In this document: positions 1-55,457 of the stretch, in pieces
Layout: every line of letters starts with the position of its first letter
Numbering within the stretch: position 1 is the stretch's first letter
Translations under genes and position numbers: made by a program
The notes under the pieces: model-generated
Database searches by the model: none
Seen by the model: the letters and a program-made list of their open reading frames with translations, nothing else
What the model was told of the DNA's origin: nothing
From: a virus
Virus record (IMG/VR): IMGVR_UViG_3300009156_000034
Coordinates: 1 to 55,457 of that record
Reading direction: 5' to 3' (one strand)
DNA length: 55,457 bases

Positions 1-6404: not shown

Positions 6405-6911
6405 ATGATCATTTCAGCCTATGGCACACCTGCACCTCAAGGATCCAAGCGATTCATGGGTAAGACCAAGCTGGGCAAGGGGATCCTGCTGGAGGCATCG
6501 GACAAGACAACTCCGTGGCGAGCGGACATCATGACAGCAGCGAGGGGCGTCCTGGATGAACTGGGACGCCCCGAACCTATGGACGGGGCCATCATCGCCA
6601 GGATGGTGTTCAGCTTCGCCAGACCGAGCACGGTGAAGCGGGCTAAACGACCGTTCCCCTCGGTGTACCCGGACCTGAGCAAGCTGGTCCGAGCTACGGA
6701 GGACGCGCTCACGGCGGCGGGGGTGTGGCGTGACGATGCCCTGGTGGTGGAGTACACCCGTCTGGCCAAGGTCTACTGCAATGAAGATCCAGAAGCCTTG
6801 GATCGGCCAGGGGTTCTGATCATCCTGTTGCCTTTGGTAGACTTGGTTCCAGTGGGAGGGACCCCTCCCCCAACAGTAAACGGAGACCTTAACCATGAAC
6901 GAAGAGACTGA
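6405..6911 (+). CDS. rusA: RusA-like Holliday junction resolvase
   Basis: MIISAYGTPAPQGSKR..PDLSKLVRATEDALTAAGVWRDDALVV matches the RusA pattern (PxGxxR near the N-terminus; D..KL..A..DAL...GV..DD). I chose the internal ATG; the longest ORF begins at 6342. Confidence 0.7.
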   Translation: MIISAYGTPAPQGSKRFMGKTKLGKGILLEASDKTTPWRADIMTAARGVLDELGRPEPMDGAIIARMVFSFARPSTVKRAKRPFPSVYPDLSKLVRATEDALTAAGVWRDDALVVEYTRLAKVYCNEDPEALDRPGVLIILLPLVDLVPVGGTPPPTVNGDLNHERRD

Positions 6912-7707
6912 GAGGCGACCTGGCAGGCTTCTGCTCTGGGTCGCCTTCGTCTTGCTCCTCCTGGCGGTCCTCATTTTCAGCATGGCCATCGCCGCCCTGT
7001 TACCGAGCAAGATGGCGTACGCGCATCCGAGTGAACAGAGCGCCCCAGTCGCCACCACGGTGGCTGACCTGGCACCGCTACCACTGGCTGTGGCCGTGTC
7101 TACGGCGGCACGCCCCGGTGAGGGCGTCATCCGCATCACCACCAGAGTCTGTGGGAACGCCAACAACTGGCAGTCGGTGGCTGCCACCAACGGGATCAGA
7201 CCACCGGTCTACCTGGTGCTCCTGGGGCAGGTATTGTCCGTGCCATGTGTTGGGGGGTCTGCCCCTAGCGCACAGGTCCAGCCCTCGCCGCAGACCGGCA
7301 CTGGAGCAGTATCCGGGGGCTGGACCGCCCCGGTTCGGGCCTGCATCGTCAGTGGATACGGGATGCGCTGGGGCCGGATGCACTGGGGCGTGGATCTGTC
7401 AGCCGGCTACGGAGTACCCATCAGGGCCGCTGCGGCTGGCACAGTGTCAACGAGCTGGCAGAGCGGTGCCGGCAACTACACCACCATCAACCACGGTGGT
7501 GGGCTCTACACCGTGTACATGCACCAGTCCTCGTACGCCGTCAGGTCGGGCTGGGTGGGGGCAGGGCAGACCATTGGCTACGTCGGTGCCACCGGTAACG
7601 CCTCGGGTCCGCACCTGCACTTCGAGGTCCACACCGGGGGACTATGGAACGGCAAGGTGAACCCGGTTCCGTTCATGGCTAACCGAGGCGTCCGTCTCGG
7701 TTGCTGA
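6895..7707 (+). CDS. Membrane-anchored M23 (LytM-type) peptidase with a LysM-like segment
   Basis: N-terminal TM LLLWVAFVLLLLAVLIFSMAIAALL. LysM-like NNWQSVAATNGIRPPVYLVLLGQVLSVP. M23 motifs HWGVDL and GPHLHFEV. Confidence 0.8.
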   Translation: MNEETERRPGRLLLWVAFVLLLLAVLIFSMAIAALLPSKMAYAHPSEQSAPVATTVADLAPLPLAVAVSTAARPGEGVIRITTRVCGNANNWQSVAATNGIRPPVYLVLLGQVLSVPCVGGSAPSAQVQPSPQTGTGAVSGGWTAPVRACIVSGYGMRWGRMHWGVDLSAGYGVPIRAAAAGTVSTSWQSGAGNYTTINHGGGLYTVYMHQSSYAVRSGWVGAGQTIGYVGATGNASGPHLHFEVHTGGLWNGKVNPVPFMANRGVRLGC

Positions 7708-7714
7708 GTAGGCC

Positions 7715-7788
7715 CCTGTGGGTGGGCGTGGTGCCTGGAGATGTGCCAGGACAGGTCCCTTGCAACCTTATGAATCACCACCCACAGG
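7715..7788. promoter_or_regulatory. 11-bp inverted repeat in an intergenic region
   Basis: CCTGTGGGTGG (7715-7725) pairs with CCACCCACAGG (7778-7788). An inner CCTGG/CCAGG pair is also present. Lies in the 102-nt gap between the M23 gene and the next gene. Confidence 0.35.
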
Positions 7789-7809
7789 CCAACCAAAGGA
7801 AGGATCTAC

Positions 7810-8037
7810 ATGGGAGCAGTAAACAAAACGGCGTCAGCGATTGCCTACTGTGAGACTCACCGGAAGCTGCTGTACACCGACCGGAAACGAGCACGGGCAG
7901 TAGCTCGCCAGCACCCGGAGCACAAGAACGTGTACCCGTGTGACGCCAGCGAGGACATGTACCACATCGGCCGGCTGCCGGATGCAGTCCGGCACGGTCA
8001 CGTCACCAAAGATGAGTTCTATGGGAGGGCTTCATGA
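7810..8037 (+). CDS. Hypothetical protein (75 aa)
   Basis: RBS AAGGAAGGATCTAC before the ATG; the downstream gene is ATGA-coupled. Confidence 0.6.
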   Translation: MGAVNKTASAIAYCETHRKLLYTDRKRARAVARQHPEHKNVYPCDASEDMYHIGRLPDAVRHGHVTKDEFYGRAS

Positions 8038-8237
8038 CCACAGAACACGGCAACTGGACCCCGGTGTATCACGAGTGGCCATCAGAGTCATCGCCCGAAT
8101 ACCAGGACGGGCTAGGCACCAGTTGGGCACCATCATTCACTCGGGTTGGTCGTGGCCGGGATGTAGCCATCAAGGCCATTTACTTGATGGTGGCCCTACT
8201 CATTGGTGGCCTGGTTCTGTCGGCGGTGCTGCCGTGA
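8034..8237 (+). CDS. Small C-terminally anchored membrane protein (67 aa)
   Basis: C-terminal hydrophobic helix AIKAIYLMVALLIGGLVLSAVL. Confidence 0.55.
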   Translation: MTTEHGNWTPVYHEWPSESSPEYQDGLGTSWAPSFTRVGRGRDVAIKAIYLMVALLIGGLVLSAVLP

Positions 8238-8494
8238 GGTGTCGTAACTGTGGCCTACTGGGGCACAAGACTCAGGTGTGCCCCAGGTACGGTCCCTGGT
8301 ACCCGGAACCCGGCAAGACGAAAGAGGATTACGCCAAGGAGGCGGAACGCATCGCCAACCTGGTGGCCGCTGATGTCATAGCCGAGCACGAGGGCCACGA
8401 GCTTCAAGAAACCTATCCAGCGGAGAACTACCCGTCACTGAGAAAGCCGAGGAGGAAGAAGAGTGGCACAGGAGGACATCCAGATCCTGCATGA
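8234..8494 (+). CDS. CCHC zinc-knuckle protein (86 aa)
   Basis: GTG start overlapping the upstream stop (GTGA). The N-terminus VRCRNCGLLGHKTQVCPRY fits C-x2-C-x4-H-x4-C. The longest ORF starts at 7940 but would overlap two other genes. Confidence 0.5.
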   Translation: MRCRNCGLLGHKTQVCPRYGPWYPEPGKTKEDYAKEAERIANLVAADVIAEHEGHELQETYPAENYPSLRKPRRKKSGTGGHPDPA

Positions 8495-8747
8495 CACCTA
8501 CGCTGCCCTCCAACGGGCTCAGCTTGAGCGGGAGAAGCAGCTCCGGTCAACCGAGCGGGAGGCTGCCGGCCGGGTGGTGGAGTCGTACGGGAAGCGCAAC
8601 GGGTGGCCGGAGCAGGACATTACCGAGGTTCGGTGCGCCCTGGGGCTAGGTGGTGATGAGTGTCAGTCCTGCGGGAAGCCGTTCGACATGATCCGGTACC
8701 GCTACCTGTGCCCCCACTGCAAGACCAAGAACACGTGCTGTGAGTGA
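8463..8747 (+). CDS. Hypothetical protein with a C-terminal Cys4 ribbon (94 aa)
   Basis: GTG after GGAGGAAGAAGA. C-terminus CQSCGKPFDMIRYRYLCPHCKTKNTCC. Confidence 0.55.
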   Translation: MAQEDIQILHDTYAALQRAQLEREKQLRSTEREAAGRVVESYGKRNGWPEQDITEVRCALGLGGDECQSCGKPFDMIRYRYLCPHCKTKNTCCE

Positions 8748-8753
8748 GGTCCT

Positions 8754-8996
8754 ATGCCAGGAGTGAAGTACCGGATGCGCTGTCTGGGTAAGCAGGTCTG
8801 GACTGATGGCAAGCTGACTGGCCAGATTCCTGGGTGTGGCTGGAGAGGCGTCCGTACGGACCATATCGAGTGCGAATGCTATGACCTGTATGCCTACTAT
8901 TGCAGAGCCCTGACGCCCGGCCCAGGTTGCCCACGCGGCATCAACTGGCCATGCCCTCGGTGCAAGGGCGCAGTTACCGGGAAACCGGTTGAATAA
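8754..8996 (+). CDS. Cys-rich hypothetical protein (80 aa)
   Basis: ORF with 11 Cys, including CPRCKG. It is the last gene of the left arm. Confidence 0.55.
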   Translation: MPGVKYRMRCLGKQVWTDGKLTGQIPGCGWRGVRTDHIECECYDLYAYYCRALTPGPGCPRGINWPCPRCKGAVTGKPVE

Positions 8997-9329
8997 CTAG
9001 AGGCCGTTACCGGGTATCCGGTAGCGGCCTCGATTCGTATGCGGCTCCAGTGACTCCCACATGGGCTCCGGGACATCCTTCTCGGTCAGACCCACGGCGT
9101 AGAAGCAGTCGACAGCCAGCTTCATGGCCCGCTTGTGAGCCCACCACTGGTCCCGAGCGGACACGGTGAACGCGAATGACAGCCGGCCGAAGGGTTGCCC
9201 GGTCACCTCTGGCTCGTTGTACCACCAGAACTTTTCACAGGCGTGCTGGAGCATGGTCTTGATGTCGTCGTGCCCGTCACCGATCCAGGGCTTGGGGTAC
9301 TCGTACACGTACCTACGATGGGTGGTCAT
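8997..9329 (-). CDS. Hypothetical protein (110 aa)
   Basis: Last ORF of the late block, downstream of the lysis genes. Confidence 0.6.
   Translation of the reverse strand: MTTHRRYVYEYPKPWIGDGHDDIKTMLQHACEKFWWYNEPEVTGQPFGRLSFAFTVSARDQWWAHKRAMKLAVDCFYAVGLTEKDVPEPMWESLEPHTNRGRYRIPGNGL
9000..9031. terminator. Hairpin at the convergence point of the left arm and the late block
   Basis: GAGGCCGTTACCGG-GTAT-CCGGTAGCGGCCTC forms a 14-bp stem with one G-T pair. T-rich sequence follows on both strands. It overlaps the 3' end of the minus-strand gene. Confidence 0.5.
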
Positions 9330-9642
9330 CTTTCCAGGGAACCTCCGTCTTGTCCGGCTCTGGTGGCTTCACCTGGAGCGCCAGCCCGGTGACCGTTGAT
9401 TGCAGCTCTTGGATCATCTTCAGGAGCTTGTCCTGGTTGCCGTTGGACGCCTCCTTCACCTGATCCATCTTCTGGTAGATGGCCACCCCCAACGCAGCGA
9501 GCACGGGGACGGCGAGCAGTCCAGCCAGGGTGATGACGACGGTGATGTCCTTGTTGTTGAGCGACAGCACCACCGTCCCCGCCAGCAGGACAATGATGAT
9601 GGTGACTGAGGCCCAGATGGCGTGAGGATTCTTCACCGGCAT
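9313..9642 (-). CDS. Holin-like membrane protein (109 aa)
   Basis: Two hydrophobic helices (IWASVTIIIVLLAGTVVL and VVITLAGLLAVPVLAALGVAIY) plus a charged coiled-coil tail. Sits immediately downstream of the endolysin. Confidence 0.5.
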   Translation of the reverse strand: MPVKNPHAIWASVTIIIVLLAGTVVLSLNNKDITVVITLAGLLAVPVLAALGVAIYQKMDQVKEASNGNQDKLLKMIQELQSTVTGLALQVKPPEPDKTEVPWKDDHPS

Positions 9643-9667
9643 GATCCAATGTTAGAGCAAAATGATC

Positions 9668-10453
9668 TCAGGTACCGAGTTTGGTCCGGTCCAGTTCTTC
9701 ACGAACAATGGCACGGACCTGTGCGGCGGTGAGCCCGCCACCACCGGTTCCCGAAGTAACCGCCTGCCGGATGGTCTCAATCTTCCCGGCCTCACTGTCC
9801 GGAGGCCGTGGAGCTGAGTCAAGGGTGAAGAACAGGAAATGTAGATCCTTGATCCACTGCTTTGTTTCGGCGTCCATGTCGTCTCCTGTGAGTAGTGCCA
9901 TGAAGTAGTCCCATGGGAAATTGGAGCCAGGATCCGTGTGGTCCGTGACGTTGAAGGCTTCCCGCAGGTCATTGTGTGAGGTGATCCCTGGGACCCATGC
10001 CTTCAGTTCGGCCACAGTCCGCTTCACCAATGGGATCCCGTACTTGGCCGCATCGCTGCGGATGATCGGCACCATCCGGTTGAACATTGCCACCCCGAAC
10101 GGGTCCAGCCATTGCTCCCGGGTCTGTGCTGCAAACCCGCACAGTTCCCAGTTGATGCCCCTGTTGTTCCCGGGCCGATTGCCTACAGTCCAGGCTGAGT
10201 TACGTAGCAGCACGCACTGGATGATGCTGTTGTCGTCGGCGGTGTAGTGCGAGGAGACGGAGCGGCCACCAGCTCCGGTGGCGAAGTAGTTGGCGGTCCA
10301 TTCCGCACAGTCAGGAGATTCAACCTTCTCCATATCGTGGATGACGACCCAGAGCGGGATGCCGTCCGGTCGTCCGATGGTGTACATCGGGCCACCGGTC
10401 GAGGTGCGGGCCTCGATGAACTGGAGTTCAGGGTGATCCGGGCTCTGCGTCAT
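9668..10453 (-). CDS. Endolysin, N-acetylmuramoyl-L-alanine amidase (amidase_2/PGRP type)
   Basis: WVVIHDME..AEWTANYF..SVSSHYTADDNSIIQCV..AWTVGN..NNRGINWELCGF follows the amidase_2 pattern. The ATG at 10453 is preceded by GGAGGACGACG; the longest ORF reaches 10501. Confidence 0.75.
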   Translation of the reverse strand: MTQSPDHPELQFIEARTSTGGPMYTIGRPDGIPLWVVIHDMEKVESPDCAEWTANYFATGAGGRSVSSHYTADDNSIIQCVLLRNSAWTVGNRPGNNRGINWELCGFAAQTREQWLDPFGVAMFNRMVPIIRSDAAKYGIPLVKRTVAELKAWVPGITSHNDLREAFNVTDHTDPGSNFPWDYFMALLTGDDMDAETKQWIKDLHFLFFTLDSAPRPPDSEAGKIETIRQAVTSGTGGGGLTAAQVRAIVREELDRTKLGT

Positions 10454-10572
10454 CGTCGTCCTCCACCCAGGGCTCAGCACCAGGTTCCACCTGGTCGTCA
10501 TCAGGTGGCGTGCTCAGGTCCTCCTGGCTGCCTGCGTGGCCAACCTCTACCTCATCGGGCTCGCCCATGGGC

Positions 10573-11238
10573 TCAGTATGTCAGCAGGTCATCCAAAGTA
10601 TCTATGTCGTCACCGTGCCCAGGTAGACCGCTGGTGTTGCCCCGTAGCCCTGCACGGGTCTGGTGATGCACCCAGTACCAGGACCGCCGCTTCAGGTGGA
10701 CGATCTTGGCTCCGGCCTCCATGCACCCGATCGTGAAGTACCTGTCCTCGCCGGAGTTCTGGTCATGACCCCTGTTCAATGCCTTGAAGCCAACTTCTTT
10801 GGCCAATTCGGTACGCACCAGGGTGGTGATGGTGGTCTCGATCGGGTTCTCCGGATCCCAGTCGTTCAGGTAGTGGGTGGGTGGGAAGACTGGGTCTTCC
10901 TCCCACACCTTGGTGCGTCCGTCCGAGAACTCTTGGAGCACCTTGAACCAGGAGTACACGAAGTCGGCCCCGGTCTCCAGGGCGTGCTTGATCAGCCACT
11001 CCAGGTGTTTGGGCATGAAGGCGTCATCGGAGTCCAGGAACGCCACCCAATCGGTCTGAGCCATCATCAGGGCTCGCTGACGGGTGGGTGCAGCACCTTC
11101 CTTGTCCACATCCACGGCAATGCAGTGAGCGTCCGGTAGGACGGTCTGGTCCCCCACCGACTTGCTCGCCCGGAGCAGGCGGCCGTTGCGCATCCGGGCT
11201 GGGTGCGTCGGTGTCACCACTGAGATTGTTGGCCTCAT
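10573..11238 (-). CDS. Family-2 (GT-A) glycosyltransferase
   Basis: ISVVTPTHPAR near the N-terminus and the DxD motif FLDSDDAF. Confidence 0.75.
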   Translation of the reverse strand: MRPTISVVTPTHPARMRNGRLLRASKSVGDQTVLPDAHCIAVDVDKEGAAPTRQRALMMAQTDWVAFLDSDDAFMPKHLEWLIKHALETGADFVYSWFKVLQEFSDGRTKVWEEDPVFPPTHYLNDWDPENPIETTITTLVRTELAKEVGFKALNRGHDQNSGEDRYFTIGCMEAGAKIVHLKRRSWYWVHHQTRAGLRGNTSGLPGHGDDIDTLDDLLTY

Positions 11239-11918
11239 CGGTCTGGCCTCCCGGTCTTACCCACCAACCACCCATCATGATGGATCGCGGTCACCTGCGG
11301 CACGAACACTCCCCGGAGGCCGGCTGCACGCCAGTCCCGGACCAGGCGGTGATCGGCGGCATTCTCCCCGTTGGCTGACCAGTTGGCCACCTGGAGGGCG
11401 TCCTTGTGACACATGATCCCGCCAGCGTCTAGGTGTCCCAGCTCGTAGCTCTCGTCCCCGATGATGTTCCAGAACGTCCCATTGCCCCGGAACTCCACCT
11501 GGCTCACCGACCACATGGCCTCGGCCTCCTGCATGGCCGCAACGTGGGTACTGACGTGGTGGGGCAGGAGTTCGTCATCGTCCCCGATGAAGCCGACGAA
11601 CTCACCCAGCGCCAGGAGGGAGCCCACGTACCAGGGGATGGCACCGACACTGGCCTCGGTGGTGGGGTTGCGCCAGGACTCATTGATTTCCACGAACCGG
11701 ATGTGGTCGTTGGGGCCTTCATTGATCAATACCCGCCTGAGGTACGGGTTGCGGTCGCTGACAATTACATGTTCAACGGCTGACCAGTCCTGATCAGCCA
11801 CGGACACAAGGCAGCGATCAATGAGCACCTTCTCACGGCCAGGAAACGTAGGGGTCACGATTGATACGAGCGGATCATCCAAGGTCTGCCTCCACCATGG
11901 TGTTAACGAGTGACTCAA
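11235..11918 (-). CDS. Family-2 (GT-A) glycosyltransferase
   Basis: VSIVTPTFPGRE and GFIGDDDELL. The start is uncertain; TTG at 11882 after GGAGG would reduce the overlap with the upstream gene. Confidence 0.7.
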   Translation of the reverse strand: MSHSLTPWWRQTLDDPLVSIVTPTFPGREKVLIDRCLVSVADQDWSAVEHVIVSDRNPYLRRVLINEGPNDHIRFVEINESWRNPTTEASVGAIPWYVGSLLALGEFVGFIGDDDELLPHHVSTHVAAMQEAEAMWSVSQVEFRGNGTFWNIIGDESYELGHLDAGGIMCHKDALQVANWSANGENAADHRLVRDWRAAGLRGVFVPQVTAIHHDGWLVGKTGRPDR

Positions 11919-12753
11919 ACTCTTGTCGAGGTTCCCAGTTCAGTCGAGGGTCCGGGGTAGCTGAAAGCACCTCAACGTCAGTGACGTTACCGATGTCGGG
12001 GTTTTCCCACACATAGTCCCGCCAGTACAGGCCGACACATTCAAAGGCAAACTCGACCCATTCCTCAACAGAGTGGGGCTCACCCGTGGACATGACGTAG
12101 TTGTCCGGGGGCAGGGTAGCCAGGCGTGGGAGCACGGTCACGAAGTCTGTGGCCCAGCCCCAGTCCTGCTTGCGGTGCAGTGACCCGAGCTGAAGTGAGC
12201 CCTGCGTCCCCTTCACGATGCCGGCCACCGCTTTGGTGACCTTGCGACTGAAGAAGGATTCTCCCCGGCGAGGGGAGTGGTGCCCTCCGAACACGGCGCA
12301 GGAGACGTGCAGGCCCCGGTTGCGGTAGTCGTCAGCGACCGTCTGGGCAAAGAGCTTGGCGGCACCGTACGGGCCGTGGTGGGCGATGGTGGACGCCTGG
12401 ACCACCCGAGCCTCCGGGCACTGGGTCCGTACCGCCTCGAATAGCCTCAGCGCCCCGAGCCCGGTCACCTCGGTGGTGAGTACCGGCTGCTGCCAGGCTA
12501 GGCCGGGAGAGGAGATGGCCCCCAGGTTGTACACCTCGTCCGGCTTGACCTGTGCCAGAGCGGCGTTGAGGGACTGCTGATCCAGCAGGTCACCCAGGAC
12601 CAGGTTGATCCCGGGTGCGGTCGCCTCTAGCCACTCCCGGCGTGGATTGTCCTGGCCTCGGAGTAGACCCCAGACCTCGTGCCCTTGCTTCAGGAGATGC
12701 TCAGCCAGGTAGCTGCCATCCTGGCCGGTGACTCCAGTGATCAGGGATCTCAT
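11875..12753 (-). CDS. gmd: GDP-mannose 4,6-dehydratase-like short-chain dehydratase (shortened form)
   Basis: MRSLITGVTGQDGSYLAEHLL, PDEVYNLGA, YGAAK (YxxxK) and GGHHSPRRGESF are the signature blocks of GMD. The ATG overlaps the upstream stop (TAATG). Confidence 0.8.
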   Translation of the reverse strand: MRSLITGVTGQDGSYLAEHLLKQGHEVWGLLRGQDNPRREWLEATAPGINLVLGDLLDQQSLNAALAQVKPDEVYNLGAISSPGLAWQQPVLTTEVTGLGALRLFEAVRTQCPEARVVQASTIAHHGPYGAAKLFAQTVADDYRNRGLHVSCAVFGGHHSPRRGESFFSRKVTKAVAGIVKGTQGSLQLGSLHRKQDWGWATDFVTVLPRLATLPPDNYVMSTGEPHSVEEWVEFAFECVGLYWRDYVWENPDIGNVTDVEVLSATPDPRLNWEPRQEFESLVNTMVEADLG

Positions 12754-13961
12754 TACAGCAGTACCGGTGCTGGGATCGGTACCAGCCAACGGCCACCCTG
12801 AGAAGCGAACAGGGTCTCCTGCTTCATCACCTCAGCCAGGTAGTTCCACACGAACATCACGTACACGTCGGGGGCTCGTGAGTCCGCTGACGGGGAGATG
12901 ATCGGGATTCCGGTGCCGGGGGTGTAGCGCCCGTGCTTGGTGGGGGTGGTGTCCACCATGTACTGGATCAGGTCAGGGGTGATGCCGCACCAGTTGAGCA
13001 GGGTGGTGGACTTGGCACTGGCCCCGTAGCCGGCCACTCGTTTCCCCTCGTACTTGTACTGGAACAGCATGTCCCGTAGCCGCTGCCGGATCCGGTCAGC
13101 ACGCCCTTGCAACCCGTCCAGGCAGTGTTCCTGGTTCAGCCAGTGCTCCTCCCGGAGCAGTTGGTTGACACTGTGATCCCAGTACCGGTTTCGCTTGATG
13201 ACCACCCGCAGCGAGCCACCTTGAGCATTGACCTGCTGCACCGAGGCAGGGGCCAACTCGTGGCGGGCGAGGATGTTCTTCAGGGAGGTGAGGGAGAAGA
13301 ACTGGCGGTGCTCGTGATAGACGTGGTCAATCTGGTTGCCGGTGATCAGGTCCACCACGTACTGGAACTCCACAATGGCCACACCGTAGGGGTGCAGCAC
13401 CAGCGACAGGCCCTCCACGAAGTCGTTTAGGTCAGCGACGTGGGCGATGACGTTGTTGGCAATGACCACGCCATGTTGCCCGTAGTTCTCCACGATGCGG
13501 CGGGCGGCCTCGGCTCCGAAGGACTCATGCCACACCTCAAGGCCGCTCTCGTGAGCCTTGGCTACGGGTCCAGCGGCTGGGTCAATGCCCAGTGACGGGT
13601 AGCCAGCCTCCTGGAAATGCTTGAGCATGGTGCCGTCGTTGCAGGCGATCTCCAGAACACCCATGCGAGCGATCCGGGGGAACGCCTTCATCACCCATTC
13701 GGCGTACGCCTTCTGGTTCTGCACCGCCACCCACGAGCTGCCGGTGTAGAAGCCGTAGTCGCCGGCCCACAGTTCCTCGTCCGGCACCACCTCAGTGAGC
13801 TGGATCAGGCCACAGCTATAGCAGCGAGCCAGACCCAGCGGGTACCACGTCTGCTCCACGTCAGGGCTGGTGGGGAAGTCGTCAGCCAGCGGGGAACTGC
13901 CGAGGTTCAGGACTTCAACCAGGGCATCATCCAGGCAGCTAGCACAATGGGTGCGTTTCAT
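12753..13961 (-). CDS. NDP-hexose C-methyltransferase-like enzyme (Zn ribbon, SAM-MTase and C-methyltransferase C-terminal domain)
   Basis: N-terminal CASC..CYSCGLIQL, SAM motif VLEIACNDG, NVIAHVADLN and HVYHEHRQFFS resemble TylC3/EvaC-type sugar C-methyltransferases. The ATG at 13961 overlaps the upstream stop (ATGA). Confidence 0.7.
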   Translation of the reverse strand: MKRTHCASCLDDALVEVLNLGSSPLADDFPTSPDVEQTWYPLGLARCYSCGLIQLTEVVPDEELWAGDYGFYTGSSWVAVQNQKAYAEWVMKAFPRIARMGVLEIACNDGTMLKHFQEAGYPSLGIDPAAGPVAKAHESGLEVWHESFGAEAARRIVENYGQHGVVIANNVIAHVADLNDFVEGLSLVLHPYGVAIVEFQYVVDLITGNQIDHVYHEHRQFFSLTSLKNILARHELAPASVQQVNAQGGSLRVVIKRNRYWDHSVNQLLREEHWLNQEHCLDGLQGRADRIRQRLRDMLFQYKYEGKRVAGYGASAKSTTLLNWCGITPDLIQYMVDTTPTKHGRYTPGTGIPIISPSADSRAPDVYVMFVWNYLAEVMKQETLFASQGGRWLVPIPAPVLL

Positions 13962-14581
13962 TTCGGACCCCACTTCGCCTGGTAGTACGCCTCAGCCTGT
14001 TGCCACTCAGTCTGACTGTCCTTCGACTTAAAGCCGAGCACGGTGTGGTGGAAGGTGTCAACATCAGCGACCACGACGCGTCTCTGGTACCCCCTGGCCT
14101 TCCGGCAAATGCCTACGTCGTAGCCATGGAACCCGGGTTGTGGGTCGAACCTGAGGAACCGGATGGCCCACGGGGAGAAGACCAGGATGCTGCCCTCTAG
14201 GGCGTCGACATCCCCGCTCCGCTCCCCGAAGTCAATCATCTGGGTCTCGATCTGCTGGTGCCCTACCGTGTCCCCGTTCCACCAAGCCAAGCCAGGAATG
14301 CCACGAGCGCCAGCCACTCCCACTAGTGCCACTTCCGGGTCCTTCAGGACCTCCAGGAACTTGGCCTCAGCATCCGGATCGATGATCTCCAGATCATCGT
14401 GGAGCAGAATCAAGGCGTCCAGGTCCTGGGGGAGACACAGGGTAAGGATCTTGTTGTAGACGGCGGCGATGGAATTGTGCCCTGAAAGGGCGAAGCAAGG
14501 ACCCTTTCTCCCTGCTGCCGGTAACACGTACCGGTAGAACCGGTCCCAGTCACCGACGCAGCAACCGTAGGCAATCATCAA
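13958..14581 (-). CDS. Putative GT-A-like glycosyltransferase (207 aa)
   Basis: The DxD-like LLHDDLEI and its position inside the sugar cluster are the only evidence, so this is a weak call. Confidence 0.45.
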   Translation of the reverse strand: MMIAYGCCVGDWDRFYRYVLPAAGRKGPCFALSGHNSIAAVYNKILTLCLPQDLDALILLHDDLEIIDPDAEAKFLEVLKDPEVALVGVAGARGIPGLAWWNGDTVGHQQIETQMIDFGERSGDVDALEGSILVFSPWAIRFLRFDPQPGFHGYDVGICRKARGYQRRVVVADVDTFHHTVLGFKSKDSQTEWQQAEAYYQAKWGPK

Positions 14582-14829
14582 GCCTCATCTAACACACAGA
14601 CGTTTTCAAACTTCTTGTAGGCGTCGATATAGGTAACCTTTGCATCACCGTTATAGGTGACCTCGTAGTACATCTGGTCTGGAAGAGTGGTGCTGATGAG
14701 GCACTTCCAGTTCTGGAGTGTCTTGGCGAACCAGACCACGTAGACCTCAAAGTCCACTGGTTCGTCAGACTTATCGAGCTTCCCCAAGATGTAGCTATGA
14801 ACCAATGCCTTAGCTTTTGTCTGATACAT
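14578..14829 (-). CDS. Hypothetical protein (83 aa) in a low-GC patch
   Basis: Clean ORF, visibly less GC-rich than its neighbours. VVWFAKTLQNWKCLISTTLPDQMYYEVTYNGDAKVTYIDAYKKF resembles small proteins I associate with low-GC Gram-positive phages. Confidence 0.6.
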   Translation of the reverse strand: MYQTKAKALVHSYILGKLDKSDEPVDFEVYVVWFAKTLQNWKCLISTTLPDQMYYEVTYNGDAKVTYIDAYKKFENVCVLDEA

Positions 14830-14853
14830 GCTTCTCTCCTCTAGTTACCACGG

Positions 14854-15501
14854 CTACCAGGGCCTAGGTCCCCACTTAGCCTCGAAAGCCAACGTGTCCC
14901 TCCCGATCACTTCCGCAGCCCACGGCCGGCTGCCGGTGAACTCGTTCGGGTGGATGTTGTGGACATAAAACCCGGGGACGGTCACCATGCCGCCGTTCTT
15001 CCTGGCCTGGAAGTCGATGTCGGTGTCCAGCCACCACCAGGCCATGGCCGGGTCCGGTCGCACCGGGGTCTTGATGTCCAACACAAAAGCCCAACCGGGC
15101 ATCCGTCCTGCGATGTCCCGATCGGGCTCTGACTTGAACCACTGCCTAGTACCACCACCGGAGCAGCCAATGGCGGCTCCGGTTTCTTTCATGCCCGCCA
15201 CTACGGCGTCGTACCAGCCGGCCGGGGGTGGGGCATCGTCACAGAGGAAGGCCACGTACCGGCCACCCATGGACTCCGCTTGCTCCAGCCCCTCCAGCCA
15301 GAGCTGGGCCAGGTTCGGTGGCTGGGTGGGCACGTAGGTGACGCTGACAGCGGTGGTGCCGTACTCCAGGTTAGCCAGGTCTACTGGCGGGTCTGAGGCG
15401 TTGTCCAGGACGAAGATTTCATCCACCTGGGGGGCTACGGCCGCGACGGTTTGGTGCAGTAGCTCAGGTCGGTTGTGGGTGATGATGACCGCACATTTCA
15501 C
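14854..15501 (-). CDS. Family-2 (GT-A) glycosyltransferase
   Basis: VKCAVIITHNRPELL and VLDNASD. The GTG at 15501 overlaps the upstream stop (GTGA); the longest ORF reaches 15549. Confidence 0.7.
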   Translation of the reverse strand: MKCAVIITHNRPELLHQTVAAVAPQVDEIFVLDNASDPPVDLANLEYGTTAVSVTYVPTQPPNLAQLWLEGLEQAESMGGRYVAFLCDDAPPPAGWYDAVVAGMKETGAAIGCSGGGTRQWFKSEPDRDIAGRMPGWAFVLDIKTPVRPDPAMAWWWLDTDIDFQARKNGGMVTVPGFYVHNIHPNEFTGSRPWAAEVIGRDTLAFEAKWGPRPW

Positions 15502-16535
15502 GGGTGTTCTATCTTGTACGCCTTCTCCCATGCTTCCCCCCACCTCCACGCTTGGTCCTGGTATGTCTGCGTCGCCATGTACTCTCTGCCGGCCTCAGCC
15601 TGCTCCTTGCGGAGCACGTCATCGGTCAGCAGGAGCTTCAGGTTGGCGTACCACTCCTTCGGGGTGTCGGCCAGCAGGCCACACCCAGACTCCCGGTGAA
15701 GGCGTCGGTACTCCTCCCTAGGTGATCCTACCCAGGGAACCCCCACTGCCATCTGTTCTATTGCCTTGAGTCGTGACTTGGAGGTGTTGAACGCGGTGGA
15801 GGCCAACGGTGCCAGGCCCACGTCGAAGGTGGCGGCGATGGTCTGTGCCCAGATGTTCAGCGGCACGGAGCCGACCGTATCCACCTCGTCCTTCAGGCGA
15901 GCTGCTAGCTTCACCTGGGACTTGCCACCCACCACCTTGAACGGGAAGCCCTCGTCAATCAACTTCTGGATCATGCCGCCGAGGACCTGGAGATCGTTCG
16001 GGTGTGACTTGGTGGTCCCGGCCCAGCCGAAGCACCCGGTCTCCGGCTTCTCGATCCCCAGGTACGCCCGGGGGACGTAGTTGTCCAGTACTTCACCCCG
16101 GCCGTGTCTGGCGTACACCTTCTGGAGCGCCCTGGTGGAGGTGGTCACGTAGGTGGCCGCCTTGCAGGACTCAATGGCGTAGTTCCAGGAGAACGGGGTG
16201 TTGGAGCGGGGCCGGTACGTCTCAAAGGCGACGTTGTTCGGGTGGATGGAGGACATGTCGTCGTCCATATCCACCACCACGGCGATCCCATTAGCCCGCA
16301 TCATTTGAATCATCTGTGGCTGAAGCGGGTGAGCAGGGCGTTGGAGCACGATCACGTCAGCGTCGGCGGGAACACTCACCGAGGCAAGCTGCTGCGACCC
16401 ATCCTCCTTGGTTCCTACCTTGGCCAGGAAGCCGGTCTTCTCGTTGGGCGGCATGATGTTCACGTCATGGCCCTGCTTACGGAGAACATCAGCCGGCCAG
16501 ATCAGGCGGTCAATAGTGGCCACACCCGTACGCAT
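15498..16535 (-). CDS. GT-B fold (GT1/GT4-like) glycosyltransferase
   Basis: Two-lobed pattern. The C-terminal lobe reads GWAGTTKSHPNDL..FKVVGG..DVGLAPL..NTSKSRLKAIEQMAVGVPWVGSP. Confidence 0.65.
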   Translation of the reverse strand: MRTGVATIDRLIWPADVLRKQGHDVNIMPPNEKTGFLAKVGTKEDGSQQLASVSVPADADVIVLQRPAHPLQPQMIQMMRANGIAVVVDMDDDMSSIHPNNVAFETYRPRSNTPFSWNYAIESCKAATYVTTSTRALQKVYARHGRGEVLDNYVPRAYLGIEKPETGCFGWAGTTKSHPNDLQVLGGMIQKLIDEGFPFKVVGGKSQVKLAARLKDEVDTVGSVPLNIWAQTIAATFDVGLAPLASTAFNTSKSRLKAIEQMAVGVPWVGSPREEYRRLHRESGCGLLADTPKEWYANLKLLLTDDVLRKEQAEAGREYMATQTYQDQAWRWGEAWEKAYKIEHP

Positions 16536-16585
16536 CAGCGGGGAGGATGTAGACCTTCACTTGGCACCACCTCCTTTCACCTTCA

Positions 16586-17383
16586 TCAGGAAGGCTCACC
16601 CACCAACTGGAAATCTGAGCCAATGTCAAAGTTCCCGGCCTGGGGGAACACGGTCAGGCTGATGTAGGGACCGATGGCGTCGTACACCCCACCACCGTAT
16701 TGGGCGACGAAGGCGGCAACCGCCGTACCTATGGCCTGCGAGCCGTGAAGCCACCCCAGTGCGGTGGAGCTTGGCCCCACAACTTGGGTCACGTCCCAGC
16801 CGACGAAGGTCACTTCACCGGTTCCGAATCTTCCGGTCGGTGTCGATGTCCCCGGGCAAAGCCCAATGACACCTGAGGTCTGGGCACTTGCCGACACAGC
16901 GGTTGGCGTGATGTTGGTTGCCTGCAAATACTCATACGAGTAGACGCCGGCAGAGCTTCCATTGATCCGCAGGTTCATGGTCTGAACCGTGACGGCGTTG
17001 TCGGAGCGCACCCTGTATTGCAGCTTCAAGGTGCGTATGCCGACAGGGATGTTGTTGAAGGTGACCGAGGCCGTGGCACTCGCCATGGTCTGCCTGGCTT
17101 CAAACCTGCCGACCCGCCCAATGATGAAGTTGCCTGAGGGCGGAACCACGATGACGTACACCCGTTGGCCCGACCCGAGACTGCCTATTGTCGAGGTCAT
17201 GTCGATGGGGACTGAGTCACCGTCATAGATGGCACTGATGGCCGTGGGGTCGGCCCCATTGATCACGGTGGCAAGGCGCAGCGCCCACTCAATGCCAAGC
17301 CTCTGAGCATTGTCCACAACGCTTTGAGCCCCGATACCGATAAGGTCCGGGGCTATCTGTGTCGGGTCCAGTTCAGGTTGCAA
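16586..17383 (-). CDS. Minor tail protein (265 aa)
   Basis: Called from its position after the tail genes. Gly/Thr/Ser-rich beta-type sequence. Confidence 0.5.
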   Translation of the reverse strand: MQPELDPTQIAPDLIGIGAQSVVDNAQRLGIEWALRLATVINGADPTAISAIYDGDSVPIDMTSTIGSLGSGQRVYVIVVPPSGNFIIGRVGRFEARQTMASATASVTFNNIPVGIRTLKLQYRVRSDNAVTVQTMNLRINGSSAGVYSYEYLQATNITPTAVSASAQTSGVIGLCPGTSTPTGRFGTGEVTFVGWDVTQVVGPSSTALGWLHGSQAIGTAVAAFVAQYGGGVYDAIGPYISLTVFPQAGNFDIGSDFQLVGEPS

Positions 17384-18437
17384 GGGTTCGCCTCAGCAAA
17401 TGGTTCATGGTGCCGCCTTCCACTAACGCCATCGACCATCCAAGCTCCACCCAGTTGACCCCCTGCCAGCGGATGACGTTGTAGGAGTCGTGGCGAGGAT
17501 CAGGGGCGGTGGTGAGACTGACCCGGGAGAAGACGGCCTGTCGATTGATCAGGCCCTGGGCTACAGCTTGAGCCTGGGTGCTGTCGGATAACTGAAGGTC
17601 CACCACCTCTGGGACAGAGAACCCACGATTGACCTCCGAATGAGGAGCGTTCGGGGGCACCGAGGCGATACCGATTGCTGGTGTGTCAGGGGTGATGGCT
17701 GAGTTGGAGATGACGATTATCTTGTTGGGGGCAACGAGCAGGTCATCATCTTCGATGATGTCTTTCCGCACCACCTTGTTGCCGGCGTCGAAGTTGAAGT
17801 CCGGGACCTTGTCGGCCGGGTCGAAGGTTCGGATGAAGTGCAGCTTGGTGTCGTTACCGAACCAGGGCGAGAACCAGTCGCCGGAGATTGACAAGGACTG
17901 GAGCATGGCACCCCTGTAGGTACCCACTCCCCATGCCTCGGCTGAGATGTAGGGCGAAGCCTCTATGTCCAGAACGACCGGTAGTCCAGTAACAATGGTC
18001 TGGACCACGGTGGCTACATTCTGACCAACCCCGTTGACCCCCACCTCGGTCTGCTGGTCCACCAGGGCCATTTCGTCAGCCAGTGCCGAGCTGCCCAGCT
18101 TCCCTGAAGTGAACACTTCACGGGTGTCGTTGGTCCACATGTAACGACCCAGGGGGTACTCGACCCCGCTGGGGAAGGTCATGAACACGTCAACCCGGTC
18201 ACTGATGGGGTTGACGGCTGCCGTGTCCGCTATTCCCAGCTTGAAGTCCAGCTTGCGTTTGGTGATGCCACTGGTCTCGTGGGTCAGGGTGGCACCACGG
18301 ATCGGGGTAATGTCCCCGAGGTGTTCACCGGTAACCCCGTTGGTGAGGGCGAACCGGAAACTGGCCTTCCGCTGACCGACCCAAGGATCCAAGTCCAGGA
18401 GAGGGTCATGGGGGAAGTTGGTCAGCGGTCCCGTCAT
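17373..18437 (-). CDS. Minor tail protein (354 aa)
   Basis: Called from its position in the tail module; overlaps both neighbours. Confidence 0.55.
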   Translation of the reverse strand: MTGPLTNFPHDPLLDLDPWVGQRKASFRFALTNGVTGEHLGDITPIRGATLTHETSGITKRKLDFKLGIADTAAVNPISDRVDVFMTFPSGVEYPLGRYMWTNDTREVFTSGKLGSSALADEMALVDQQTEVGVNGVGQNVATVVQTIVTGLPVVLDIEASPYISAEAWGVGTYRGAMLQSLSISGDWFSPWFGNDTKLHFIRTFDPADKVPDFNFDAGNKVVRKDIIEDDDLLVAPNKIIVISNSAITPDTPAIGIASVPPNAPHSEVNRGFSVPEVVDLQLSDSTQAQAVAQGLINRQAVFSRVSLTTAPDPRHDSYNVIRWQGVNWVELGWSMALVEGGTMNHLLRRTLAT

Positions 18438-21400
18438 GGGTCCACCGGGCTCGGGGTGTCGGTTACCTCGATGATGCTCACCGGAGCCAGGTACAGCCTC
18501 CGGTCACGCAGCACCCTGCCGGACGGCACGATGACCGTGGACAGCCAGCGGTTCCCATCTTCATCCCGGACGCAGATGTAGCTCACGCTATCCCACGCCA
18601 TGTCACGCAGGGACCGGAAGTCGGCAAGGGTCTCCGGCGAGATGGCAGCCGCCTGCACCAGCACCGTGCGCTGGAATGTCTCACCACCTCGTTCCAGTGG
18701 TCGGAAGGCGGTGAAGAAGTCCCGGTCGTACATGGCCTGGAGCTTGACGAACTCGGACTCCGGGAACGTGAAGTTCTCCTCGACCTGCTGATCCATCCAC
18801 ACTGACGAGTAGGCCAGGTTGATTGATCCGTCTTGTCTCTCATTGGAGGTAAAGATGAGGATATGACCGTCCTCCAGGCAGCCCCCTGAGACGCCCGGAG
18901 CGGGGATGGTGGAGGTGACCGTGGAGGACCATGACCCGTAGAACCCGTACACATCAACGTTCCTGATTCGGTACGAAGACTCAATCCCAACCCGGGCCTC
19001 GTAGTCGTTGAACCCGGTGATGGCGGTGGAGGAGGCCAGCATGATGGTCTGCCAGTCGGTCTCGACCGTGTCCATGCGCTGAAGCTCGTAGGCACCGAAC
19101 CAGTATTGAGGTGGCTTGATGGTCAGGTTGTCGAACAGGTAGGTGTTGCCGGTTCCACCTACGTCACGGATATAAACCCCAGCCAGACTGCCAGTAGTGA
19201 GACCGGTGTCCGTTGTTTCAAGGTTCCACATCGCCGGCTCAGGTTCGCCGGTCACCCATGCCTTGGCTTTGAGTATTGACCCCTTGCCCAGGAACCTGAT
19301 CGTTATGGCACCTCCGGACCCTCCGACTATGGGCAAGGTGACTGGCCCAACGACAAAGTTGAGGACACCGGCAACACGCTTAATGATTGCTATGGCCGTC
19401 GTCCCGGCGTTGTCGATCTCTAACCTGGCGGCGTAATGGTTGTTGATGTCTGTGTATCGGCCAGCCGCTCCGGGTCGAGCCGAGGTCCCAACTACGACAT
19501 TGTTGAGCACCGTGTCAACGGTGACATCAAAGTCTGTACCGACACTGAGGACGGCGAATCTGTCCGCAGAGGACGCCGTGACAACCGACCCCTGAGTCCC
19601 ATTAACTGAAAACTCTGCCGTGCCGACAGGAATCGTATAGGTCCCACCAATGTCAGCATCACCCCACGATCCAGCGGCGACGGTGCGCTCAAAGGCATCA
19701 GTGGCATAACTGGTGTTAGGCGGGAACGGCCAAGTGATCCGGTTGTACACGATGTCGGTGGGTATGCAGCACGGATCAACCCCGCAGTCCTGGCCTATCC
19801 CGGTGATGGCCTGCGAGAAGGTGGTGACTGCGAACCCGGTGATGGTTGGCATGTCCTGGGCGAAGATGATGAAGGCGTCGGAGCTGTTGTCATCGGAAGT
19901 ACCGGTGACCCAGGGGGAGCCCACACCTTGCGGGATCCAGCCCATGTTGATGATGGCCCCAGAAACCGGCTGACCATAGGTGGCTGCACTAAGGAGCTGG
20001 GTGCTGGGGACGAAGTTGAACGGGTTGCCTGGTGTACCGGAGACTGCCGGGGCGCTGGCACCCAGGATCTCCCAGCGGTTCCCGGCCTTCTCGCCGGCAG
20101 CGGACCAGACAAACTGCGGCTGAGTGCCGGCACCCATGGTGGGTGCGGTGTCGAACCGTAGGGTGACCTCCTTCCAGCCGTCGAGGATCTCGTCCAGGGC
20201 GTCAAATTCAACCGGAGTGATGTCCACCGACCGGGTCGCACCTGTGAGGGTCAGGGGAACCGTGGTGTCCCCAAAGCGCCTGGCGATGTAACGGACCCAG
20301 GGCCATGAAGCTGAACCTCCGGCGAGCCCGTCATGGATCTCCTGGGTGACGGTGGCAGTTCCGTACACCTGACCAATGGCCTGGCGACCGTAGACCTGAG
20401 GCTCCACCAAAGGGGCACCAGTGGTCCCGTGCAGGGTCAACTGACCATGTATCGGGGTGTCTACCTTCTCGAAGGTGTCACCGAGCCGGTCAGCGAGCGG
20501 GAACGGTATATCCACCTCTACGCCTGGATGGGAGGGGATGGAGTACAGCTCCCGGAGGCCGTTGATGAGAGGGACGCCGGTCTTGAGGCTGTCGTCGTAG
20601 TCAACCTCACCAGGGTTCACATAGGACAGGGTGGCGGTGTAGTTCCCGATCGCCAGTGACGGGTCAGCGGTGAAGGTCAGGTCCCGCATGGTGATGATGT
20701 TGACGCCTAGGTTGTACGGGTTGAACCGCTTCCCCCCGTACGCCACCCGGTTCTCTTCGCAGTAGATGACCCGCATCGCCAAGTAGTCCAGGGATCCTTC
20801 CGCATTGGTGAGTGCGGCCGGGATCTGGAAGGTGATCCGGATATTCTGTCGGTTGACGTTGGGGAAGCTGGGCTCGAACCGGAGCAGGTCGACGTACCTC
20901 CACGGCATCCGGCTTGTGTCTGCGGCGGTTGGAGCAAGAGTTGGGTCCCAGAAGTTGTTGACATCGCCCAGGTTCAGAACACCGATCACCTGATTGGCAC
21001 CAGGGTTGCCGGAAGAGAAGCCAGGGATGGTTGCCAACTGGGCCAGTGAACCGGCATTGGACAGGAACGCTGGCCCCACAAAGTCGATGTCGGTACCGAG
21101 GTCGTTCCTCTGTTCCACGATGGTGGCAAACGAGCCCGGGTCCGGATTCACGAACGGGATGTTGTCCCCGAGGGCATTGGTGTCCGTCAGGTACCCGGCG
21201 TAGAGCAGGGACACGTTCAGGATCCGCTTGTTGGCCAGCATCGGACCTGCGGAACTGACGTTGAACCAGAAACTCACCCGCTGGGCGCTACCTGCGTTGT
21301 TCAGGAAGCGGATCCGCTTAGAGGCCAGTCCTGGCTGGGCTACAGCGTCGGCAGCATTGTCGCCGAAGACGGTGACGTTTGAGCCGGTGACGGCACCCAG

Positions 21401-21673
21401 GGAAACCGGGATGATGACCTGCTTGATTGGGCCGGTGAGATCCTCCAGGCCGGCTGGATAGATGTTGACCAGTGCAGTCTGAAAGGCGTTCTGGGCAGCC
21501 GGTAACTGGGTGGTGTAGAACCGGGCGTCACGAACAGTGCGGGCGGTATCCAGTCGGAACGATGTTCCTAGCTCAATGGCGTTAACGGCCGGGGAGAATG
21601 GCAGGTTCTCTTCCCGGATCGGTACGAACTCCTGACCCAGGATCTGCGGCACGTAGGGGTTGTAGCTACCCAT
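18434..21673 (-). CDS. Large tail protein (1079 aa) with a jelly-roll/LamG-like region, an FN3-like region and a Dit-like C-terminus
   Basis: Starts 2 nt after the tape-measure stop. Internal segment ..YAARLEIDNAGTTAIAIIKRV..GVYIRDVGGTGNTYLFDNLTI (lectin-like), then an FN3-like stretch, then a C-terminal ~200 aa that resemble distal tail proteins. Confidence 0.55.
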   Translation of the reverse strand: MGSYNPYVPQILGQEFVPIREENLPFSPAVNAIELGTSFRLDTARTVRDARFYTTQLPAAQNAFQTALVNIYPAGLEDLTGPIKQVIIPVSLGAVTGSNVTVFGDNAADAVAQPGLASKRIRFLNNAGSAQRVSFWFNVSSAGPMLANKRILNVSLLYAGYLTDTNALGDNIPFVNPDPGSFATIVEQRNDLGTDIDFVGPAFLSNAGSLAQLATIPGFSSGNPGANQVIGVLNLGDVNNFWDPTLAPTAADTSRMPWRYVDLLRFEPSFPNVNRQNIRITFQIPAALTNAEGSLDYLAMRVIYCEENRVAYGGKRFNPYNLGVNIITMRDLTFTADPSLAIGNYTATLSYVNPGEVDYDDSLKTGVPLINGLRELYSIPSHPGVEVDIPFPLADRLGDTFEKVDTPIHGQLTLHGTTGAPLVEPQVYGRQAIGQVYGTATVTQEIHDGLAGGSASWPWVRYIARRFGDTTVPLTLTGATRSVDITPVEFDALDEILDGWKEVTLRFDTAPTMGAGTQPQFVWSAAGEKAGNRWEILGASAPAVSGTPGNPFNFVPSTQLLSAATYGQPVSGAIINMGWIPQGVGSPWVTGTSDDNSSDAFIIFAQDMPTITGFAVTTFSQAITGIGQDCGVDPCCIPTDIVYNRITWPFPPNTSYATDAFERTVAAGSWGDADIGGTYTIPVGTAEFSVNGTQGSVVTASSADRFAVLSVGTDFDVTVDTVLNNVVVGTSARPGAAGRYTDINNHYAARLEIDNAGTTAIAIIKRVAGVLNFVVGPVTLPIVGGSGGAITIRFLGKGSILKAKAWVTGEPEPAMWNLETTDTGLTTGSLAGVYIRDVGGTGNTYLFDNLTIKPPQYWFGAYELQRMDTVETDWQTIMLASSTAITGFNDYEARVGIESSYRIRNVDVYGFYGSWSSTVTSTIPAPGVSGGCLEDGHILIFTSNERQDGSINLAYSSVWMDQQVEENFTFPESEFVKLQAMYDRDFFTAFRPLERGGETFQRTVLVQAAAISPETLADFRSLRDMAWDSVSYICVRDEDGNRWLSTVIVPSGRVLRDRRLYLAPVSIIEVTDTPSPVDP

Positions 21674-21674
21674 G

Positions 21675-23669
21675 TCACATGGTCCTTATCTGGAGTCGGG
21701 TGTTCCGTGCCGCGATGGCGTTGGTGATCCCACGACCGGCTGCCATGCCGGTCATCTGTGCCTGCTCCTGTGTAGGTACTGCTCCCTCAAAGCCCACCCT
21801 CACTGAGCCCGGACCGAAGATGATGTTTCCTGTCGCCTGGGAGCTGGCGGCGGCGAGGGCTGGGGTCTCCATCTGCATACCGGTGATCAGTCGCTGGATG
21901 ATCCTCTGTCCACCCTTGAGTGGATCACCCTCGCCGGAGAGGGGTCCGATCTTGGCGGGAGATTTGGGAAGACTGTCACCGATCTCGGCACCAACAGCGA
22001 ACATGGCGAACCGGAGTGGCCCAGGAATGGTGTCCAGGATTCCCTGAGCCATCCTCTGGACGAAAGTCCTGCCCGCGTTGTACATGAAGGTACCTATGTT
22101 GGCGATAATGTCCCTCAGTCGGTCAGGTATCCCGATAACCAGTTGTCTGATGGTTTCGAGTCTTTCTGCAACTGCCTGCCTGGCCATCTCGAAGGCTGCT
22201 GTGAAGGCACCGTAGACTCTCGGCCCCGATGACCTTACCCACTCGATGAACCCTTCAACGATGTTGGGGATCGTCTCAGTGAAGAACTTTCCGATCCCTA
22301 TGACAAGGAACGCTAGGAAGTCGCCAATGTACTTCAGAATGGCGAGCCATGACAGGAACCCTCCTATGAGGATGACTGCTACGACAGTAAGGCTGAGAAG
22401 CAGTCCCAAGAGAGCCCTGATGCTGTCTTTACCGAAGTCGGTCTTGAGGAAGATGATGATTTGATCAATCAGGAACATGAGCTGATCAATCATCTCCTTG
22501 CCGCCTGCCTCGTCAACCACCTGAGCAAACACCTTCAATGCCTCGATGGTCTTACCCAGAAACGCCCATGTTGCCTTCAGGGTCTCCTTCATGTCTTCGA
22601 GCCAGGCCAGGAACTCCTTATCTGCCGACAAACCCGAAAGCCATTTGCCGAAGTCGGCAATGCCCTTAGCGACCCCGGCACCGAACCAGTCCAGGAAAGG
22701 TTTCACCGCTATGCCAAGCTCAGTGAAGCCTTCAAGAAGGGAGAGCAGGGCGGGGCCAAGAGCCTGGATCCATTTTTCAGTTGAGTCGATAAGACCTTTG
22801 AAGAACTCCTGGAACCGGGGGTACTCGAAGAAGGCCACCAACTGACTGAACAAGAGGCCGAACGCGGTGCTGAGCTTGTCCACCGCCAGGACCAGGTTAA
22901 ACCGCATGAACTTGGCGAAGCTGGCAAGCACTGTGCCGAACGCAGTGAAGAAGTTTCGCTGAGCCAGGTCACTGAGATCGTTGAAGAGTTCCCTCAGTGG
23001 CAGCAGGCTCCGGATGAACTTCTGTAGCGGTGGGCTTAGCCCCTCAAGTGCCTTCTCGAACTCCTTCGGGGTCTTGGCAGAGAAGGCTTTAGCTATTGCC
23101 TCACCCACACCCCTGAAGGCAAGAAACAGGACTCCCGCCTGTAGGGCAATGGCACCGATGAGGCTCGGGATTAGGTACAGCAGAGAGATCAGGCCGTTGA
23201 CCGCCTGTACCGCAGCAGCGATCAGGGCACCAATGGCACCGATGAACGGGAGCAGGAGGACGATCAGGGGTCCACGGCCGGAGACGTTGAACCCGGCACC
23301 GATGCCGGAACTTACCGCATCACCGACCCCTCGCTCCAGGGTGTCGAGGGGGCCACCAGGCTTGAAGACCCGAGAGAAGGCTCGTTCGATCTCATCCGGG
23401 ATCAGGCCCTCGTCAACGTCGAAGTCGACATCCGCCTTGATCTTCCGTTTGCCGAACTCCCGCTCCACGGACCTGGCAATGCCCGGGATCCGGCTCTTGA
23501 GACGCCCCCCCATACCGTCAGCCATGGCATCACCCATGTCGCGGCCGGCGTCCCTGAGATCATCGTCAGCGGCCTCGGCTCCCCTGCGGACACCTCTTTC
23601 AAGCTCACCGGGAACAGCAGAGGTGTCGGCATGGGCCTCTACCCAAACCCTGCCGGCTGGCAGCGTCAC
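21675..23669 (-). CDS. Tape measure protein (664 aa)
   Basis: Sits downstream of the chaperone pair. Long helical, Gly/Ala/Ile/Leu-rich sequence with several hydrophobic segments. Confidence 0.8.
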   Translation of the reverse strand: MTLPAGRVWVEAHADTSAVPGELERGVRRGAEAADDDLRDAGRDMGDAMADGMGGRLKSRIPGIARSVEREFGKRKIKADVDFDVDEGLIPDEIERAFSRVFKPGGPLDTLERGVGDAVSSGIGAGFNVSGRGPLIVLLLPFIGAIGALIAAAVQAVNGLISLLYLIPSLIGAIALQAGVLFLAFRGVGEAIAKAFSAKTPKEFEKALEGLSPPLQKFIRSLLPLRELFNDLSDLAQRNFFTAFGTVLASFAKFMRFNLVLAVDKLSTAFGLLFSQLVAFFEYPRFQEFFKGLIDSTEKWIQALGPALLSLLEGFTELGIAVKPFLDWFGAGVAKGIADFGKWLSGLSADKEFLAWLEDMKETLKATWAFLGKTIEALKVFAQVVDEAGGKEMIDQLMFLIDQIIIFLKTDFGKDSIRALLGLLLSLTVVAVILIGGFLSWLAILKYIGDFLAFLVIGIGKFFTETIPNIVEGFIEWVRSSGPRVYGAFTAAFEMARQAVAERLETIRQLVIGIPDRLRDIIANIGTFMYNAGRTFVQRMAQGILDTIPGPLRFAMFAVGAEIGDSLPKSPAKIGPLSGEGDPLKGGQRIIQRLITGMQMETPALAAASSQATGNIIFGPGSVRVGFEGAVPTQEQAQMTGMAAGRGITNAIAARNTRLQIRTM

Positions 23670-23725
23670 GACACCACCCCTCCAAGCCAGTGGTGCGGGC
23701 AGTTAGCCTATGCGCCGCAGGCTCA

Positions 23726-24307
23726 TCATAACTGTCCGGCCATCTTAAGGAAGGCATTGGCCGACATTTCCATCTCCTCCTCGGGCACCTCCACATCGGC
23801 GGGGGCTGCCTCCAGCCTCATGGAGAACATCGTCGTGTCCTTCGGGTCCATGCTGTGAAGAATGACCAATAGCAAAACGTCAAGCCACCCGGACAGGGAC
23901 ATCCGGGTGGCGTCTACTTTGAGCATCTCCCCGCTGAGAATGTGCCAGGACTCCTTGGCTATCCCAATGAGCCGCAGGGTGACCCACCACGGCCTACCGG
24001 AGGCCGTACTGACCACCTCCAGGCACACCTCGTACAACTCCTCCAGGCTCAGAGTGGAGTCAAAGAGCATGTCCTCGGCGGCCGGGAGCATCTCGTCAAT
24101 GAAGTCGTCCAGGGTTAGCTCGGCCTGCATCAGCACCGCGAGCCAGTCCACCGCTGGCAGGGCTGGGATCTCTAGCTTGCGCCCGTAGATCTCGACGCTG
24201 ACCGGCCACGGCTTCAGGGACCAGATCGGGTCCTTGTTCAGTTTCGGGATGGTGACCCTGGTGGACTCTGGACTGGGACTAGCTCCGCTTGGTCGGCGGC
24301 CTGCCAC
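23726..24307 (-). CDS. Tail assembly chaperone, distal ORF (T-like)
   Basis: Overlaps the 3' end of the upstream chaperone by 29 nt in the +1 frame. A GTG with GAGGG 7 nt upstream allows independent initiation. Confidence 0.5.
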   Translation of the reverse strand: MAGRRPSGASPSPESTRVTIPKLNKDPIWSLKPWPVSVEIYGRKLEIPALPAVDWLAVLMQAELTLDDFIDEMLPAAEDMLFDSTLSLEELYEVCLEVVSTASGRPWWVTLRLIGIAKESWHILSGEMLKVDATRMSLSGWLDVLLLVILHSMDPKDTTMFSMRLEAAPADVEVPEEEMEMSANAFLKMAGQL

Positions 24308-24623
24308 GGCGCACCCTCGGCTTCTGGTCCTCGTCCTTGAATGCCGAGATGAAGGCGGTTAGCTCCTTCAGCTCCACCTTCCCGGTGGCGATGAGGTCGG
24401 AGACGTACTCCTGGTCCTCATCCTGGACCACCATGGATTCCAGGATGTCGAACATACGAGCGGCCCCGGTCACCTTCCGGGCGTTGTCGGCATGGTCCTG
24501 TTGCAGGACCCGTGATTCACGAGCCAGGAGGGCGAGCTGAGCCCCCTCCAGCATCCTGATCACTACCTGGCGGCCTTTGATGTCAACGATTCGGGTGTCT
24601 CTACCTGGATCGGGTTCAGTCAT
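24279..24623 (-). CDS. Tail assembly chaperone (G-like, 114 aa)
   Basis: Size, acidic centre, basic tail and position directly upstream of the T-like ORF and the tape measure. Confidence 0.6.
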   Translation of the reverse strand: MTEPDPGRDTRIVDIKGRQVVIRMLEGAQLALLARESRVLQQDHADNARKVTGAARMFDILESMVVQDEDQEYVSDLIATGKVELKELTAFISAFKDEDQKPRVRRGRPPTKRS

Positions 24624-24640
24624 GTAATCAGATCCTCGCG

Positions 24641-25126
24641 TTAGAAGGTGAGGACCCTCATCCGGTGCCGGCGTGCGGCGTTACGGAGGGGCTCGGTTAG
24701 GTACTTCTTACCAGACTTGATACCAGGGTGGGAGATCCCTAACTTCGACGGACTGCCGGGGATCTGTGGCAGGTACACCACATGACCAGCCTTACGCCAG
24801 AAGAACCGGAGCTGAGGCCGGCGACGGCTACCGAATCTATAAATGCCGGTGTAGCCCCTGGGGAAGATGGGGTGGATCTCTGCACCGTCATGCACGGAGG
24901 CAGCGTACGGGAGGTCAGTACCCACGCTCCCTCGGACGCTGGATCCAAAGACGAAGGGACCCCTCGTGTTAATGCTTTCGGCTAGGTGTCCGGTTGAGTA
25001 CGGACCACCCGCCGCCATGATCTTAGCCTCGAACTGGATCTCGTACAGGACCTGGGTGATCAACCTGACTGCAATTTCGTTGCTCTGCACACGGACCACA
25101 GCATGGTTGATTCGGACGGTGGCCAT
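24641..25126 (-). CDS. HK97 gp10-like neck/tail-terminator protein
   Basis: AKIMAAGGPYSTGHLAESI ... DLPYAASVHDGA matches the gp10-family pattern (AP..TG.L..SI ... YA..VE.G). Confidence 0.55.
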   Translation of the reverse strand: MATVRINHAVVRVQSNEIAVRLITQVLYEIQFEAKIMAAGGPYSTGHLAESINTRGPFVFGSSVRGSVGTDLPYAASVHDGAEIHPIFPRGYTGIYRFGSRRRPQLRFFWRKAGHVVYLPQIPGSPSKLGISHPGIKSGKKYLTEPLRNAARRHRMRVLTF

Positions 25127-25132
25127 CGAAGA

Positions 25133-25684
25133 TCAGCAATCACAATTCGGAATCTGGATTGCTATATTGAAATACCTCTCTACACACCCGCCTTGCGGGG
25201 TTCCCTGCACCTGGCGCTCCATCACCACCGACATCCCCAGGAACAGCTCATCGTTGGTGGTCACGTAGTCCCGGATGCAGCACTGGGTCCGACGCAGAGT
25301 GAGCCCGTCGTACACGTTCTGGAGGAAAGCAGCATTCCAGTCGTCACAGGTAGGTGGGCTCTCATCCCCCGTGGGGGCACACCTGATGATGCCAACCTTG
25401 AAGTATTGAGCCCATGAAGGTGGAGCACATACAGTGTTGGCCTGCCTGACAATGTCCTGCTCGGGGAAAGATGCTGAGGAAGGGAAGGTGTCACCTAAGG
25501 CAACATAGGCGATACCTTCACAGCAAAGATCGGTCCACACTCCAGCATCATGAGCAATCTCCACCCCGACCCGGAAACAACAATGTTGGGGAGGGTTGGG
25601 CTGAAGTTGAGTCTGGGCACAGAGACAAGCCAACAGTTGGTTGGCTAAGGGAAGGACGAACTGGTCTTCAGCCATTAGGGCCAC
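25133..25684 (-). CDS. Cys-rich head-tail connector protein (183 aa)
   Basis: Called from its position between the adaptor-like and gp10-like genes. It has 16 Cys. Confidence 0.4.
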   Translation of the reverse strand: MALMAEDQFVLPLANQLLACLCAQTQLQPNPPQHCCFRVGVEIAHDAGVWTDLCCEGIAYVALGDTFPSSASFPEQDIVRQANTVCAPPSWAQYFKVGIIRCAPTGDESPPTCDDWNAAFLQNVYDGLTLRRTQCCIRDYVTTNDELFLGMSVVMERQVQGTPQGGCVERYFNIAIQIPNCDC

Positions 25685-26505
25685 GTCGTAGTTCTGGTGA
25701 CGGGATCATCAGGTGACGCTATCCCCATGCGACTGACCAGGCCATATGGGTTGAAGTTTCTTATCACCTGGTCCACGGTTTGTACTCCGGTGAGCCCCAT
25801 CTTCAACAGGTCGTCCACGTTAACCATGGAGATGGACACACCCTGCCTGGCAACAGAGGTAACCCTTTGTGGGAGCCGACAGGGGAGTCCGAGGCAGGAT
25901 TTTATCCACTCGCAGGCAAGTTCTCCGGCCGCGTTTTTCAACACATTGGGGACCGCGATGCCTTGGTAATACTCCACGATCAAAGTGTCGGCACCCTCAT
26001 CGAGGTTGTAGTTCTGGCATTGGATCCAGCAGTCATCAGTGGACTCATTGTGGGTACGGACCAACCATCTCCCGTTATCCACCCGGTAGGTGTTGGGGTC
26101 AACCGTCACACCATCTTGGGTAACCGAGATGATGGAGTGAACCGGGGCCGGGAGATACAGCTCGCACTCGGGCGCACAGGAGCAGCAACCGGATAAGCCA
26201 TTACAGCCACACCAGCAGTTACGCCAGGCCCCGTTGAAGATATAGGGCAGCCAGGTGCCCTCGGACCAGTAGTAGCCGTAGGTGCCCTGGTTATTACACG
26301 TTCGACCGCAGGGACGGGCGGTGCGGGGGCACAGACCGAACCGGCGACCGGTGGCGGCCCATACCGTGAAGGCCCCGTATTCGAGCCCCGCCAGGATGGT
26401 GGCCTCGCTGGCGCTGCCACTGACCTCGGGGCAGCAGGCTGACACCTCAATGTCCCAGCCTGAGCACGGCAAAACGGGAGACGCGATGTATACGTCAACC
26501 ATCAC
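25675..26505 (-). CDS. Cys-rich head-to-tail adaptor-like protein (276 aa)
   Basis: CPRTARPCGRTC...CWCGCNGLSGCCSCAPECELYLPAPVHSIISVTQDGVTVDPNTYRVDNGRWLVR resembles actinophage adaptor proteins (..L..PV..V..V..DG..). Confidence 0.45.
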   Translation of the reverse strand: MMVDVYIASPVLPCSGWDIEVSACCPEVSGSASEATILAGLEYGAFTVWAATGRRFGLCPRTARPCGRTCNNQGTYGYYWSEGTWLPYIFNGAWRNCWCGCNGLSGCCSCAPECELYLPAPVHSIISVTQDGVTVDPNTYRVDNGRWLVRTHNESTDDCWIQCQNYNLDEGADTLIVEYYQGIAVPNVLKNAAGELACEWIKSCLGLPCRLPQRVTSVARQGVSISMVNVDDLLKMGLTGVQTVDQVIRNFNPYGLVSRMGIASPDDPVTRTTTWP

Positions 26506-26544
26506 GCCTCCCGTTCATCAAACCGCCAAGCCGTCACTTCCAGA

Positions 26545-27255
26545 CTACGGAGTCAGGTCAGCCAGAGTCTGGCAACCGCAGACGGCGGTCGGTGGTGCCA
26601 GCCGAGTGAGGAACATCCGGCTGTGCTCCGTGGACCTGATGGCCGTCAGGAGCGGGATCTGAGTGGTGGAGCCGGCCGGGTTGTCGGAGTAGTCCACCAT
26701 GTACGGGCCAAGGCCCCACGGTGACGTGCTCTTGGTCCGGGCGTTGCTCACCACGAAGTTGGCGGCACCGTTCTCGTAGGTGATATCACCAACGGTGCCC
26801 TCAACCACCCACGGGAAGACGGTGTAGCCGTACTCCTGGCCACCCGTGCAGGAGACCCCGGCACCGCTGATGCGGGTCCAGGTCTCCAGCGCGAAGTTGG
26901 CACTGGCGGTGGCACCCTCGTCGGTGGAGTAGCCCACCGCGTTGGGTGAAGAGGCATCGTCGTAGACCCGCTGCTCGCCCGTCATGATGTAGACCAGGTC
27001 CGGGTCCACGTTGCAGAACGTCAGGGTCAGGTTGAGCCACTTCAGGATCGGTGGGTTGGTCTCCCGCACGCAGAAGGTACCGTCACCGTTCTTGACGAAG
27101 AACTCTTCCCGCTCCTCGTATTCCTTGGTCATCTCGATGGAGATGATTCCATCCGTCACCACGGTGGAGCACCCGGTGACCGGTACACCACAGGAACTCA
27201 GCAACGTGGCGCGAACCCGGGGGACTTTCCACGGGGTAAAACACACCGTAGTCAT
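26545..27255 (-). CDS. Putative major tail (tube) protein (236 aa)
   Basis: The beta-rich pattern DGIISIEMTKEYEEREEFFVKNGDGTFCV..LNLTLTFCNVDPDLVYIMTG recalls tail tube proteins. Its position upstream of the connector genes is atypical. Confidence 0.35.
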   Translation of the reverse strand: MTTVCFTPWKVPRVRATLLSSCGVPVTGCSTVVTDGIISIEMTKEYEEREEFFVKNGDGTFCVRETNPPILKWLNLTLTFCNVDPDLVYIMTGEQRVYDDASSPNAVGYSTDEGATASANFALETWTRISGAGVSCTGGQEYGYTVFPWVVEGTVGDITYENGAANFVVSNARTKSTSPWGLGPYMVDYSDNPAGSTTQIPLLTAIRSTEHSRMFLTRLAPPTAVCGCQTLADLTP

Positions 27256-27458
27256 GTTGACTTCTCCTTCTTCTTCGGCTCTATAGGCGACGAAGAATCA
27301 AGGGACTGGTACGTGAGGTAACGCTCGTACAACTCATCAGGAACCACCACGGCTGGCCCATCAAAGTCCGTGGTGGTTTTTACGTCTTTAGGGTTGTCGG
27401 CCAGGTCCAACAGCACCTTGAGAGTCCAGTTGCTGTCGTAGTGGACAACGGTGGTCAT
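27252..27458 (-). CDS. Hypothetical protein (68 aa)
   Basis: ORF coupled to both neighbours. Confidence 0.5.
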   Translation of the reverse strand: MTTVVHYDSNWTLKVLLDLADNPKDVKTTTDFDGPAVVVPDELYERYLTYQSLDSSSPIEPKKKEKST

Positions 27459-28316
27459 TTACACCACCCCTGTAGTAGCGCAGGAGCGGGTAACGGCCGT
27501 GGTCCAGACACCACATTCGACCGCAGCGGCGAAAATCTTTTCACCCACCAGGTTCAGTTCATTGGTGCTCTTGTTCAGCACCTGACCTGGCGGTGGGATG
27601 AAGACTTCCGCGTCCTGCCAGATGGCGATACGGCCGGAGGCGTACATGTACTCCACCGTGGCCGTCACCGCCTCGCCGGCCGGACCAGTGCCGTCGTAAC
27701 CCTCACCGAACACCACCGGGGTGTACCGCTTGGTGACACAGCTCCGTCCAGGCCCCTTCTCCAGGAGGTGGGCCTGAGCCAGATGTGAGGCCATGTAGGG
27801 CCGTGCGTGGATCAGGCCACCCACGATCCCGTTGTCGGCCAGGGCCTGCTCCAGCTTCGCCACCGCGTCGGTGACACAGGCGCTAGCACCCAGGTCGGTG
27901 GCGTTGCGGAACAGACCAGCGATGACACCACGGTCATTGCCGAGGGTGGTACCGGACCAGACTCGCTTCTCCACCGCCCGCTGCTCGTGCAGTGCCATCC
28001 GGGTCCGGACCCGTTCTGCCGCCTCCTCGAAGGAGAAGCCGACCGGGCCACAGGAGTAGGAAGCAACCACACCGAACGGGGCACCGGAGATGGCCGCCTC
28101 CACGCCCATGAACGTCTTGGATCCGGAGACCGCAGGGCAGTTCATGGCGTAGAGGTAGATGCCGTCTTCACAGGTGTCCGGGACGTACTGGACACCGCCA
28201 CCTACCGAGTTCGCGGATGGGAACGGCATCGGCCCCAACGCCACGTCGAACAGACCGTACGGCCTCGGCGGTGGGGGCGGTGCAGTGAGTAGTAACTGCG
28301 GAGGGGGGTTGGCCAC
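27459..28316 (-). CDS. HK97-fold capsid-like protein (285 aa, no delta domain)
   Basis: By eye, the C-terminal half aligns with HK97 gp5 blocks: GIVGGLIHARPYMASHL vs SGIVLNPRDWHNIAL, TPVVFGEGY vs LPVVPTKAQ, and NKSTNELNLVGEKIFAAAVE vs DNFVKNMLTILCEERLALA. Confidence 0.45.
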   Translation of the reverse strand: MANPPPQLLLTAPPPPPRPYGLFDVALGPMPFPSANSVGGGVQYVPDTCEDGIYLYAMNCPAVSGSKTFMGVEAAISGAPFGVVASYSCGPVGFSFEEAAERVRTRMALHEQRAVEKRVWSGTTLGNDRGVIAGLFRNATDLGASACVTDAVAKLEQALADNGIVGGLIHARPYMASHLAQAHLLEKGPGRSCVTKRYTPVVFGEGYDGTGPAGEAVTATVEYMYASGRIAIWQDAEVFIPPPGQVLNKSTNELNLVGEKIFAAAVECGVWTTAVTRSCATTGVV

Positions 28317-28346
28317 CTGGATCTCCTTCCATGCCTAGTGGCTGGA

Positions 28347-28370
28347 GGGGGGCCGGTTACCCGACCCCCC
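28347..28370 (-). terminator. GC-rich hairpin directly after the large capsid gene (possible attenuator)
   Basis: GGGGGGCCGG-TTAC-CCGACCCCCC forms 9 of 10 pairs. No U-tract follows, so it is not a classic intrinsic terminator. Confidence 0.3.
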
Positions 28371-28378
28371 TAGGAGAC

Positions 28379-30115
28379 CTAGCAGGTCACAACCCGCTGG
28401 AGGCCAGTTGAACCACTCGGGCAGATACCGACCGTGTAGACCCTGGAGACCGGGCACATCTTCACCATGGCCCAACCCGTCTCTGTGAAGAGGTGGGTCA
28501 CCTGGTTGGTGGCCAGCTTCGTGGAGTCGTACACCGAGTTGAGCGTGATCACGTCGTTGACTGCCCGGATCCAAGTACCGGCCGGGTAGACCAGGAACTG
28601 GAGCGAGGTCGGCAGCGAGGTGATCGGGGTGTCCGAACCGGGCGAGCCGGACGCTGCACAGGTAGCGAAGGCGTCCTGCCAGTCGTACACGTACTGGACC
28701 CGGGCACCACGGCAGGAGAACGCTGACGTGATAGCCGCGTCCGCCAGGCAGAGGGCTTCTGGGCCACCGCCGACTGCGTTACGCCGGATCCAGTCCGCCC
28801 GCATCTGGGCACCGATCCAGAACGGCATAACCACTTCGAGCGTGGCGTTGCGCTGCATCCGGAGGCGGTACTTGATGTCCACAATGGCCATCTCCACCGC
28901 CGACAGGACCTGGCTGACCACCGAAGCGTCCGTGGCCCACGGTGCCAGTGCGGTCAGAGCCACCGCCGTGGAGCCGGTCACCACATCCGCGATCTGCTCC
29001 TTGTTGATCTGGTGCGCCGAAGCGGCCAGAGCACCACGGGTGAACGCGGCCGTGAACTCCGGGTATCCCCGCGTGGCCAGGATGTTGCCGGTGAGGCAGA
29101 GCCCGGTGACGCCGAGCCGGGTGTCCTCGAAGGACGGGCACGGAATCTCCAGACAGGTCTTCGTGGTGCCGGAAGCCACCTGGGCCTCAGTCAGGTCGAA
29201 GAAGCCAGTCGGGCTGTCGCAGGAACCGCCACCGAAGATCGAGTCGAACTCGATACCGGTGTTGTGCCGGATGCCGCCACGACGGGCCTGCACCTCGGGT
29301 GCGTCGAATAGACCGTCCGTGGTGATCTGGAGACAGATGTCGTAGTCCGTCTCGGACGGGGCACACCATCCTTGCGCCGCCACCAGGGCGTCACGCTCCG
29401 GGTGGTTGGCCTGGATCTCCTTGTACCGCTGCTCCACCGAACGGATCAGGGAGCCACCCGGGAGCCGGGTCTCGTCCATGACCTTGAGCAGCTTCGGGTA
29501 GTCCGTCTCGTCGCCCTGGAGGGAGAACTCGTCCGGGTAGTCGCGGACAAGCTGAGCCACCGGGTACATGATCGGACCCTCACCCCGGCCACCGCTCATG
29601 CGGCCGTGGCTGGATGAGCGGGACTCGAACGCCTTGGCAACTTCCAGGAGCGTGTCGAGCGGGGCACCGGCCTCGTAGTTGGGCACGCCGGCCGCTGCGA
29701 CCAGGGCCGAGTAGCGGGGGCGGTTGCTGACCGGGATGTTCGGCTCCGGTGCCGTGCCCACCAGGTCCACGATCTTCACCTTGGTGGCTGAGCCGTTGGC
29801 ACTGGTGGTTGCGGAGGCGACGATTGCCGGTTCCGGCTCTGGGTCCGGCTCAGGCTCCGGGTCACCCTCGGGCTCCGGGTCCGGCTCGGTGAGTGCGGAG
29901 AAGCGGTCCTTCTTGCTCTCCCGCTTGGCAAGTTCAGCCGGCACCTTGACTCGGGTGAACTCCTGGAGCTGCTCCAGGTGGTCAAGCACCTCATCGGGGC
30001 TATCCGCAGACGCCGACGCGATGAGGGAGTCAAACTCCGTCTTGGCCTGGTGCTTGAGGTCCTCTAGTCCAGCAACGCTGAACTGGTTCAGAGATTCAGG
30101 AATCTGGAAAGTCAT
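28379..30115 (-). CDS. Major capsid protein candidate with N-terminal scaffold-like domain (578 aa)
   Basis: N-terminal coiled coil followed by a PEPEGDPEPEPDPEPEP linker. Body segments include GWCAPSETDYDI, LFDAPEVQARRGGIRHN and a C-terminal block LQFLVYPAGTWIRAVNDVITLNSVYDSTKLATNQVTHLFTE, typical of capsid proteins. A 102-nt untranslated leader lies upstream. Confidence 0.6.
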   Translation of the reverse strand: MTFQIPESLNQFSVAGLEDLKHQAKTEFDSLIASASADSPDEVLDHLEQLQEFTRVKVPAELAKRESKKDRFSALTEPDPEPEGDPEPEPDPEPEPAIVASATTSANGSATKVKIVDLVGTAPEPNIPVSNRPRYSALVAAAGVPNYEAGAPLDTLLEVAKAFESRSSSHGRMSGGRGEGPIMYPVAQLVRDYPDEFSLQGDETDYPKLLKVMDETRLPGGSLIRSVEQRYKEIQANHPERDALVAAQGWCAPSETDYDICLQITTDGLFDAPEVQARRGGIRHNTGIEFDSIFGGGSCDSPTGFFDLTEAQVASGTTKTCLEIPCPSFEDTRLGVTGLCLTGNILATRGYPEFTAAFTRGALAASAHQINKEQIADVVTGSTAVALTALAPWATDASVVSQVLSAVEMAIVDIKYRLRMQRNATLEVVMPFWIGAQMRADWIRRNAVGGGPEALCLADAAITSAFSCRGARVQYVYDWQDAFATCAASGSPGSDTPITSLPTSLQFLVYPAGTWIRAVNDVITLNSVYDSTKLATNQVTHLFTETGWAMVKMCPVSRVYTVGICPSGSTGLQRVVTC

Positions 30116-30217
30116 TGCTGGGTCCTTACTCAGGAAGTGTCGTTAACTTCCCGGCAGGCCCACAGCCGTCACCGGAGATCCTGGCGCTCAGCTCAGGATG
30201 CGATCAAGGCGAGAGTA

Positions 30218-30373
30218 TCACCTAGTTGGGGAAAAGGTACCCCCACCGGCCTTTGTTACCTCAACCCGGGCGTCGTGCTCACTGTCCACCGTCTTACGGG
30301 TGCCGTTGGGCAGGATCACCTCGTACTTCTGTCCGGGGGCGGCAGGTGTACTCCCGTTACAGGCGCATGGCAT
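30218..30373 (-). CDS. Small protein (51 aa), below the ORF-track cutoff
   Basis: Internal ATG of ORF 30218..30490, preceded by AAGGAGTAAATCA. Protein MPCACNGSTPAAPGQKYEVILPNGTRKTVDSEHDARVEVTKAGGGTFSPTR. Confidence 0.4.
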   Translation of the reverse strand: MPCACNGSTPAAPGQKYEVILPNGTRKTVDSEHDARVEVTKAGGGTFSPTR

Positions 30374-30377
30374 TGAT

Positions 30378-30656
30378 TTACTCCTTCTTCGACCTTCGGA
30401 CCCATTGTGTGATGTCGCGGATGAGATCAGCCTTTGAGGCGTCAGTATCTTCCGTTGGGTCATACGCCCTCCGGATCTCAAGAAGCTCAACCTTGGTCAG
30501 CTTCTTCCTACCTTCCTCGGCAGCCTCGTTCATTCGCCATGCTGTGGTTGGACTGAGGTCCCGGGGACCTGGCGGTGGTGGTGGCGCATCGAGGATCTGG
30601 GCCTCTTCGTCCACGAACCGTTTGGCGAAGTCACGGTACTCAAGCGGGAGGGTCAT
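30378..30656 (-). CDS. Hypothetical protein (92 aa)
   Basis: The ATG overlaps the stop of the upstream mini-gene (TGATG). Confidence 0.55.
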   Translation of the reverse strand: MTLPLEYRDFAKRFVDEEAQILDAPPPPPGPRDLSPTTAWRMNEAAEEGRKKLTKVELLEIRRAYDPTEDTDASKADLIRDITQWVRRSKKE

Positions 30657-30832
30657 CACTCAGCCTTAGCGGTTGCGTAGTGCAGCACGGCCTGAGCCCA
30701 GACAGGGAGGTCCTTGACCGTTTTAGCTTTTTCTCCCGCCTTGATGAGCTGGAGCAGGCCAGGATCGTCGGTCTCCAGGTCCAGGACTGCCTTGACCACG
30801 GCGATTGCTCGTGAAATGTCAGGTGTTATCAC
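30656..30832 (-). CDS. Small protein (58 aa), not in the ORF track
   Basis: Hand translation from a GTG that overlaps the polyvalent-protein stop (GTGA): VITPDISRAIAVVKAVLDLETDDPGLLQLIKAGEKAKTVKDLPVWAQAVLHYATAKAE. Confidence 0.45.
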   Translation of the reverse strand: MITPDISRAIAVVKAVLDLETDDPGLLQLIKAGEKAKTVKDLPVWAQAVLHYATAKAE

Positions 30833-33800
30833 CCTGCCTCCTGTACATAGGTTGCGGTGCGGTTGAGGATCACATAAATCTTGGAGGTTGCCGGTGCCCC
30901 AGTAAAGAGCCCCGGCTCATCCACCCTGATTGCATCGTAGCCGAGCAAGGCTGCCCGTCGCCCGTAGTCAGCCAGGACTCGGCTACGGCCACTGAGTCGA
31001 GCAGAAAGCTGGTCGTACTTCTCCATTACGGCAGTGATACCAACAATGTCGTTCGGGTCCAGTTTGTCTAGTTCAGCTTGCCGTGCAGCTTGTAGGTCCT
31101 TGGCTGCCTGGCTACCCCCACCGGCAGTCGTCATCTTCCGGAGTTCTTCCGACCCAATAATCCGGGCGTCACGTCGCAGTGCTATGCGAAGGACTCCTTC
31201 ATCATTGCCACTGGCGTAACCCAGGGCCGTTCTCCGGTCGGTAGCGGAGTAACTGCCGTTGCCATAGATGCCAAGGCCGGGGTAGTAGTCACCGGACCGG
31301 TAACGCTCAGCCAGCTCGGCTGCGGAGTAGTCTCCGTGACTGCTAATTCCACGGTGAACCTCGATGCCACCGTCACGAACGACCTCATCCATACGTTCCT
31401 TGGTGACAACTTCTGGTGGTCCGTTGTAGCCCTGCTCCTGGTAGATCCGGCCAAGCCAGATGTCACCAACACCTCTCGATCCCAGTGAATGGCCACTAGT
31501 GCTCTTAACTGTCGCGTCGTAGTCGAAATCATCAATGAGCTTCTGCCCACGGACGCCAGCAATGTCACGCTGGTTCGGCAGAACCTCCATGATGACGACC
31601 GGGATGTCGCCGGAGTCATCAACCCGGACCACCCGGAACTGTTGCCCTCGCGGCAGGAGTGCCTCCTGGACCCCTTCGTGACCCAGGGCGGCATGGGTAC
31701 CAGCCGGGGCCAGAATCTTGAACAGCATCGGCTTACGCCCCGAGGGGAAGTCACCACGACTCTTGCGCCAGCCGATGATCCGGCGAGCCCCCTGCTCATC
31801 AAAGGAGGTGGAGACGAAGCCTGCATCGGTGTAGATGGCCCCAGGAACCAGCCTGCGGTAGTCGGCATTAGCCGTGATGGCACTGCGCCACAGAACCGAG
31901 TCCCTGTCGATCACACTGTCAGCGATGGCCGAATCCAGGCCGATCTGAACCTCATCCAGGTCAACGGTTCCCGTTGGCGTGGTCCCGGTTCCGTGGAGGT
32001 TGCGACCCTTGCGCAGTGACCCGTTCAGTTGGTCTGCCACCGCCGCCATCATGTACAGGTCGAGGGCCTTGTTCTCCTTGTCGGTCAAGCCAGGACGGCG
32101 TTGTCCTTCCTGGATCAGTTCGGCAATTGGCCTGCCGCGCTTGTGGGTCAGCTCAGTGGGGATGGACTCGCCACGGTGTTTTAGTGCGTGCTTCACGTAG
32201 CGGGCCTGGAACCGCTGCTCCTCGATCGGGACCGGGTCACCGAGGACGGTGCCGCCGAGGGTCTTGAATCTGGGCTTCGGTGGGACCTTGGCCTTCTCCA
32301 GGGCATCGGCAAGCCGCTCCACCGCCGTGGCCGCATCGTCGGCCTTGGCGATGTAGGAATCCATCTCTGCTTTACGGGCAGGATTCTGGGCCATTGGGTG
32401 CCTGCCCTTTATGGCATCCTTCTTAACCTCCCGCCAGCGTGCCGCCGTCTCCCGCATACGTTTGACCAGCTTGGCCCGGGGGTGACGTGGATCGAAGCCT
32501 TGCTCAGCCTCCTCTTCCCAGTAATGGAAGGCGTTATGGAACGGGTTCTCATCTTCGTACCTACGCCGCATCTCGCCAGGGTTGGCGGTTCCTCCATAAA
32601 GGGCGGTGCCGGCGTGCCAGGTGGGGGCACCCTCTTCGGGGCTCCATCGGTCCCAGTCAACTCCACTAGTCTCACCAGCCAGCTTGCGTAGGTCCACGTT
32701 CCCCTGGTCGTTGATGTACTCAGGCTTACCCTTCCTCTTCTTCCCCAGGTCGTCAGCCAGGTGACGAAGCGTCTCAGCATCCTCTTTGGACTCAGTCTTC
32801 AGGGCATCCAGGCGCAGACGCCTGGCTACTACCTTGGTGTCATCACCGTTGGCAATGCTCTGAGCTGCCCGGTGAAGCGGGGTCCAGTCCAGAGCCGGTG
32901 CCCGACGACCCATGTCACTGAGTCGCCCGAATAGGTCCTGGAGAGCGTCCTGCGGGTCCTTATCAGGCTCCAGGGCATCGGCAATGTCGTGGTCCATCAG
33001 ATCCGGCAGCACCTTCTTCAGGTCTGCCTGAATCTCGTCGTTGGCAATGAGTTCCTCAACCTCAGCCCGGGTCAGCCACTTGGCATCCACTGTGTCCTTG
33101 TGGCTGGGCTTGACATCGAACATCCGTGGTGAGTCAGCCACCAGGGACGTGTACGTCCAGCCGTGCGGGTCTGGAAGAGTTTTATGCTGGCCAGCCGGAG
33201 ACAACCGCTCTAGGTCGGCCTCGCTGACACCGATCTCCTCCTGCATCTCCCGGGCCGTGCCCTGGTACACCGTCTCCAAACTGTTTCGGGCACCGCCCGG
33301 CAGTTGCCACTTACCTTTGGCATCAGCCTTTTCCGAGGTTTTGACGAGCAGGTACCGGGGCTCTTGGTCATCACCACGAGCCCGGACCAGGGCACCGGAG
33401 GCTCCGTAGTATCCCCATGGTGCGTCAGGGCCAAGCCGACCGTCACCACTGGATCCTCGTTCACCTGGGGGGAGCACGGTGAACTGGTCGTTGGGGTCCG
33501 GCCTCGTGATGCGAGCCTCAGGTACCCGCTTAGGTGCCGCCTTAGCTGGTGCCACCTTCTTTGCCGGGACCCGCTTGGCTGGCCCCTCACCACGAAGGGC
33601 TGCCTTGATCTTGTCCTTGGTCCAGGACGCCCCAACCGGGACACCCCTCTTGCCGGCCTCAGCTACCAGCTCCTTCTGGGTCATCTGATCCAGGTCAGTG
33701 GCGTCACGGGCTGGCTTAGCTGGGGCCGCTTTCTTTGCCGGTGCAGCCTTCTTGACAGGTACTGGTGCAGCGCCAGGAAGCGGGCGAGGTGACTGATCCG

Positions 33801-36800
33801 CAACCGAGATGAGGTGGTTATCTTCACCGGCCAGCTTTACGGCTCTGGCCCGATCCTCGGCTGTCAGTGTCTTCTGGTTGGCCTGTGGTGCGATGTTGGC
33901 GGTACGTGCCCGACTCATGCGGACTATTGCCGCGTCGATTTCGGCATCCGTCATCGACTTCGGCATCCGGCCCTTTACTTCGGTGATACGGACGAAGTCA
34001 CTGGAGGGCTTGCCAATGTCACGAAGGGCAGCACGGACGGCGTTCTCGACCTCAATCTCCCGGACTTCATCAGAGGTGGGTGCTGGTGCAGCCTCCGGTG
34101 CCTTCTTCTCGTCCTTACCGAAGTAGTCACGCAGGAACACACGGGCATCGGCCTGGGCACGGATGGACTGCCCCAGTTCCTTGCGCTGCCGCAGTAGACT
34201 CAGACGCTCATCCGGGGTTAGGTCTCCCTTGAGTGTCCGATCCATGTCGATCATCTCGGAGGAGTTGAGGTCAATCTCTGTCTCTAGGCGGCGGATCCCT
34301 TCATCGGGGGTGATCTTCCCGGAGGAGATGTCGAACCGGATCTCTTGCAAGGAGGCGTTAGCGGAACCTTGCGGTGCCTCGAAACCCTTCTCCTCCCAGG
34401 CTTCATCGAAGCCCTTCTTCTGGTCGGAGGGCAGAGCCCGGGATCCGACAGGTGTGCCGGTCTTCTCCAGGATGGCGTCGATCCGGTCCTGCTTGTTGAG
34501 GCTGGACCGCTTGATCCCAAGGTCATCCTCAATGTCCCTAAGTTCGCCAAGCTCCATGGCTTCGAGGCGTTCACGGGTGAGGGTTGGTCCAGCCTCCTTG
34601 CCCGGTGCTACCTCCTGATCAGGGAAGACGGCCTCAACGTCAACGTACCGGGCACTCTTCCTCTCCCCCGGGAAATCTGGGTGACTGAACCGGCTGACAC
34701 CATGGTCACGAACAACCCGGAACTTGGCACCACGGGGGAACAGCATCTCCCCCTCTTCACCCTCCACGGGTGACATGCCGACCATGCCGGTTCCCTTGCG
34801 GACCACCATCCTGATCACAACCGGTTGGGCATCCGCGTTGTCGATGGCGAACCGGACAGCAACATCCTTGTTGGCTGAGGCACTGGTGAAGCCAGGATCG
34901 TCCCAGGTGCGCCCCTCCAGGCTTTCATCCCTACTCAGGTCACCGAAGATGCGCCGGCCATCGACCCCTCGCCAAGCCTCCACATCAGACTTCAGCTTGG
35001 CGTCAGGGTTCTGGAACGCCTCATCCATGAGCCGTACTTGCTCACGGATCTGCTCCGTGCTTTCACCACGAGCCACATCAGCAAGACGGCGCTCGTTGAG
35101 GGCACCAGGGCTGGCCCGGTAGGCGTCAAAGGCGTCCTGCGTCTTCTTACCCAGCTTCTCGGTGAGTTGGTTTTCAGGCTCATCCTCGAACTCGTACGCC
35201 CTCAAGTCGGAGGAGTTGGCTGCGGCCTCACCCTTGGCGGCGGATTTGATCTGACGGTCGAACTTTGCCTGTTCCTCGGCGGTCGGCTTCTGGCCCTGAG
35301 TAGCCCTGCGGGCTGGCACCGCCTTCTTCGCCGGGGCACGGAACCCTTCATCACTGGGCGTCGGACGGGTGGTCCCACCACCAAAGGCACGAAGGCTCAT
35401 GACAATGTGAGTCTTGCGTGCCTTGAGGTCCATTGAGGACGGGAAGGTGATTCCCAGCTCACGACCTAGCTGGTTCACATCCTCCATGTGATTGACGTCA
35501 GCAATGATGCGGTTCATCTCATCTGCATTGGTGCTGTTGTCGCTGAGCCGGCCAGCAATCCGCTGAAGAGGATGATCGTCTGGCAAGCCTGAGCCCCTAG
35601 CAATCTTTCGCCGCTCGGGTGTCAGTTGAGACATGAAGGACTTCGGGGCAGCCTTACGTGGAGCGGCAGCCTTCTTTGCCGGAGCCCGCTTCACAGGTGC
35701 CGGCGTCTCACCCCGCATGTGAGCCTTGATCCGGTCCTTGGTCCAGGACTTGGAAGCACCCTCAGCGCGAGGATCGGCAAGCAGCTCATCCTTCGTCATC
35801 TGGTCAATGTCGGTGACATCACGGACAGGCTTAGCGGGTGCAGCCTTCTTGGCAGCCGGAGCCCGCTTGACCGGTGTCAGTGGTGCCAGTTCGTCAATCT
35901 TTTCCTGTGTCAGTCCCAGAGACTTCAGTCGGGAACGCTTCTGGCGAGTGGTGAGGGAGTCATCTGAGACGATGTGGTCGGCTCGGTCCTCCGGTGTCAA
36001 CGGGGTGCGGTCGACCTTCGGTGCAGCCTTCTTAACTGCTGTCCGTACCTTGGCTGCTTCAGTCTCGGAGAACGGCTTCTCCTCCGGTGGGTTGACGTAC
36101 TTGTCAGTGGCCTTTTCACTCTGTGATTCCAGGAGGGCGGCCCGTAGCTTCTCGTACCGGTCAGCCGCAGCCTGGGCTTCGTCCCGTTCACGGCGGAACC
36201 CACGAGCCCGGTCACCGGAGGCATTCTCAGCCTTCTGGTGAGCAATCCCGGCCTCGCTGCGGAACCGCTTCGCCTCTTCCCGGGCAGCATGACGGGCCTG
36301 GGGCACGGACATCTGCCCACCTCGGACACCGGTAGCTATCTGCCGGTAGACCTTCCCGTCTTCCCCTTCGATCTTCTCCTTGTCCAGCACCTCCAGGGCC
36401 GTCCGGTACCGGGCCTGGGTGACGGTCATGTGCCGGCGACCGGTCTGAATCTCCTTGGCCCGCTGGAGTTGGGCAGCCTTCTCCAGCAACGGCTTCTCGG
36501 ACGGCTCACCGGGCCGTACCCGCTGAGCCCGCTTGACGATGTCCTCTTCCGCCACCGACTGGCCGGACGGTGTTGGCTTCGGCCGCTCCGGTTCCCGGAC
36601 CCCACGCTTGAGGCCGTGCTGCTCAGCGATCAGGTCAGCGAGTTGGTCCTGAACCTTGATGTCCTGCTCAAACTCCCGGTCCTTGTCGCTGGTGCCGTCG
36701 AGCTTGTCCTGGACCAGTTGCCGCTTGTTGACGGCGATGTCGACTTCCAGCTCACGAAGCGCATCCTCGGGACGCCGCTTCCCACTGGTGATGCCCTCAT

Positions 36801-37935
36801 ACGCCTTGTTGAACTGCCGGCGACGTGGGCCATCAGAGGGTGCCCCGATCCCTGCCTCATCGAAGGCAGCCCGGAAGTCAACGGTGCGGATCGGTTCCTC
36901 GGGTGCGGGCTCTGGTGATGGTGCTCTACCTGGAGCCCCACCACCTACCGATTCGGAGTGGATCGGCTCATTCCGTGGAGGGGGGCCACCGGGACCGGTA
37001 TCAGTGGGTCCGGTGATCTCCGCTTCGGTAGCACCTAGCCCACGCATCCGCTGTTGGTGTTCCGCAATGGACTGCCGCTCCCGTTCGGCCCTGGCCTCAG
37101 GGGTGTTGGCCTCCTGTCGCGCTGCCTCCCGGCCGAGTCCTTCCCGTTCTCCCAGGGCACGCTGAGTCGGGGCCAATGGTGGTGCCCCAGTGGCTCGGGC
37201 TTCCCGCATCTCTGGTGTGGCACCGGTTTCCCGTTCGCCACCACGCAGCGGGTGTGGCTCCTCGCCTCCACCTTCGGTGTCAACGATGGCGGTGATGTGG
37301 TACCCGCCTCGTCCATCACGGTCCACTTTGGTGATCCGGATGGGCAGGTCCCGGTCCATCATCACGCCACGGTCGTTGGGACCGTTACGGGTGGGGGCGA
37401 TCTTTGTGCCCTTGGGGGCGACGATGGCCATGTGGATGGGGCCACCGGAGCCAGGACTACCGATCCGGGTGGGGGTGTATCCCTTGCTGGACACCACCTT
37501 TCCAGGCAGGTCCCAGACGCCACCGTCTTCAGCGTCCATGAACGCCGGGTCGATGCCGAACGCTTCCGGACCCATGCTTCGGTGCAGGATCAGGTCATCA
37601 TGGGACGGCTGAAGCTGAGCATCCATCATGTCCACGAAGCGCTGCGTGGATGCGTCCATCCGTCCGGCCTGTAGCTGGACATTGGTGTCGTGCAGGTCGG
37701 CCAGCAGCCGACGCTTATCTGCTTCTGGCCAATCTTTGTAGCTGCTGAACAGGTACTGTGACGCCTGCTGGTCCGAGCCGAACTCGCGGTAATCAATCCG
37801 GGCAAGCATGTCGAGGATGCGCTTGGCCAAAGTGATGGCCATGCCCACGCCAGCCTTATTGATGAACCGCCCGTTCTTGCCCCGGGGGTGCATGAGTTCT
37901 TCTTCTGCACCCCAGGAACTGCCCAGCTTCGCCAC
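30829..37935 (-). CDS. Polyvalent protein (2368 aa): several ADP-ribosyltransferase-like modules, a Nudix hydrolase module and duplicated DNA-binding modules
   Basis: Single uninterrupted ORF between the protease/scaffold gene and the capsid genes. Motifs are listed in the sub-features below. Confidence 0.85.
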   Translation of the reverse strand: MAKLGSSWGAEEELMHPRGKNGRFINKAGVGMAITLAKRILDMLARIDYREFGSDQQASQYLFSSYKDWPEADKRRLLADLHDTNVQLQAGRMDASTQRFVDMMDAQLQPSHDDLILHRSMGPEAFGIDPAFMDAEDGGVWDLPGKVVSSKGYTPTRIGSPGSGGPIHMAIVAPKGTKIAPTRNGPNDRGVMMDRDLPIRITKVDRDGRGGYHITAIVDTEGGGEEPHPLRGGERETGATPEMREARATGAPPLAPTQRALGEREGLGREAARQEANTPEARAERERQSIAEHQQRMRGLGATEAEITGPTDTGPGGPPPRNEPIHSESVGGGAPGRAPSPEPAPEEPIRTVDFRAAFDEAGIGAPSDGPRRRQFNKAYEGITSGKRRPEDALRELEVDIAVNKRQLVQDKLDGTSDKDREFEQDIKVQDQLADLIAEQHGLKRGVREPERPKPTPSGQSVAEEDIVKRAQRVRPGEPSEKPLLEKAAQLQRAKEIQTGRRHMTVTQARYRTALEVLDKEKIEGEDGKVYRQIATGVRGGQMSVPQARHAAREEAKRFRSEAGIAHQKAENASGDRARGFRRERDEAQAAADRYEKLRAALLESQSEKATDKYVNPPEEKPFSETEAAKVRTAVKKAAPKVDRTPLTPEDRADHIVSDDSLTTRQKRSRLKSLGLTQEKIDELAPLTPVKRAPAAKKAAPAKPVRDVTDIDQMTKDELLADPRAEGASKSWTKDRIKAHMRGETPAPVKRAPAKKAAAPRKAAPKSFMSQLTPERRKIARGSGLPDDHPLQRIAGRLSDNSTNADEMNRIIADVNHMEDVNQLGRELGITFPSSMDLKARKTHIVMSLRAFGGGTTRPTPSDEGFRAPAKKAVPARRATQGQKPTAEEQAKFDRQIKSAAKGEAAANSSDLRAYEFEDEPENQLTEKLGKKTQDAFDAYRASPGALNERRLADVARGESTEQIREQVRLMDEAFQNPDAKLKSDVEAWRGVDGRRIFGDLSRDESLEGRTWDDPGFTSASANKDVAVRFAIDNADAQPVVIRMVVRKGTGMVGMSPVEGEEGEMLFPRGAKFRVVRDHGVSRFSHPDFPGERKSARYVDVEAVFPDQEVAPGKEAGPTLTRERLEAMELGELRDIEDDLGIKRSSLNKQDRIDAILEKTGTPVGSRALPSDQKKGFDEAWEEKGFEAPQGSANASLQEIRFDISSGKITPDEGIRRLETEIDLNSSEMIDMDRTLKGDLTPDERLSLLRQRKELGQSIRAQADARVFLRDYFGKDEKKAPEAAPAPTSDEVREIEVENAVRAALRDIGKPSSDFVRITEVKGRMPKSMTDAEIDAAIVRMSRARTANIAPQANQKTLTAEDRARAVKLAGEDNHLISVADQSPRPLPGAAPVPVKKAAPAKKAAPAKPARDATDLDQMTQKELVAEAGKRGVPVGASWTKDKIKAALRGEGPAKRVPAKKVAPAKAAPKRVPEARITRPDPNDQFTVLPPGERGSSGDGRLGPDAPWGYYGASGALVRARGDDQEPRYLLVKTSEKADAKGKWQLPGGARNSLETVYQGTAREMQEEIGVSEADLERLSPAGQHKTLPDPHGWTYTSLVADSPRMFDVKPSHKDTVDAKWLTRAEVEELIANDEIQADLKKVLPDLMDHDIADALEPDKDPQDALQDLFGRLSDMGRRAPALDWTPLHRAAQSIANGDDTKVVARRLRLDALKTESKEDAETLRHLADDLGKKRKGKPEYINDQGNVDLRKLAGETSGVDWDRWSPEEGAPTWHAGTALYGGTANPGEMRRRYEDENPFHNAFHYWEEEAEQGFDPRHPRAKLVKRMRETAARWREVKKDAIKGRHPMAQNPARKAEMDSYIAKADDAATAVERLADALEKAKVPPKPRFKTLGGTVLGDPVPIEEQRFQARYVKHALKHRGESIPTELTHKRGRPIAELIQEGQRRPGLTDKENKALDLYMMAAVADQLNGSLRKGRNLHGTGTTPTGTVDLDEVQIGLDSAIADSVIDRDSVLWRSAITANADYRRLVPGAIYTDAGFVSTSFDEQGARRIIGWRKSRGDFPSGRKPMLFKILAPAGTHAALGHEGVQEALLPRGQQFRVVRVDDSGDIPVVIMEVLPNQRDIAGVRGQKLIDDFDYDATVKSTSGHSLGSRGVGDIWLGRIYQEQGYNGPPEVVTKERMDEVVRDGGIEVHRGISSHGDYSAAELAERYRSGDYYPGLGIYGNGSYSATDRRTALGYASGNDEGVLRIALRRDARIIGSEELRKMTTAGGGSQAAKDLQAARQAELDKLDPNDIVGITAVMEKYDQLSARLSGRSRVLADYGRRAALLGYDAIRVDEPGLFTGAPATSKIYVILNRTATYVQEAG
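30832..31480 (-). other. Polyvalent protein module 5: C-terminal domain with a PARP-like H-Y pattern
   Basis: EVHRGIS ... GLGIYGNGSYSATD ... GVLRIAL recalls the H-Y-[EDQ] class of ARTs. This is only a weak pattern match. Confidence 0.3.
31585..32075 (-). other. Polyvalent protein module 4: R-S-E type ADP-ribosyltransferase domain
   Basis: VLWRSAI (Arg), DAGFVSTSFDE (STS) and HEGVQEALLPRGQQFRVV (QxE/ExE followed by LLPRG..F.V). Confidence 0.65.
33226..33294 (-). other. Polyvalent protein module 3: complete Nudix box
   Basis: GARNSLETVYQGTAREMQEEIGV fits GX5EX7REUXEEXGU exactly. The surrounding ~120 aa (PRYLLVKTSE..KWQLPGG...DAKWLTRAEV) look like a Nudix fold. Confidence 0.75.
33515..33775 (-). 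repeat. Polyvalent protein internal repeat B: basic tract plus HeH/SAP-like motif
   Basis: PVKKAAPAKKAAPAKPARDATDLDQMTQKELVAEAGKRGVPVGASWTKDKIKAALRG. Confidence 0.6.
34690..35150 (-). other. Polyvalent protein module 2: R-S-E type ADP-ribosyltransferase domain
   Basis: EAWRGVDGRRIFG (Arg), DPGFTSASANKDVA (S-x-S) and EGEEGEMLFPRGAKFRVV (ExE followed by the L(F/L)PRG..F.V block typical of exoenzyme-type ARTs). Confidence 0.6.
35640..35885 (-). repeat. Polyvalent protein internal repeat A: AKKAAPAK-type basic tract plus HeH/SAP-like motif
   Basis: PVKRAPAAKKAAPAKPVRDVTDIDQMTKDELLADPRAEGASKSWTKDRIKAHMRG is paralogous to the copy at 33515-33775. Confidence 0.6.
37290..37650 (-). other. Polyvalent protein module 1: degenerate R-S-E type ART-like domain
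   Basis: LILHRSMG (Arg block) and KGYTPTRIG (in place of STS). The expected ExE block reads NDRGVMMDRDLPIRI, so the catalytic Glu is not evident. Confidence 0.35.
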
Positions 37936-37946
37936 AGATCACCTCG

Positions 37947-40484
37947 CTACTGAACCGGAACCGGAGTCGGTGGAGCCTGCGCCTGCTGCTGTGCGATCTC
38001 AGGTGGGAGCGGCGGGTCGTTCTCCGGGGACCCTTCCTCAACGATCTGGTACGGGGCAGACGGGTCAGCCTCAGCCGCCGTGAGCCAGGCATCCCAGTCG
38101 GTCGATGCTTCGCCGGCGGCGACCGCTGTCGATGCCTTGGCTGCCAGTTCCGGGTCCATGGCGTAGAGGTGCTCCAGCCGCTTGCGTCGCTCCCGTTGGG
38201 CGTAGATTTCCTCGTCCTCCTGAAGGTCGGCCAGGCGCTGAGCCCGCTCCTGACGAGCCTCCTCTTCGTCCATCTGCTCCCGGACCATGGAGGCGAGTAG
38301 GGCAACATTGATTCCAGTCGGTGGTCCTGTGTATTCCTCCGGTTCCGGGACCACCGACCCAGCCGCTACCAGAGACATTTGCTCCTCGTTCTCCATCGAG
38401 TAGACCGGGAACGCGGGGGCGTTCACGGCAAGAGCGGCGGTCAGCTCCAACGAGCCCTGCTCCCGTCGCCAGTCGCCGGACAGTGGAGATCGGCGCAGCT
38501 TCGCCACCTTCTTCGGGGTGGCCTCCGGGACCACGGAGCCGGCCACCCAGATGCCGTACTCGTCCTCGCCGGCCCGGACAATGGCGATCTCGTCTCCGGT
38601 GTTGTCGTAGTGCAGGGCGGCGGCGGCGTAACTGAGCCGGATGTCGGCGTGCCGGGTGTCCATCACGATCTTGCCCACCCGCAGCGTGTCACCTTCAGCG
38701 GTGAGCACGGTGCCGAGATGGTAGGGGGCGTACCCGAGCCTGGACTTCGGGGCCAGCACACACTCCCGCATAGTCACGTCTCGATGGCACTCACCCCAGG
38801 CAGCCAGGTGCCCGTACAGTCGCCCGTCACCCTCCACGGTGATGGGCGTCTTGCCTTCCAGTTGTGGATCCTCGAACCAGGCGGCAGGTGGGGTGAGCGG
38901 GTACCCTTCCTCGCTCATGGCGTAGGTGTGAGAAGGGTTCATCTTCATGGCCGCACCTTCAGCGATCTCGATGCCGGCCTTCTTAGCGGCAGCCTTGATC
39001 CGTCCTTTGATCTGCTCAAGCTGCTCGTCGGTGTACTCGGCCGCGTTCTTCGGAACGTTGATGTACGCCCACGCGGCCCTGATGTGCTCCGGGGTGTCGA
39101 TGGGGTACCTCTTCTTGTTGTCGCGGTAGCCCGGGTCGGCATAGTTCACGTCGCCATAGGGCTCCTTAGTCTCGGTTGCCATAGCTGCCTGGATCCCTTC
39201 CTGAGCTGACCGGTCCCATGGCGCTCGTATTGAGGCGTCATTGAACTCTTCGGCCATTATCGGGTAAATCTCACTGATCACGTTTCGGAGATCAGCCTTG
39301 TCTGCATCGGGGATGTCGGGTAGTCCACCATGGGCACCGGACAGCAGAGCCGCCGCCGCATAAATGGCGTGGTAGATCAGCGTCAGTCGGCCGTTGATGA
39401 TGTCACCGAACGGGAGCCGGTACGAGGTGGTGGCAGTTTCCGGGAGCCGAGGGTCGTGCCACATGAAGGCCCGCTTCAGCTTCGCCGTATCAGCACCTTC
39501 CGCTGATACCTGAGCCCACGCAGCGATTCGCTTAACCGCATCATCGTTGTCAAATACCGCGTCACGGGGGGCAAGGGGAAGACCTTTCCAGCCAGAGGGG
39601 TTGACGGACGCCACCAGAGCCCCGCACCCACAGTCCTCTTCCTCCGGCCCTTCCAAGTCCATGACCATGTCGTAGTCGTCATCCGGCCACTCTCCATCCT
39701 GGTTGAGGGAGTAGATGCGCATAGCACTGAACGCTGGGATGGAGACCAAGGTGGCCCCACCGATGGTGAACTCCAGGACGTGGTCGATCCCGGTGAGTGG
39801 GTCAGCGGTGCCGGCCACCGGGCCACCCGGGTCAATGCTGGTGCCGACCACCCCCTGCTCCATCAGGTACCGGGCCTTCTTCGCGTCCGGGATGGTGTCC
39901 TCATCGAGGAAGTCACCCCAGCCGTAGGCAAAGTCCAGGCCCGCCTCGTTGGGGCCGTAGGTGATGCCCAGGATCCGGCCAACGGTGACAGCGCCCTCGT
40001 GCCCCGGTGCCGTACGCTCCCGCCAGTCCAGGGGCAGCGGCAGTACCCGGTGCCGGAGGGCTCCGTGCTCAAACACCCGCTTCCGCCGTGGCTCCTCAGT
40101 GAGTCGCCCGATGGATGCCAGGGGTCCGGCCCATAGGTGCTTGCCCAGCATTGGCATGGCAGCCAGCAACGCTTCCGCGTCACTGAGTTCCTGACGGGTA
40201 TGGACGAATCCCTGCTGCCCCTGCTTCCCGTTGTTGGCACGAGCAGCCATGGCAGCCGTGATGGCAGCCTCGCCAGGGTGACCTTTCCCGGGAGGAGCGC
40301 CTAGGGCCTTCTGGTGCAGGATGTTGCACAGGCCCTCGGGGTTGGTGGGGAAATACTTCCGGAGCTGACGCACGCACCGGTTGAAGTCGTGGGGCAGACC
40401 CCAGCGGATCTTCAGGGCACCCTTGCCGGCGAGCCAGTACCTCTGTAGCTGGAGCGGCATCCCTCGTGCCGGGTTCGGATCCAT
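37947..40484 (-). CDS. Capsid maturation protease / scaffold fusion (845 aa)
   Basis: The ATG overlaps the MuF stop (TGATG) after AAGGGGG. The N-terminus QRYWLAGKGALKIRWGLPHDFNRCV is typical of actinophage proteases. Two protease-like regions follow (..GVVGTSIDPGG.. and ..GRLYGHLAAWGECHRD..DTRHAD..), then an acidic coiled-coil C-terminus. Confidence 0.65.
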   Translation of the reverse strand: MDPNPARGMPLQLQRYWLAGKGALKIRWGLPHDFNRCVRQLRKYFPTNPEGLCNILHQKALGAPPGKGHPGEAAITAAMAARANNGKQGQQGFVHTRQELSDAEALLAAMPMLGKHLWAGPLASIGRLTEEPRRKRVFEHGALRHRVLPLPLDWRERTAPGHEGAVTVGRILGITYGPNEAGLDFAYGWGDFLDEDTIPDAKKARYLMEQGVVGTSIDPGGPVAGTADPLTGIDHVLEFTIGGATLVSIPAFSAMRIYSLNQDGEWPDDDYDMVMDLEGPEEEDCGCGALVASVNPSGWKGLPLAPRDAVFDNDDAVKRIAAWAQVSAEGADTAKLKRAFMWHDPRLPETATTSYRLPFGDIINGRLTLIYHAIYAAAALLSGAHGGLPDIPDADKADLRNVISEIYPIMAEEFNDASIRAPWDRSAQEGIQAAMATETKEPYGDVNYADPGYRDNKKRYPIDTPEHIRAAWAYINVPKNAAEYTDEQLEQIKGRIKAAAKKAGIEIAEGAAMKMNPSHTYAMSEEGYPLTPPAAWFEDPQLEGKTPITVEGDGRLYGHLAAWGECHRDVTMRECVLAPKSRLGYAPYHLGTVLTAEGDTLRVGKIVMDTRHADIRLSYAAAALHYDNTGDEIAIVRAGEDEYGIWVAGSVVPEATPKKVAKLRRSPLSGDWRREQGSLELTAALAVNAPAFPVYSMENEEQMSLVAAGSVVPEPEEYTGPPTGINVALLASMVREQMDEEEARQERAQRLADLQEDEEIYAQRERRKRLEHLYAMDPELAAKASTAVAAGEASTDWDAWLTAAEADPSAPYQIVEEGSPENDPPLPPEIAQQQAQAPPTPVPVQ

Positions 40485-41269
40485 CACCGCCCCCTTTCGT
40501 TGAGGATCACCAGGTCGCATCGGCAGTTGATGACCGCCTCAGGTGGTCCCATTGGATCACCCGGAAACATAAGTGGGAACCCTTCGACGTAGAACGGGTA
40601 TCCGAGGTCCCGGACCTGGCCGTCTACTTCTCGGTGGGAGATTCGGACTCGTTCGTCTCGTTCGGTGTCCCAACGTTTGCGGAGCAGTCGCCCGGTGACC
40701 CGGGACTGTTCCATACCCGCTGCCAAGGTGCCGGCTCCGTAGGCTCGGGTGGTCTCGGTCTGGGCAATGGTTCTTGCCCTAGCCGGCCAGTTCTCTGAGC
40801 CGGTGTAGCTGAGCACGGAATCGACTCGTTGAGCAATCTGCTCCACTGATTCACCACTGTTCGTGCCATCCGTAATGGCGGCGAACACCAGGTTGTATGT
40901 CTCATCAGGCATCCGTACCAGGAAGTTCTGGGTCTGGGCTAGCTGACTTACTACGAAGGCGTGGCGGCTTACGGGGGGCACGTCGGTCGCCTGACTCCAG
41001 GCGCTCAGGCTGATCTTGCCAATCTCGGTCAGGATCGTATCGACTTCGCCGTCCCAGTCGCCCTGGGTGCCGTAGATGGCCGTAGGGTCCGGCATCATCC
41101 GGTACTGCCGCCATGGCTTCATCACCGCCTCTCGGGCACTGGCCAGCCACCGCTGCAACGCACCGGCTACCACTCCTGTCAGCCTGTTCTCATCCTCTTC
41201 ACGGCTGGCCACGGAGGAAGCCTCTACGCTGAAGGACAGTGCCGAGGGTGGAGGAGCGATGCGGGACAC
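40484..41269 (-). CDS. MuF/SPP1 gp7-like head morphogenesis protein
   Basis: RWDTERDERVRISHREVDGQ...FPGDPMGPPEAVINCRCDL is the MuF C-terminal signature. The start is uncertain: GTG at 41269, or GTG at 41209 after AGAGG. Confidence 0.75.
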   Translation of the reverse strand: MSRIAPPPSALSFSVEASSVASREEDENRLTGVVAGALQRWLASAREAVMKPWRQYRMMPDPTAIYGTQGDWDGEVDTILTEIGKISLSAWSQATDVPPVSRHAFVVSQLAQTQNFLVRMPDETYNLVFAAITDGTNSGESVEQIAQRVDSVLSYTGSENWPARARTIAQTETTRAYGAGTLAAGMEQSRVTGRLLRKRWDTERDERVRISHREVDGQVRDLGYPFYVEGFPLMFPGDPMGPPEAVINCRCDLVILNERGR

Positions 41270-43127
41270 GTTGTTCGATCAAGGCAAAGCAGTATTCCTG
41301 GAGCGTCGACTCAAGGGCTACCGTGTCAAGGCTTGGGTCAAGGTGTTCGGCCAGAACTGTGAGATGATCCCAGGCTCCGGCAAGCAGCTTCTGGCGATCA
41401 GCTTTGTCGGACGTGATTCGCGTATGGAGATCATGAGGCGGTACCCCGGGCCAATTGCCGCGCTGGTGGCGGTCAAGAAGACGCTTACCTACAAGCTCCA
41501 TGGCCCGCACAACCGCCGCGTTTGCCACCACGAACACATTGGCGTTGGTCACCGCATAGGCATCTGGATCCCCAGTCAAGGACGCAGTGACCGCCTGCGG
41601 TCCTGGCGGTGGACCACCGGGAGCGTTCTGGGCCTCTGTTTCCAATGGGAGCGGCGGGCCGGCGGTTGGTGAGATGCCGGTCGGTGGTGCCGGTGGTGGG
41701 GGCGGTCCAGCACCAGGCATTCCTTGCTGCGGCGTGACCACGGTTTCGGCCGGCAGGATGTCCTCGGTGTAGCCAGCCACTTTGCGTACGGCTGGGATCT
41801 GGAACAGGTTCGGGTCCCGCAGCATCAGCTCCCGGGTGAACCGCTCCAAGTCCTCCTCGTCGCTGGGAGCATCGCTGATGGCGTAGTCGCCGGAGATGAG
41901 CACCGTTTCCCGGCTGACCAGACCCTTGTCGTACATCTCCCGGGTGTCCTTGAGCCGCTCCGGCCGCACAGTCAACGGGGCAGTGTCGTACCAGAACACG
42001 TACCGGTCCGGGTCTTCTTTGAGGGCCTTCAATGCCGGCTGAAGATAGCTGGAGGTCAATCCGTCGCAGATCCGGTTCATCAAAGGAACAATGTGGACGT
42101 TGATCTGGCCTTCCATGATCTGCCAGGCACCCCAGTGATTCGCTTCCCCGGCACCAGTGAGGATGGACGGGTCAATGTCCATGGCGAGGGCGAACCGGCG
42201 TAGGGCTTCAGCTCTCAGATCCAGCGCCTGCTTCGACAACTCGCTGGTGAACTGGATCAGGTCGATCTTCCCCAGCGCCTCTATCGGGATCTCGGCGAAG
42301 GTGGGCACCACACCTGCTGCCGTACCTTCACCCTTGAGTGAAGCCGAGCCTGTCTTCATCAGCCTGGATGTGAGGGCATCCCCACCGGTTAGCGGGTTGC
42401 CTTCCTGGTCCACCTCGTCCGGGAAGGACACTTCCTTCGGGATGAACATGAGGCCGGCAGAGACAAGCCGGGAGTCGATCTGGGCGAACACGAACCGGGT
42501 CAGCCGCTCGATCTCCCACAGCATCGGCATCGCCGCCCGGGTGGGGGAGTCAGCCCACAATCCACGCCGAGGGTGTGGGGTCCACACCCGGATAATCATG
42601 TCCCGCTCAGGGTTCAGATCCTCGGGCTCGCCGTCGTAGCTGGTCATGGTGACCCGGCCGGTGCGGGAGTACCGCTTCAGTTCGGAGCAGGACAGCACGA
42701 ACCATTCGTCTGAGGTGGGGTCATCGGTGCTGCGGCCGATGATGTAGGCGTCGCCCGCCACGGTCAGGTTGATGCCGAGCATTCGGATGGCTTCGGCCTT
42801 ACTGACCGGACCTCCGAACAGGGTGTCCGCCAGCCCGGCTATCTTGGCTTTCTTTACCTCTTGCTGGACCCGGCCGTTCTTGTCCACTTCGGCAACGTAG
42901 ATACGCACGCGGGAGCAGGCGGAACCGATCCAGTTGGCTACGAACCTTAGTTCGCCAATGATGTCGTACAGTCGCCATGCTTCCTGCTGCCATGTGTCGT
43001 CACCGAACTTGTAGCTCCTCCATCCCTGCCCGTCCAGCTTGATTCGGGCAGCAGACGCGACAAGACTTTTCGGTGCCTCATGGGCGGTGGGAACGGCTGA
43101 CGTAGCCCTCCGGCTGCCCAGGCGCAT
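41199..43127 (-). CDS. Portal protein (642 aa)
   Basis: Size, position between terminase and MuF, and the N-terminal block WQQEAWRLYDIIGELRFVANWIGSACSRVRIYV typical of actinophage portals. Confidence 0.8.
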   Translation of the reverse strand: MRLGSRRATSAVPTAHEAPKSLVASAARIKLDGQGWRSYKFGDDTWQQEAWRLYDIIGELRFVANWIGSACSRVRIYVAEVDKNGRVQQEVKKAKIAGLADTLFGGPVSKAEAIRMLGINLTVAGDAYIIGRSTDDPTSDEWFVLSCSELKRYSRTGRVTMTSYDGEPEDLNPERDMIIRVWTPHPRRGLWADSPTRAAMPMLWEIERLTRFVFAQIDSRLVSAGLMFIPKEVSFPDEVDQEGNPLTGGDALTSRLMKTGSASLKGEGTAAGVVPTFAEIPIEALGKIDLIQFTSELSKQALDLRAEALRRFALAMDIDPSILTGAGEANHWGAWQIMEGQINVHIVPLMNRICDGLTSSYLQPALKALKEDPDRYVFWYDTAPLTVRPERLKDTREMYDKGLVSRETVLISGDYAISDAPSDEEDLERFTRELMLRDPNLFQIPAVRKVAGYTEDILPAETVVTPQQGMPGAGPPPPPAPPTGISPTAGPPLPLETEAQNAPGGPPPGPQAVTASLTGDPDAYAVTNANVFVVANAAVVRAMELVGKRLLDRHQRGNWPGVPPHDLHTRITSDKADRQKLLAGAWDHLTVLAEHLDPSLDTVALESTLQEYCFALIEQRVPHRSSTLGTVLQRRGFLRGQP

Positions 43128-43130
43128 GGG

Positions 43131-43415
43131 CTACCCCTTCCGTTCAGAGAGATAGCCGGCAACCATCGAGGCTGCCGGAATGGCGAGGGCTGCAATGACC
43201 CACTTATTCGGGAACAGTATGGCCACCGGCATGATCGGGGTGGCCACCCAGATAGAGGTACACCATTGACAGTGGGCCAGATATGAGGCCATGGAGGACT
43301 CTCCCCACCGCCTCACCACCCACTGTCGGTACTTCACCATCAACTGGTCCTCAACCAGCAGTCTGGTTACACGAGCTACGGCAAGGACACCAACCACCAC
43401 GGAAAGGACCAGCAC
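43131..43415 (-). CDS. DUF1360-like small membrane protein (94 aa)
   Basis: VARVTRLLVEDQL...LAHCQWCTSIWVA fits the DUF1360 pattern. GTG start with no clear RBS. Confidence 0.5.
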   Translation of the reverse strand: MLVLSVVVGVLAVARVTRLLVEDQLMVKYRQWVVRRWGESSMASYLAHCQWCTSIWVATPIMPVAILFPNKWVIAALAIPAASMVAGYLSERKG

Positions 43416-43455
43416 GCTATTACTCTACGGTTGCCAAGAGCGCAAGGGGTAGTGG

Positions 43456-43491
43456 CAAAAAGAAACGCCCCCTACCAGCCATAGGGGGCGT
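43456..43491 (-). terminator. Strong intrinsic terminator (minus strand) after the beta-helix gene
   Basis: On the minus strand: ACGCCCCCTA-TGGCTGG-TAGGGGGCGT (perfect 10-bp stem) followed by TTCTTTTTG. It begins 14 nt after the stop at 43505. Confidence 0.7.
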
Positions 43492-43504
43492 CTCCTGTTG
43501 GTCG

Positions 43505-44725
<1,221 letters not shown>

Positions 44726-44737
44726 AGCCCCATACTG

Positions 44738-46210
44738 CTACAGCAGGCGGTCCAGGGCATACAGGTCCTGGGTGAGCTGGAAGTCGTACTTGCTGGGGTC
44801 GGAGACGTTCATCCGGTTCCGCTCGCCGGCCATGAGCTTCAGGCAGGCATGAACTAGGGCGTCCATGCGGTCCGGTGACTCCCGGGTACTTTCCGGGTCG
44901 AAGAGAACCATTTGATCCTCCAGCAGGTCGTGTTCACCGACCATGTGCAGCCGTCCCTGTTCGGAACGCATGGCCACCGGCTCTGCCCGCGTCTTCTTGC
45001 CGTGTTTGGCGTGGACCGCCAGCATCGGAGGAGAGGAGTTCTTTGGGAACATCCCCAGGTCGATGCACTCGACATAGGCGTCACGGAGCACTTCCTGGAG
45101 GTACCGCTTACCCAGGTTCTCCTCGTACACCAGTAGGTCGGCACTGAACTCAGCCACCGCTCGCCACATCGCCAGGGCTGCTGCACGGCCGGAGTCCGGC
45201 ACCGTCCGATCGGCCCGGACGTACAGGTGGTTGTCCGGACTCCTTGACACAACAATTATTCCGGTGCTGGCGTCCTCGCCGGTCAGGTTGGGGTCCACGC
45301 CCACCACCGTGGACACCAGGTCCGGCATCTCCTCCAACTTAATCCGGTACTTGACGATGTTCATGCGCTTAAACAGGCCACCACCGGTCAATTCCAGCAT
45401 CTTGCCGTACAGCTCCTGCTCCCCCAGGTCGGTACCGGTGTAGCGGAGCTTCAACTCCCGCAGCACATGGGCGGACAGGTTGGCGGCGTTGTCGAAGGTG
45501 GAGCCACCCATGAGGTAGATGGTCCCGTCCTCCCGGCTCATCCACTCCTGAAGCAGCTTGATTGGCTTCGGGGTGGTGGTGGCGAAGCAGCGGGGGTGAT
45601 CCCCGATCAGGTCTGTCCGCAGGGATGGCAGGATGCCCTCGTACCAGGACTCGTACGGCTTGGGCCACTTGCAAATCTCATCCACCCAGGCACCGGAGGC
45701 GTTGTAGCCACGCCCGACATCCTCGTCGTCGGCCCCTTCGGCGTACACCTTGGCACCGTCCGGGAACAGGATCATGGGTCTGGGTGACTGCTTGTACCGG
45801 TAGTCGATTCCTCGCCGCTGGAGCACCCGAAGCATCCCAGCCGGCCCCTCCAGGCAAATTGTCCTGGTATCAGCGAGCGTCTCAGCGATCAGAAGCCACT
45901 CGGTCGGCTGACCGTGTGCGTCAAACGGGTGCTGGATTACTTTCTCTGTCAACCATTCCGCACCCGCCCGAGACTTCCCCCAGCCACGTCCGGCCAGGGC
46001 CAGGGCAACGAGCCAGTCCCCGGTCGCTGGCGGGATCTGCTCCGGGCGAGCTACCCACCACCACTCCCCGTTGATGATCTCTTGCAGGATCTCTGGCGGC
46101 AGGGCGTCGATCCACGGGTCCCGAACCTCCCGTGGAAGTAGTGCCACCCGTTGTGCCAGCGAAAGTCCCATTTGCTTGATCATACGACGGAGGGGTACCG
46201 TCGAGAGCAC
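44738..46210 (-). CDS. Terminase large subunit (490 aa)
   Basis: Walker A-like LALAGRGWGKSRAGAEW and the nuclease-half block VVGVDPNLTGEDASTGIIVV. First gene of the late block. No separate small subunit was recognised. Confidence 0.85.
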   Translation of the reverse strand: MLSTVPLRRMIKQMGLSLAQRVALLPREVRDPWIDALPPEILQEIINGEWWWVARPEQIPPATGDWLVALALAGRGWGKSRAGAEWLTEKVIQHPFDAHGQPTEWLLIAETLADTRTICLEGPAGMLRVLQRRGIDYRYKQSPRPMILFPDGAKVYAEGADDEDVGRGYNASGAWVDEICKWPKPYESWYEGILPSLRTDLIGDHPRCFATTTPKPIKLLQEWMSREDGTIYLMGGSTFDNAANLSAHVLRELKLRYTGTDLGEQELYGKMLELTGGGLFKRMNIVKYRIKLEEMPDLVSTVVGVDPNLTGEDASTGIIVVSRSPDNHLYVRADRTVPDSGRAAALAMWRAVAEFSADLLVYEENLGKRYLQEVLRDAYVECIDLGMFPKNSSPPMLAVHAKHGKKTRAEPVAMRSEQGRLHMVGEHDLLEDQMVLFDPESTRESPDRMDALVHACLKLMAGERNRMNVSDPSKYDFQLTQDLYALDRLL

Positions 46211-46265
46211 CTACGGGATCGACTGGACCGCCCGATCTGACCTCCGGGTCAGGGTCCAGTCAAGG

Positions 46266-46317
46266 ATTCGGCCCCCTAGCGTCCCAAAAGACGCGACGAT
46301 GGGGGCCGAATCTTTTT
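46266..46317 (+). terminator. Hairpin plus T-run inside the divergent control region (terminator or attenuator-like)
   Basis: ATTCGGCCCCC (46266-46276) pairs with GGGGGCCGAAT (46301-46311). An inner GCGTC/GACGC pair is present, and CTTTTT follows. Confidence 0.4.
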
Positions 46318-46404
46318 GTCATACCCGCTTGGTACCTTCCCACCTAACCGAGGGAGGGCTAGAGTCAGTTGATACCCCTGGCTAGGCAACGGATAGAGGT
46401 GTTC

Positions 46405-46812
46405 ATGGATGACTTGGCCGACATCGACCTCGGTCGGGCGGTTGTGGCTCAAAGGAAGCTCAAGGAACTGCGTGACTCGCTGGGTCTGACCCGCAGTGTC
46501 ATGGCAGAGTTCCTGCACACGTCGGTGTTGACATACACCTCCTGGGAGAAGAGGCCGAAGATCGCGATGTGGTCCGCCTCCGCTGGCAAGATCGGGCGGT
46601 TCTACCGGGCAGCGACAGTGGAGCTGGAACTCCTGAACGAGGACAAGGTCCCAATCAAGAAGCTGGCCCCCCTTCATGTCGCAGCCAGCCAGCTTGGGGT
46701 CCCACAGGAGTTGCTGTTCCAGTGGTACCGGGACGGGAAGTTCCAGGCATTTGACCTTGGGATCCTGGGCCTGTGGCTACGGCGGGACACCATCAAGGAC
46801 ATCGGGCATTGA
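46405..46812 (+). CDS. HTH DNA-binding regulator (XRE-like N-terminal HTH plus second MerR/Xis-like HTH)
   Basis: ATG after AGAGGTGTTC. LKELRDSLGLTRSVMAEFLHTSVLTYTSWE and LHVAASQLGVPQELLFQWYRDG. Confidence 0.65.
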   Translation: MDDLADIDLGRAVVAQRKLKELRDSLGLTRSVMAEFLHTSVLTYTSWEKRPKIAMWSASAGKIGRFYRAATVELELLNEDKVPIKKLAPLHVAASQLGVPQELLFQWYRDGKFQAFDLGILGLWLRRDTIKDIGH

Positions 46813-47636
46813 GGAGATGTGTCATATGCGGAAACGAGCTGCACCCTCTCCTGGAGCCCGGGACCATCACCCATCCAACGTGCCCCATGTTCTCTGAACC
46901 GGACGAGGGCGACCCATTCGCCGCGCTCCTGAAACACGAGCTGACCGAAGTGATCCTGGCCAAGGAGCGAGCCAATCCCCGGGCGCAACAAACCGAGGTG
47001 GGTCCTTCCGAAATCGGTGACCCCTGTGACCGTCGCCTTGGGTACAAACTCGCCGGTATCCCGGAGCGGAACGTGGACTACGACCCGTGGCCATCCATCA
47101 TGGGTACGGCTATGCACTCCTGGCTGGAAGAGGCAGTCCGGGATCATGGTGGTAGTGAGTGGATGACTGAGACCCCGGTAGCTGTGGGCGAGTTCGTGAA
47201 GGGTCATTCGGACCTGTACCACCGGTCAACCGCCTGCGTCATCGACCACAAGTCAGCCGGCCCTGATGTTATGAAGAAGATTCTGAAGGAGGGGCCTCCC
47301 CCTGGATACGTGGTCCAGATACAGTGCTACGGGTACGGGTACGAGAAGCTGGGGATGCCGGTCAGGAAAGTGGCCTTGGTGTTCTACCCCCGAGCCGGCT
47401 GGCTCCGGGACATGTACGTCTGGGCCGACACCTATGACAGATCCATCGCTGAGGCTGCCTTGAAACGTCTGTACGGAATCGCGCACACAGTAGTATCCCT
47501 GGACGTATTGAAGCAGAGTCATCGATGGGAGCAAGTGGATGCAACCCCATCCAACTCGTGCGGGTTCTGTCCCTGGTATGACCCGGGCCGGGACCTTGAA
47601 CGAGGGGCCGACGACACCGGATGTCCGGGGAGGTGA
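46773..47636 (+). CDS. Cas4/RecB-like PD-(D/E)XK exonuclease with Cys cluster
   Basis: GHSDLY...VIDHKS (D...D/ExK), QIQCYGYGY (QxxxY), an N-terminal Cys pair and the C-terminal CGFCPW...GCPG. The start is uncertain; TTG at 46809 overlaps the upstream stop. Confidence 0.7.
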   Translation: MATAGHHQGHRALRRCVICGNELHPLLEPGTITHPTCPMFSEPDEGDPFAALLKHELTEVILAKERANPRAQQTEVGPSEIGDPCDRRLGYKLAGIPERNVDYDPWPSIMGTAMHSWLEEAVRDHGGSEWMTETPVAVGEFVKGHSDLYHRSTACVIDHKSAGPDVMKKILKEGPPPGYVVQIQCYGYGYEKLGMPVRKVALVFYPRAGWLRDMYVWADTYDRSIAEAALKRLYGIAHTVVSLDVLKQSHRWEQVDATPSNSCGFCPWYDPGRDLERGADDTGCPGR

Positions 47637-47638
47637 AT

Positions 47639-47812
47639 ATGACCGAGAAATCTGACTGGTACAAGGACATGGTGAAGGCGACCAAGGAACGTGAGCGTGC
47701 CCTCACGATGGTCGCCAGATGGCAGGAGATCGTTGCTGATGCTGAGGCAACAATCAAGCGACTCTCATTGAACATGGCAGCAGAAGCGGCTCAGAAAACG
47801 GAACAGGAGTAG
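47639..47812 (+). CDS. Hypothetical coiled-coil protein (57 aa)
   Basis: ATG after GGGGAGGTGAAT; the longest ORF starts at 47621. Confidence 0.5.
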   Translation: MTEKSDWYKDMVKATKERERALTMVARWQEIVADAEATIKRLSLNMAAEAAQKTEQE

Positions 47813-47817
47813 GGAAC

Positions 47818-48417
47818 ATGAAGTTCGATGAACCGGAAGAGGCTGGCGGTAACCGCTGCTACCCGAAGAACGTGGTCAACCACCTGCTACTGGTGTGGGC
47901 CGTTGACTACGTCGCAGATAGCCCGACGAAGTTCAGCCGGCCAGACAAGCCCAGTGACGTGATCATCGTTGACGTGGTCGACCTGGACCAGGTTGACGAG
48001 GAGACCGGTCAACCAGGGCTCGTGGCCCGGCAGGCTTGGTGGCGTCAGGCCCGCCTGATCCAGAGCCTGAGGCCGAAGCTCGGAAGCGCGGATCCAATGC
48101 TGGTCCGGATGGTGAAGGGGGTCAGCTCCATGGGCATGAACGCCCCGTTCGAGCTGGTGTCCCAGACCGGGGATCCTCAGTGTGTCAGTCGGGCACAGTC
48201 CTGGTTCGGAGCCAACCCGGGGTTTAAACCCAGCGTCGCTGGTGCTGCTGATGTGCCTCAGCAGCCGCAGCCGGCCTCTCACTGGGACACACCGGAGCAC
48301 GAGTACGCCCCGGCCCAGGAGGAAACCCTGCTGGAGCGGATGGCTCGTCAGTCCACCCAGCAGAGCCCGTCACTGCCACCACGGCAGCCGGCTCGACCTG
48401 ACGGAATGCCCTTCTGA
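47818..48417 (+). CDS. Putative ssDNA-binding protein (199 aa) with SSB-like C-terminal tip
   Basis: Sits in the replication module. The Pro/Gln-rich tail ends in PDGMPF, resembling the D-(I/L)-P-F tip of bacterial SSBs. The core is not a recognisable canonical OB-fold SSB sequence. Confidence 0.4.
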   Translation: MKFDEPEEAGGNRCYPKNVVNHLLLVWAVDYVADSPTKFSRPDKPSDVIIVDVVDLDQVDEETGQPGLVARQAWWRQARLIQSLRPKLGSADPMLVRMVKGVSSMGMNAPFELVSQTGDPQCVSRAQSWFGANPGFKPSVAGAADVPQQPQPASHWDTPEHEYAPAQEETLLERMARQSTQQSPSLPPRQPARPDGMPF

Positions 48418-48423
48418 AACAAC

Positions 48424-48453
48424 GAAGCCCCCTCCGGGTCCGGAGGGGGCTTC
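48424..48453 (+). terminator. Intrinsic terminator-like hairpin
   Basis: GAAGCCCCCTCCGG/CCGGAGGGGGCTTC forms a perfect 14-bp palindromic stem 7 nt after the stop at 48417. The U-tract is weak. Confidence 0.6.
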
Positions 48454-48578
48454 GGGCTCTAGCCTACTGGTGGGTTCGGTGCCATGATGAAGACCACCTT
48501 CCGAGGCCGCTCGGCAAACAGTAAGGGTCCCCTTCGGCGTTTTCGATACCAGGGGACCCCTACCAGATAGGTGACGAG

Positions 48579-50993
48579 ATGAAGATAGCAGACATTGCCA
48601 AAACTTGGCAATCGGCCGGAGTGTCGGTCATCCCAATCCTTGCCAACCAAACGAAACGTCCCGCCTTCCGGTGGTCCCCGTACCAGGTCTCCATACCCAC
48701 CCTGGGTGAGGTGGATGAGTGGTGGGGCAACGGGAAACCGTACGGGCTCGCCCTGATCTGTGGTGCCGTCTCCGGCAACCTGGAGATGACCGAGATTGAG
48801 GGTCGGGCGTGTGATGGGGAAACCCTCACCGACATCAGCAACCGCATGGACGAGCTAGGGGTCGGGCACGTCTGGGACCGGCTCAACAGCCACGAGGGCT
48901 ACTCGGAGCAGTCACCCTCGGGTGGGCTGCACCTGCTGTACCGGATCTCCGACCACGAGGTACCCGGCAACACCAAGATTGCCAGTGGTGAAGATGGGCT
49001 CTGTCTGGCTGAGACCCGTGGTCATGGCGGGTACGTGATCGTGGCCCCCACCCCCGGCATCTGTCACCCGTCCGGCGAGTCGTGGAACCTGATCAGTGGC
49101 AGTTACGGACACTTGCCGTCAATCACTTGGACTGAGCGCAACCTGCTGCACGAGGCTTTACAGTTGGCTTTGGGTGGAACCCCCGGTCCACCCGTGCCGG
49201 CCGTGCTCCCCGATCCACCCCCCCGGGTCCCAGGGTTGAGCGCGGCCGGTCTCACCCCGGGTGACGACTTTGAAGATCATACTGACTGGGCAGAAATACT
49301 GGAGCCACACGGATGGCACCTCGAATCCAGACATGGAACCGAACGACACTGGACCCGCCCCGGGAAAAACACTCGGGATGGCGCTTCGGCCACCACGGGC
49401 AGAGCCAACGATCGCGACCGCTTATACGTGTTTTCAACCTCCACCTTGTTTCAGTCGGAAGTTCCCTATACCAAATTCGGGGCTTATGCACTGCTGAACC
49501 ATAACGGTGATCATTCAGCCGCCGCTAGGGCGCTAGCGAAGCTCGGCTTCGGGGACCGGCGCGAGGTTGCCGTACTCGACACCCTCAACCGGAACCCAGA
49601 GGAAGAGACCTGGTACCGGCTGACTGAGGCCGGCAATGCTCGCCACCTGTGGGACCGAGTTGCCGGCCGGTACCACTTCGTTCACCAGACCAAGCACTTT
49701 GTCTACTGGGATGGCAAGGCGTGGATTGAGGACCGGAACGGCTCACTCACCCGGGAACTGCTCCAACTCACCGAGGACATGGACGCCTACGGGCAGGCCA
49801 ACGACATCCAGGCCCGGTGTAAATGGGCCACCGCATCACAGAGCAGCGCGAAGATCAAAGGCACCCTTGAGGTCATGAAGGCCATGGTGGGTTGCACCCG
49901 AGGCTGGGAGGAGTTCGATGTTGACCGGCACCTGCTCAACGTCGGCAACGGCATCCTCGACCTACGCACTGGGGCTCTGGCTGCGCACGATCCAGCTAAA
50001 CTGATGACCCGGATGTTCGCTGCCTCGTACGACCCCAGCGCCACCTGTCCCGAGTTCCACGACTTCATGGACGCCGCGTTGCCTGACCCGGAGATGAGGA
50101 CCTATGTCCAGCGAGCCCTTGGGTATTCCCTCCTCGGAGATGTCGATCAACGATCCATCTTCTGGATCTACGGACCACCGGGCACGGGTAAATCAACTCT
50201 TATGGATACTATCCGTTTCCTCTTTGGAGACTATGGAACCACGGCTAGCTCAGGTGCTTTTAGGGCTAAGAGCAAGGACCATGGGCCTTCCACCGATCTC
50301 CACGACCTACGTAGGAAGCGGTTCGTAACCACCTCCGAGACGGCCGAGACCACCTCCTTCGATGAGGACCTGCTCAAGCGACTCTCCGGCCGCGACCAGA
50401 TGAAGTCCCGGGAGCTGTACCAAGCAAACCAGGAGTGGACCCCGGAGTGTGTGCTGTGGATGGCCACCAACAACGCCCCCCGGTTCAGTAGCGATGACGA
50501 TGCCATCTGGCGTCGGACGAAGCTGATCCCGTTCCTGACCGTGTTCACGGGTGCTGGCGAGAGGCCGGACTTCGCTCGCCGGGTCCTGCTCCAGGAACGG
50601 AATGGGATCTTGAACTGGCTCCTGGAGGGACTGGCCGACTTCCAGGCGTTCGGCCTGGGGGAGCCGGCATCAGTGCTCCAGATGGCCAAGGATCAGCGGG
50701 CGCAGTCCGACTCGGTGGCCCGGTTCATTGATGAACGGCTGCTCGACGGAGTTCTGGTGGAGGGGCCACAGGAGCGGGTCCGGACCAGTGAGCTGTATGC
50801 CATGTACACGGACTGGGTGAAGCAGTCCGGTGAGCGTGCCGTGGGCAGTCGCCGGTTTATCACCCGGATGCAGACCAACTTCCCGCACCTGCCCCACGTC
50901 AAGATCGCAGGGCATTACTACTGGCAGGGGCTCGGGCGTGCAGTCAACGGCTGGATGCTGGGTTCGGCCCCACCCACCCTGTACAACGACTAG
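48579..50993 (+). CDS. Bifunctional primase-polymerase / D5-type SF3 helicase (804 aa)
   Basis: N-terminal prim-pol block AGVSVIPILANQTKRPAFRWSPYQ..GLALICG..GGLHLLYR, a central D5_N-like region, and the Walker A GPPGTGKST. Confidence 0.85.
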   Translation: MKIADIAKTWQSAGVSVIPILANQTKRPAFRWSPYQVSIPTLGEVDEWWGNGKPYGLALICGAVSGNLEMTEIEGRACDGETLTDISNRMDELGVGHVWDRLNSHEGYSEQSPSGGLHLLYRISDHEVPGNTKIASGEDGLCLAETRGHGGYVIVAPTPGICHPSGESWNLISGSYGHLPSITWTERNLLHEALQLALGGTPGPPVPAVLPDPPPRVPGLSAAGLTPGDDFEDHTDWAEILEPHGWHLESRHGTERHWTRPGKNTRDGASATTGRANDRDRLYVFSTSTLFQSEVPYTKFGAYALLNHNGDHSAAARALAKLGFGDRREVAVLDTLNRNPEEETWYRLTEAGNARHLWDRVAGRYHFVHQTKHFVYWDGKAWIEDRNGSLTRELLQLTEDMDAYGQANDIQARCKWATASQSSAKIKGTLEVMKAMVGCTRGWEEFDVDRHLLNVGNGILDLRTGALAAHDPAKLMTRMFAASYDPSATCPEFHDFMDAALPDPEMRTYVQRALGYSLLGDVDQRSIFWIYGPPGTGKSTLMDTIRFLFGDYGTTASSGAFRAKSKDHGPSTDLHDLRRKRFVTTSETAETTSFDEDLLKRLSGRDQMKSRELYQANQEWTPECVLWMATNNAPRFSSDDDAIWRRTKLIPFLTVFTGAGERPDFARRVLLQERNGILNWLLEGLADFQAFGLGEPASVLQMAKDQRAQSDSVARFIDERLLDGVLVEGPQERVRTSELYAMYTDWVKQSGERAVGSRRFITRMQTNFPHLPHVKIAGHYYWQGLGRAVNGWMLGSAPPTLYND

Positions 50994-50996
50994 GAC

Positions 50997-51024
50997 TTGA
51001 CGCTGGTGACAGTGGTGGTACTGT
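50997..51024 (+). promoter_or_regulatory. Candidate promoter TTGACG-N16-TACTGT
   Basis: Lies in the 81-nt gap before the ParB-like genes. Shares its -10 with the promoter at 54027 and its -35 with the one at 1695. Confidence 0.4.
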
Positions 51025-51074
51025 TGCTCCCATAAGCACTAACCCCCCCCTGGGGGGACAAGGAAGGAGGATCA

Positions 51075-51857
51075 ATGAGTAAAAGTATCTTGATCGAACT
51101 GATCAAGACGGATCGGAAGCTGGAACCCGGCGACGACATCGCGGACCTGGCTAACCTGATCTCCGGGTTCGGCCTCAAGGTTCCCGTGCTCCTAGACCAG
51201 GACTACAACCTGGTCGACGGGCTCCGGCGCATCGAGGCCATGAAGCTGCTAGGTGAAACGAAGGTCCCTGCTGTCGTTGCTGACATGTACGAAGAGGCCA
51301 TCGCCAACCTGAAGCTGGCACACCAGGACCGCGACGGTGTTGGTCCCAAGCGGACCCGGCAGATTGAGCTGGGCATCGAGGATCTTCGGATCGCCCGCAC
51401 CTCCCGTCTTCGGGCCAGGTACGCCAACGTTCCGATCGGCAAGCGCGGCACCATCCCTAAGGAGCTTCGAACCCGGGATCTGTTTCAGGACGCGATGAAC
51501 GATGTTAACGCGCCCAAGTACGCCCAGATTTACCGACAAGCCGAAGCCGGGGTCATGTATGCACAGGAACTGGTCGACGCACTAGAGGCTGGCGAAATGG
51601 GCATCAGCACCGCCATCTCCCGCCTTGAGGAACGGCGACGGACAACCGGGGACGTTCATACGTTGCCGGACCAACGGGCACTGCTCCACGGTGCCACTCG
51701 GGGACTGTCCGGCCTGGTCAAGGGCCTGGACAAGATGGGGAGCCCAGTCAAGCTGTCCAAGGCCGAACTGGAGCCCATCCTCAAGGAACTCAAGGCTCAC
51801 CGCGCCAAACTAGCTAGCTTCATCCGATACATCGAAAAGGAGTCAAAAGGAAAATGA
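51075..51857 (+). CDS. ParB/Srx-fold N-terminal domain protein (260 aa)
   Basis: VPVLLDQDYNLVDGLRRIEAMKLLG matches the ParB N-terminal core. RBS AAGGAAGGAGG. Confidence 0.65.
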   Translation: MSKSILIELIKTDRKLEPGDDIADLANLISGFGLKVPVLLDQDYNLVDGLRRIEAMKLLGETKVPAVVADMYEEAIANLKLAHQDRDGVGPKRTRQIELGIEDLRIARTSRLRARYANVPIGKRGTIPKELRTRDLFQDAMNDVNAPKYAQIYRQAEAGVMYAQELVDALEAGEMGISTAISRLEERRRTTGDVHTLPDQRALLHGATRGLSGLVKGLDKMGSPVKLSKAELEPILKELKAHRAKLASFIRYIEKESKGK

Positions 51858-52657
51858 CGGAATACAATTTCACCGAGGAATGGATCCCGGTGTCGGAACT
51901 GGAAATCGACCGGGCCGTGCAGCGGTCCAGCTTCGACCGGGGCAAGGTTGAGCGGTTCAAGCGCAACTTCAACCCGGCCGCTCTGGGCGTCATCACAGTG
52001 TCCCGGCGCAACAAGGTGACACTCATCATCATTGATGGGATGCACCGCACTCAGACCGTCAAGGAGCTGAGCACCAACGAGGGCAAGATCCTCTGCCACG
52101 TCTTCACCGGCCTGACCAAGGCCGAAGAGGCGCAGATGTTCCTGGACCTCAACGCCGGCACCCAGCCAACGGTCATGGACAAGTTCCGGGTTTCCATCAC
52201 CGCTGAGAACGAAAGGTCCATCGCCATCGAGAAGCTCTGCCACGCCTACGGGTGGTCTATCAATCCCTCCCGGAACAAGGGCAATATCCAGGCAGTGACC
52301 ACCCTGGAGCGGATCTACAAGCTCTCAGAGAAGATCGAAGCTGAACCGAACCTGCTTCAGGTGGTGCTCCTGTGCATCACTCACGCCTGGGGCCTGGACC
52401 CGGACGGGAGCAAAGCCGTCATCATGGAGGGCATCGCTGCCCTGGTCGCTGAGCACGGCAGCAACCTGGACCTGGACGTGCTCCAGCGCAAACTCCAGAA
52501 CTACCCTGGTGGCCCCACGGGGCTGCACACCGACGCTGTGGCCTTGGCCAACATGCGACGGGGCCGAGTCACTATGGCGGTCGCTGAGAGGCTCACGGAC
52601 GAGTACAACAAGGGCCGCAAGTCCAAGGGCCTGAGCCCGTGGCGTCGCCGGTCATGA
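51854..52657 (+). CDS. Second ParB-like / DGQHR-like domain protein (267 aa)
   Basis: IPVSELEIDRAVQR...LIIIDGMHRTQTV. ATGA-coupled to the first ParB-like gene. Confidence 0.55.
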   Translation: MTEYNFTEEWIPVSELEIDRAVQRSSFDRGKVERFKRNFNPAALGVITVSRRNKVTLIIIDGMHRTQTVKELSTNEGKILCHVFTGLTKAEEAQMFLDLNAGTQPTVMDKFRVSITAENERSIAIEKLCHAYGWSINPSRNKGNIQAVTTLERIYKLSEKIEAEPNLLQVVLLCITHAWGLDPDGSKAVIMEGIAALVAEHGSNLDLDVLQRKLQNYPGGPTGLHTDAVALANMRRGRVTMAVAERLTDEYNKGRKSKGLSPWRRRS

Positions 52658-52842
52658 AGCTCGACTCACCTATCGCTGGTGCGTTAGGCGCACTAGCCGC
52701 GTTCACACTTCTGATGGCCCTAGTCGCTGTTCTTGTCAACAAATGGGAGCCCTTCCTTGGCTCACTCGTCATCTGGGTGGGCCTCGGGGGAGCAGTTCTT
52801 GGAGTCAAGATCCATAACCGGTTTCGGGGGGAAGAAGAGTGA
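52654..52842 (+). CDS. Small two-helix membrane protein (62 aa)
   Basis: ATGA-coupled. Hydrophobic segments AGALGALAAFTLLMALVAVLV and FLGSLVIWVGLGGAVLGV. Confidence 0.55.
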   Translation: MKLDSPIAGALGALAAFTLLMALVAVLVNKWEPFLGSLVIWVGLGGAVLGVKIHNRFRGEEE

Positions 52843-53021
52843 CTACGGCGTGGTGCCGGCGATGCCGGATGCGGATTCGGTGGTATCCCAGGTGGGGGGC
52901 CTGGGGTACGGCCACCGGAACCAAAGAGTTCGCTACTCAGTGTGTGACCCCGGACGGGGAGCACGAGCCCACTCAGGAGAAGAATTGGGGAGGTGCCGAG
53001 ATTGGCACAGTTACCACCTGA
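52839..53021 (+). CDS. Hypothetical small protein (60 aa)
   Basis: GTG overlapping the upstream stop (GTGA). Contains CRRC and a further Cys. Confidence 0.4.
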   Translation: MTTAWCRRCRMRIRWYPRWGAWGTATGTKEFATQCVTPDGEHEPTQEKNWGGAEIGTVTT

Positions 53022-53226
53022 CGGAACCTGGCTCATTCAACAAATCGGTGGAGAGGTCATCCTCTTTCACCGGTACACAGAGGAAGAGGTTGTGCGCTTC
53101 AATCCCAGTGATGCTGATGCGGCGGCTAAGGCTCAACACGCCATCCACCTGAGTGATCAATTGGATGATGAGCAGAAGTCCATGGCACATTTCTGGTCCG
53201 GGTACTTTTACGCCCACGCAACCTGA
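52993..53226 (+). CDS. Hypothetical protein (77 aa)
   Basis: GTG at 52993, or TTG at 53002 after GGGGAGG. The terminator lies directly downstream. Confidence 0.5.
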   Translation: MPRLAQLPPDGTWLIQQIGGEVILFHRYTEEEVVRFNPSDADAAAKAQHAIHLSDQLDDEQKSMAHFWSGYFYAHAT

Positions 53227-53231
53227 AACGA

Positions 53232-53266
53232 AAGAGGCCCTACCCGGAACCCGGGTAGGGCCTCTT
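53232..53266. terminator. Bidirectional intrinsic terminator between convergent genes
   Basis: AAGAGGCCCTACCCGG/CCGGGTAGGGCCTCTT forms a 16-bp perfect stem, with T-rich runs on both strands (CTGTTTCGTT on plus, TTTCGTTTCAGG on minus). Confidence 0.7.
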
Positions 53267-53275
53267 CTGTTTCGT

Positions 53276-53917
53276 TCACGCCATGGCGGATTCCGGCTGC
53301 TTCCTCAGCTCTGTGACTACGGAGTAGGCGTAGTTGTAGGAGGTGCCAGCAGCGGCGGCGATGTCCTTGATGGACAACTCTGGTGCCTTAGCGAGGATCT
53401 GGGCAATTCGCTCCTTGCTGTTTGGTCCCTTATCCCGCTTGGGGGCCGCGTCAACCTTCGGCTTCCCGGTACGCACCATGGCTCCTGCCTCAGCCGCCTC
53501 CAGGTTGAGGAGGTGGGCGTTCAGCTCATATACCGACACGGAGGCGATCACCATGAGGCCATCGATCAGGAGCGGAAGCATGAACCCAGCCTGATCATCC
53601 CCGGTGTAGCGGAGAACCGCCGCACGCTGATGCCAATAGCTGAGCCAGCCACCGGCACCTGCGATGCCTGCGGTGGCGACCGGTCGTGCCAGTCTGATAA
53701 ACCACGCTGCGTCTTTGCGTATGGGGATCCTGCTGACTAGTTCCCAACCACCTAGAACCAGCAGGGGCGGCATGGCCGCAAAGGTCCATGTCACCAGGTT
53801 GAACGTCCCCGCATGGAGGATGTTCGCCCAGATTGAGAGGGCGGCGGTAGCGACGATGATGCCACGGCAGTACCACCTGAGGTGAACGAAGTTCTTGCGC
53901 TTTTTGGATACATTCAT
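53276..53917 (-). CDS. DUF2637-like membrane protein with C-terminal HTH (213 aa)
   Basis: Four hydrophobic helices, a basic linker, then ERIAQILAKAPELSIKDIAAAAGTSYNYAYSVVTELRK (HTH). It has its own promoter-like element upstream and a terminator downstream. Confidence 0.6.
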   Translation of the reverse strand: MNVSKKRKNFVHLRWYCRGIIVATAALSIWANILHAGTFNLVTWTFAAMPPLLVLGGWELVSRIPIRKDAAWFIRLARPVATAGIAGAGGWLSYWHQRAAVLRYTGDDQAGFMLPLLIDGLMVIASVSVYELNAHLLNLEAAEAGAMVRTGKPKVDAAPKRDKGPNSKERIAQILAKAPELSIKDIAAAAGTSYNYAYSVVTELRKQPESAMA

Positions 53918-53997
53918 CCGATTCCCCTTTCAAGGGATTGTGTTGATTGGCCTGGGGTAGCGGGGGCATAGCCTCACTCGCTCTCACCAGTACGGCA

Positions 53998-54027
53998 ACA
54001 GTATCCCAGGGGAGGGGTGGGTGTCAA
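53998..54027 (-). promoter_or_regulatory. Candidate promoter TTGACA-N18-TACTGT (minus strand)
   Basis: Perfect -35 at 54027-54022, directly followed by the CCCACCCCTCC box; -10 TACTGT at 54003-53998. Lies in the 113-nt gap upstream of the DUF2637 gene. Confidence 0.45.
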
Positions 54028-54030
54028 GAG

Positions 54031-54228
54031 CTAGAGGATGTGTCCACTTGCCAGAGCCCGGTGGTACGCCAGCCACCGGTCATCAGCCTCACGTCGAAGC
54101 TGTTCCGGTGTAGGTGGCGGCTGGCACTCAGGACGCCGGCACGGGTCCACCAATGAGGCGTACGGCCCAGCAACCGTGCTGATGTCGATGACATCCAACT
54201 CGTCACCACAGGTGGGGCACTTAGGCAT
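54031..54228 (-). CDS. Small Zn-ribbon-like protein (65 aa)
   Basis: MPKCPTCGDEL ... CRRPEC. Overlaps the methyltransferase stop by 8 nt. Confidence 0.5.
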   Translation of the reverse strand: MPKCPTCGDELDVIDISTVAGPYASLVDPCRRPECQPPPTPEQLRREADDRWLAYHRALASGHIL

Positions 54229-55102
54229 TGAGCAGCCTCCAGGCTTCTGCGAGCTGTGGCGGGCACACCGCGTTCCCGATCACGCTCAGGGCCTTGGTGC
54301 GCTCCAGCCACTGGGTTACGTGGCCCTCAGGTAGGCACATCAGCCACTCGGCGAACTGGGCCGATAGCCGGGGTAGTCCCCGTGGTCCAATCTCACTGAT
54401 CAGTGGTGGTGGTCCGTACGCCTCAACATGCTTCTCTATGGCGCGCCCGTATCTGGTCAGGGTCACCTGCAACTGACCCACGCGCTCCAGGGATCCCGTC
54501 AGGTCCTCACCGTCGTCAAGCCTAGCTGTGGGGGTGGGGAACACGTCCCAGCGTCCCTGGACGGCACAGAACCTGGTCGGCACCCGCTCCACCTCCGCTG
54601 CCCATTCACCACGGGTGGCGAGGAGGAACAGCCGGTGCCGGTGGTGGGCAGCCTGTACGTGACAGGCACCAAGGGTGAGCCAGCGGACCCCGTACCCGAG
54701 CTGGTCGGTTAGGTCATCCAGGATCTGGTTCCACAATCGCCCCCCGTCGAAGTAGACCAGGTTCGGCACGTTCTCCATCAGGAGTTGATGGGGTCGTTGC
54801 GCGTCCAGGGCTCGGGCAACCTCGGGCCAGAGCCAGCGAGGATCAGCGTCACCACGCTTACCACCGGCCGAACTGACCGGCTGGCAGGGAAACCCGGCCG
54901 TGATCAGGTCGACTTCCTCTTGCAGCCACCAGTCGACCTGGGTCACGTCACCCAGGTCGGCGTCGTAGTCGGTGCCGGGAAGACGAATCTTGCTCAGGTC
55001 CTCGTCCCACTCAGCCCACCAGGGCATGGTGAAGTCGACCCCGGCCAGCTTGAGTCCTAGCTCGATGCCGCCGCAGCCGGTGAACAGGGATCCAATTAGC
55101 AC
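54221..55102 (-). CDS. DNA (cytosine-5) methyltransferase (294 aa)
   Basis: Motif I LFTGCGGIELG, motif IV GFPCQPVS, motif VI ENVPNL. I chose the GTG at 55102, which overlaps the upstream stop (TAGTG) and gives the usual N-terminus. The longest ORF runs to 55252. Confidence 0.85.
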   Translation of the reverse strand: MLIGSLFTGCGGIELGLKLAGVDFTMPWWAEWDEDLSKIRLPGTDYDADLGDVTQVDWWLQEEVDLITAGFPCQPVSSAGGKRGDADPRWLWPEVARALDAQRPHQLLMENVPNLVYFDGGRLWNQILDDLTDQLGYGVRWLTLGACHVQAAHHRHRLFLLATRGEWAAEVERVPTRFCAVQGRWDVFPTPTARLDDGEDLTGSLERVGQLQVTLTRYGRAIEKHVEAYGPPPLISEIGPRGLPRLSAQFAEWLMCLPEGHVTQWLERTKALSVIGNAVCPPQLAEAWRLLNA

Positions 55103-55275
55103 TACTGGGTCCGCTTCCTGCTCCGCGCCATGAGGTACAGGGTGGTCGCCACGAACACTCCATAGACCACCGCCCAGTACTGTGCGCCCTCTGACCACGC
55201 CTGGATCACGAACATCAGTCCAAGCACCCACAGGATCACCACGAAGATCCAACCAATCATCGGTTCATCCACCAT
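55102..55275 (-). CDS. Small two-helix membrane protein (52-57 aa)
   Basis: IGWIFVVILWVLGLMFVI and YWAVVYGVFVATTLYLMA. Start is either ATG 55275 or ATG 55260; the latter overlaps the upstream stop as ATGA. Confidence 0.5.
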   Translation of the reverse strand: MVDEPMIGWIFVVILWVLGLMFVIQAWSEGAQYWAVVYGVFVATTLYLMARSRKRTQ

Positions 55276-55337
55276 TTCTCGAACTTGATCAGGCCCCAGG
55301 CCAGCAGGCCCACGGCAACGAGTAGCAACCACTCCAT
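55257..55337 (-). CDS. Tiny TM peptide (26 aa) starting at the TIR inner edge
   Basis: MEWLLLVAVGLLAWGLIKFEKWWMNR. The ATG forms the last 3 bases of TIR-R. GC3 is high, and the stop is coupled to the next gene. Confidence 0.35.
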   Translation of the reverse strand: MEWLLLVAVGLLAWGLIKFEKWWMNR

Positions 55338-55457
55338 ACCCTCAACCCTACCCCTCCCCCCACCCGCGTTCAAGAGCCCGCGCTCACTGAGCCAGGATCC
55401 TCGATCCTCGCGCGAGCAGACCCCGGAAAGTTGTTGCTGAGTCAACCAACAGGACTA
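55335..55457. repeat. Right terminal inverted repeat (TIR-R), 123 bp
   Basis: Exact reverse complement of 1-123. Confidence 0.95.
55337..55373 (-). promoter_or_regulatory. Mirror-image candidate promoter inside TIR-R feeding a leaderless ATG at 55337
   Basis: Same sequence as 85-121, read on the minus strand because it is part of the TIR. Confidence 0.4.

Follow-up and report, generated by a model that had tools for sequence, protein, structure and literature searches.

What product does a phage make with a block of glycosyltransferase (GT) and deoxysugar genes placed between its tail and lysis genes, and where does that product go? The question is raised by a stretch of 55,457 nucleotides (IMG/VR record IMGVR_UViG_3300009156_000034; hereafter the window), which derives from an uncultured soil phage, probably a lytic actinobacterial siphophage. 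One unbroken run of genes was confirmed to fill positions 10573–16535 of the minus strand. A first-pass annotation had described seven contiguous genes; the run is contiguous, but it holds eight ORFs, a small gene at 14578–14829 having been missed. The flanks are as that annotation gave them. Upstream, transcribed in the same direction, lie three minor-tail genes and the tape measure gene (16586–23669, minus strand; tape measure at 21675–23669 with PHROG tape-measure matches), and downstream an Amidase_2 endolysin marks the start of the lysis cassette (9668–10453, minus strand; publicly called with PF01510; best match to a PHROG endolysin family at 8e-25).

Gene starts were revised using the overlap pattern between the genes and the public annotation of the identical contig. 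All seven enzyme genes, each on the minus strand, have Pfam matches above the gathering cut-off. The first, which follows a gap of 50 nt containing a GGAGG site, encodes a GT-B glycosyltransferase of 345 aa (15498–16535; PF13692, Glyco_trans_1_4, 6.5e-8; PF13524, 1.4e-5; phrog_7162, 1e-31). Three GT-A enzymes of family GT2 were found: GT2c (231 aa, 14854–15549; PF00535, 1.7e-7; DDA motif at residue 104), for which an alternative GTG start at 15501 would give 215 aa, GT2b (215 aa, 11235–11882, in the ORF list 11235–11918; PF00535, 1.5e-6; DDD motif at residue 113) and GT2a (221 aa, 10573–11238; PF00535, 7e-12; phrog_14775, 8e-37; DSD motif at residue 69). This agrees with the three family-2 GT-A enzymes and one GT-B enzyme of the first pass. 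Its ‘weaker GT-A-like’ protein, here GT25 (206 aa, 13958–14578, in the ORF list 13958–14581), is a clear member of PF13712 (Glyco_tranf_2_5; 1.9e-11, 44.5 bits against a cut-off of 27). Between GT25 and GT2b lie an NDP-hexose 3-C-methyltransferase of the TcaB9/TylC3/MtmC type (402 aa, 12753–13961, in the ORF list 12753–13973; PF08421, PF13489 and PF08484) and a short, GMD-derived extended SDR, designated sGMD (292 aa, 11875–12753, in the ORF list 11875–12789; PF16363, GDP_Man_Dehyd, 3e-63 in two stretches). The ATG of sGMD at 12753 has one base in common with the methyltransferase stop. The cluster showed no internal terminator or promoter signal and no terminator enrichment, and none of its proteins has a transmembrane segment.

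The remaining gene (14578–14829, minus strand) encodes a DUF6275 protein of 83 aa (PF19791, 3.6e-30). It is a compositional outlier with a GC content of 46.8%, against 60–64% in its neighbours, and is missing from the orthologous clusters. Within the region, blastn matches in cultured phages were limited to this stretch. The gene is probably an inserted moron, outside the sugar pathway.

The assignment of the C-methyltransferase in the first pass was borne out, as the enzyme is of the TcaB9/TylC3 type with all catalytic residues kept. It consists of a Methyltransf_13 zinc domain, a SAM methyltransferase domain and a Methyltransf_14 C-terminal domain (4e-45). Full-length matches were obtained with the structures of TcaB9 (3ndi, 2.8e-69), a KijD1-type enzyme (5t64) and MtmC (4rv9), the latter two at about 1e-68. 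The residues aligned to Y76, H181, Y222, E224 and H225 of TcaB9 are all present, as are the four zinc cysteines in two CxxC pairs. Given this conservation, a deoxy sugar with a C-methyl branch is a plausible product.

Every related module has the C-methyltransferase, and it neighbours sGMD and GT2b in the window and in the loci L005, L009, L010, L011, L012 and L309. The triad was met repeatedly in uncultured soil phages, each time in a late structural operon, but was not found in 50,697 deposited phage records. In L312, L313, L307 and L310 a canonical GMD fills the slot of sGMD between the C-methyltransferase and GT2b. Syntenic orthologues of the upstream tail genes precede the cluster in L005, L009, L010, L012, L309, L312 and L313, the last two thus combining a canonical GMD with the tail-gene architecture of the window. 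In L011 and L307 the module lies between capsid and connector genes, whereas in the window it lies between tail and lysis genes; in all, it was found in at least three phage architectures. GT2b directly follows and overlaps sGMD in all short-form loci and follows the canonical GMD in L312 and L313. It was found in 244 environmental clusters and gave no tblastn match over the 50,697 phage records. From this arrangement, GT2b would be the glycosyltransferase that works with the C-methyltransferase and sGMD, the tailoring pair. The other glycosyltransferases have orthologues as well: those of GT-B occur in L005, L009, L010, L012 and L309, where GT2c orthologues stand directly after the tail genes, and GT25 has one in L009 and distant ones in L011 and L307.

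The first pass had called the SDR GDP-mannose-4,6-dehydratase-like. Membership of the GMD family stands, but the enzyme is not an ordinary GMD, being shortened and remodelled in its active site. Its best structural match is the GMD of P. aeruginosa (1rpn, 39% identity), with a gap of 17 residues and STSE changed to STIA. The deletion falls after the catalytic Thr and before the YxxxK motif. All 67 short clusters have Ala for the Glu of T-S-E and Ile or Leu for the adjacent Ser (T-[IL]-A). FNHESPRR has become GGHHSPRR (NHE to GHH), RDWG has become QDWG and RPADV has become N/Q-x-TDV; the four motif changes co-vary over the 67 clusters. The short forms, at least 67 metagenomic protein clusters, constitute one clade, which shows the short SDR to be a derived state of single origin. 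Among 19 diverse members there is no variation in the Wierenga motif, the T/S-Y-K triad or the SPRR arginines, and two histidines, H126 and H159, are newly invariant. An AF2 model of sGMD (pLDDT 93.8) superimposes on GMD with a TM score of 0.94. Against the NCBIfam gmd model TIGR01472 sGMD scored 194.8 bits, less than half of the 415-bit cut-off; short forms as a group scored 145–195 bits and phage long forms 339–350. Two identities were rejected: a canonical GMD or ordinary 4,6-dehydratase, in view of the 17-aa deletion, the Glu to Ala change and this score, and an orthologue of RMD, as identity to 2pk3 is only 22%. By its sequence, sGMD is probably a C4 oxidoreductase of an NDP-sugar pathway.

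Which C4 reaction it carries out decides how far the phage provides its own sugar. Tentatively, we slightly favour over a dehydratase the reading that sGMD is the otherwise missing 4-ketoreductase of the pathway, specialised from an ancestral phage GMD and now taking a branched 6-deoxy intermediate; the 4-keto sugar would then come from a host 4,6-dehydratase. The conserved C5 base of the dehydratases is the Glu of T-S-E (PMC3584063), which the change to T-[IL]-A removes, and intrinsic 4-reductase activity has been described for several GMDs (10.1101/854612; PMC3584063). Neither does the window encode another SDR, nor the cluster a recognisable 4-ketoreductase, which leaves sGMD as the sole candidate, and in L010 an additional RmlB-like dehydratase gene adjoins sGMD. 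The hydrophobic substitutions and the Asn to Gly change in the NHE motif would suit a 6-deoxy, C3-branched substrate. Against a 4-ketoreductase counts that a phage with a reductase only would depend on a host dehydratase. Moreover, MtmC-type C-methyltransferases are able to reduce C4 themselves, and since 4rv9 is among the matches of the window enzyme, a separate reductase may be unnecessary.

Somewhat less probable is that sGMD has remained a GDP-mannose 4,6-dehydratase with a remodelled, Glu-independent site, possibly bifunctional with 4-reductase activity. His126 or His159 could stand in for Glu as the C5 base, and the module would be independent of the host, sGMD providing the 4-keto substrate of the C-methyltransferase. 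The occupation of the canonical GMD slot by sGMD, both within the architecture of L312 and L313 and within a second one (L011 against L307), fits this reading, as does the single SDR, long or short, of each minimal module. L009, with sGMD and an RmlD-like mini-reductase, mirrors L312, where such a reductase accompanies a canonical GMD. The invariant triad, NADP motif and SPRR arginines and the new histidines also agree with a dehydratase, and a self-sufficient module would spread more easily over at least three architectures. However, to our knowledge every characterised NDP-hexose 4,6-dehydratase has acid/base residues in the two places that follow the catalytic Thr (TDE, TSE, TDK), where all 67 short clusters have Ile or Leu and Ala, and the crystal of the human E157Q variant (6gpk) holds unreacted GDP-mannose. 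The 17 residues lost from the active-site loop, the low TIGR01472 scores and the separate dehydratase-like gene in L010 argue in the same direction. The phage dehydratase that the first pass had proposed as the source of a 4-keto-6-deoxy intermediate is thus doubtful, the score not reaching even half of the gmd equivalog cut-off; of its claim that the phage supplies its own activated-sugar tailoring, the phage-borne cluster with a tailoring pair is supported, whereas the dehydratase step is not supported in the form given.

We give about an even chance to the region being a late, fully cytoplasmic cassette that makes a C-methyl-branched 6-deoxyhexose and transfers it, probably onto virion proteins. 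Its conserved core would be the TcaB9-type 3-C-methyltransferase, the GMD-derived SDR and GT2b as dedicated GT2. The C-methyltransferase would methylate C3 of an NDP-4-keto-6-deoxyhexose, sGMD would perform the C4 redox chemistry, GT2b would transfer the 6-deoxy-3-C-methyl-hexose (evalose or virenose type) and the four other soluble glycosyltransferases would build the rest of the oligosaccharide. Glycosylation of a virion protein would take place in the cytoplasm, either ahead of assembly or in its course. We infer the substrate nucleotide, the order of the steps, the sugar and the acceptor; descent of the methyltransferase partner from GMD implies a GDP-6-deoxyhexose. The late, virion-linked character is suggested by the location between tail and lysis genes or, in L011 and L307, between those for capsid and connector, by the lack of internal terminator or promoter signals and by the lack of transmembrane segments.

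By analogy, the acceptor is probably a virion protein. Phage glycosyltransferases are reported to glycosylate capsid and tail-tube proteins in the mycobacteriophages Che8, Corndog and Myrna (PMC12363180; PMC4351075). The window enzymes have no significant sequence similarity to Che8 gp108–110 or Corndog gp36–38, so this tie is one of analogy only. Capsid and tail proteins, named as targets in the first pass, remain speculative; no Ser/Thr-rich tails or extensions were found in the capsid and major tail proteins. Another of its candidates, the (S/T-P)n linker of the beta-helix protein, follows an N-terminal membrane anchor, an arrangement that points to export and fits poorly with modification by soluble cytoplasmic enzymes.

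The lack of an obvious acceptor sequence in capsid and tail proteins would also fit a cassette that acts, from the cytoplasmic side, on a precursor of host envelope glycans and leaves virions undecorated, a reading that we consider unlikely. Soluble GT-A enzymes can use lipid-linked wall-polymer precursors, as does TarP of a S. aureus prophage, and a wall teichoic-acid-like polymer, a rhamnose-type wall polysaccharide or a glycolipid could be modified in this way, masking receptors, blocking superinfection or preventing adsorption of progeny to debris. The cluster adjoins the lysis cassette, and GT2a and GT2b have weak NCBIfam matches to polymer glycosyltransferases of the TuaG, WcaA and PglI types, but these fall far under the cut-offs. 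The cluster has no flippase, polymerase or membrane protein and is co-oriented with, and tightly packed into, the late structural operon; in L011 and L307 the module even stands between capsid and connector genes. The ORFs of at least 150 aa include no integrase or repressor, which makes lysogenic conversion unlikely. Glycosylation of hypermodified phage DNA bases against restriction, well known from the GT-B and GT-A enzymes that glucosylate T-even DNA, is very improbable even with a DNA methyltransferase in the genome, as no dCMP/dUMP hydroxymethylase-like gene was found among ORFs of at least 150 aa, the genes belong to the structural operon rather than to an early or replication region, and five glycosyltransferases with a branched-sugar pathway far exceed the needs of DNA glycosylation.

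Among known systems, Che8 (gp108–110), Corndog (gp35–38) and Myrna resemble the window in having soluble glycosyltransferases in or next to the structural operons of actinobacterial siphophages. Their cassettes often include a methyltransferase, of the O-type and not the TcaB9-type C-methyltransferase of the window, and lack nucleotide-sugar tailoring enzymes. In searches of phage records, GT-B, GT2a, GT2b and GT2c had no matches in Mycobacterium phages. True homologues were found in the GT-MT-GT cassette of the Streptomyces Zukoviruses: GT2a is 45% identical to KimJongPhill gp107 (1e-48) and Zuko gp106, and GT2c is homologous to Zuko gp108 and KimJongPhill gp109 (2e-32 for the latter). GT-B is 37% identical to the glycosyltransferase gp165 of Arthrobacter phage Atuin. 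Actinoplanes phage phiAsp2, the closest cultured relative (46% identity in the capsid protein), has a trio of glycosyltransferase, O-methyltransferase and glycosyltransferase (pas33–35) in the same post-tail slot. Where the Zukovirus and phiAsp2 cassettes have one small or O-type methyltransferase between the glycosyltransferases, the window has GT25, the C-methyltransferase, sGMD and GT2b, and unlike in those cassettes a GT-B gene adjoins the GT2c/GT2a pair. Zuko, KimJongPhill and phiAsp2 have neither a C-methyltransferase nor a GMD relative, and no homologue of either enzyme was found in any cultured actinobacteriophage record.

The tailoring enzymes have their counterparts elsewhere. TcaB9, TylC3, KijD1 and MtmC have the three-domain architecture of the window enzyme, with full-length matches of about 1e-69, but the characterised members belong to antibiotic pathways of actinomycetes, with dTDP-2,6-dideoxy or 3-amino sugars as substrates, whereas the window gene is viral and its partner GMD-derived. 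Canonical GMDs and sGMD have the GMD-like fold, the Wierenga motif, the T/S-Y-K triad and the SPRR arginines in common. Viral genes of the GMD family are also known from chlorovirus PBCV-1 (GMD/GMER) and from cyanophages, the PBCV-1 GMD being bifunctional and feeding capsid glycosylation; unlike sGMD, these GMDs are of canonical length, retain Glu as a catalytic residue, lack a C-methyltransferase partner and belong to viruses of other hosts. The logic proposed for the window is that of the route to virenose (6-deoxy-3-C-methyl-gulose) in the LPS of Coxiella burnetii, for which GMD, a TylC3-like 3-C-methyltransferase and a 4-reductase were proposed in silico to act in turn on GDP-6-deoxyhexose (PMC3539893). 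That route is bacterial, with separate canonical GMD and reductase candidates and an O-antigen as product, whereas the genes of the window belong to a phage.

Eight co-oriented ORFs on the minus strand, overlapping or closely spaced, fill the interval from the last minor-tail gene to the endolysin (10573–16535). Three of them encode GT2 glycosyltransferases of family PF00535 (GT2a, 10573–11238; GT2b, 11235–11882; GT2c, 14854–15549), with scores of 46, 28.6 and 31.8 bits respectively (cut-off 23.3). A further GT-A enzyme, GT25 (13958–14578), was assigned to PF13712 (44.5 bits, cut-off 27) and a GT-B enzyme (15498–16535) to PF13692 (33.4 bits, cut-off 27) and PF13524 (25.5 bits, cut-off 25). The set is completed by an SDR of the GDP_Man_Dehyd family (11875–12753) and a three-domain C-methyltransferase (12753–13961). 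The first-pass annotation had described a seven-gene cluster between the tail genes and lysis; the placement proved correct and all seven enzyme assignments scored above the Pfam gathering threshold, but an eighth ORF, encoding a DUF6275 protein, had been overlooked. A DxD-type motif was present in all four GT-A proteins (DSD69, DDD113, DDA104 and DD62), and no membrane segments were found in any of the eight cluster proteins. As in the Che8/Corndog-type system, the glycosyltransferases are soluble and lie beside the late structural operon. A promoter and terminator scan gave no signal above shuffled background.

Upon comparison of the 6-kb region with 50,697 phage records, megablast returned no match and the sole match in blastn was the DUF6275 gene. 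This gene (14578–14829, minus strand, 83 aa) lies inside the glycosyltransferase cluster with a GC content of 46.8%, compared to 60–64% for its neighbours and about 61% for the genome. It is missing from all orthologous clusters and shows 72–74% nucleotide identity to genes of Streptomyces phage and even Faecalibacterium phage. It was treated as an inserted moron; small, mobile and low in GC, the gene is unusually conserved. GT2b has no homologue in the same 50,697 deposited phage records and is represented by 244 environmental clusters.

Full-length matches (~1e-69) link the C-methyltransferase to TcaB9, a KijD1-type enzyme and MtmC. The TcaB9/TylC3 architecture consists of an N-terminal zinc domain with four cysteines, a SAM domain and a Methyltransf_14 C-terminal domain, and all three were detected above their cut-offs (PF08421, 1.7e-14; PF13489, 4.8e-14; PF08484, 4.3e-45). 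Both CxxC pairs are conserved in the alignment with TcaB9. In the phmmer alignment to 3ndi, whose chain numbering is offset by +2, the positions aligned to TcaB9 Y76, H181, Y222, E224 and H225 were identical in all five cases; the row of 4e2y carries the E224Q mutant. We take these five residues to be the catalytic ones, with reference to the mutant structures of the Holden laboratory (PDB 4e2w–4e33), which also figure among the matches. The public gene call of the enzyme begins four codons downstream of the start of the 406-aa ORF. Homologues were found in just eight of the 50,697 phage records, at 30% identity or less and none in an actinophage. A C-branched sugar had been proposed from the first inspection of the cluster, and this apparently intact TcaB9-type enzyme is, at the level of sequence, its strongest single support.

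The SDR (292 aa), designated sGMD, has the P. aeruginosa GMD (1rpn) as its best PDB match (5e-58). The Wierenga motif of extended SDRs and the S/T...YxxxK triad are both present, and an AF2 model (pLDDT 93.8) superposes on GMDs at TM 0.94. In the alignment with 1rpn, 17 residues that would separate the catalytic Thr from the YxxxK motif are missing from sGMD, leaving a gap, and STIA stands in place of STSE. The best 120 homologue clusters comprise 67 short and 53 long, canonical-length forms, with four motifs that co-vary perfectly with length. The long-form [ST]SE (53/53 clusters) corresponds to [ST][IL]A in the short forms (67/67), FNHESPRR to GGHHSPRR, RDWG to QDWG and RPADV to (N/Q)xTDV; the change from FNHE to GGHH was seen in 58 of the 67 short clusters, with retention of the Arg pair. 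Because the gap is shared by 67 short clusters, together with the co-varying motifs, it is not an assembly accident. The short forms make up one clade in a neighbour-joining tree. Among 19 diverse members, G7, T9, G10, G13, Y129 and K133 are invariant and S/T122 nearly so, and the SPRR arginines and two new histidines, H126 and H159, are invariant as well. Several ENA, JGI and Logan samples also contain near-identical contigs that encode sGMD.

The Glu replaced in sGMD has been described as conserved in dehydratases, where it takes the proton from C5 (PMC3584063), and the E157Q variant of human GMD was crystallised with unreacted GDP-mannose (6gpk). Against the NCBIfam gmd equivalog TIGR01472, sGMD scored 194.8 bits, compared to a cut-off of 415; other short forms scored 145–195, phage long forms 339–350 and a bacterial-type homologue 419.7. 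Because of the gap, the STIA sequence, the low gmd score and the absent Glu, sGMD was not filed as a GMD, and the original label of GDP-mannose dehydratase was abandoned. Identification as RMD was also rejected, with RMD 22% identical and ranked 32nd, and GMD much closer. sGMD is classed as a GMD-derived, putative C4 oxidoreductase. The Glu-less short GMD derivative is a distinct enzyme subfamily, and the searches made returned no member outside phage-like contigs. A scan of 185,579 reference prokaryotic genomes with a degenerate HGPYGAAK motif, meant to trace the host through prophages, gave 94 matches, of which none was a short-form GMD.

Across related gene neighbourhoods, the C-methyltransferase and the SDR form a fixed pair. 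The usual order in contigs with a tail architecture like that of the window (L005, L010, L012/L295 and L309) is tail genes, GT2c, a GT-B-like gene, the C-methyltransferase, variable genes, sGMD, GT2b, GT2a and GT-B. In L009, as in the window, the GT-B orthologue follows directly after the tail genes. Locus L011 has another architecture, with the C-methyltransferase, sGMD and GT2b located between capsid and connector genes, and the module of L307 is likewise placed. Two phage contigs of 127–130 kb, L312 and L313, have their tail genes arranged as in the window and carry a canonical 319-aa GMD (HASSSEMYG, FNHESPRRG; 9045–10004 in L313) in the sGMD slot, flanked by the C-methyltransferase on one side and a GT2b homologue on the other. 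Because this GMD fills the same slot, sGMD is a derived positional orthologue of the canonical phage GMD. A canonical GMD is combined with the C-methyltransferase and a different GT2 in L307 and L310, and with two C-methyltransferase genes, without a GT2b homologue, in L311. Of the 80 loci listed in a scan of IMG/VR, one was of the short form (L012); match length and identity marked the rest as ordinary GMDs.

Locus L311 is a 158-kb contig (JAWVGZ010000155.1, GCA_040384205.1) of jumbo phage or cellular origin. A very large sugar-modification cluster surrounds its 317-aa GMD, with the two C-methyltransferases, a TylF-type O-methyltransferase, several epimerase/SDR genes, a cupin, a UDP-glucose-dehydrogenase-like gene, GT4 and GT17. 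Additional SDRs occur sporadically. An RmlB-like protein is encoded in L010. RmlD-like "mini" SDRs of about 215–230 aa adjoin the C-methyltransferase in L009 (7872–8516) and L312 (8381–9070); with the catalytic Thr and the YxxxK motif only about 10 residues apart, they are a second case of shortened sugar SDRs in these phages. No cupin- or RmlC-type epimerases were found among the unannotated small ORFs of the related modules.

Five soluble glycosyltransferases are encoded in the late operon of the window, along with a C-methyltransferase that is intact and an SDR that is conserved and competent for redox chemistry; C-methyltransferase, SDR and GT2b together form a conserved triad. The observation made in the first-pass annotation was confirmed with corrections, and its interpretation is partly supported. 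The ancestry of the SDR and the canonical GMDs in sister modules suggest that the donor is a GDP sugar, for which an in-silico GDP route to virenose offers a parallel case (PMC3539893). In the proposed pathway, the C-methyltransferase would methylate C3 of an NDP-4-keto-6-deoxyhexose and reduction at C4 would follow. The resulting 6-deoxy-3-C-methyl-hexose, perhaps evalose, virenose or a related sugar, would be transferred by GT2b and the glycan extended by the remaining glycosyltransferases.

For sGMD itself, the role of 4-ketoreductase has a little less than an even chance. To our knowledge, every characterised NDP-hexose 4,6-dehydratase has its acid/base catalysts at the two positions that follow the catalytic Thr, and both are hydrophobic in sGMD. 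The pathway has no other reductase, GMD scaffolds are able to reduce C4 (10.1101/854612; PMC3584063) and in L010 a separate dehydratase-like gene has been added. If sGMD is a reductase, it became one independently of RMD. A remodelled 4,6-dehydratase is somewhat less likely. In its favour are the standing of sGMD as positional orthologue of the canonical GMD, the single SDR in minimal modules of short or long form alike, the parallel between L009 and L312 and the new invariant histidines. The window holds no second SDR or dehydratase.

The window represents a near-complete siphophage genome. Its 55,457-bp contig is also present in public metagenome collections, where GT2b maps to a JGI contig of just this length. 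Its head genes include a terminase, a portal, a MuF-like gene and a 578-aa capsid protein; the tail and lysis genes a major tail protein (26545–27255), a tape measure, minor tail proteins and an Amidase_2 endolysin; and the other genes a primase/polymerase, RusA, ParB-like proteins and a DNA methyltransferase. Neither an integrase nor a repressor turned up among ORFs of at least 150 aa, and the phage seems to be lytic. Judged by the capsid protein, Actinoplanes phage phiAsp2 (46% identity) is its nearest cultured relative, with Gordonia, Mycobacterium and Microbacterium phages more remote. As these relatives are actinobacteriophages, an actinobacterial host was assigned. No LysB-like esterase was seen beside the endolysin, pointing to a host that lacks mycolic acids.

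Several other genes of this phage deserve mention. At its N terminus, the capsid protein (28379–30115, minus strand) carries an extension of about 120 residues that includes an acidic (E/D-P)n linker EPDPEPEGDPEPEPDPEPEP; this is probably a scaffold or delta domain fused to it. The Cys content is unusually high in several head and connector proteins. A 2368-aa ORF (30829–37935, minus strand) separates the MuF/portal-like gene from the capsid gene and contains an ADP-ribosyltransferase toxin-like domain (aa 942–1075), a NUDIX domain (aa 1514–1629) and segments resembling endonuclease VII; its product may be a giant virion or ejected protein of the polymorphic-toxin type. On the plus strand, a transposase-like protein of 388 aa (3256–4422, phrog_4285) and two adjoining ParB-like proteins (51075–52657) were located.

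Virion proteins, modified in the cytoplasm, are favoured as the acceptor on several counts: structural operons repeatedly house the module, every enzyme is soluble and the phage is apparently lytic. Che8, Corndog and Myrna provide the precedent for virion glycosylation (PMC12363180; PMC4351075). However, neither the capsid nor the major tail protein has an evident Ser/Thr-rich acceptor tail, and the glycosyltransferases have no detectable kinship to the Che8 or Corndog enzymes, with best pairwise E values of 0.001–0.005 in a 13-sequence database, the level of generic GT2 enzymes, and no Mycobacterium phage match in tblastn. A beta-helix protein between the terminase and portal genes (43505–44725, minus strand; no PHROG match) had been suggested as a target. 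Its N-terminal hydrophobic anchor precedes a (S/T-P)n linker of about 55 residues, which suggests an exported or membrane-anchored protein; being probably exported, it is an unlikely substrate. A TarP-like action on wall-polymer precursors is a less likely but live rival, whereas glycosylation of DNA is very unlikely, as no hydroxymethylase-like gene was found among the window's ORFs of at least 150 aa.

We put forward, as a speculative proposal that is more probably wrong than right, that a mobile three-gene module of soil actinophages (C-methyltransferase, GMD-derived SDR and dedicated GT2) caps virion glycans with a 6-deoxy-3-C-methyl-hexose, and that a single conversion of a canonical GMD gave rise to a new, minimal SDR class that has lost 17 residues and the Glu. 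Enzymes of this class would be the first NDP-hexose 4,6-dehydratases to lack the T+1/T+2 acid/base pair, or else would descend from a dehydratase that became a reductase specialised for branched sugars. sGMD is a natural experiment in SDR evolution, showing either a new mode of NDP-hexose dehydration or a dehydratase cleanly converted into a reductase, and with a GDP-sugar-directed C-methyltransferase it could give a compact three-gene tool for branched deoxy-sugar glycoconjugates. The module would also mark an unnoticed class of auxiliary genes in soil viromes.

Glycosyltransferase cassettes of phages and virus-encoded GMDs are already known. A siphophage module joining a TcaB9-type C-methyltransferase, an SDR of GMD lineage and a dedicated GT2 appears to be undescribed: in a full-text literature search that combined bacteriophage with C-methyltransferase and TylC3, neither of the latter two terms occurs in any of the ten papers listed, and neither tailoring gene is present in deposited actinophages. 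Virion glycosylation has been reported to shield mycobacteriophages from antibody binding, an effect tied so far to glycosyltransferase cassettes that apparently use host nucleotide sugars. A phage that tailors its own donor would display a glycan that the host may not make, with possible effects on adsorption, on immune recognition and on how stable the virion is in soil. GT2c and GT2a have homologues in Streptomyces Zukoviruses, where these form the outer genes of a GT-MT-GT cassette. In the simplest scenario, the branched-sugar module was added to a Zuko-type cassette that occupied the post-tail slot. In phiAsp2, the same genomic slot is occupied by a trio of glycosyltransferase, O-methyltransferase and glycosyltransferase.

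Follow-up and report, generated by a model that had tools for sequence, protein, structure and literature searches.

What use would a phage have for a single 260-kDa protein that links four domains resembling ADP-ribosyltransferases (ART), a Nudix hydrolase and DNA-binding modules, and is encoded among the head genes? The question is raised by the longest open reading frame (ORF) in a 55,457-nt stretch of virus DNA (IMG/VR record IMGVR_UViG_3300009156_000034), hereinafter, the window. On balance, it is probable that the product is a polyvalent effector that is carried in the phage head, being packaged there and injected with the DNA, that is, most likely, a known strategy (head-loaded injected cargo) in a new, rare form.

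The ORF covers 12.8% of the window (7107 of 55,457 nt; the runner-up encodes 1079 aa) and is a real gene with a coupled start, located 11 nt past the stop of the preceding 857-aa gene and 5 nt downstream of a Shine-Dalgarno sequence, GAGGTG. The gene order is portal, MuF, 857-aa protease/scaffold fusion, giant ORF, small ORFs and major head protein, such that the giant gene lies downstream of the terminase, portal and MuF genes, is flanked by the protease/scaffold and capsid genes, and forms one same-strand operon with the head genes (Table 1). The 857-aa neighbor consists of DUF6582, a head-maturation-protease-like region (residues 549-783 match phrog_18402, head maturation protease, 4e-49) and an acidic coiled-coil tail, and the major head protein is 46% identical to the capsid protein of Actinoplanes phage phiAsp2. 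Recomputation of the ORF coordinates and coverage, along with the Pfam and PHROG matches of the neighbors, bears out the initial annotation, which had described a 2368-aa ORF taking up ~13% of the genome, in the head module and beside a separate MuF gene. Designation of the giant protein as a MuF-fused toxin ('ART domain and MuF-like fusion protein') was considered and rejected, the MuF being encoded separately.

Table 1 Features of the giant gene and its neighbors in the window (residues are those of the giant protein)
Feature	Residues	Position	Strand	Match or remark
Major head protein gene		28379..30115	minus	phrog_777, E=2e-124
Giant multidomain gene	1-2368	30829..37935	minus	2368 aa, 260 kDa, GTG start (ORF list, translation)
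C-terminal domain	2156-2368	30832..31470	minus	Large family without Pfam match
ART2, VIP2/C3-type		31600..32070	minus	PF03496 33.9 bits alone; aligned to ART1
Region without assigned domain	~1650-1950	32086..32988	minus	
Nudix hydrolase domain	1521-1643	33007..33375	minus	PF00293 44.1 bits (cut-off 21.1)
HeH/SAP-like module 3	1389-1472	33520..33771	minus	phrog_38661, E=2e-8 over 1402-1448
Helical module X copy 2	1172-1304	34024..34422	minus	Kept in 20/23 relatives
HeH/Rho_N-like module 2	1124-1158	34462..34566	minus	Rho_N E=8e-4, under cut-off; phrog_20349
ART1, VIP2/C3-type		34681..35190	minus	PF03496 best stretch 916-1075; phrog_3895, ART toxin
HeH/SAP-like module 1	688-765	35641..35874	minus	Near-duplicate of module 3
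Helical module X copy 1	~340-450	36586..36918	minus	Kept in nearly all relatives
C3/VIP2-like ART fold, family-defining	1-232	37240..37935	minus	Profile and AlphaFold/Foldseek
N-terminal tag, WGAEEELMHPRGKNGRF (ExxHPRxxxGRF)	8-24	37864..37914	minus	Family alignment
Protease/scaffold fusion, upstream neighbor, 857 aa		37947..40520	minus	Pfam DUF6582, 2e-22
Separate MuF-like gene		40484..41269	minus	Pfam Phage_Mu_F 52.3 bits; PHROG head morphogenesis
Portal protein gene		41199..43127	minus	phrog_776, E=1e-148

The N-terminal domain, for which the initial annotation had suggested a degenerate ART and proposed AlphaFold modeling as a check, strongly conforms to that suggestion, by profile and by structure. 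A profile built from 17 family members matches the structures of VIP2 (E=4.5e-11) and iota Ia (6e-5), and the AlphaFold model (pLDDT 86.9) retrieves C3, iota and CDTa in Foldseek searches with a probability of 1.0 and TM of 0.6-0.7; the domain alone scores 14.3 bits against PF03496, under the cut-off of 23.4. In the family alignment, the Arg column is not conserved, and the column of the catalytic Glu is variable, with G190 in the giant protein. The domain is a true ART fold, predicted to be catalytically dead.

At residues 8-24 lies a peptide tag, ExxHPRxxxG[K/R]F, that we recognize from the alignments as a new element; no description of it was found in the survey of polyvalent proteins (PMC5512222). 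The positions H16, P17, R18, G22 and R23 are nearly invariant across the family, and a single copy, at residue ~16, is present in 17 of the 21 relatives that share the N-domain; in three others, the tag is closer to a shorter called N-terminus, and the one relative without it has an N-terminally truncated called sequence. Because the Trp is shifted in this family (W-8 vs W-5 in the canonical motif), it is 8 fixed positions, and not an identical pattern, that connect the tag of the family to that motif.

Elsewhere in IMG/VR, the pattern has at least 120 matches (a lower bound), compared to 2 for a scrambled-motif control. The tag starts tandem small genes located between portal and capsid genes: at one locus (L006), five successive genes next to a MuF gene begin with the peptide, and at another (L008), it is present in five consecutive genes between the portal and protease/capsid, one of them encoding an ART. 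It also occurs at junctions, after portal domains or adjoining effector modules. Among 71 tag-bearing ORFs, 15 contain portal domains, and the effector-type domains include Nudix (6), ADPrib_exo_Tox (4), Zeta toxin (3), PBECR1 (3), ART-PolyVal (2), RelA_SpoT (2) and Acb1 (1); proteins with LPD13, LPD3, PBECR1/2 and ART-PolyVal domains carry the tag as well. Because the tag also follows portal domains, where a docking signal seems needless, it may act in processing or as a linker rather than as such a signal.

The family to which the giant protein belongs is small, and its members keep the N-terminus but vary in the cargo behind it. We found 23 large homologs, of which only 21, all of them divergent metagenomic singletons, share the N-domain, and comparison of the giant ORF with 50,697 deposited phage genomes yielded no detectable similarity. 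Common to the relatives are residues 1-480 (approximately) and the helical module at 1172-1304; the enzymes differ, with ART detected in 5 and Nudix in 2 of the 24 family members, and most relatives lack a recognizable enzyme domain. Two independent metagenomic relatives that were compared for synteny (L003 and L004) have the identical arrangement: portal, MuF and DUF6582 genes, in this order, precede the giant gene, and a small DUF7196 gene and then the capsid gene follow it.

The cargo of the giant protein itself includes the two R-S-E ART domains and the textbook Nudix box that the initial annotation had read from the sequence, both families now being matched above their cut-offs, with the quoted motifs in place. 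The complete protein scores 66.2 bits against ADPrib_exo_Tox (PF03496; cut-off 23.4) over two stretches. ART1 has the complete R-S-ExE signature (R989, T1017-S-A-S1020, E1061-G-E1063), ExE being associated with arginine-specific ARTs. In ART2 (R2017, S2042-T-S2044, catalytic E2091), the loop is V-Q-E, departing from [Q/E]-x-E, so that the signature is present in part. Because the ART2 loop is non-canonical and the N-domain lacks the catalytic Glu, at most two or three of the ART modules could be active, as judged from their residues. The Nudix box (residues 1548-1570, GARNSLETVYQGTAREMQEEIGV; G1548...R1562-E1563..E1566-E1567..G1569) exactly fits the pattern Gx5Ex7REUxEExGU. The nearest solved relatives of this domain, RenU (6uuf, 1.7e-9) and AtNUDT7 (5.5e-7), offer only a hint of the substrate class; scores against the NCBIfam equivalogs were all far under their cut-offs, and the PADLOC match, to PDC-S07, is weak (23 bits).

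The C-terminal domain (AlphaFold pLDDT 92.5) belongs to a large family (3210 representative clusters at E<=1e-3) and retains all its invariant motifs, namely, R (R2195), G-x-Y (G2227/Y2229), GYDA (G2332-Y-D2334-A) and LNR (L2357-N-R2359). The PARP-like H-Y pattern that the initial annotation had seen here is only partly borne out: the top matches among PDB folds are PARPs, albeit weak (E 0.1-1), and the His is not conserved in the family, unlike R2195, Y2229, D2334, N2358 and R2359. The best matches in BFVD are uncharacterized phage proteins (E 1e-12), followed by ART-PolyVal-like proteins (~1e-4); PF18760 matches copies of this domain family under the threshold, and hhalign comparison with two ART-PolyVal copies was not significant. 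Some members of the family have a Glu ahead of the VILNR strand; the giant protein lacks it. Taken together, the domain is a member of this large family, with its invariant Arg, and appears distantly similar to ART-PolyVal and PARP.

Between the enzyme-like domains lie putative DNA-binding and helical modules. The duplication of basic/HeH modules, another feature listed in the initial annotation, is clear from the alignment of HeH modules 1 and 3 (score 229; shuffle mean 44 +/- 8). Ala/Lys/Pro-rich basic tracts, four in total, include those that flank module 1 and those that accompany module 3, and Rho_N and SAP families are represented in 10/24 and 5/24 family members, respectively. The two copies of helical module X are paralogous (score 89; shuffle mean 35 +/- 7), and their profiles match only coiled coils in the PDB; copy 2 has a SHOCT-like GKITPDEGIRRLE core and a weak SHOCT-like Pfam match. 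Residues ~1650-1950 are covered by neither Pfam nor PDB nor homologs, and Pfam detects in the giant protein neither a metallopeptidase nor any of the other processing domains that polyvalent proteins typically have.

We infer the packaging, DNA binding and ejection of the giant protein, as well as all its enzyme activities and targets, along the following lines. The protein would be made late, from the operon that also holds the genes for portal, MuF, protease/scaffold and capsid, and recruited into the procapsid via the conserved N-terminal part, that is, the ExxHPRxxxGRF peptide and the dead C3/VIP2-like ART fold, the latter serving as an adaptor, similarly to the inactive N-terminal ART of binary toxins, through which the enzyme attaches to its translocation partner. 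The three HeH/SAP-like modules and the histone-H1-like Ala/Lys/Pro tracts would keep the protein on the packaged DNA, together with which it would exit the capsid at infection. In the host, ART1, with its complete R-S-ExE, and probably ART2 would modify host macromolecules using NAD+, the Nudix domain would cleave an NDP-X compound (NAD(H), ADP-ribose or a derived signal, or an NAD-type RNA cap), and the C-terminal ART-PolyVal-like domain would contribute a further activity. Counteraction of Thoeris, CBASS or ADPR signaling, raised in the initial annotation, is a candidate role. Packaging and injection gain circumstantial support because the gene order is kept in every relative examined, because a conserved N-terminus precedes variable cargo, and because the tag is common to head-module and portal-fused effector proteins. 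Packaging has been predicted for polyvalent proteins and for the ARTs and Nudix domains of phage heads (PMC5512222, PMC9503650), and a 2811-aa polyvalent protein was detected by mass spectrometry in phi24B virions (bioRxiv 10.64898/2026.04.10.717836). Some features run counter to this reading, namely, the lack of a detected processing domain, the V-Q-E of ART2, the missing Glu of the C-terminal domain, the Nudix scores far under the cut-offs of all NCBIfam equivalogs, the shifted Trp of the tag and its occurrence after portal domains. In addition, a 260-kDa protein would have to unfold for passage through a siphophage tail.

In relatives, the slot between the protease and capsid genes holds unrelated small genes, namely, reverse-strand genes in phiAsp2 and an RNA ligase in Gordonia phages Clown and YungMoney. 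A slot that tolerates insertions could accommodate a late cytoplasmic effector that is co-expressed with the head genes but never packaged and that would act in the already infected cell, for example, in late host shut-off or superinfection exclusion, or else in clearing NAD-derived defense signals. We consider this unlikely: the exact position and the ~480-aa N-terminus are conserved across 21 divergent relatives, the tag is shared with portal-fused cargo, the gene is part of a single same-strand operon with a coupled start, and DNA-binding modules and a dead adaptor domain hardly fit a soluble late enzyme. The same modules, that is, three HeH/SAP modules, four basic tracts and two coiled-coil-like modules, would suit a structural protein of the head interior (DNA-condensing, inner-core or ejection-conduit) with vestigial or binding-only enzyme-like domains. 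The predicted catalytic inactivity of the family-defining ART fold and the lack of a recognizable enzyme domain in most relatives are compatible with such a role, and phi24B gp47 has been proposed as an ejection-conduit protein (bioRxiv 10.64898/2026.04.10.717836). We regard this as slightly less likely still, given that ART1 keeps all catalytic residues, the Nudix box shows no deviation, close relatives carry different cargo, which is expected of conflict effectors but not of a structural part, and a tape measure gene is present in the window, so that an extra conduit is not obviously needed.

MuF-fused ART toxins encoded in head modules have been interpreted as inter-bacterial polymorphic toxins (PMC5576092, PMC3482391), and the giant protein could likewise be released or delivered in phage-like particles, killing competitors of the lysogen instead of aiding infection. 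This appears highly improbable. The giant polypeptide contains no MuF domain (no Pfam match to PF04233 within the ORF; hhalign of the N-domain with the MuF of the window, E=0.31), no immunity-like gene is evident adjoining it, the downstream ORFs being small conserved head-module genes, and neither an integrase nor a repressor was identified among the larger ORFs screened in the window.

Among known systems, phage T4 Alt comes from a myovirus and has one enzyme and a mass of about 75 kDa; its targeting sequence and its processing by the T4 prohead protease are, we presume, unrelated in sequence to the tag described here. The likeness is in the R-S-E ART, which is synthesized late, travels in the phage head and, once injected, modifies host proteins, and in the N-terminal targeting element (PMC5512222, PMC9503650). 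The enzymatic components of binary toxins (VIP2, iota Ia, CDTa) match the N-domain best, both in sequence and in structure; they place an inactive adaptor with the ART fold before an active ART at the C-terminus, much as the giant protein combines a dead ART with active-looking downstream ARTs, and share the ExE signature with ART1. However, the domains of the giant protein are >700 residues apart, with other modules in between, and there is no pore-forming B component, such that delivery would use the phage portal and tail. P1 DarB and N4 vRNAP (discussed in PMC5512222) and phi24B gp47 (shown in virions by proteomics; bioRxiv 10.64898/2026.04.10.717836) are likewise proteins of >2000 aa that reside inside capsids and are delivered at infection, but they come from other phage lineages and differ in content (methylase-helicase, RNA polymerase, LPD/metallopeptidase).

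Closer at hand, actinobacterial siphophages, some of which share the capsid type of the window, encode ARTs in the head module. These include the VIP2-like MuF-ART fusions of Microbacterium phage Percival (gp4) and Gordonia phage YungMoney (gp14). In Streptomyces phage UNTPL, a gene located after MuF encodes gp9, a basic protein of 1188 aa that is rich in Ala and Lys and has a C-terminal R-S-E ART. In contrast to these three cultured-phage proteins, all of which lack the HPR tag, the protein described here is 2-3.5 times larger, is encoded separately from the MuF, and has two ARTs, Nudix, a dead ART and a C-terminal ART-like domain. The polyvalent proteins described by Iyer, Burroughs, Anand, de Souza and Aravind in 2017 (PMC5512222), among which ART is the commonest modifying enzyme, resemble it in having several effector domains in one huge polypeptide (here, two PF03496 ARTs, Nudix, a dead ART, an ART-PolyVal-like domain and three HeH modules) and in being encoded among the virion genes of a portal-terminase phage, with packaging and injection predicted. 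The MPTase, LPD, PBECR and methylase-helicase domains of those proteins are not detected by Pfam in the giant protein, nor is ART-PolyVal; its family is defined by a dead ART fold and an N-terminal peptide.

The window looks like a complete genome of siphophage type (G+C ~61%) that carries, along with the terminase gene, head genes for a portal, a MuF protein, a protease/scaffold fusion and the capsid, and genes for a major tail protein, tape measure, endolysin, primase/polymerase and methyltransferase; no tRNA genes were found in its 55,457 bases. An actinobacterial host is probable, since the capsid protein resembles those of Actinoplanes phage phiAsp2 (46% identical) and, more distantly, of 872 Mycobacterium, Gordonia and Microbacterium phage records. 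The initial annotation had noted a single reading frame spanning about 13% of the genome and a separate MuF-like gene in the head module, and both observations hold: the giant ORF occupies 12.8% of the window, encodes a 260-kDa product and is distinct from the MuF gene. No other ORF in the window comes close in length, the second longest being 1079 aa. GAGGTG stands 5 nt ahead of the start, which lies 11 nt past the stop of an upstream gene for an 857-aa protein, in which the head-maturation-protease-like region corresponds to phrog_18402 and for which no NCBIfam match was found. On the other side, the first of three small ORFs begins at a GTGA that overlaps the giant gene stop, and the last encodes a DUF7196 protein with a Cys-rich start (MPCACNG).

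Features of the giant gene, its product and their surroundings (genes by window position, domains and motifs by residue of the giant protein)
Feature	Position	Strand	Remarks
Giant ORF	window 30829..37935	-	GTG start, 2368 codons
Upstream 857-aa gene	window 37947-40520	-	N-terminal phrog_6439 region, DUF6582, protease-like region, acidic coiled-coil tail
Three small ORFs	window 30218-30832	-	between giant gene and capsid gene
Terminase	window 44738-46210		part of the window gene set
HPR tag	residues 8-24; window 37864-37914	-
N-domain	residues 1-232
ART1	residues ~916-1085		full set: R989, T-S-A-S 1017-1020, E1061-G-E1063
Nudix box	residues 1548-1570		exact fit to Gx5Ex7REUxEExGU
ART2	residues ~1956-2112		R2017, S-T-S 2042-2044, catalytic E2091
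C-domain	residues 2156-2368; window 30832-31470	-

Elsewhere in the genome, a 388-aa ORF (3256-4422, plus strand) matches a PHROG transposase family (E=3e-69), which suggests an insertion-sequence-like element within the phage genome. The tail module has an unusual layout, with a tape-measure-like gene (21675-23669, minus strand) of only 664 aa followed by the 1079-aa ORF (18434-21673, minus strand), which contains a phosphodiesterase-like region (phrog_24476, E=5e-12).

Only 23 among 5.8 billion proteins resemble the whole giant ORF, all of them metagenomic, 1373-2541 aa long and mostly represented by one sequence on one contig; megablast and tblastn searches of 50,697 deposited phage genomes with the whole ORF produced no match. 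Two long contigs with such relatives show the gene order of the window, that is, portal, MuF, DUF6582 protein, giant protein, small gene(s) and capsid. The same upstream protein, of 830-880 aa, precedes the giant gene in contigs L003 and L004, and in L003 the same small genes come after it. The N-terminal domain (N-domain) is common to 21 of the 23 relatives, with the similarity mostly extending up to residue ~480, and a module at residues 1172-1304 is common to 20, whereas ART1, ART2 and residues 1650-2160 are covered by none. Across the 24 family proteins, Pfam identifies ART domains in 5, Nudix domains in 2 and HeH/SAP-type modules in about 10, and the majority of the sequence has no Pfam family.

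Within the giant protein, Pfam detects ADPrib_exo_Tox in two stretches (66.2 bits, cut-off 23.4) and NUDIX (44.1 bits, cut-off 21.1), and PHROGs concur with both calls. Two well-formed R-S-E ADP-ribosyltransferases had been proposed; ART1 is complete, and ART2 (33.9 bits for ADPrib_exo_Tox by itself) retains the Arg, the S-T-S motif and the Glu but has V-Q-E in the loop instead of [Q/E]-x-E. The Nudix box, described as textbook, fits the consensus exactly, and the closest solved structures to this domain are RenU (E=1.7e-9) and Arabidopsis NUDT7 (5.5e-7); neither NCBIfam nor PADLOC assigns it to a specific Nudix subtype or defense-related family. There are three HeH/SAP/Rho_N-like modules, of which those at residues 688-765 and 1389-1472 are bordered by Ala/Lys/Pro-rich basic tracts and are near-duplicates (score 229 vs a shuffle mean of 44 +/- 8), in line with the duplicated basic/HeH modules recognized originally. 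A further helical module with a SHOCT-like core, module X, is present in two copies (~340-450 and 1172-1304; shuffle z-score ~8), and its profile yielded only coiled-coil noise against the PDB. Residues ~460-690, ~770-900 and ~1650-1950 could not be assigned to any domain, and phmmer searches of the PDB with the single sequences of ART1, ART2, the C-domain and residues 1650-1960 gave nothing usable.

The N-domain had been suspected to be a degenerate ART-like domain, and profile, predicted fold and active-site residues agree with this assessment. A profile built from 17 family members matches VIP2 (E=4.5e-11), a Listeria ART effector and iota toxin Ia, and for the AlphaFold model (pLDDT 86.9, pTM 0.84) the fold matches are C3, iota, CDTa and VIP2 (probability 1.0, TM 0.6-0.7). 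When the N-domain is aligned to VIP2 and ART1, an invariant Asp (D188) lies opposite the first acidic residue of the ExE motif, the column of the catalytic Glu is variable (G, A, Q, E, S or R; G190 in the giant protein), and that of the catalytic Arg is likewise unconserved. Because neither catalytic column is conserved, the N-domain is very probably an ART fold that has lost the transferase activity. The possibility that it is a second MuF domain was rejected (hhalign against the window MuF protein, E=0.31).

The C-terminal domain (C-domain) has no match in single-sequence searches, and homologs emerge as stand-alone proteins of 190-340 aa or as 1-5 copies within large proteins, adding up to 3210 representative clusters at E<=1e-3 (2118 at E<=1e-10); no Pfam domain is on record or was found among the members examined. 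The domain usually lies at the extreme C-terminus (proteins P0024-P0199), and its partners in other proteins include ADPrib_exo_Tox, GNAT, Zeta toxin, AAA_33, MuF and Nudix. Its structural model (pLDDT 92.5) has weak matches in the PDB, mostly to PARP catalytic domains and ParT (E 0.1-1, TM ~0.36), and matches uncharacterized Caudovirales proteins (E 1e-12 to 1e-7) and ART-PolyVal-like proteins (~1e-4) in a viral structure library, while the profile reaches the diphtheria-toxin-like C domain at E=0.019. Sub-threshold matches to PF18760 were found on the C-domain copies of two family members; the hhalign alignment to two ART-PolyVal copies is limited to the GYDGI stretch (E=0.085), and we do not claim membership in PF18760 by sequence. 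Family-wide invariant motifs are R, GxY, GYDA and LNR, with R2195, Y2229, D2334, N2358 and R2359 as the invariant residues. The PARP-like H-Y pattern initially proposed holds only in part: the PARP fold matches are weak, and the His is not conserved. The fold and the sub-threshold sequence similarity point toward ART-PolyVal and PARP, and we read the C-domain as a putative divergent ART-superfamily domain.

At the N-terminus of the giant protein (residues 8-24, WGAEEELMHPRGKNGRF) lies the ExxHPRxxxG[K/R]F peptide, the HPR tag, in which H16, P17, R18, G22 and R23 are nearly invariant across the family. Exactly one copy near the N-terminus is present in 20 of the 21 relatives that share the N-domain, at residue 16 in 17 of them, and the Trp is located three residues further upstream than in the canonical tag. 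No other copy was found in the window; cleavage of the giant protein into modules at tag sites is therefore rejected. Beyond this family, 14 of 34 stand-alone C-domain proteins start with the tag. In contig L006, reached via C-domain homologs, five tandem genes (35-6145) start with M..W[D/Q]ESEHPR...GRF and end with the C-domain; these genes are paralogous, with differing middles (DUF3626-like, GNAT-like), and are directly followed by a MuF-like gene (35-7152 for the whole cluster), an arrangement that looks like an unfused counterpart of the giant protein. In L008, reached the same way, W.E..HPR...GKF is found near the N-termini of five adjacent genes between portal and protease/capsid (3306-10847), including one ART and one kinase-like gene, and the portal protein itself has the tag at residue 530.

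Scanning with a degenerate DNA pattern for W-x-E-x-x-H-P-R-x3-G-[K/R]-F retrieved at least 120 stretches from IMG/VR, compared with 2 for a scrambled pattern of the same composition, and at least 120 from bacterial genomes, with many phyla and one archaeon among the matches listed. The tag is a recurring element of phage head modules in many phyla, locus L045 (964-5016) being one example. The flanks of 102 instances show Ala at -7, Asp/Glu at -6, Asp at +3 and +5 and a Gly/Ser-rich bias from +9 to +15, for a consensus of (A)(E/D)W(D/E/N)E(S)xHPR(D/G)x(D/G)G(K/R)F and, downstream of it, a run rich in Gly and Ser. Among the matches listed, the tag is located in the N-terminal vicinity or internally, with up to 6 copies per protein; in the proteins inspected, internal copies follow the portal domain and adjoin effector modules. 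We tallied domains in 71 tag-bearing ORFs from the IMG/VR loci L011-L130, again among the matches listed, and found portal domains in 15, Nudix in 6, ADPrib_exo_Tox in 4, Zeta toxin and PBECR1 in 3 each, and ART-PolyVal, LPD3, RelA_SpoT and Topoisom_I in 2 each, along with InPase, LPD13, MuF and SNF2/methylase; one ORF contains the anti-CBASS nuclease domain Acb1, and others an AAA_33 kinase or a eukaryotic-type topoisomerase I. The presence of Acb1 and other enzyme domains in tag-bearing ORFs suggests that known anti-defense enzymes may be delivered as head cargo.

The tag thus occurs at three kinds of sites: the N-termini of stand-alone head-module effectors, fusion proteins, where it follows the portal or lies beside effector modules, and the head of the giant protein. 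It is conceivable, although we rate it as somewhat less than probable, that (W)xExxHPRxxxG[K/R]F is a general, apparently undescribed signal for capsid loading or for processing and release in tailed phages of many bacterial phyla. Where the tag comes after a portal domain, a docking signal explains its position no better than a processing, linker or release element does. No description of the tag was found by literature text search or in papers on polyvalent proteins, polymorphic toxins and MuF toxins; 'HPR' is absent from the Aravind and Jamet papers, which is absence of evidence only. Among cultured phages, tblastn with the 24-aa tag peptide, too insensitive a query, gave one match at E=2, and the tag is absent from the C-terminal extensions of portal fusions in Pseudomonas phage R12 (Pbunavirus) and Escherichia phage WFH (Wifcevirus), from YungMoney gp14 and from UNTPL gp8/gp9.

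The best-supported reading is that the giant protein is a head-carried polyvalent effector, for which we infer every step after transcription. The protein would be co-expressed with the head genes, recruited to the head by the conserved N-terminal part (the tag and the dead ART adaptor), held on DNA by the HeH and basic modules and ejected together with the DNA, to act in the host via ART1, probably ART2, the Nudix domain and the C-domain. The rivals to this reading are an effector that acts late in the cytoplasm, an internal protein of mainly structural role and a toxin directed at other bacteria.

The host encounters head-packaged effectors before any other phage protein, and they therefore decide whether NAD-dependent and other defenses are pre-empted. 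As a head-carried effector, the giant protein would be an unusually dense NAD/ADP-ribose toolkit in one putatively injected polypeptide, with up to three potentially active ART-type domains and a Nudix hydrolase, in a family in which a dead ART fold stays constant and the enzymes are exchanged. Through the tag, this family is connected with a great variety of effectors, either fused to portals or encoded in head modules, the tag carriers including ARTs, Nudix hydrolases, Zeta-toxin kinases, RelA/SpoT and Acb1. Should the tag serve in loading or processing, sequence alone could reveal injected effectors, the tag would be a handle for cataloguing them, and the giant protein would be the extreme case, in which a single tag serves many effectors. 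The parts most likely to prove of broader use are the tag and the C-domain family, with over 3000 clusters and no Pfam model.

Packaging of ARTs, Nudix domains and polyvalent proteins in phage heads is a principle already in the literature (PMC5512222, PMC9503650), and a 2811-aa polyvalent protein has been detected in phi24B virions (bioRxiv 10.64898/2026.04.10.717836). The gain is the specific architecture and the tag, not the principle: the family is rare and has a dead ART as its constant region, the polyvalent-style protein includes PF03496-type ARTs, the domains combine as ART-ART-Nudix-ART-like, the MuF gene is separate from the giant gene, and there is a single N-terminal tag. Among more distant cultured relatives, Clown and YungMoney have an RNA ligase in the slot of the giant gene and phiAsp2 has reverse-strand small genes there; in YungMoney, an ART is fused to MuF, whereas the MuF gene of the window is separate. 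Streptomyces phage UNTPL encodes, directly after a MuF-like gene, a very Ala/Lys-rich basic protein of 1188 aa (gene 9, L256:1917-5480), annotated only as hypothetical, the C-terminal end of which is an R-S-E ART (GYGSTS ... EQEILLPRG); it is a smaller analog of the giant protein that lacks the HPR tag. In binary toxins, an active ART is paired with an inactive ART adaptor at the N-terminus, much as the giant protein combines a dead N-domain with downstream ARTs; drawn from the best structural matches, this parallel is an analogy and implies no membership among these toxins.
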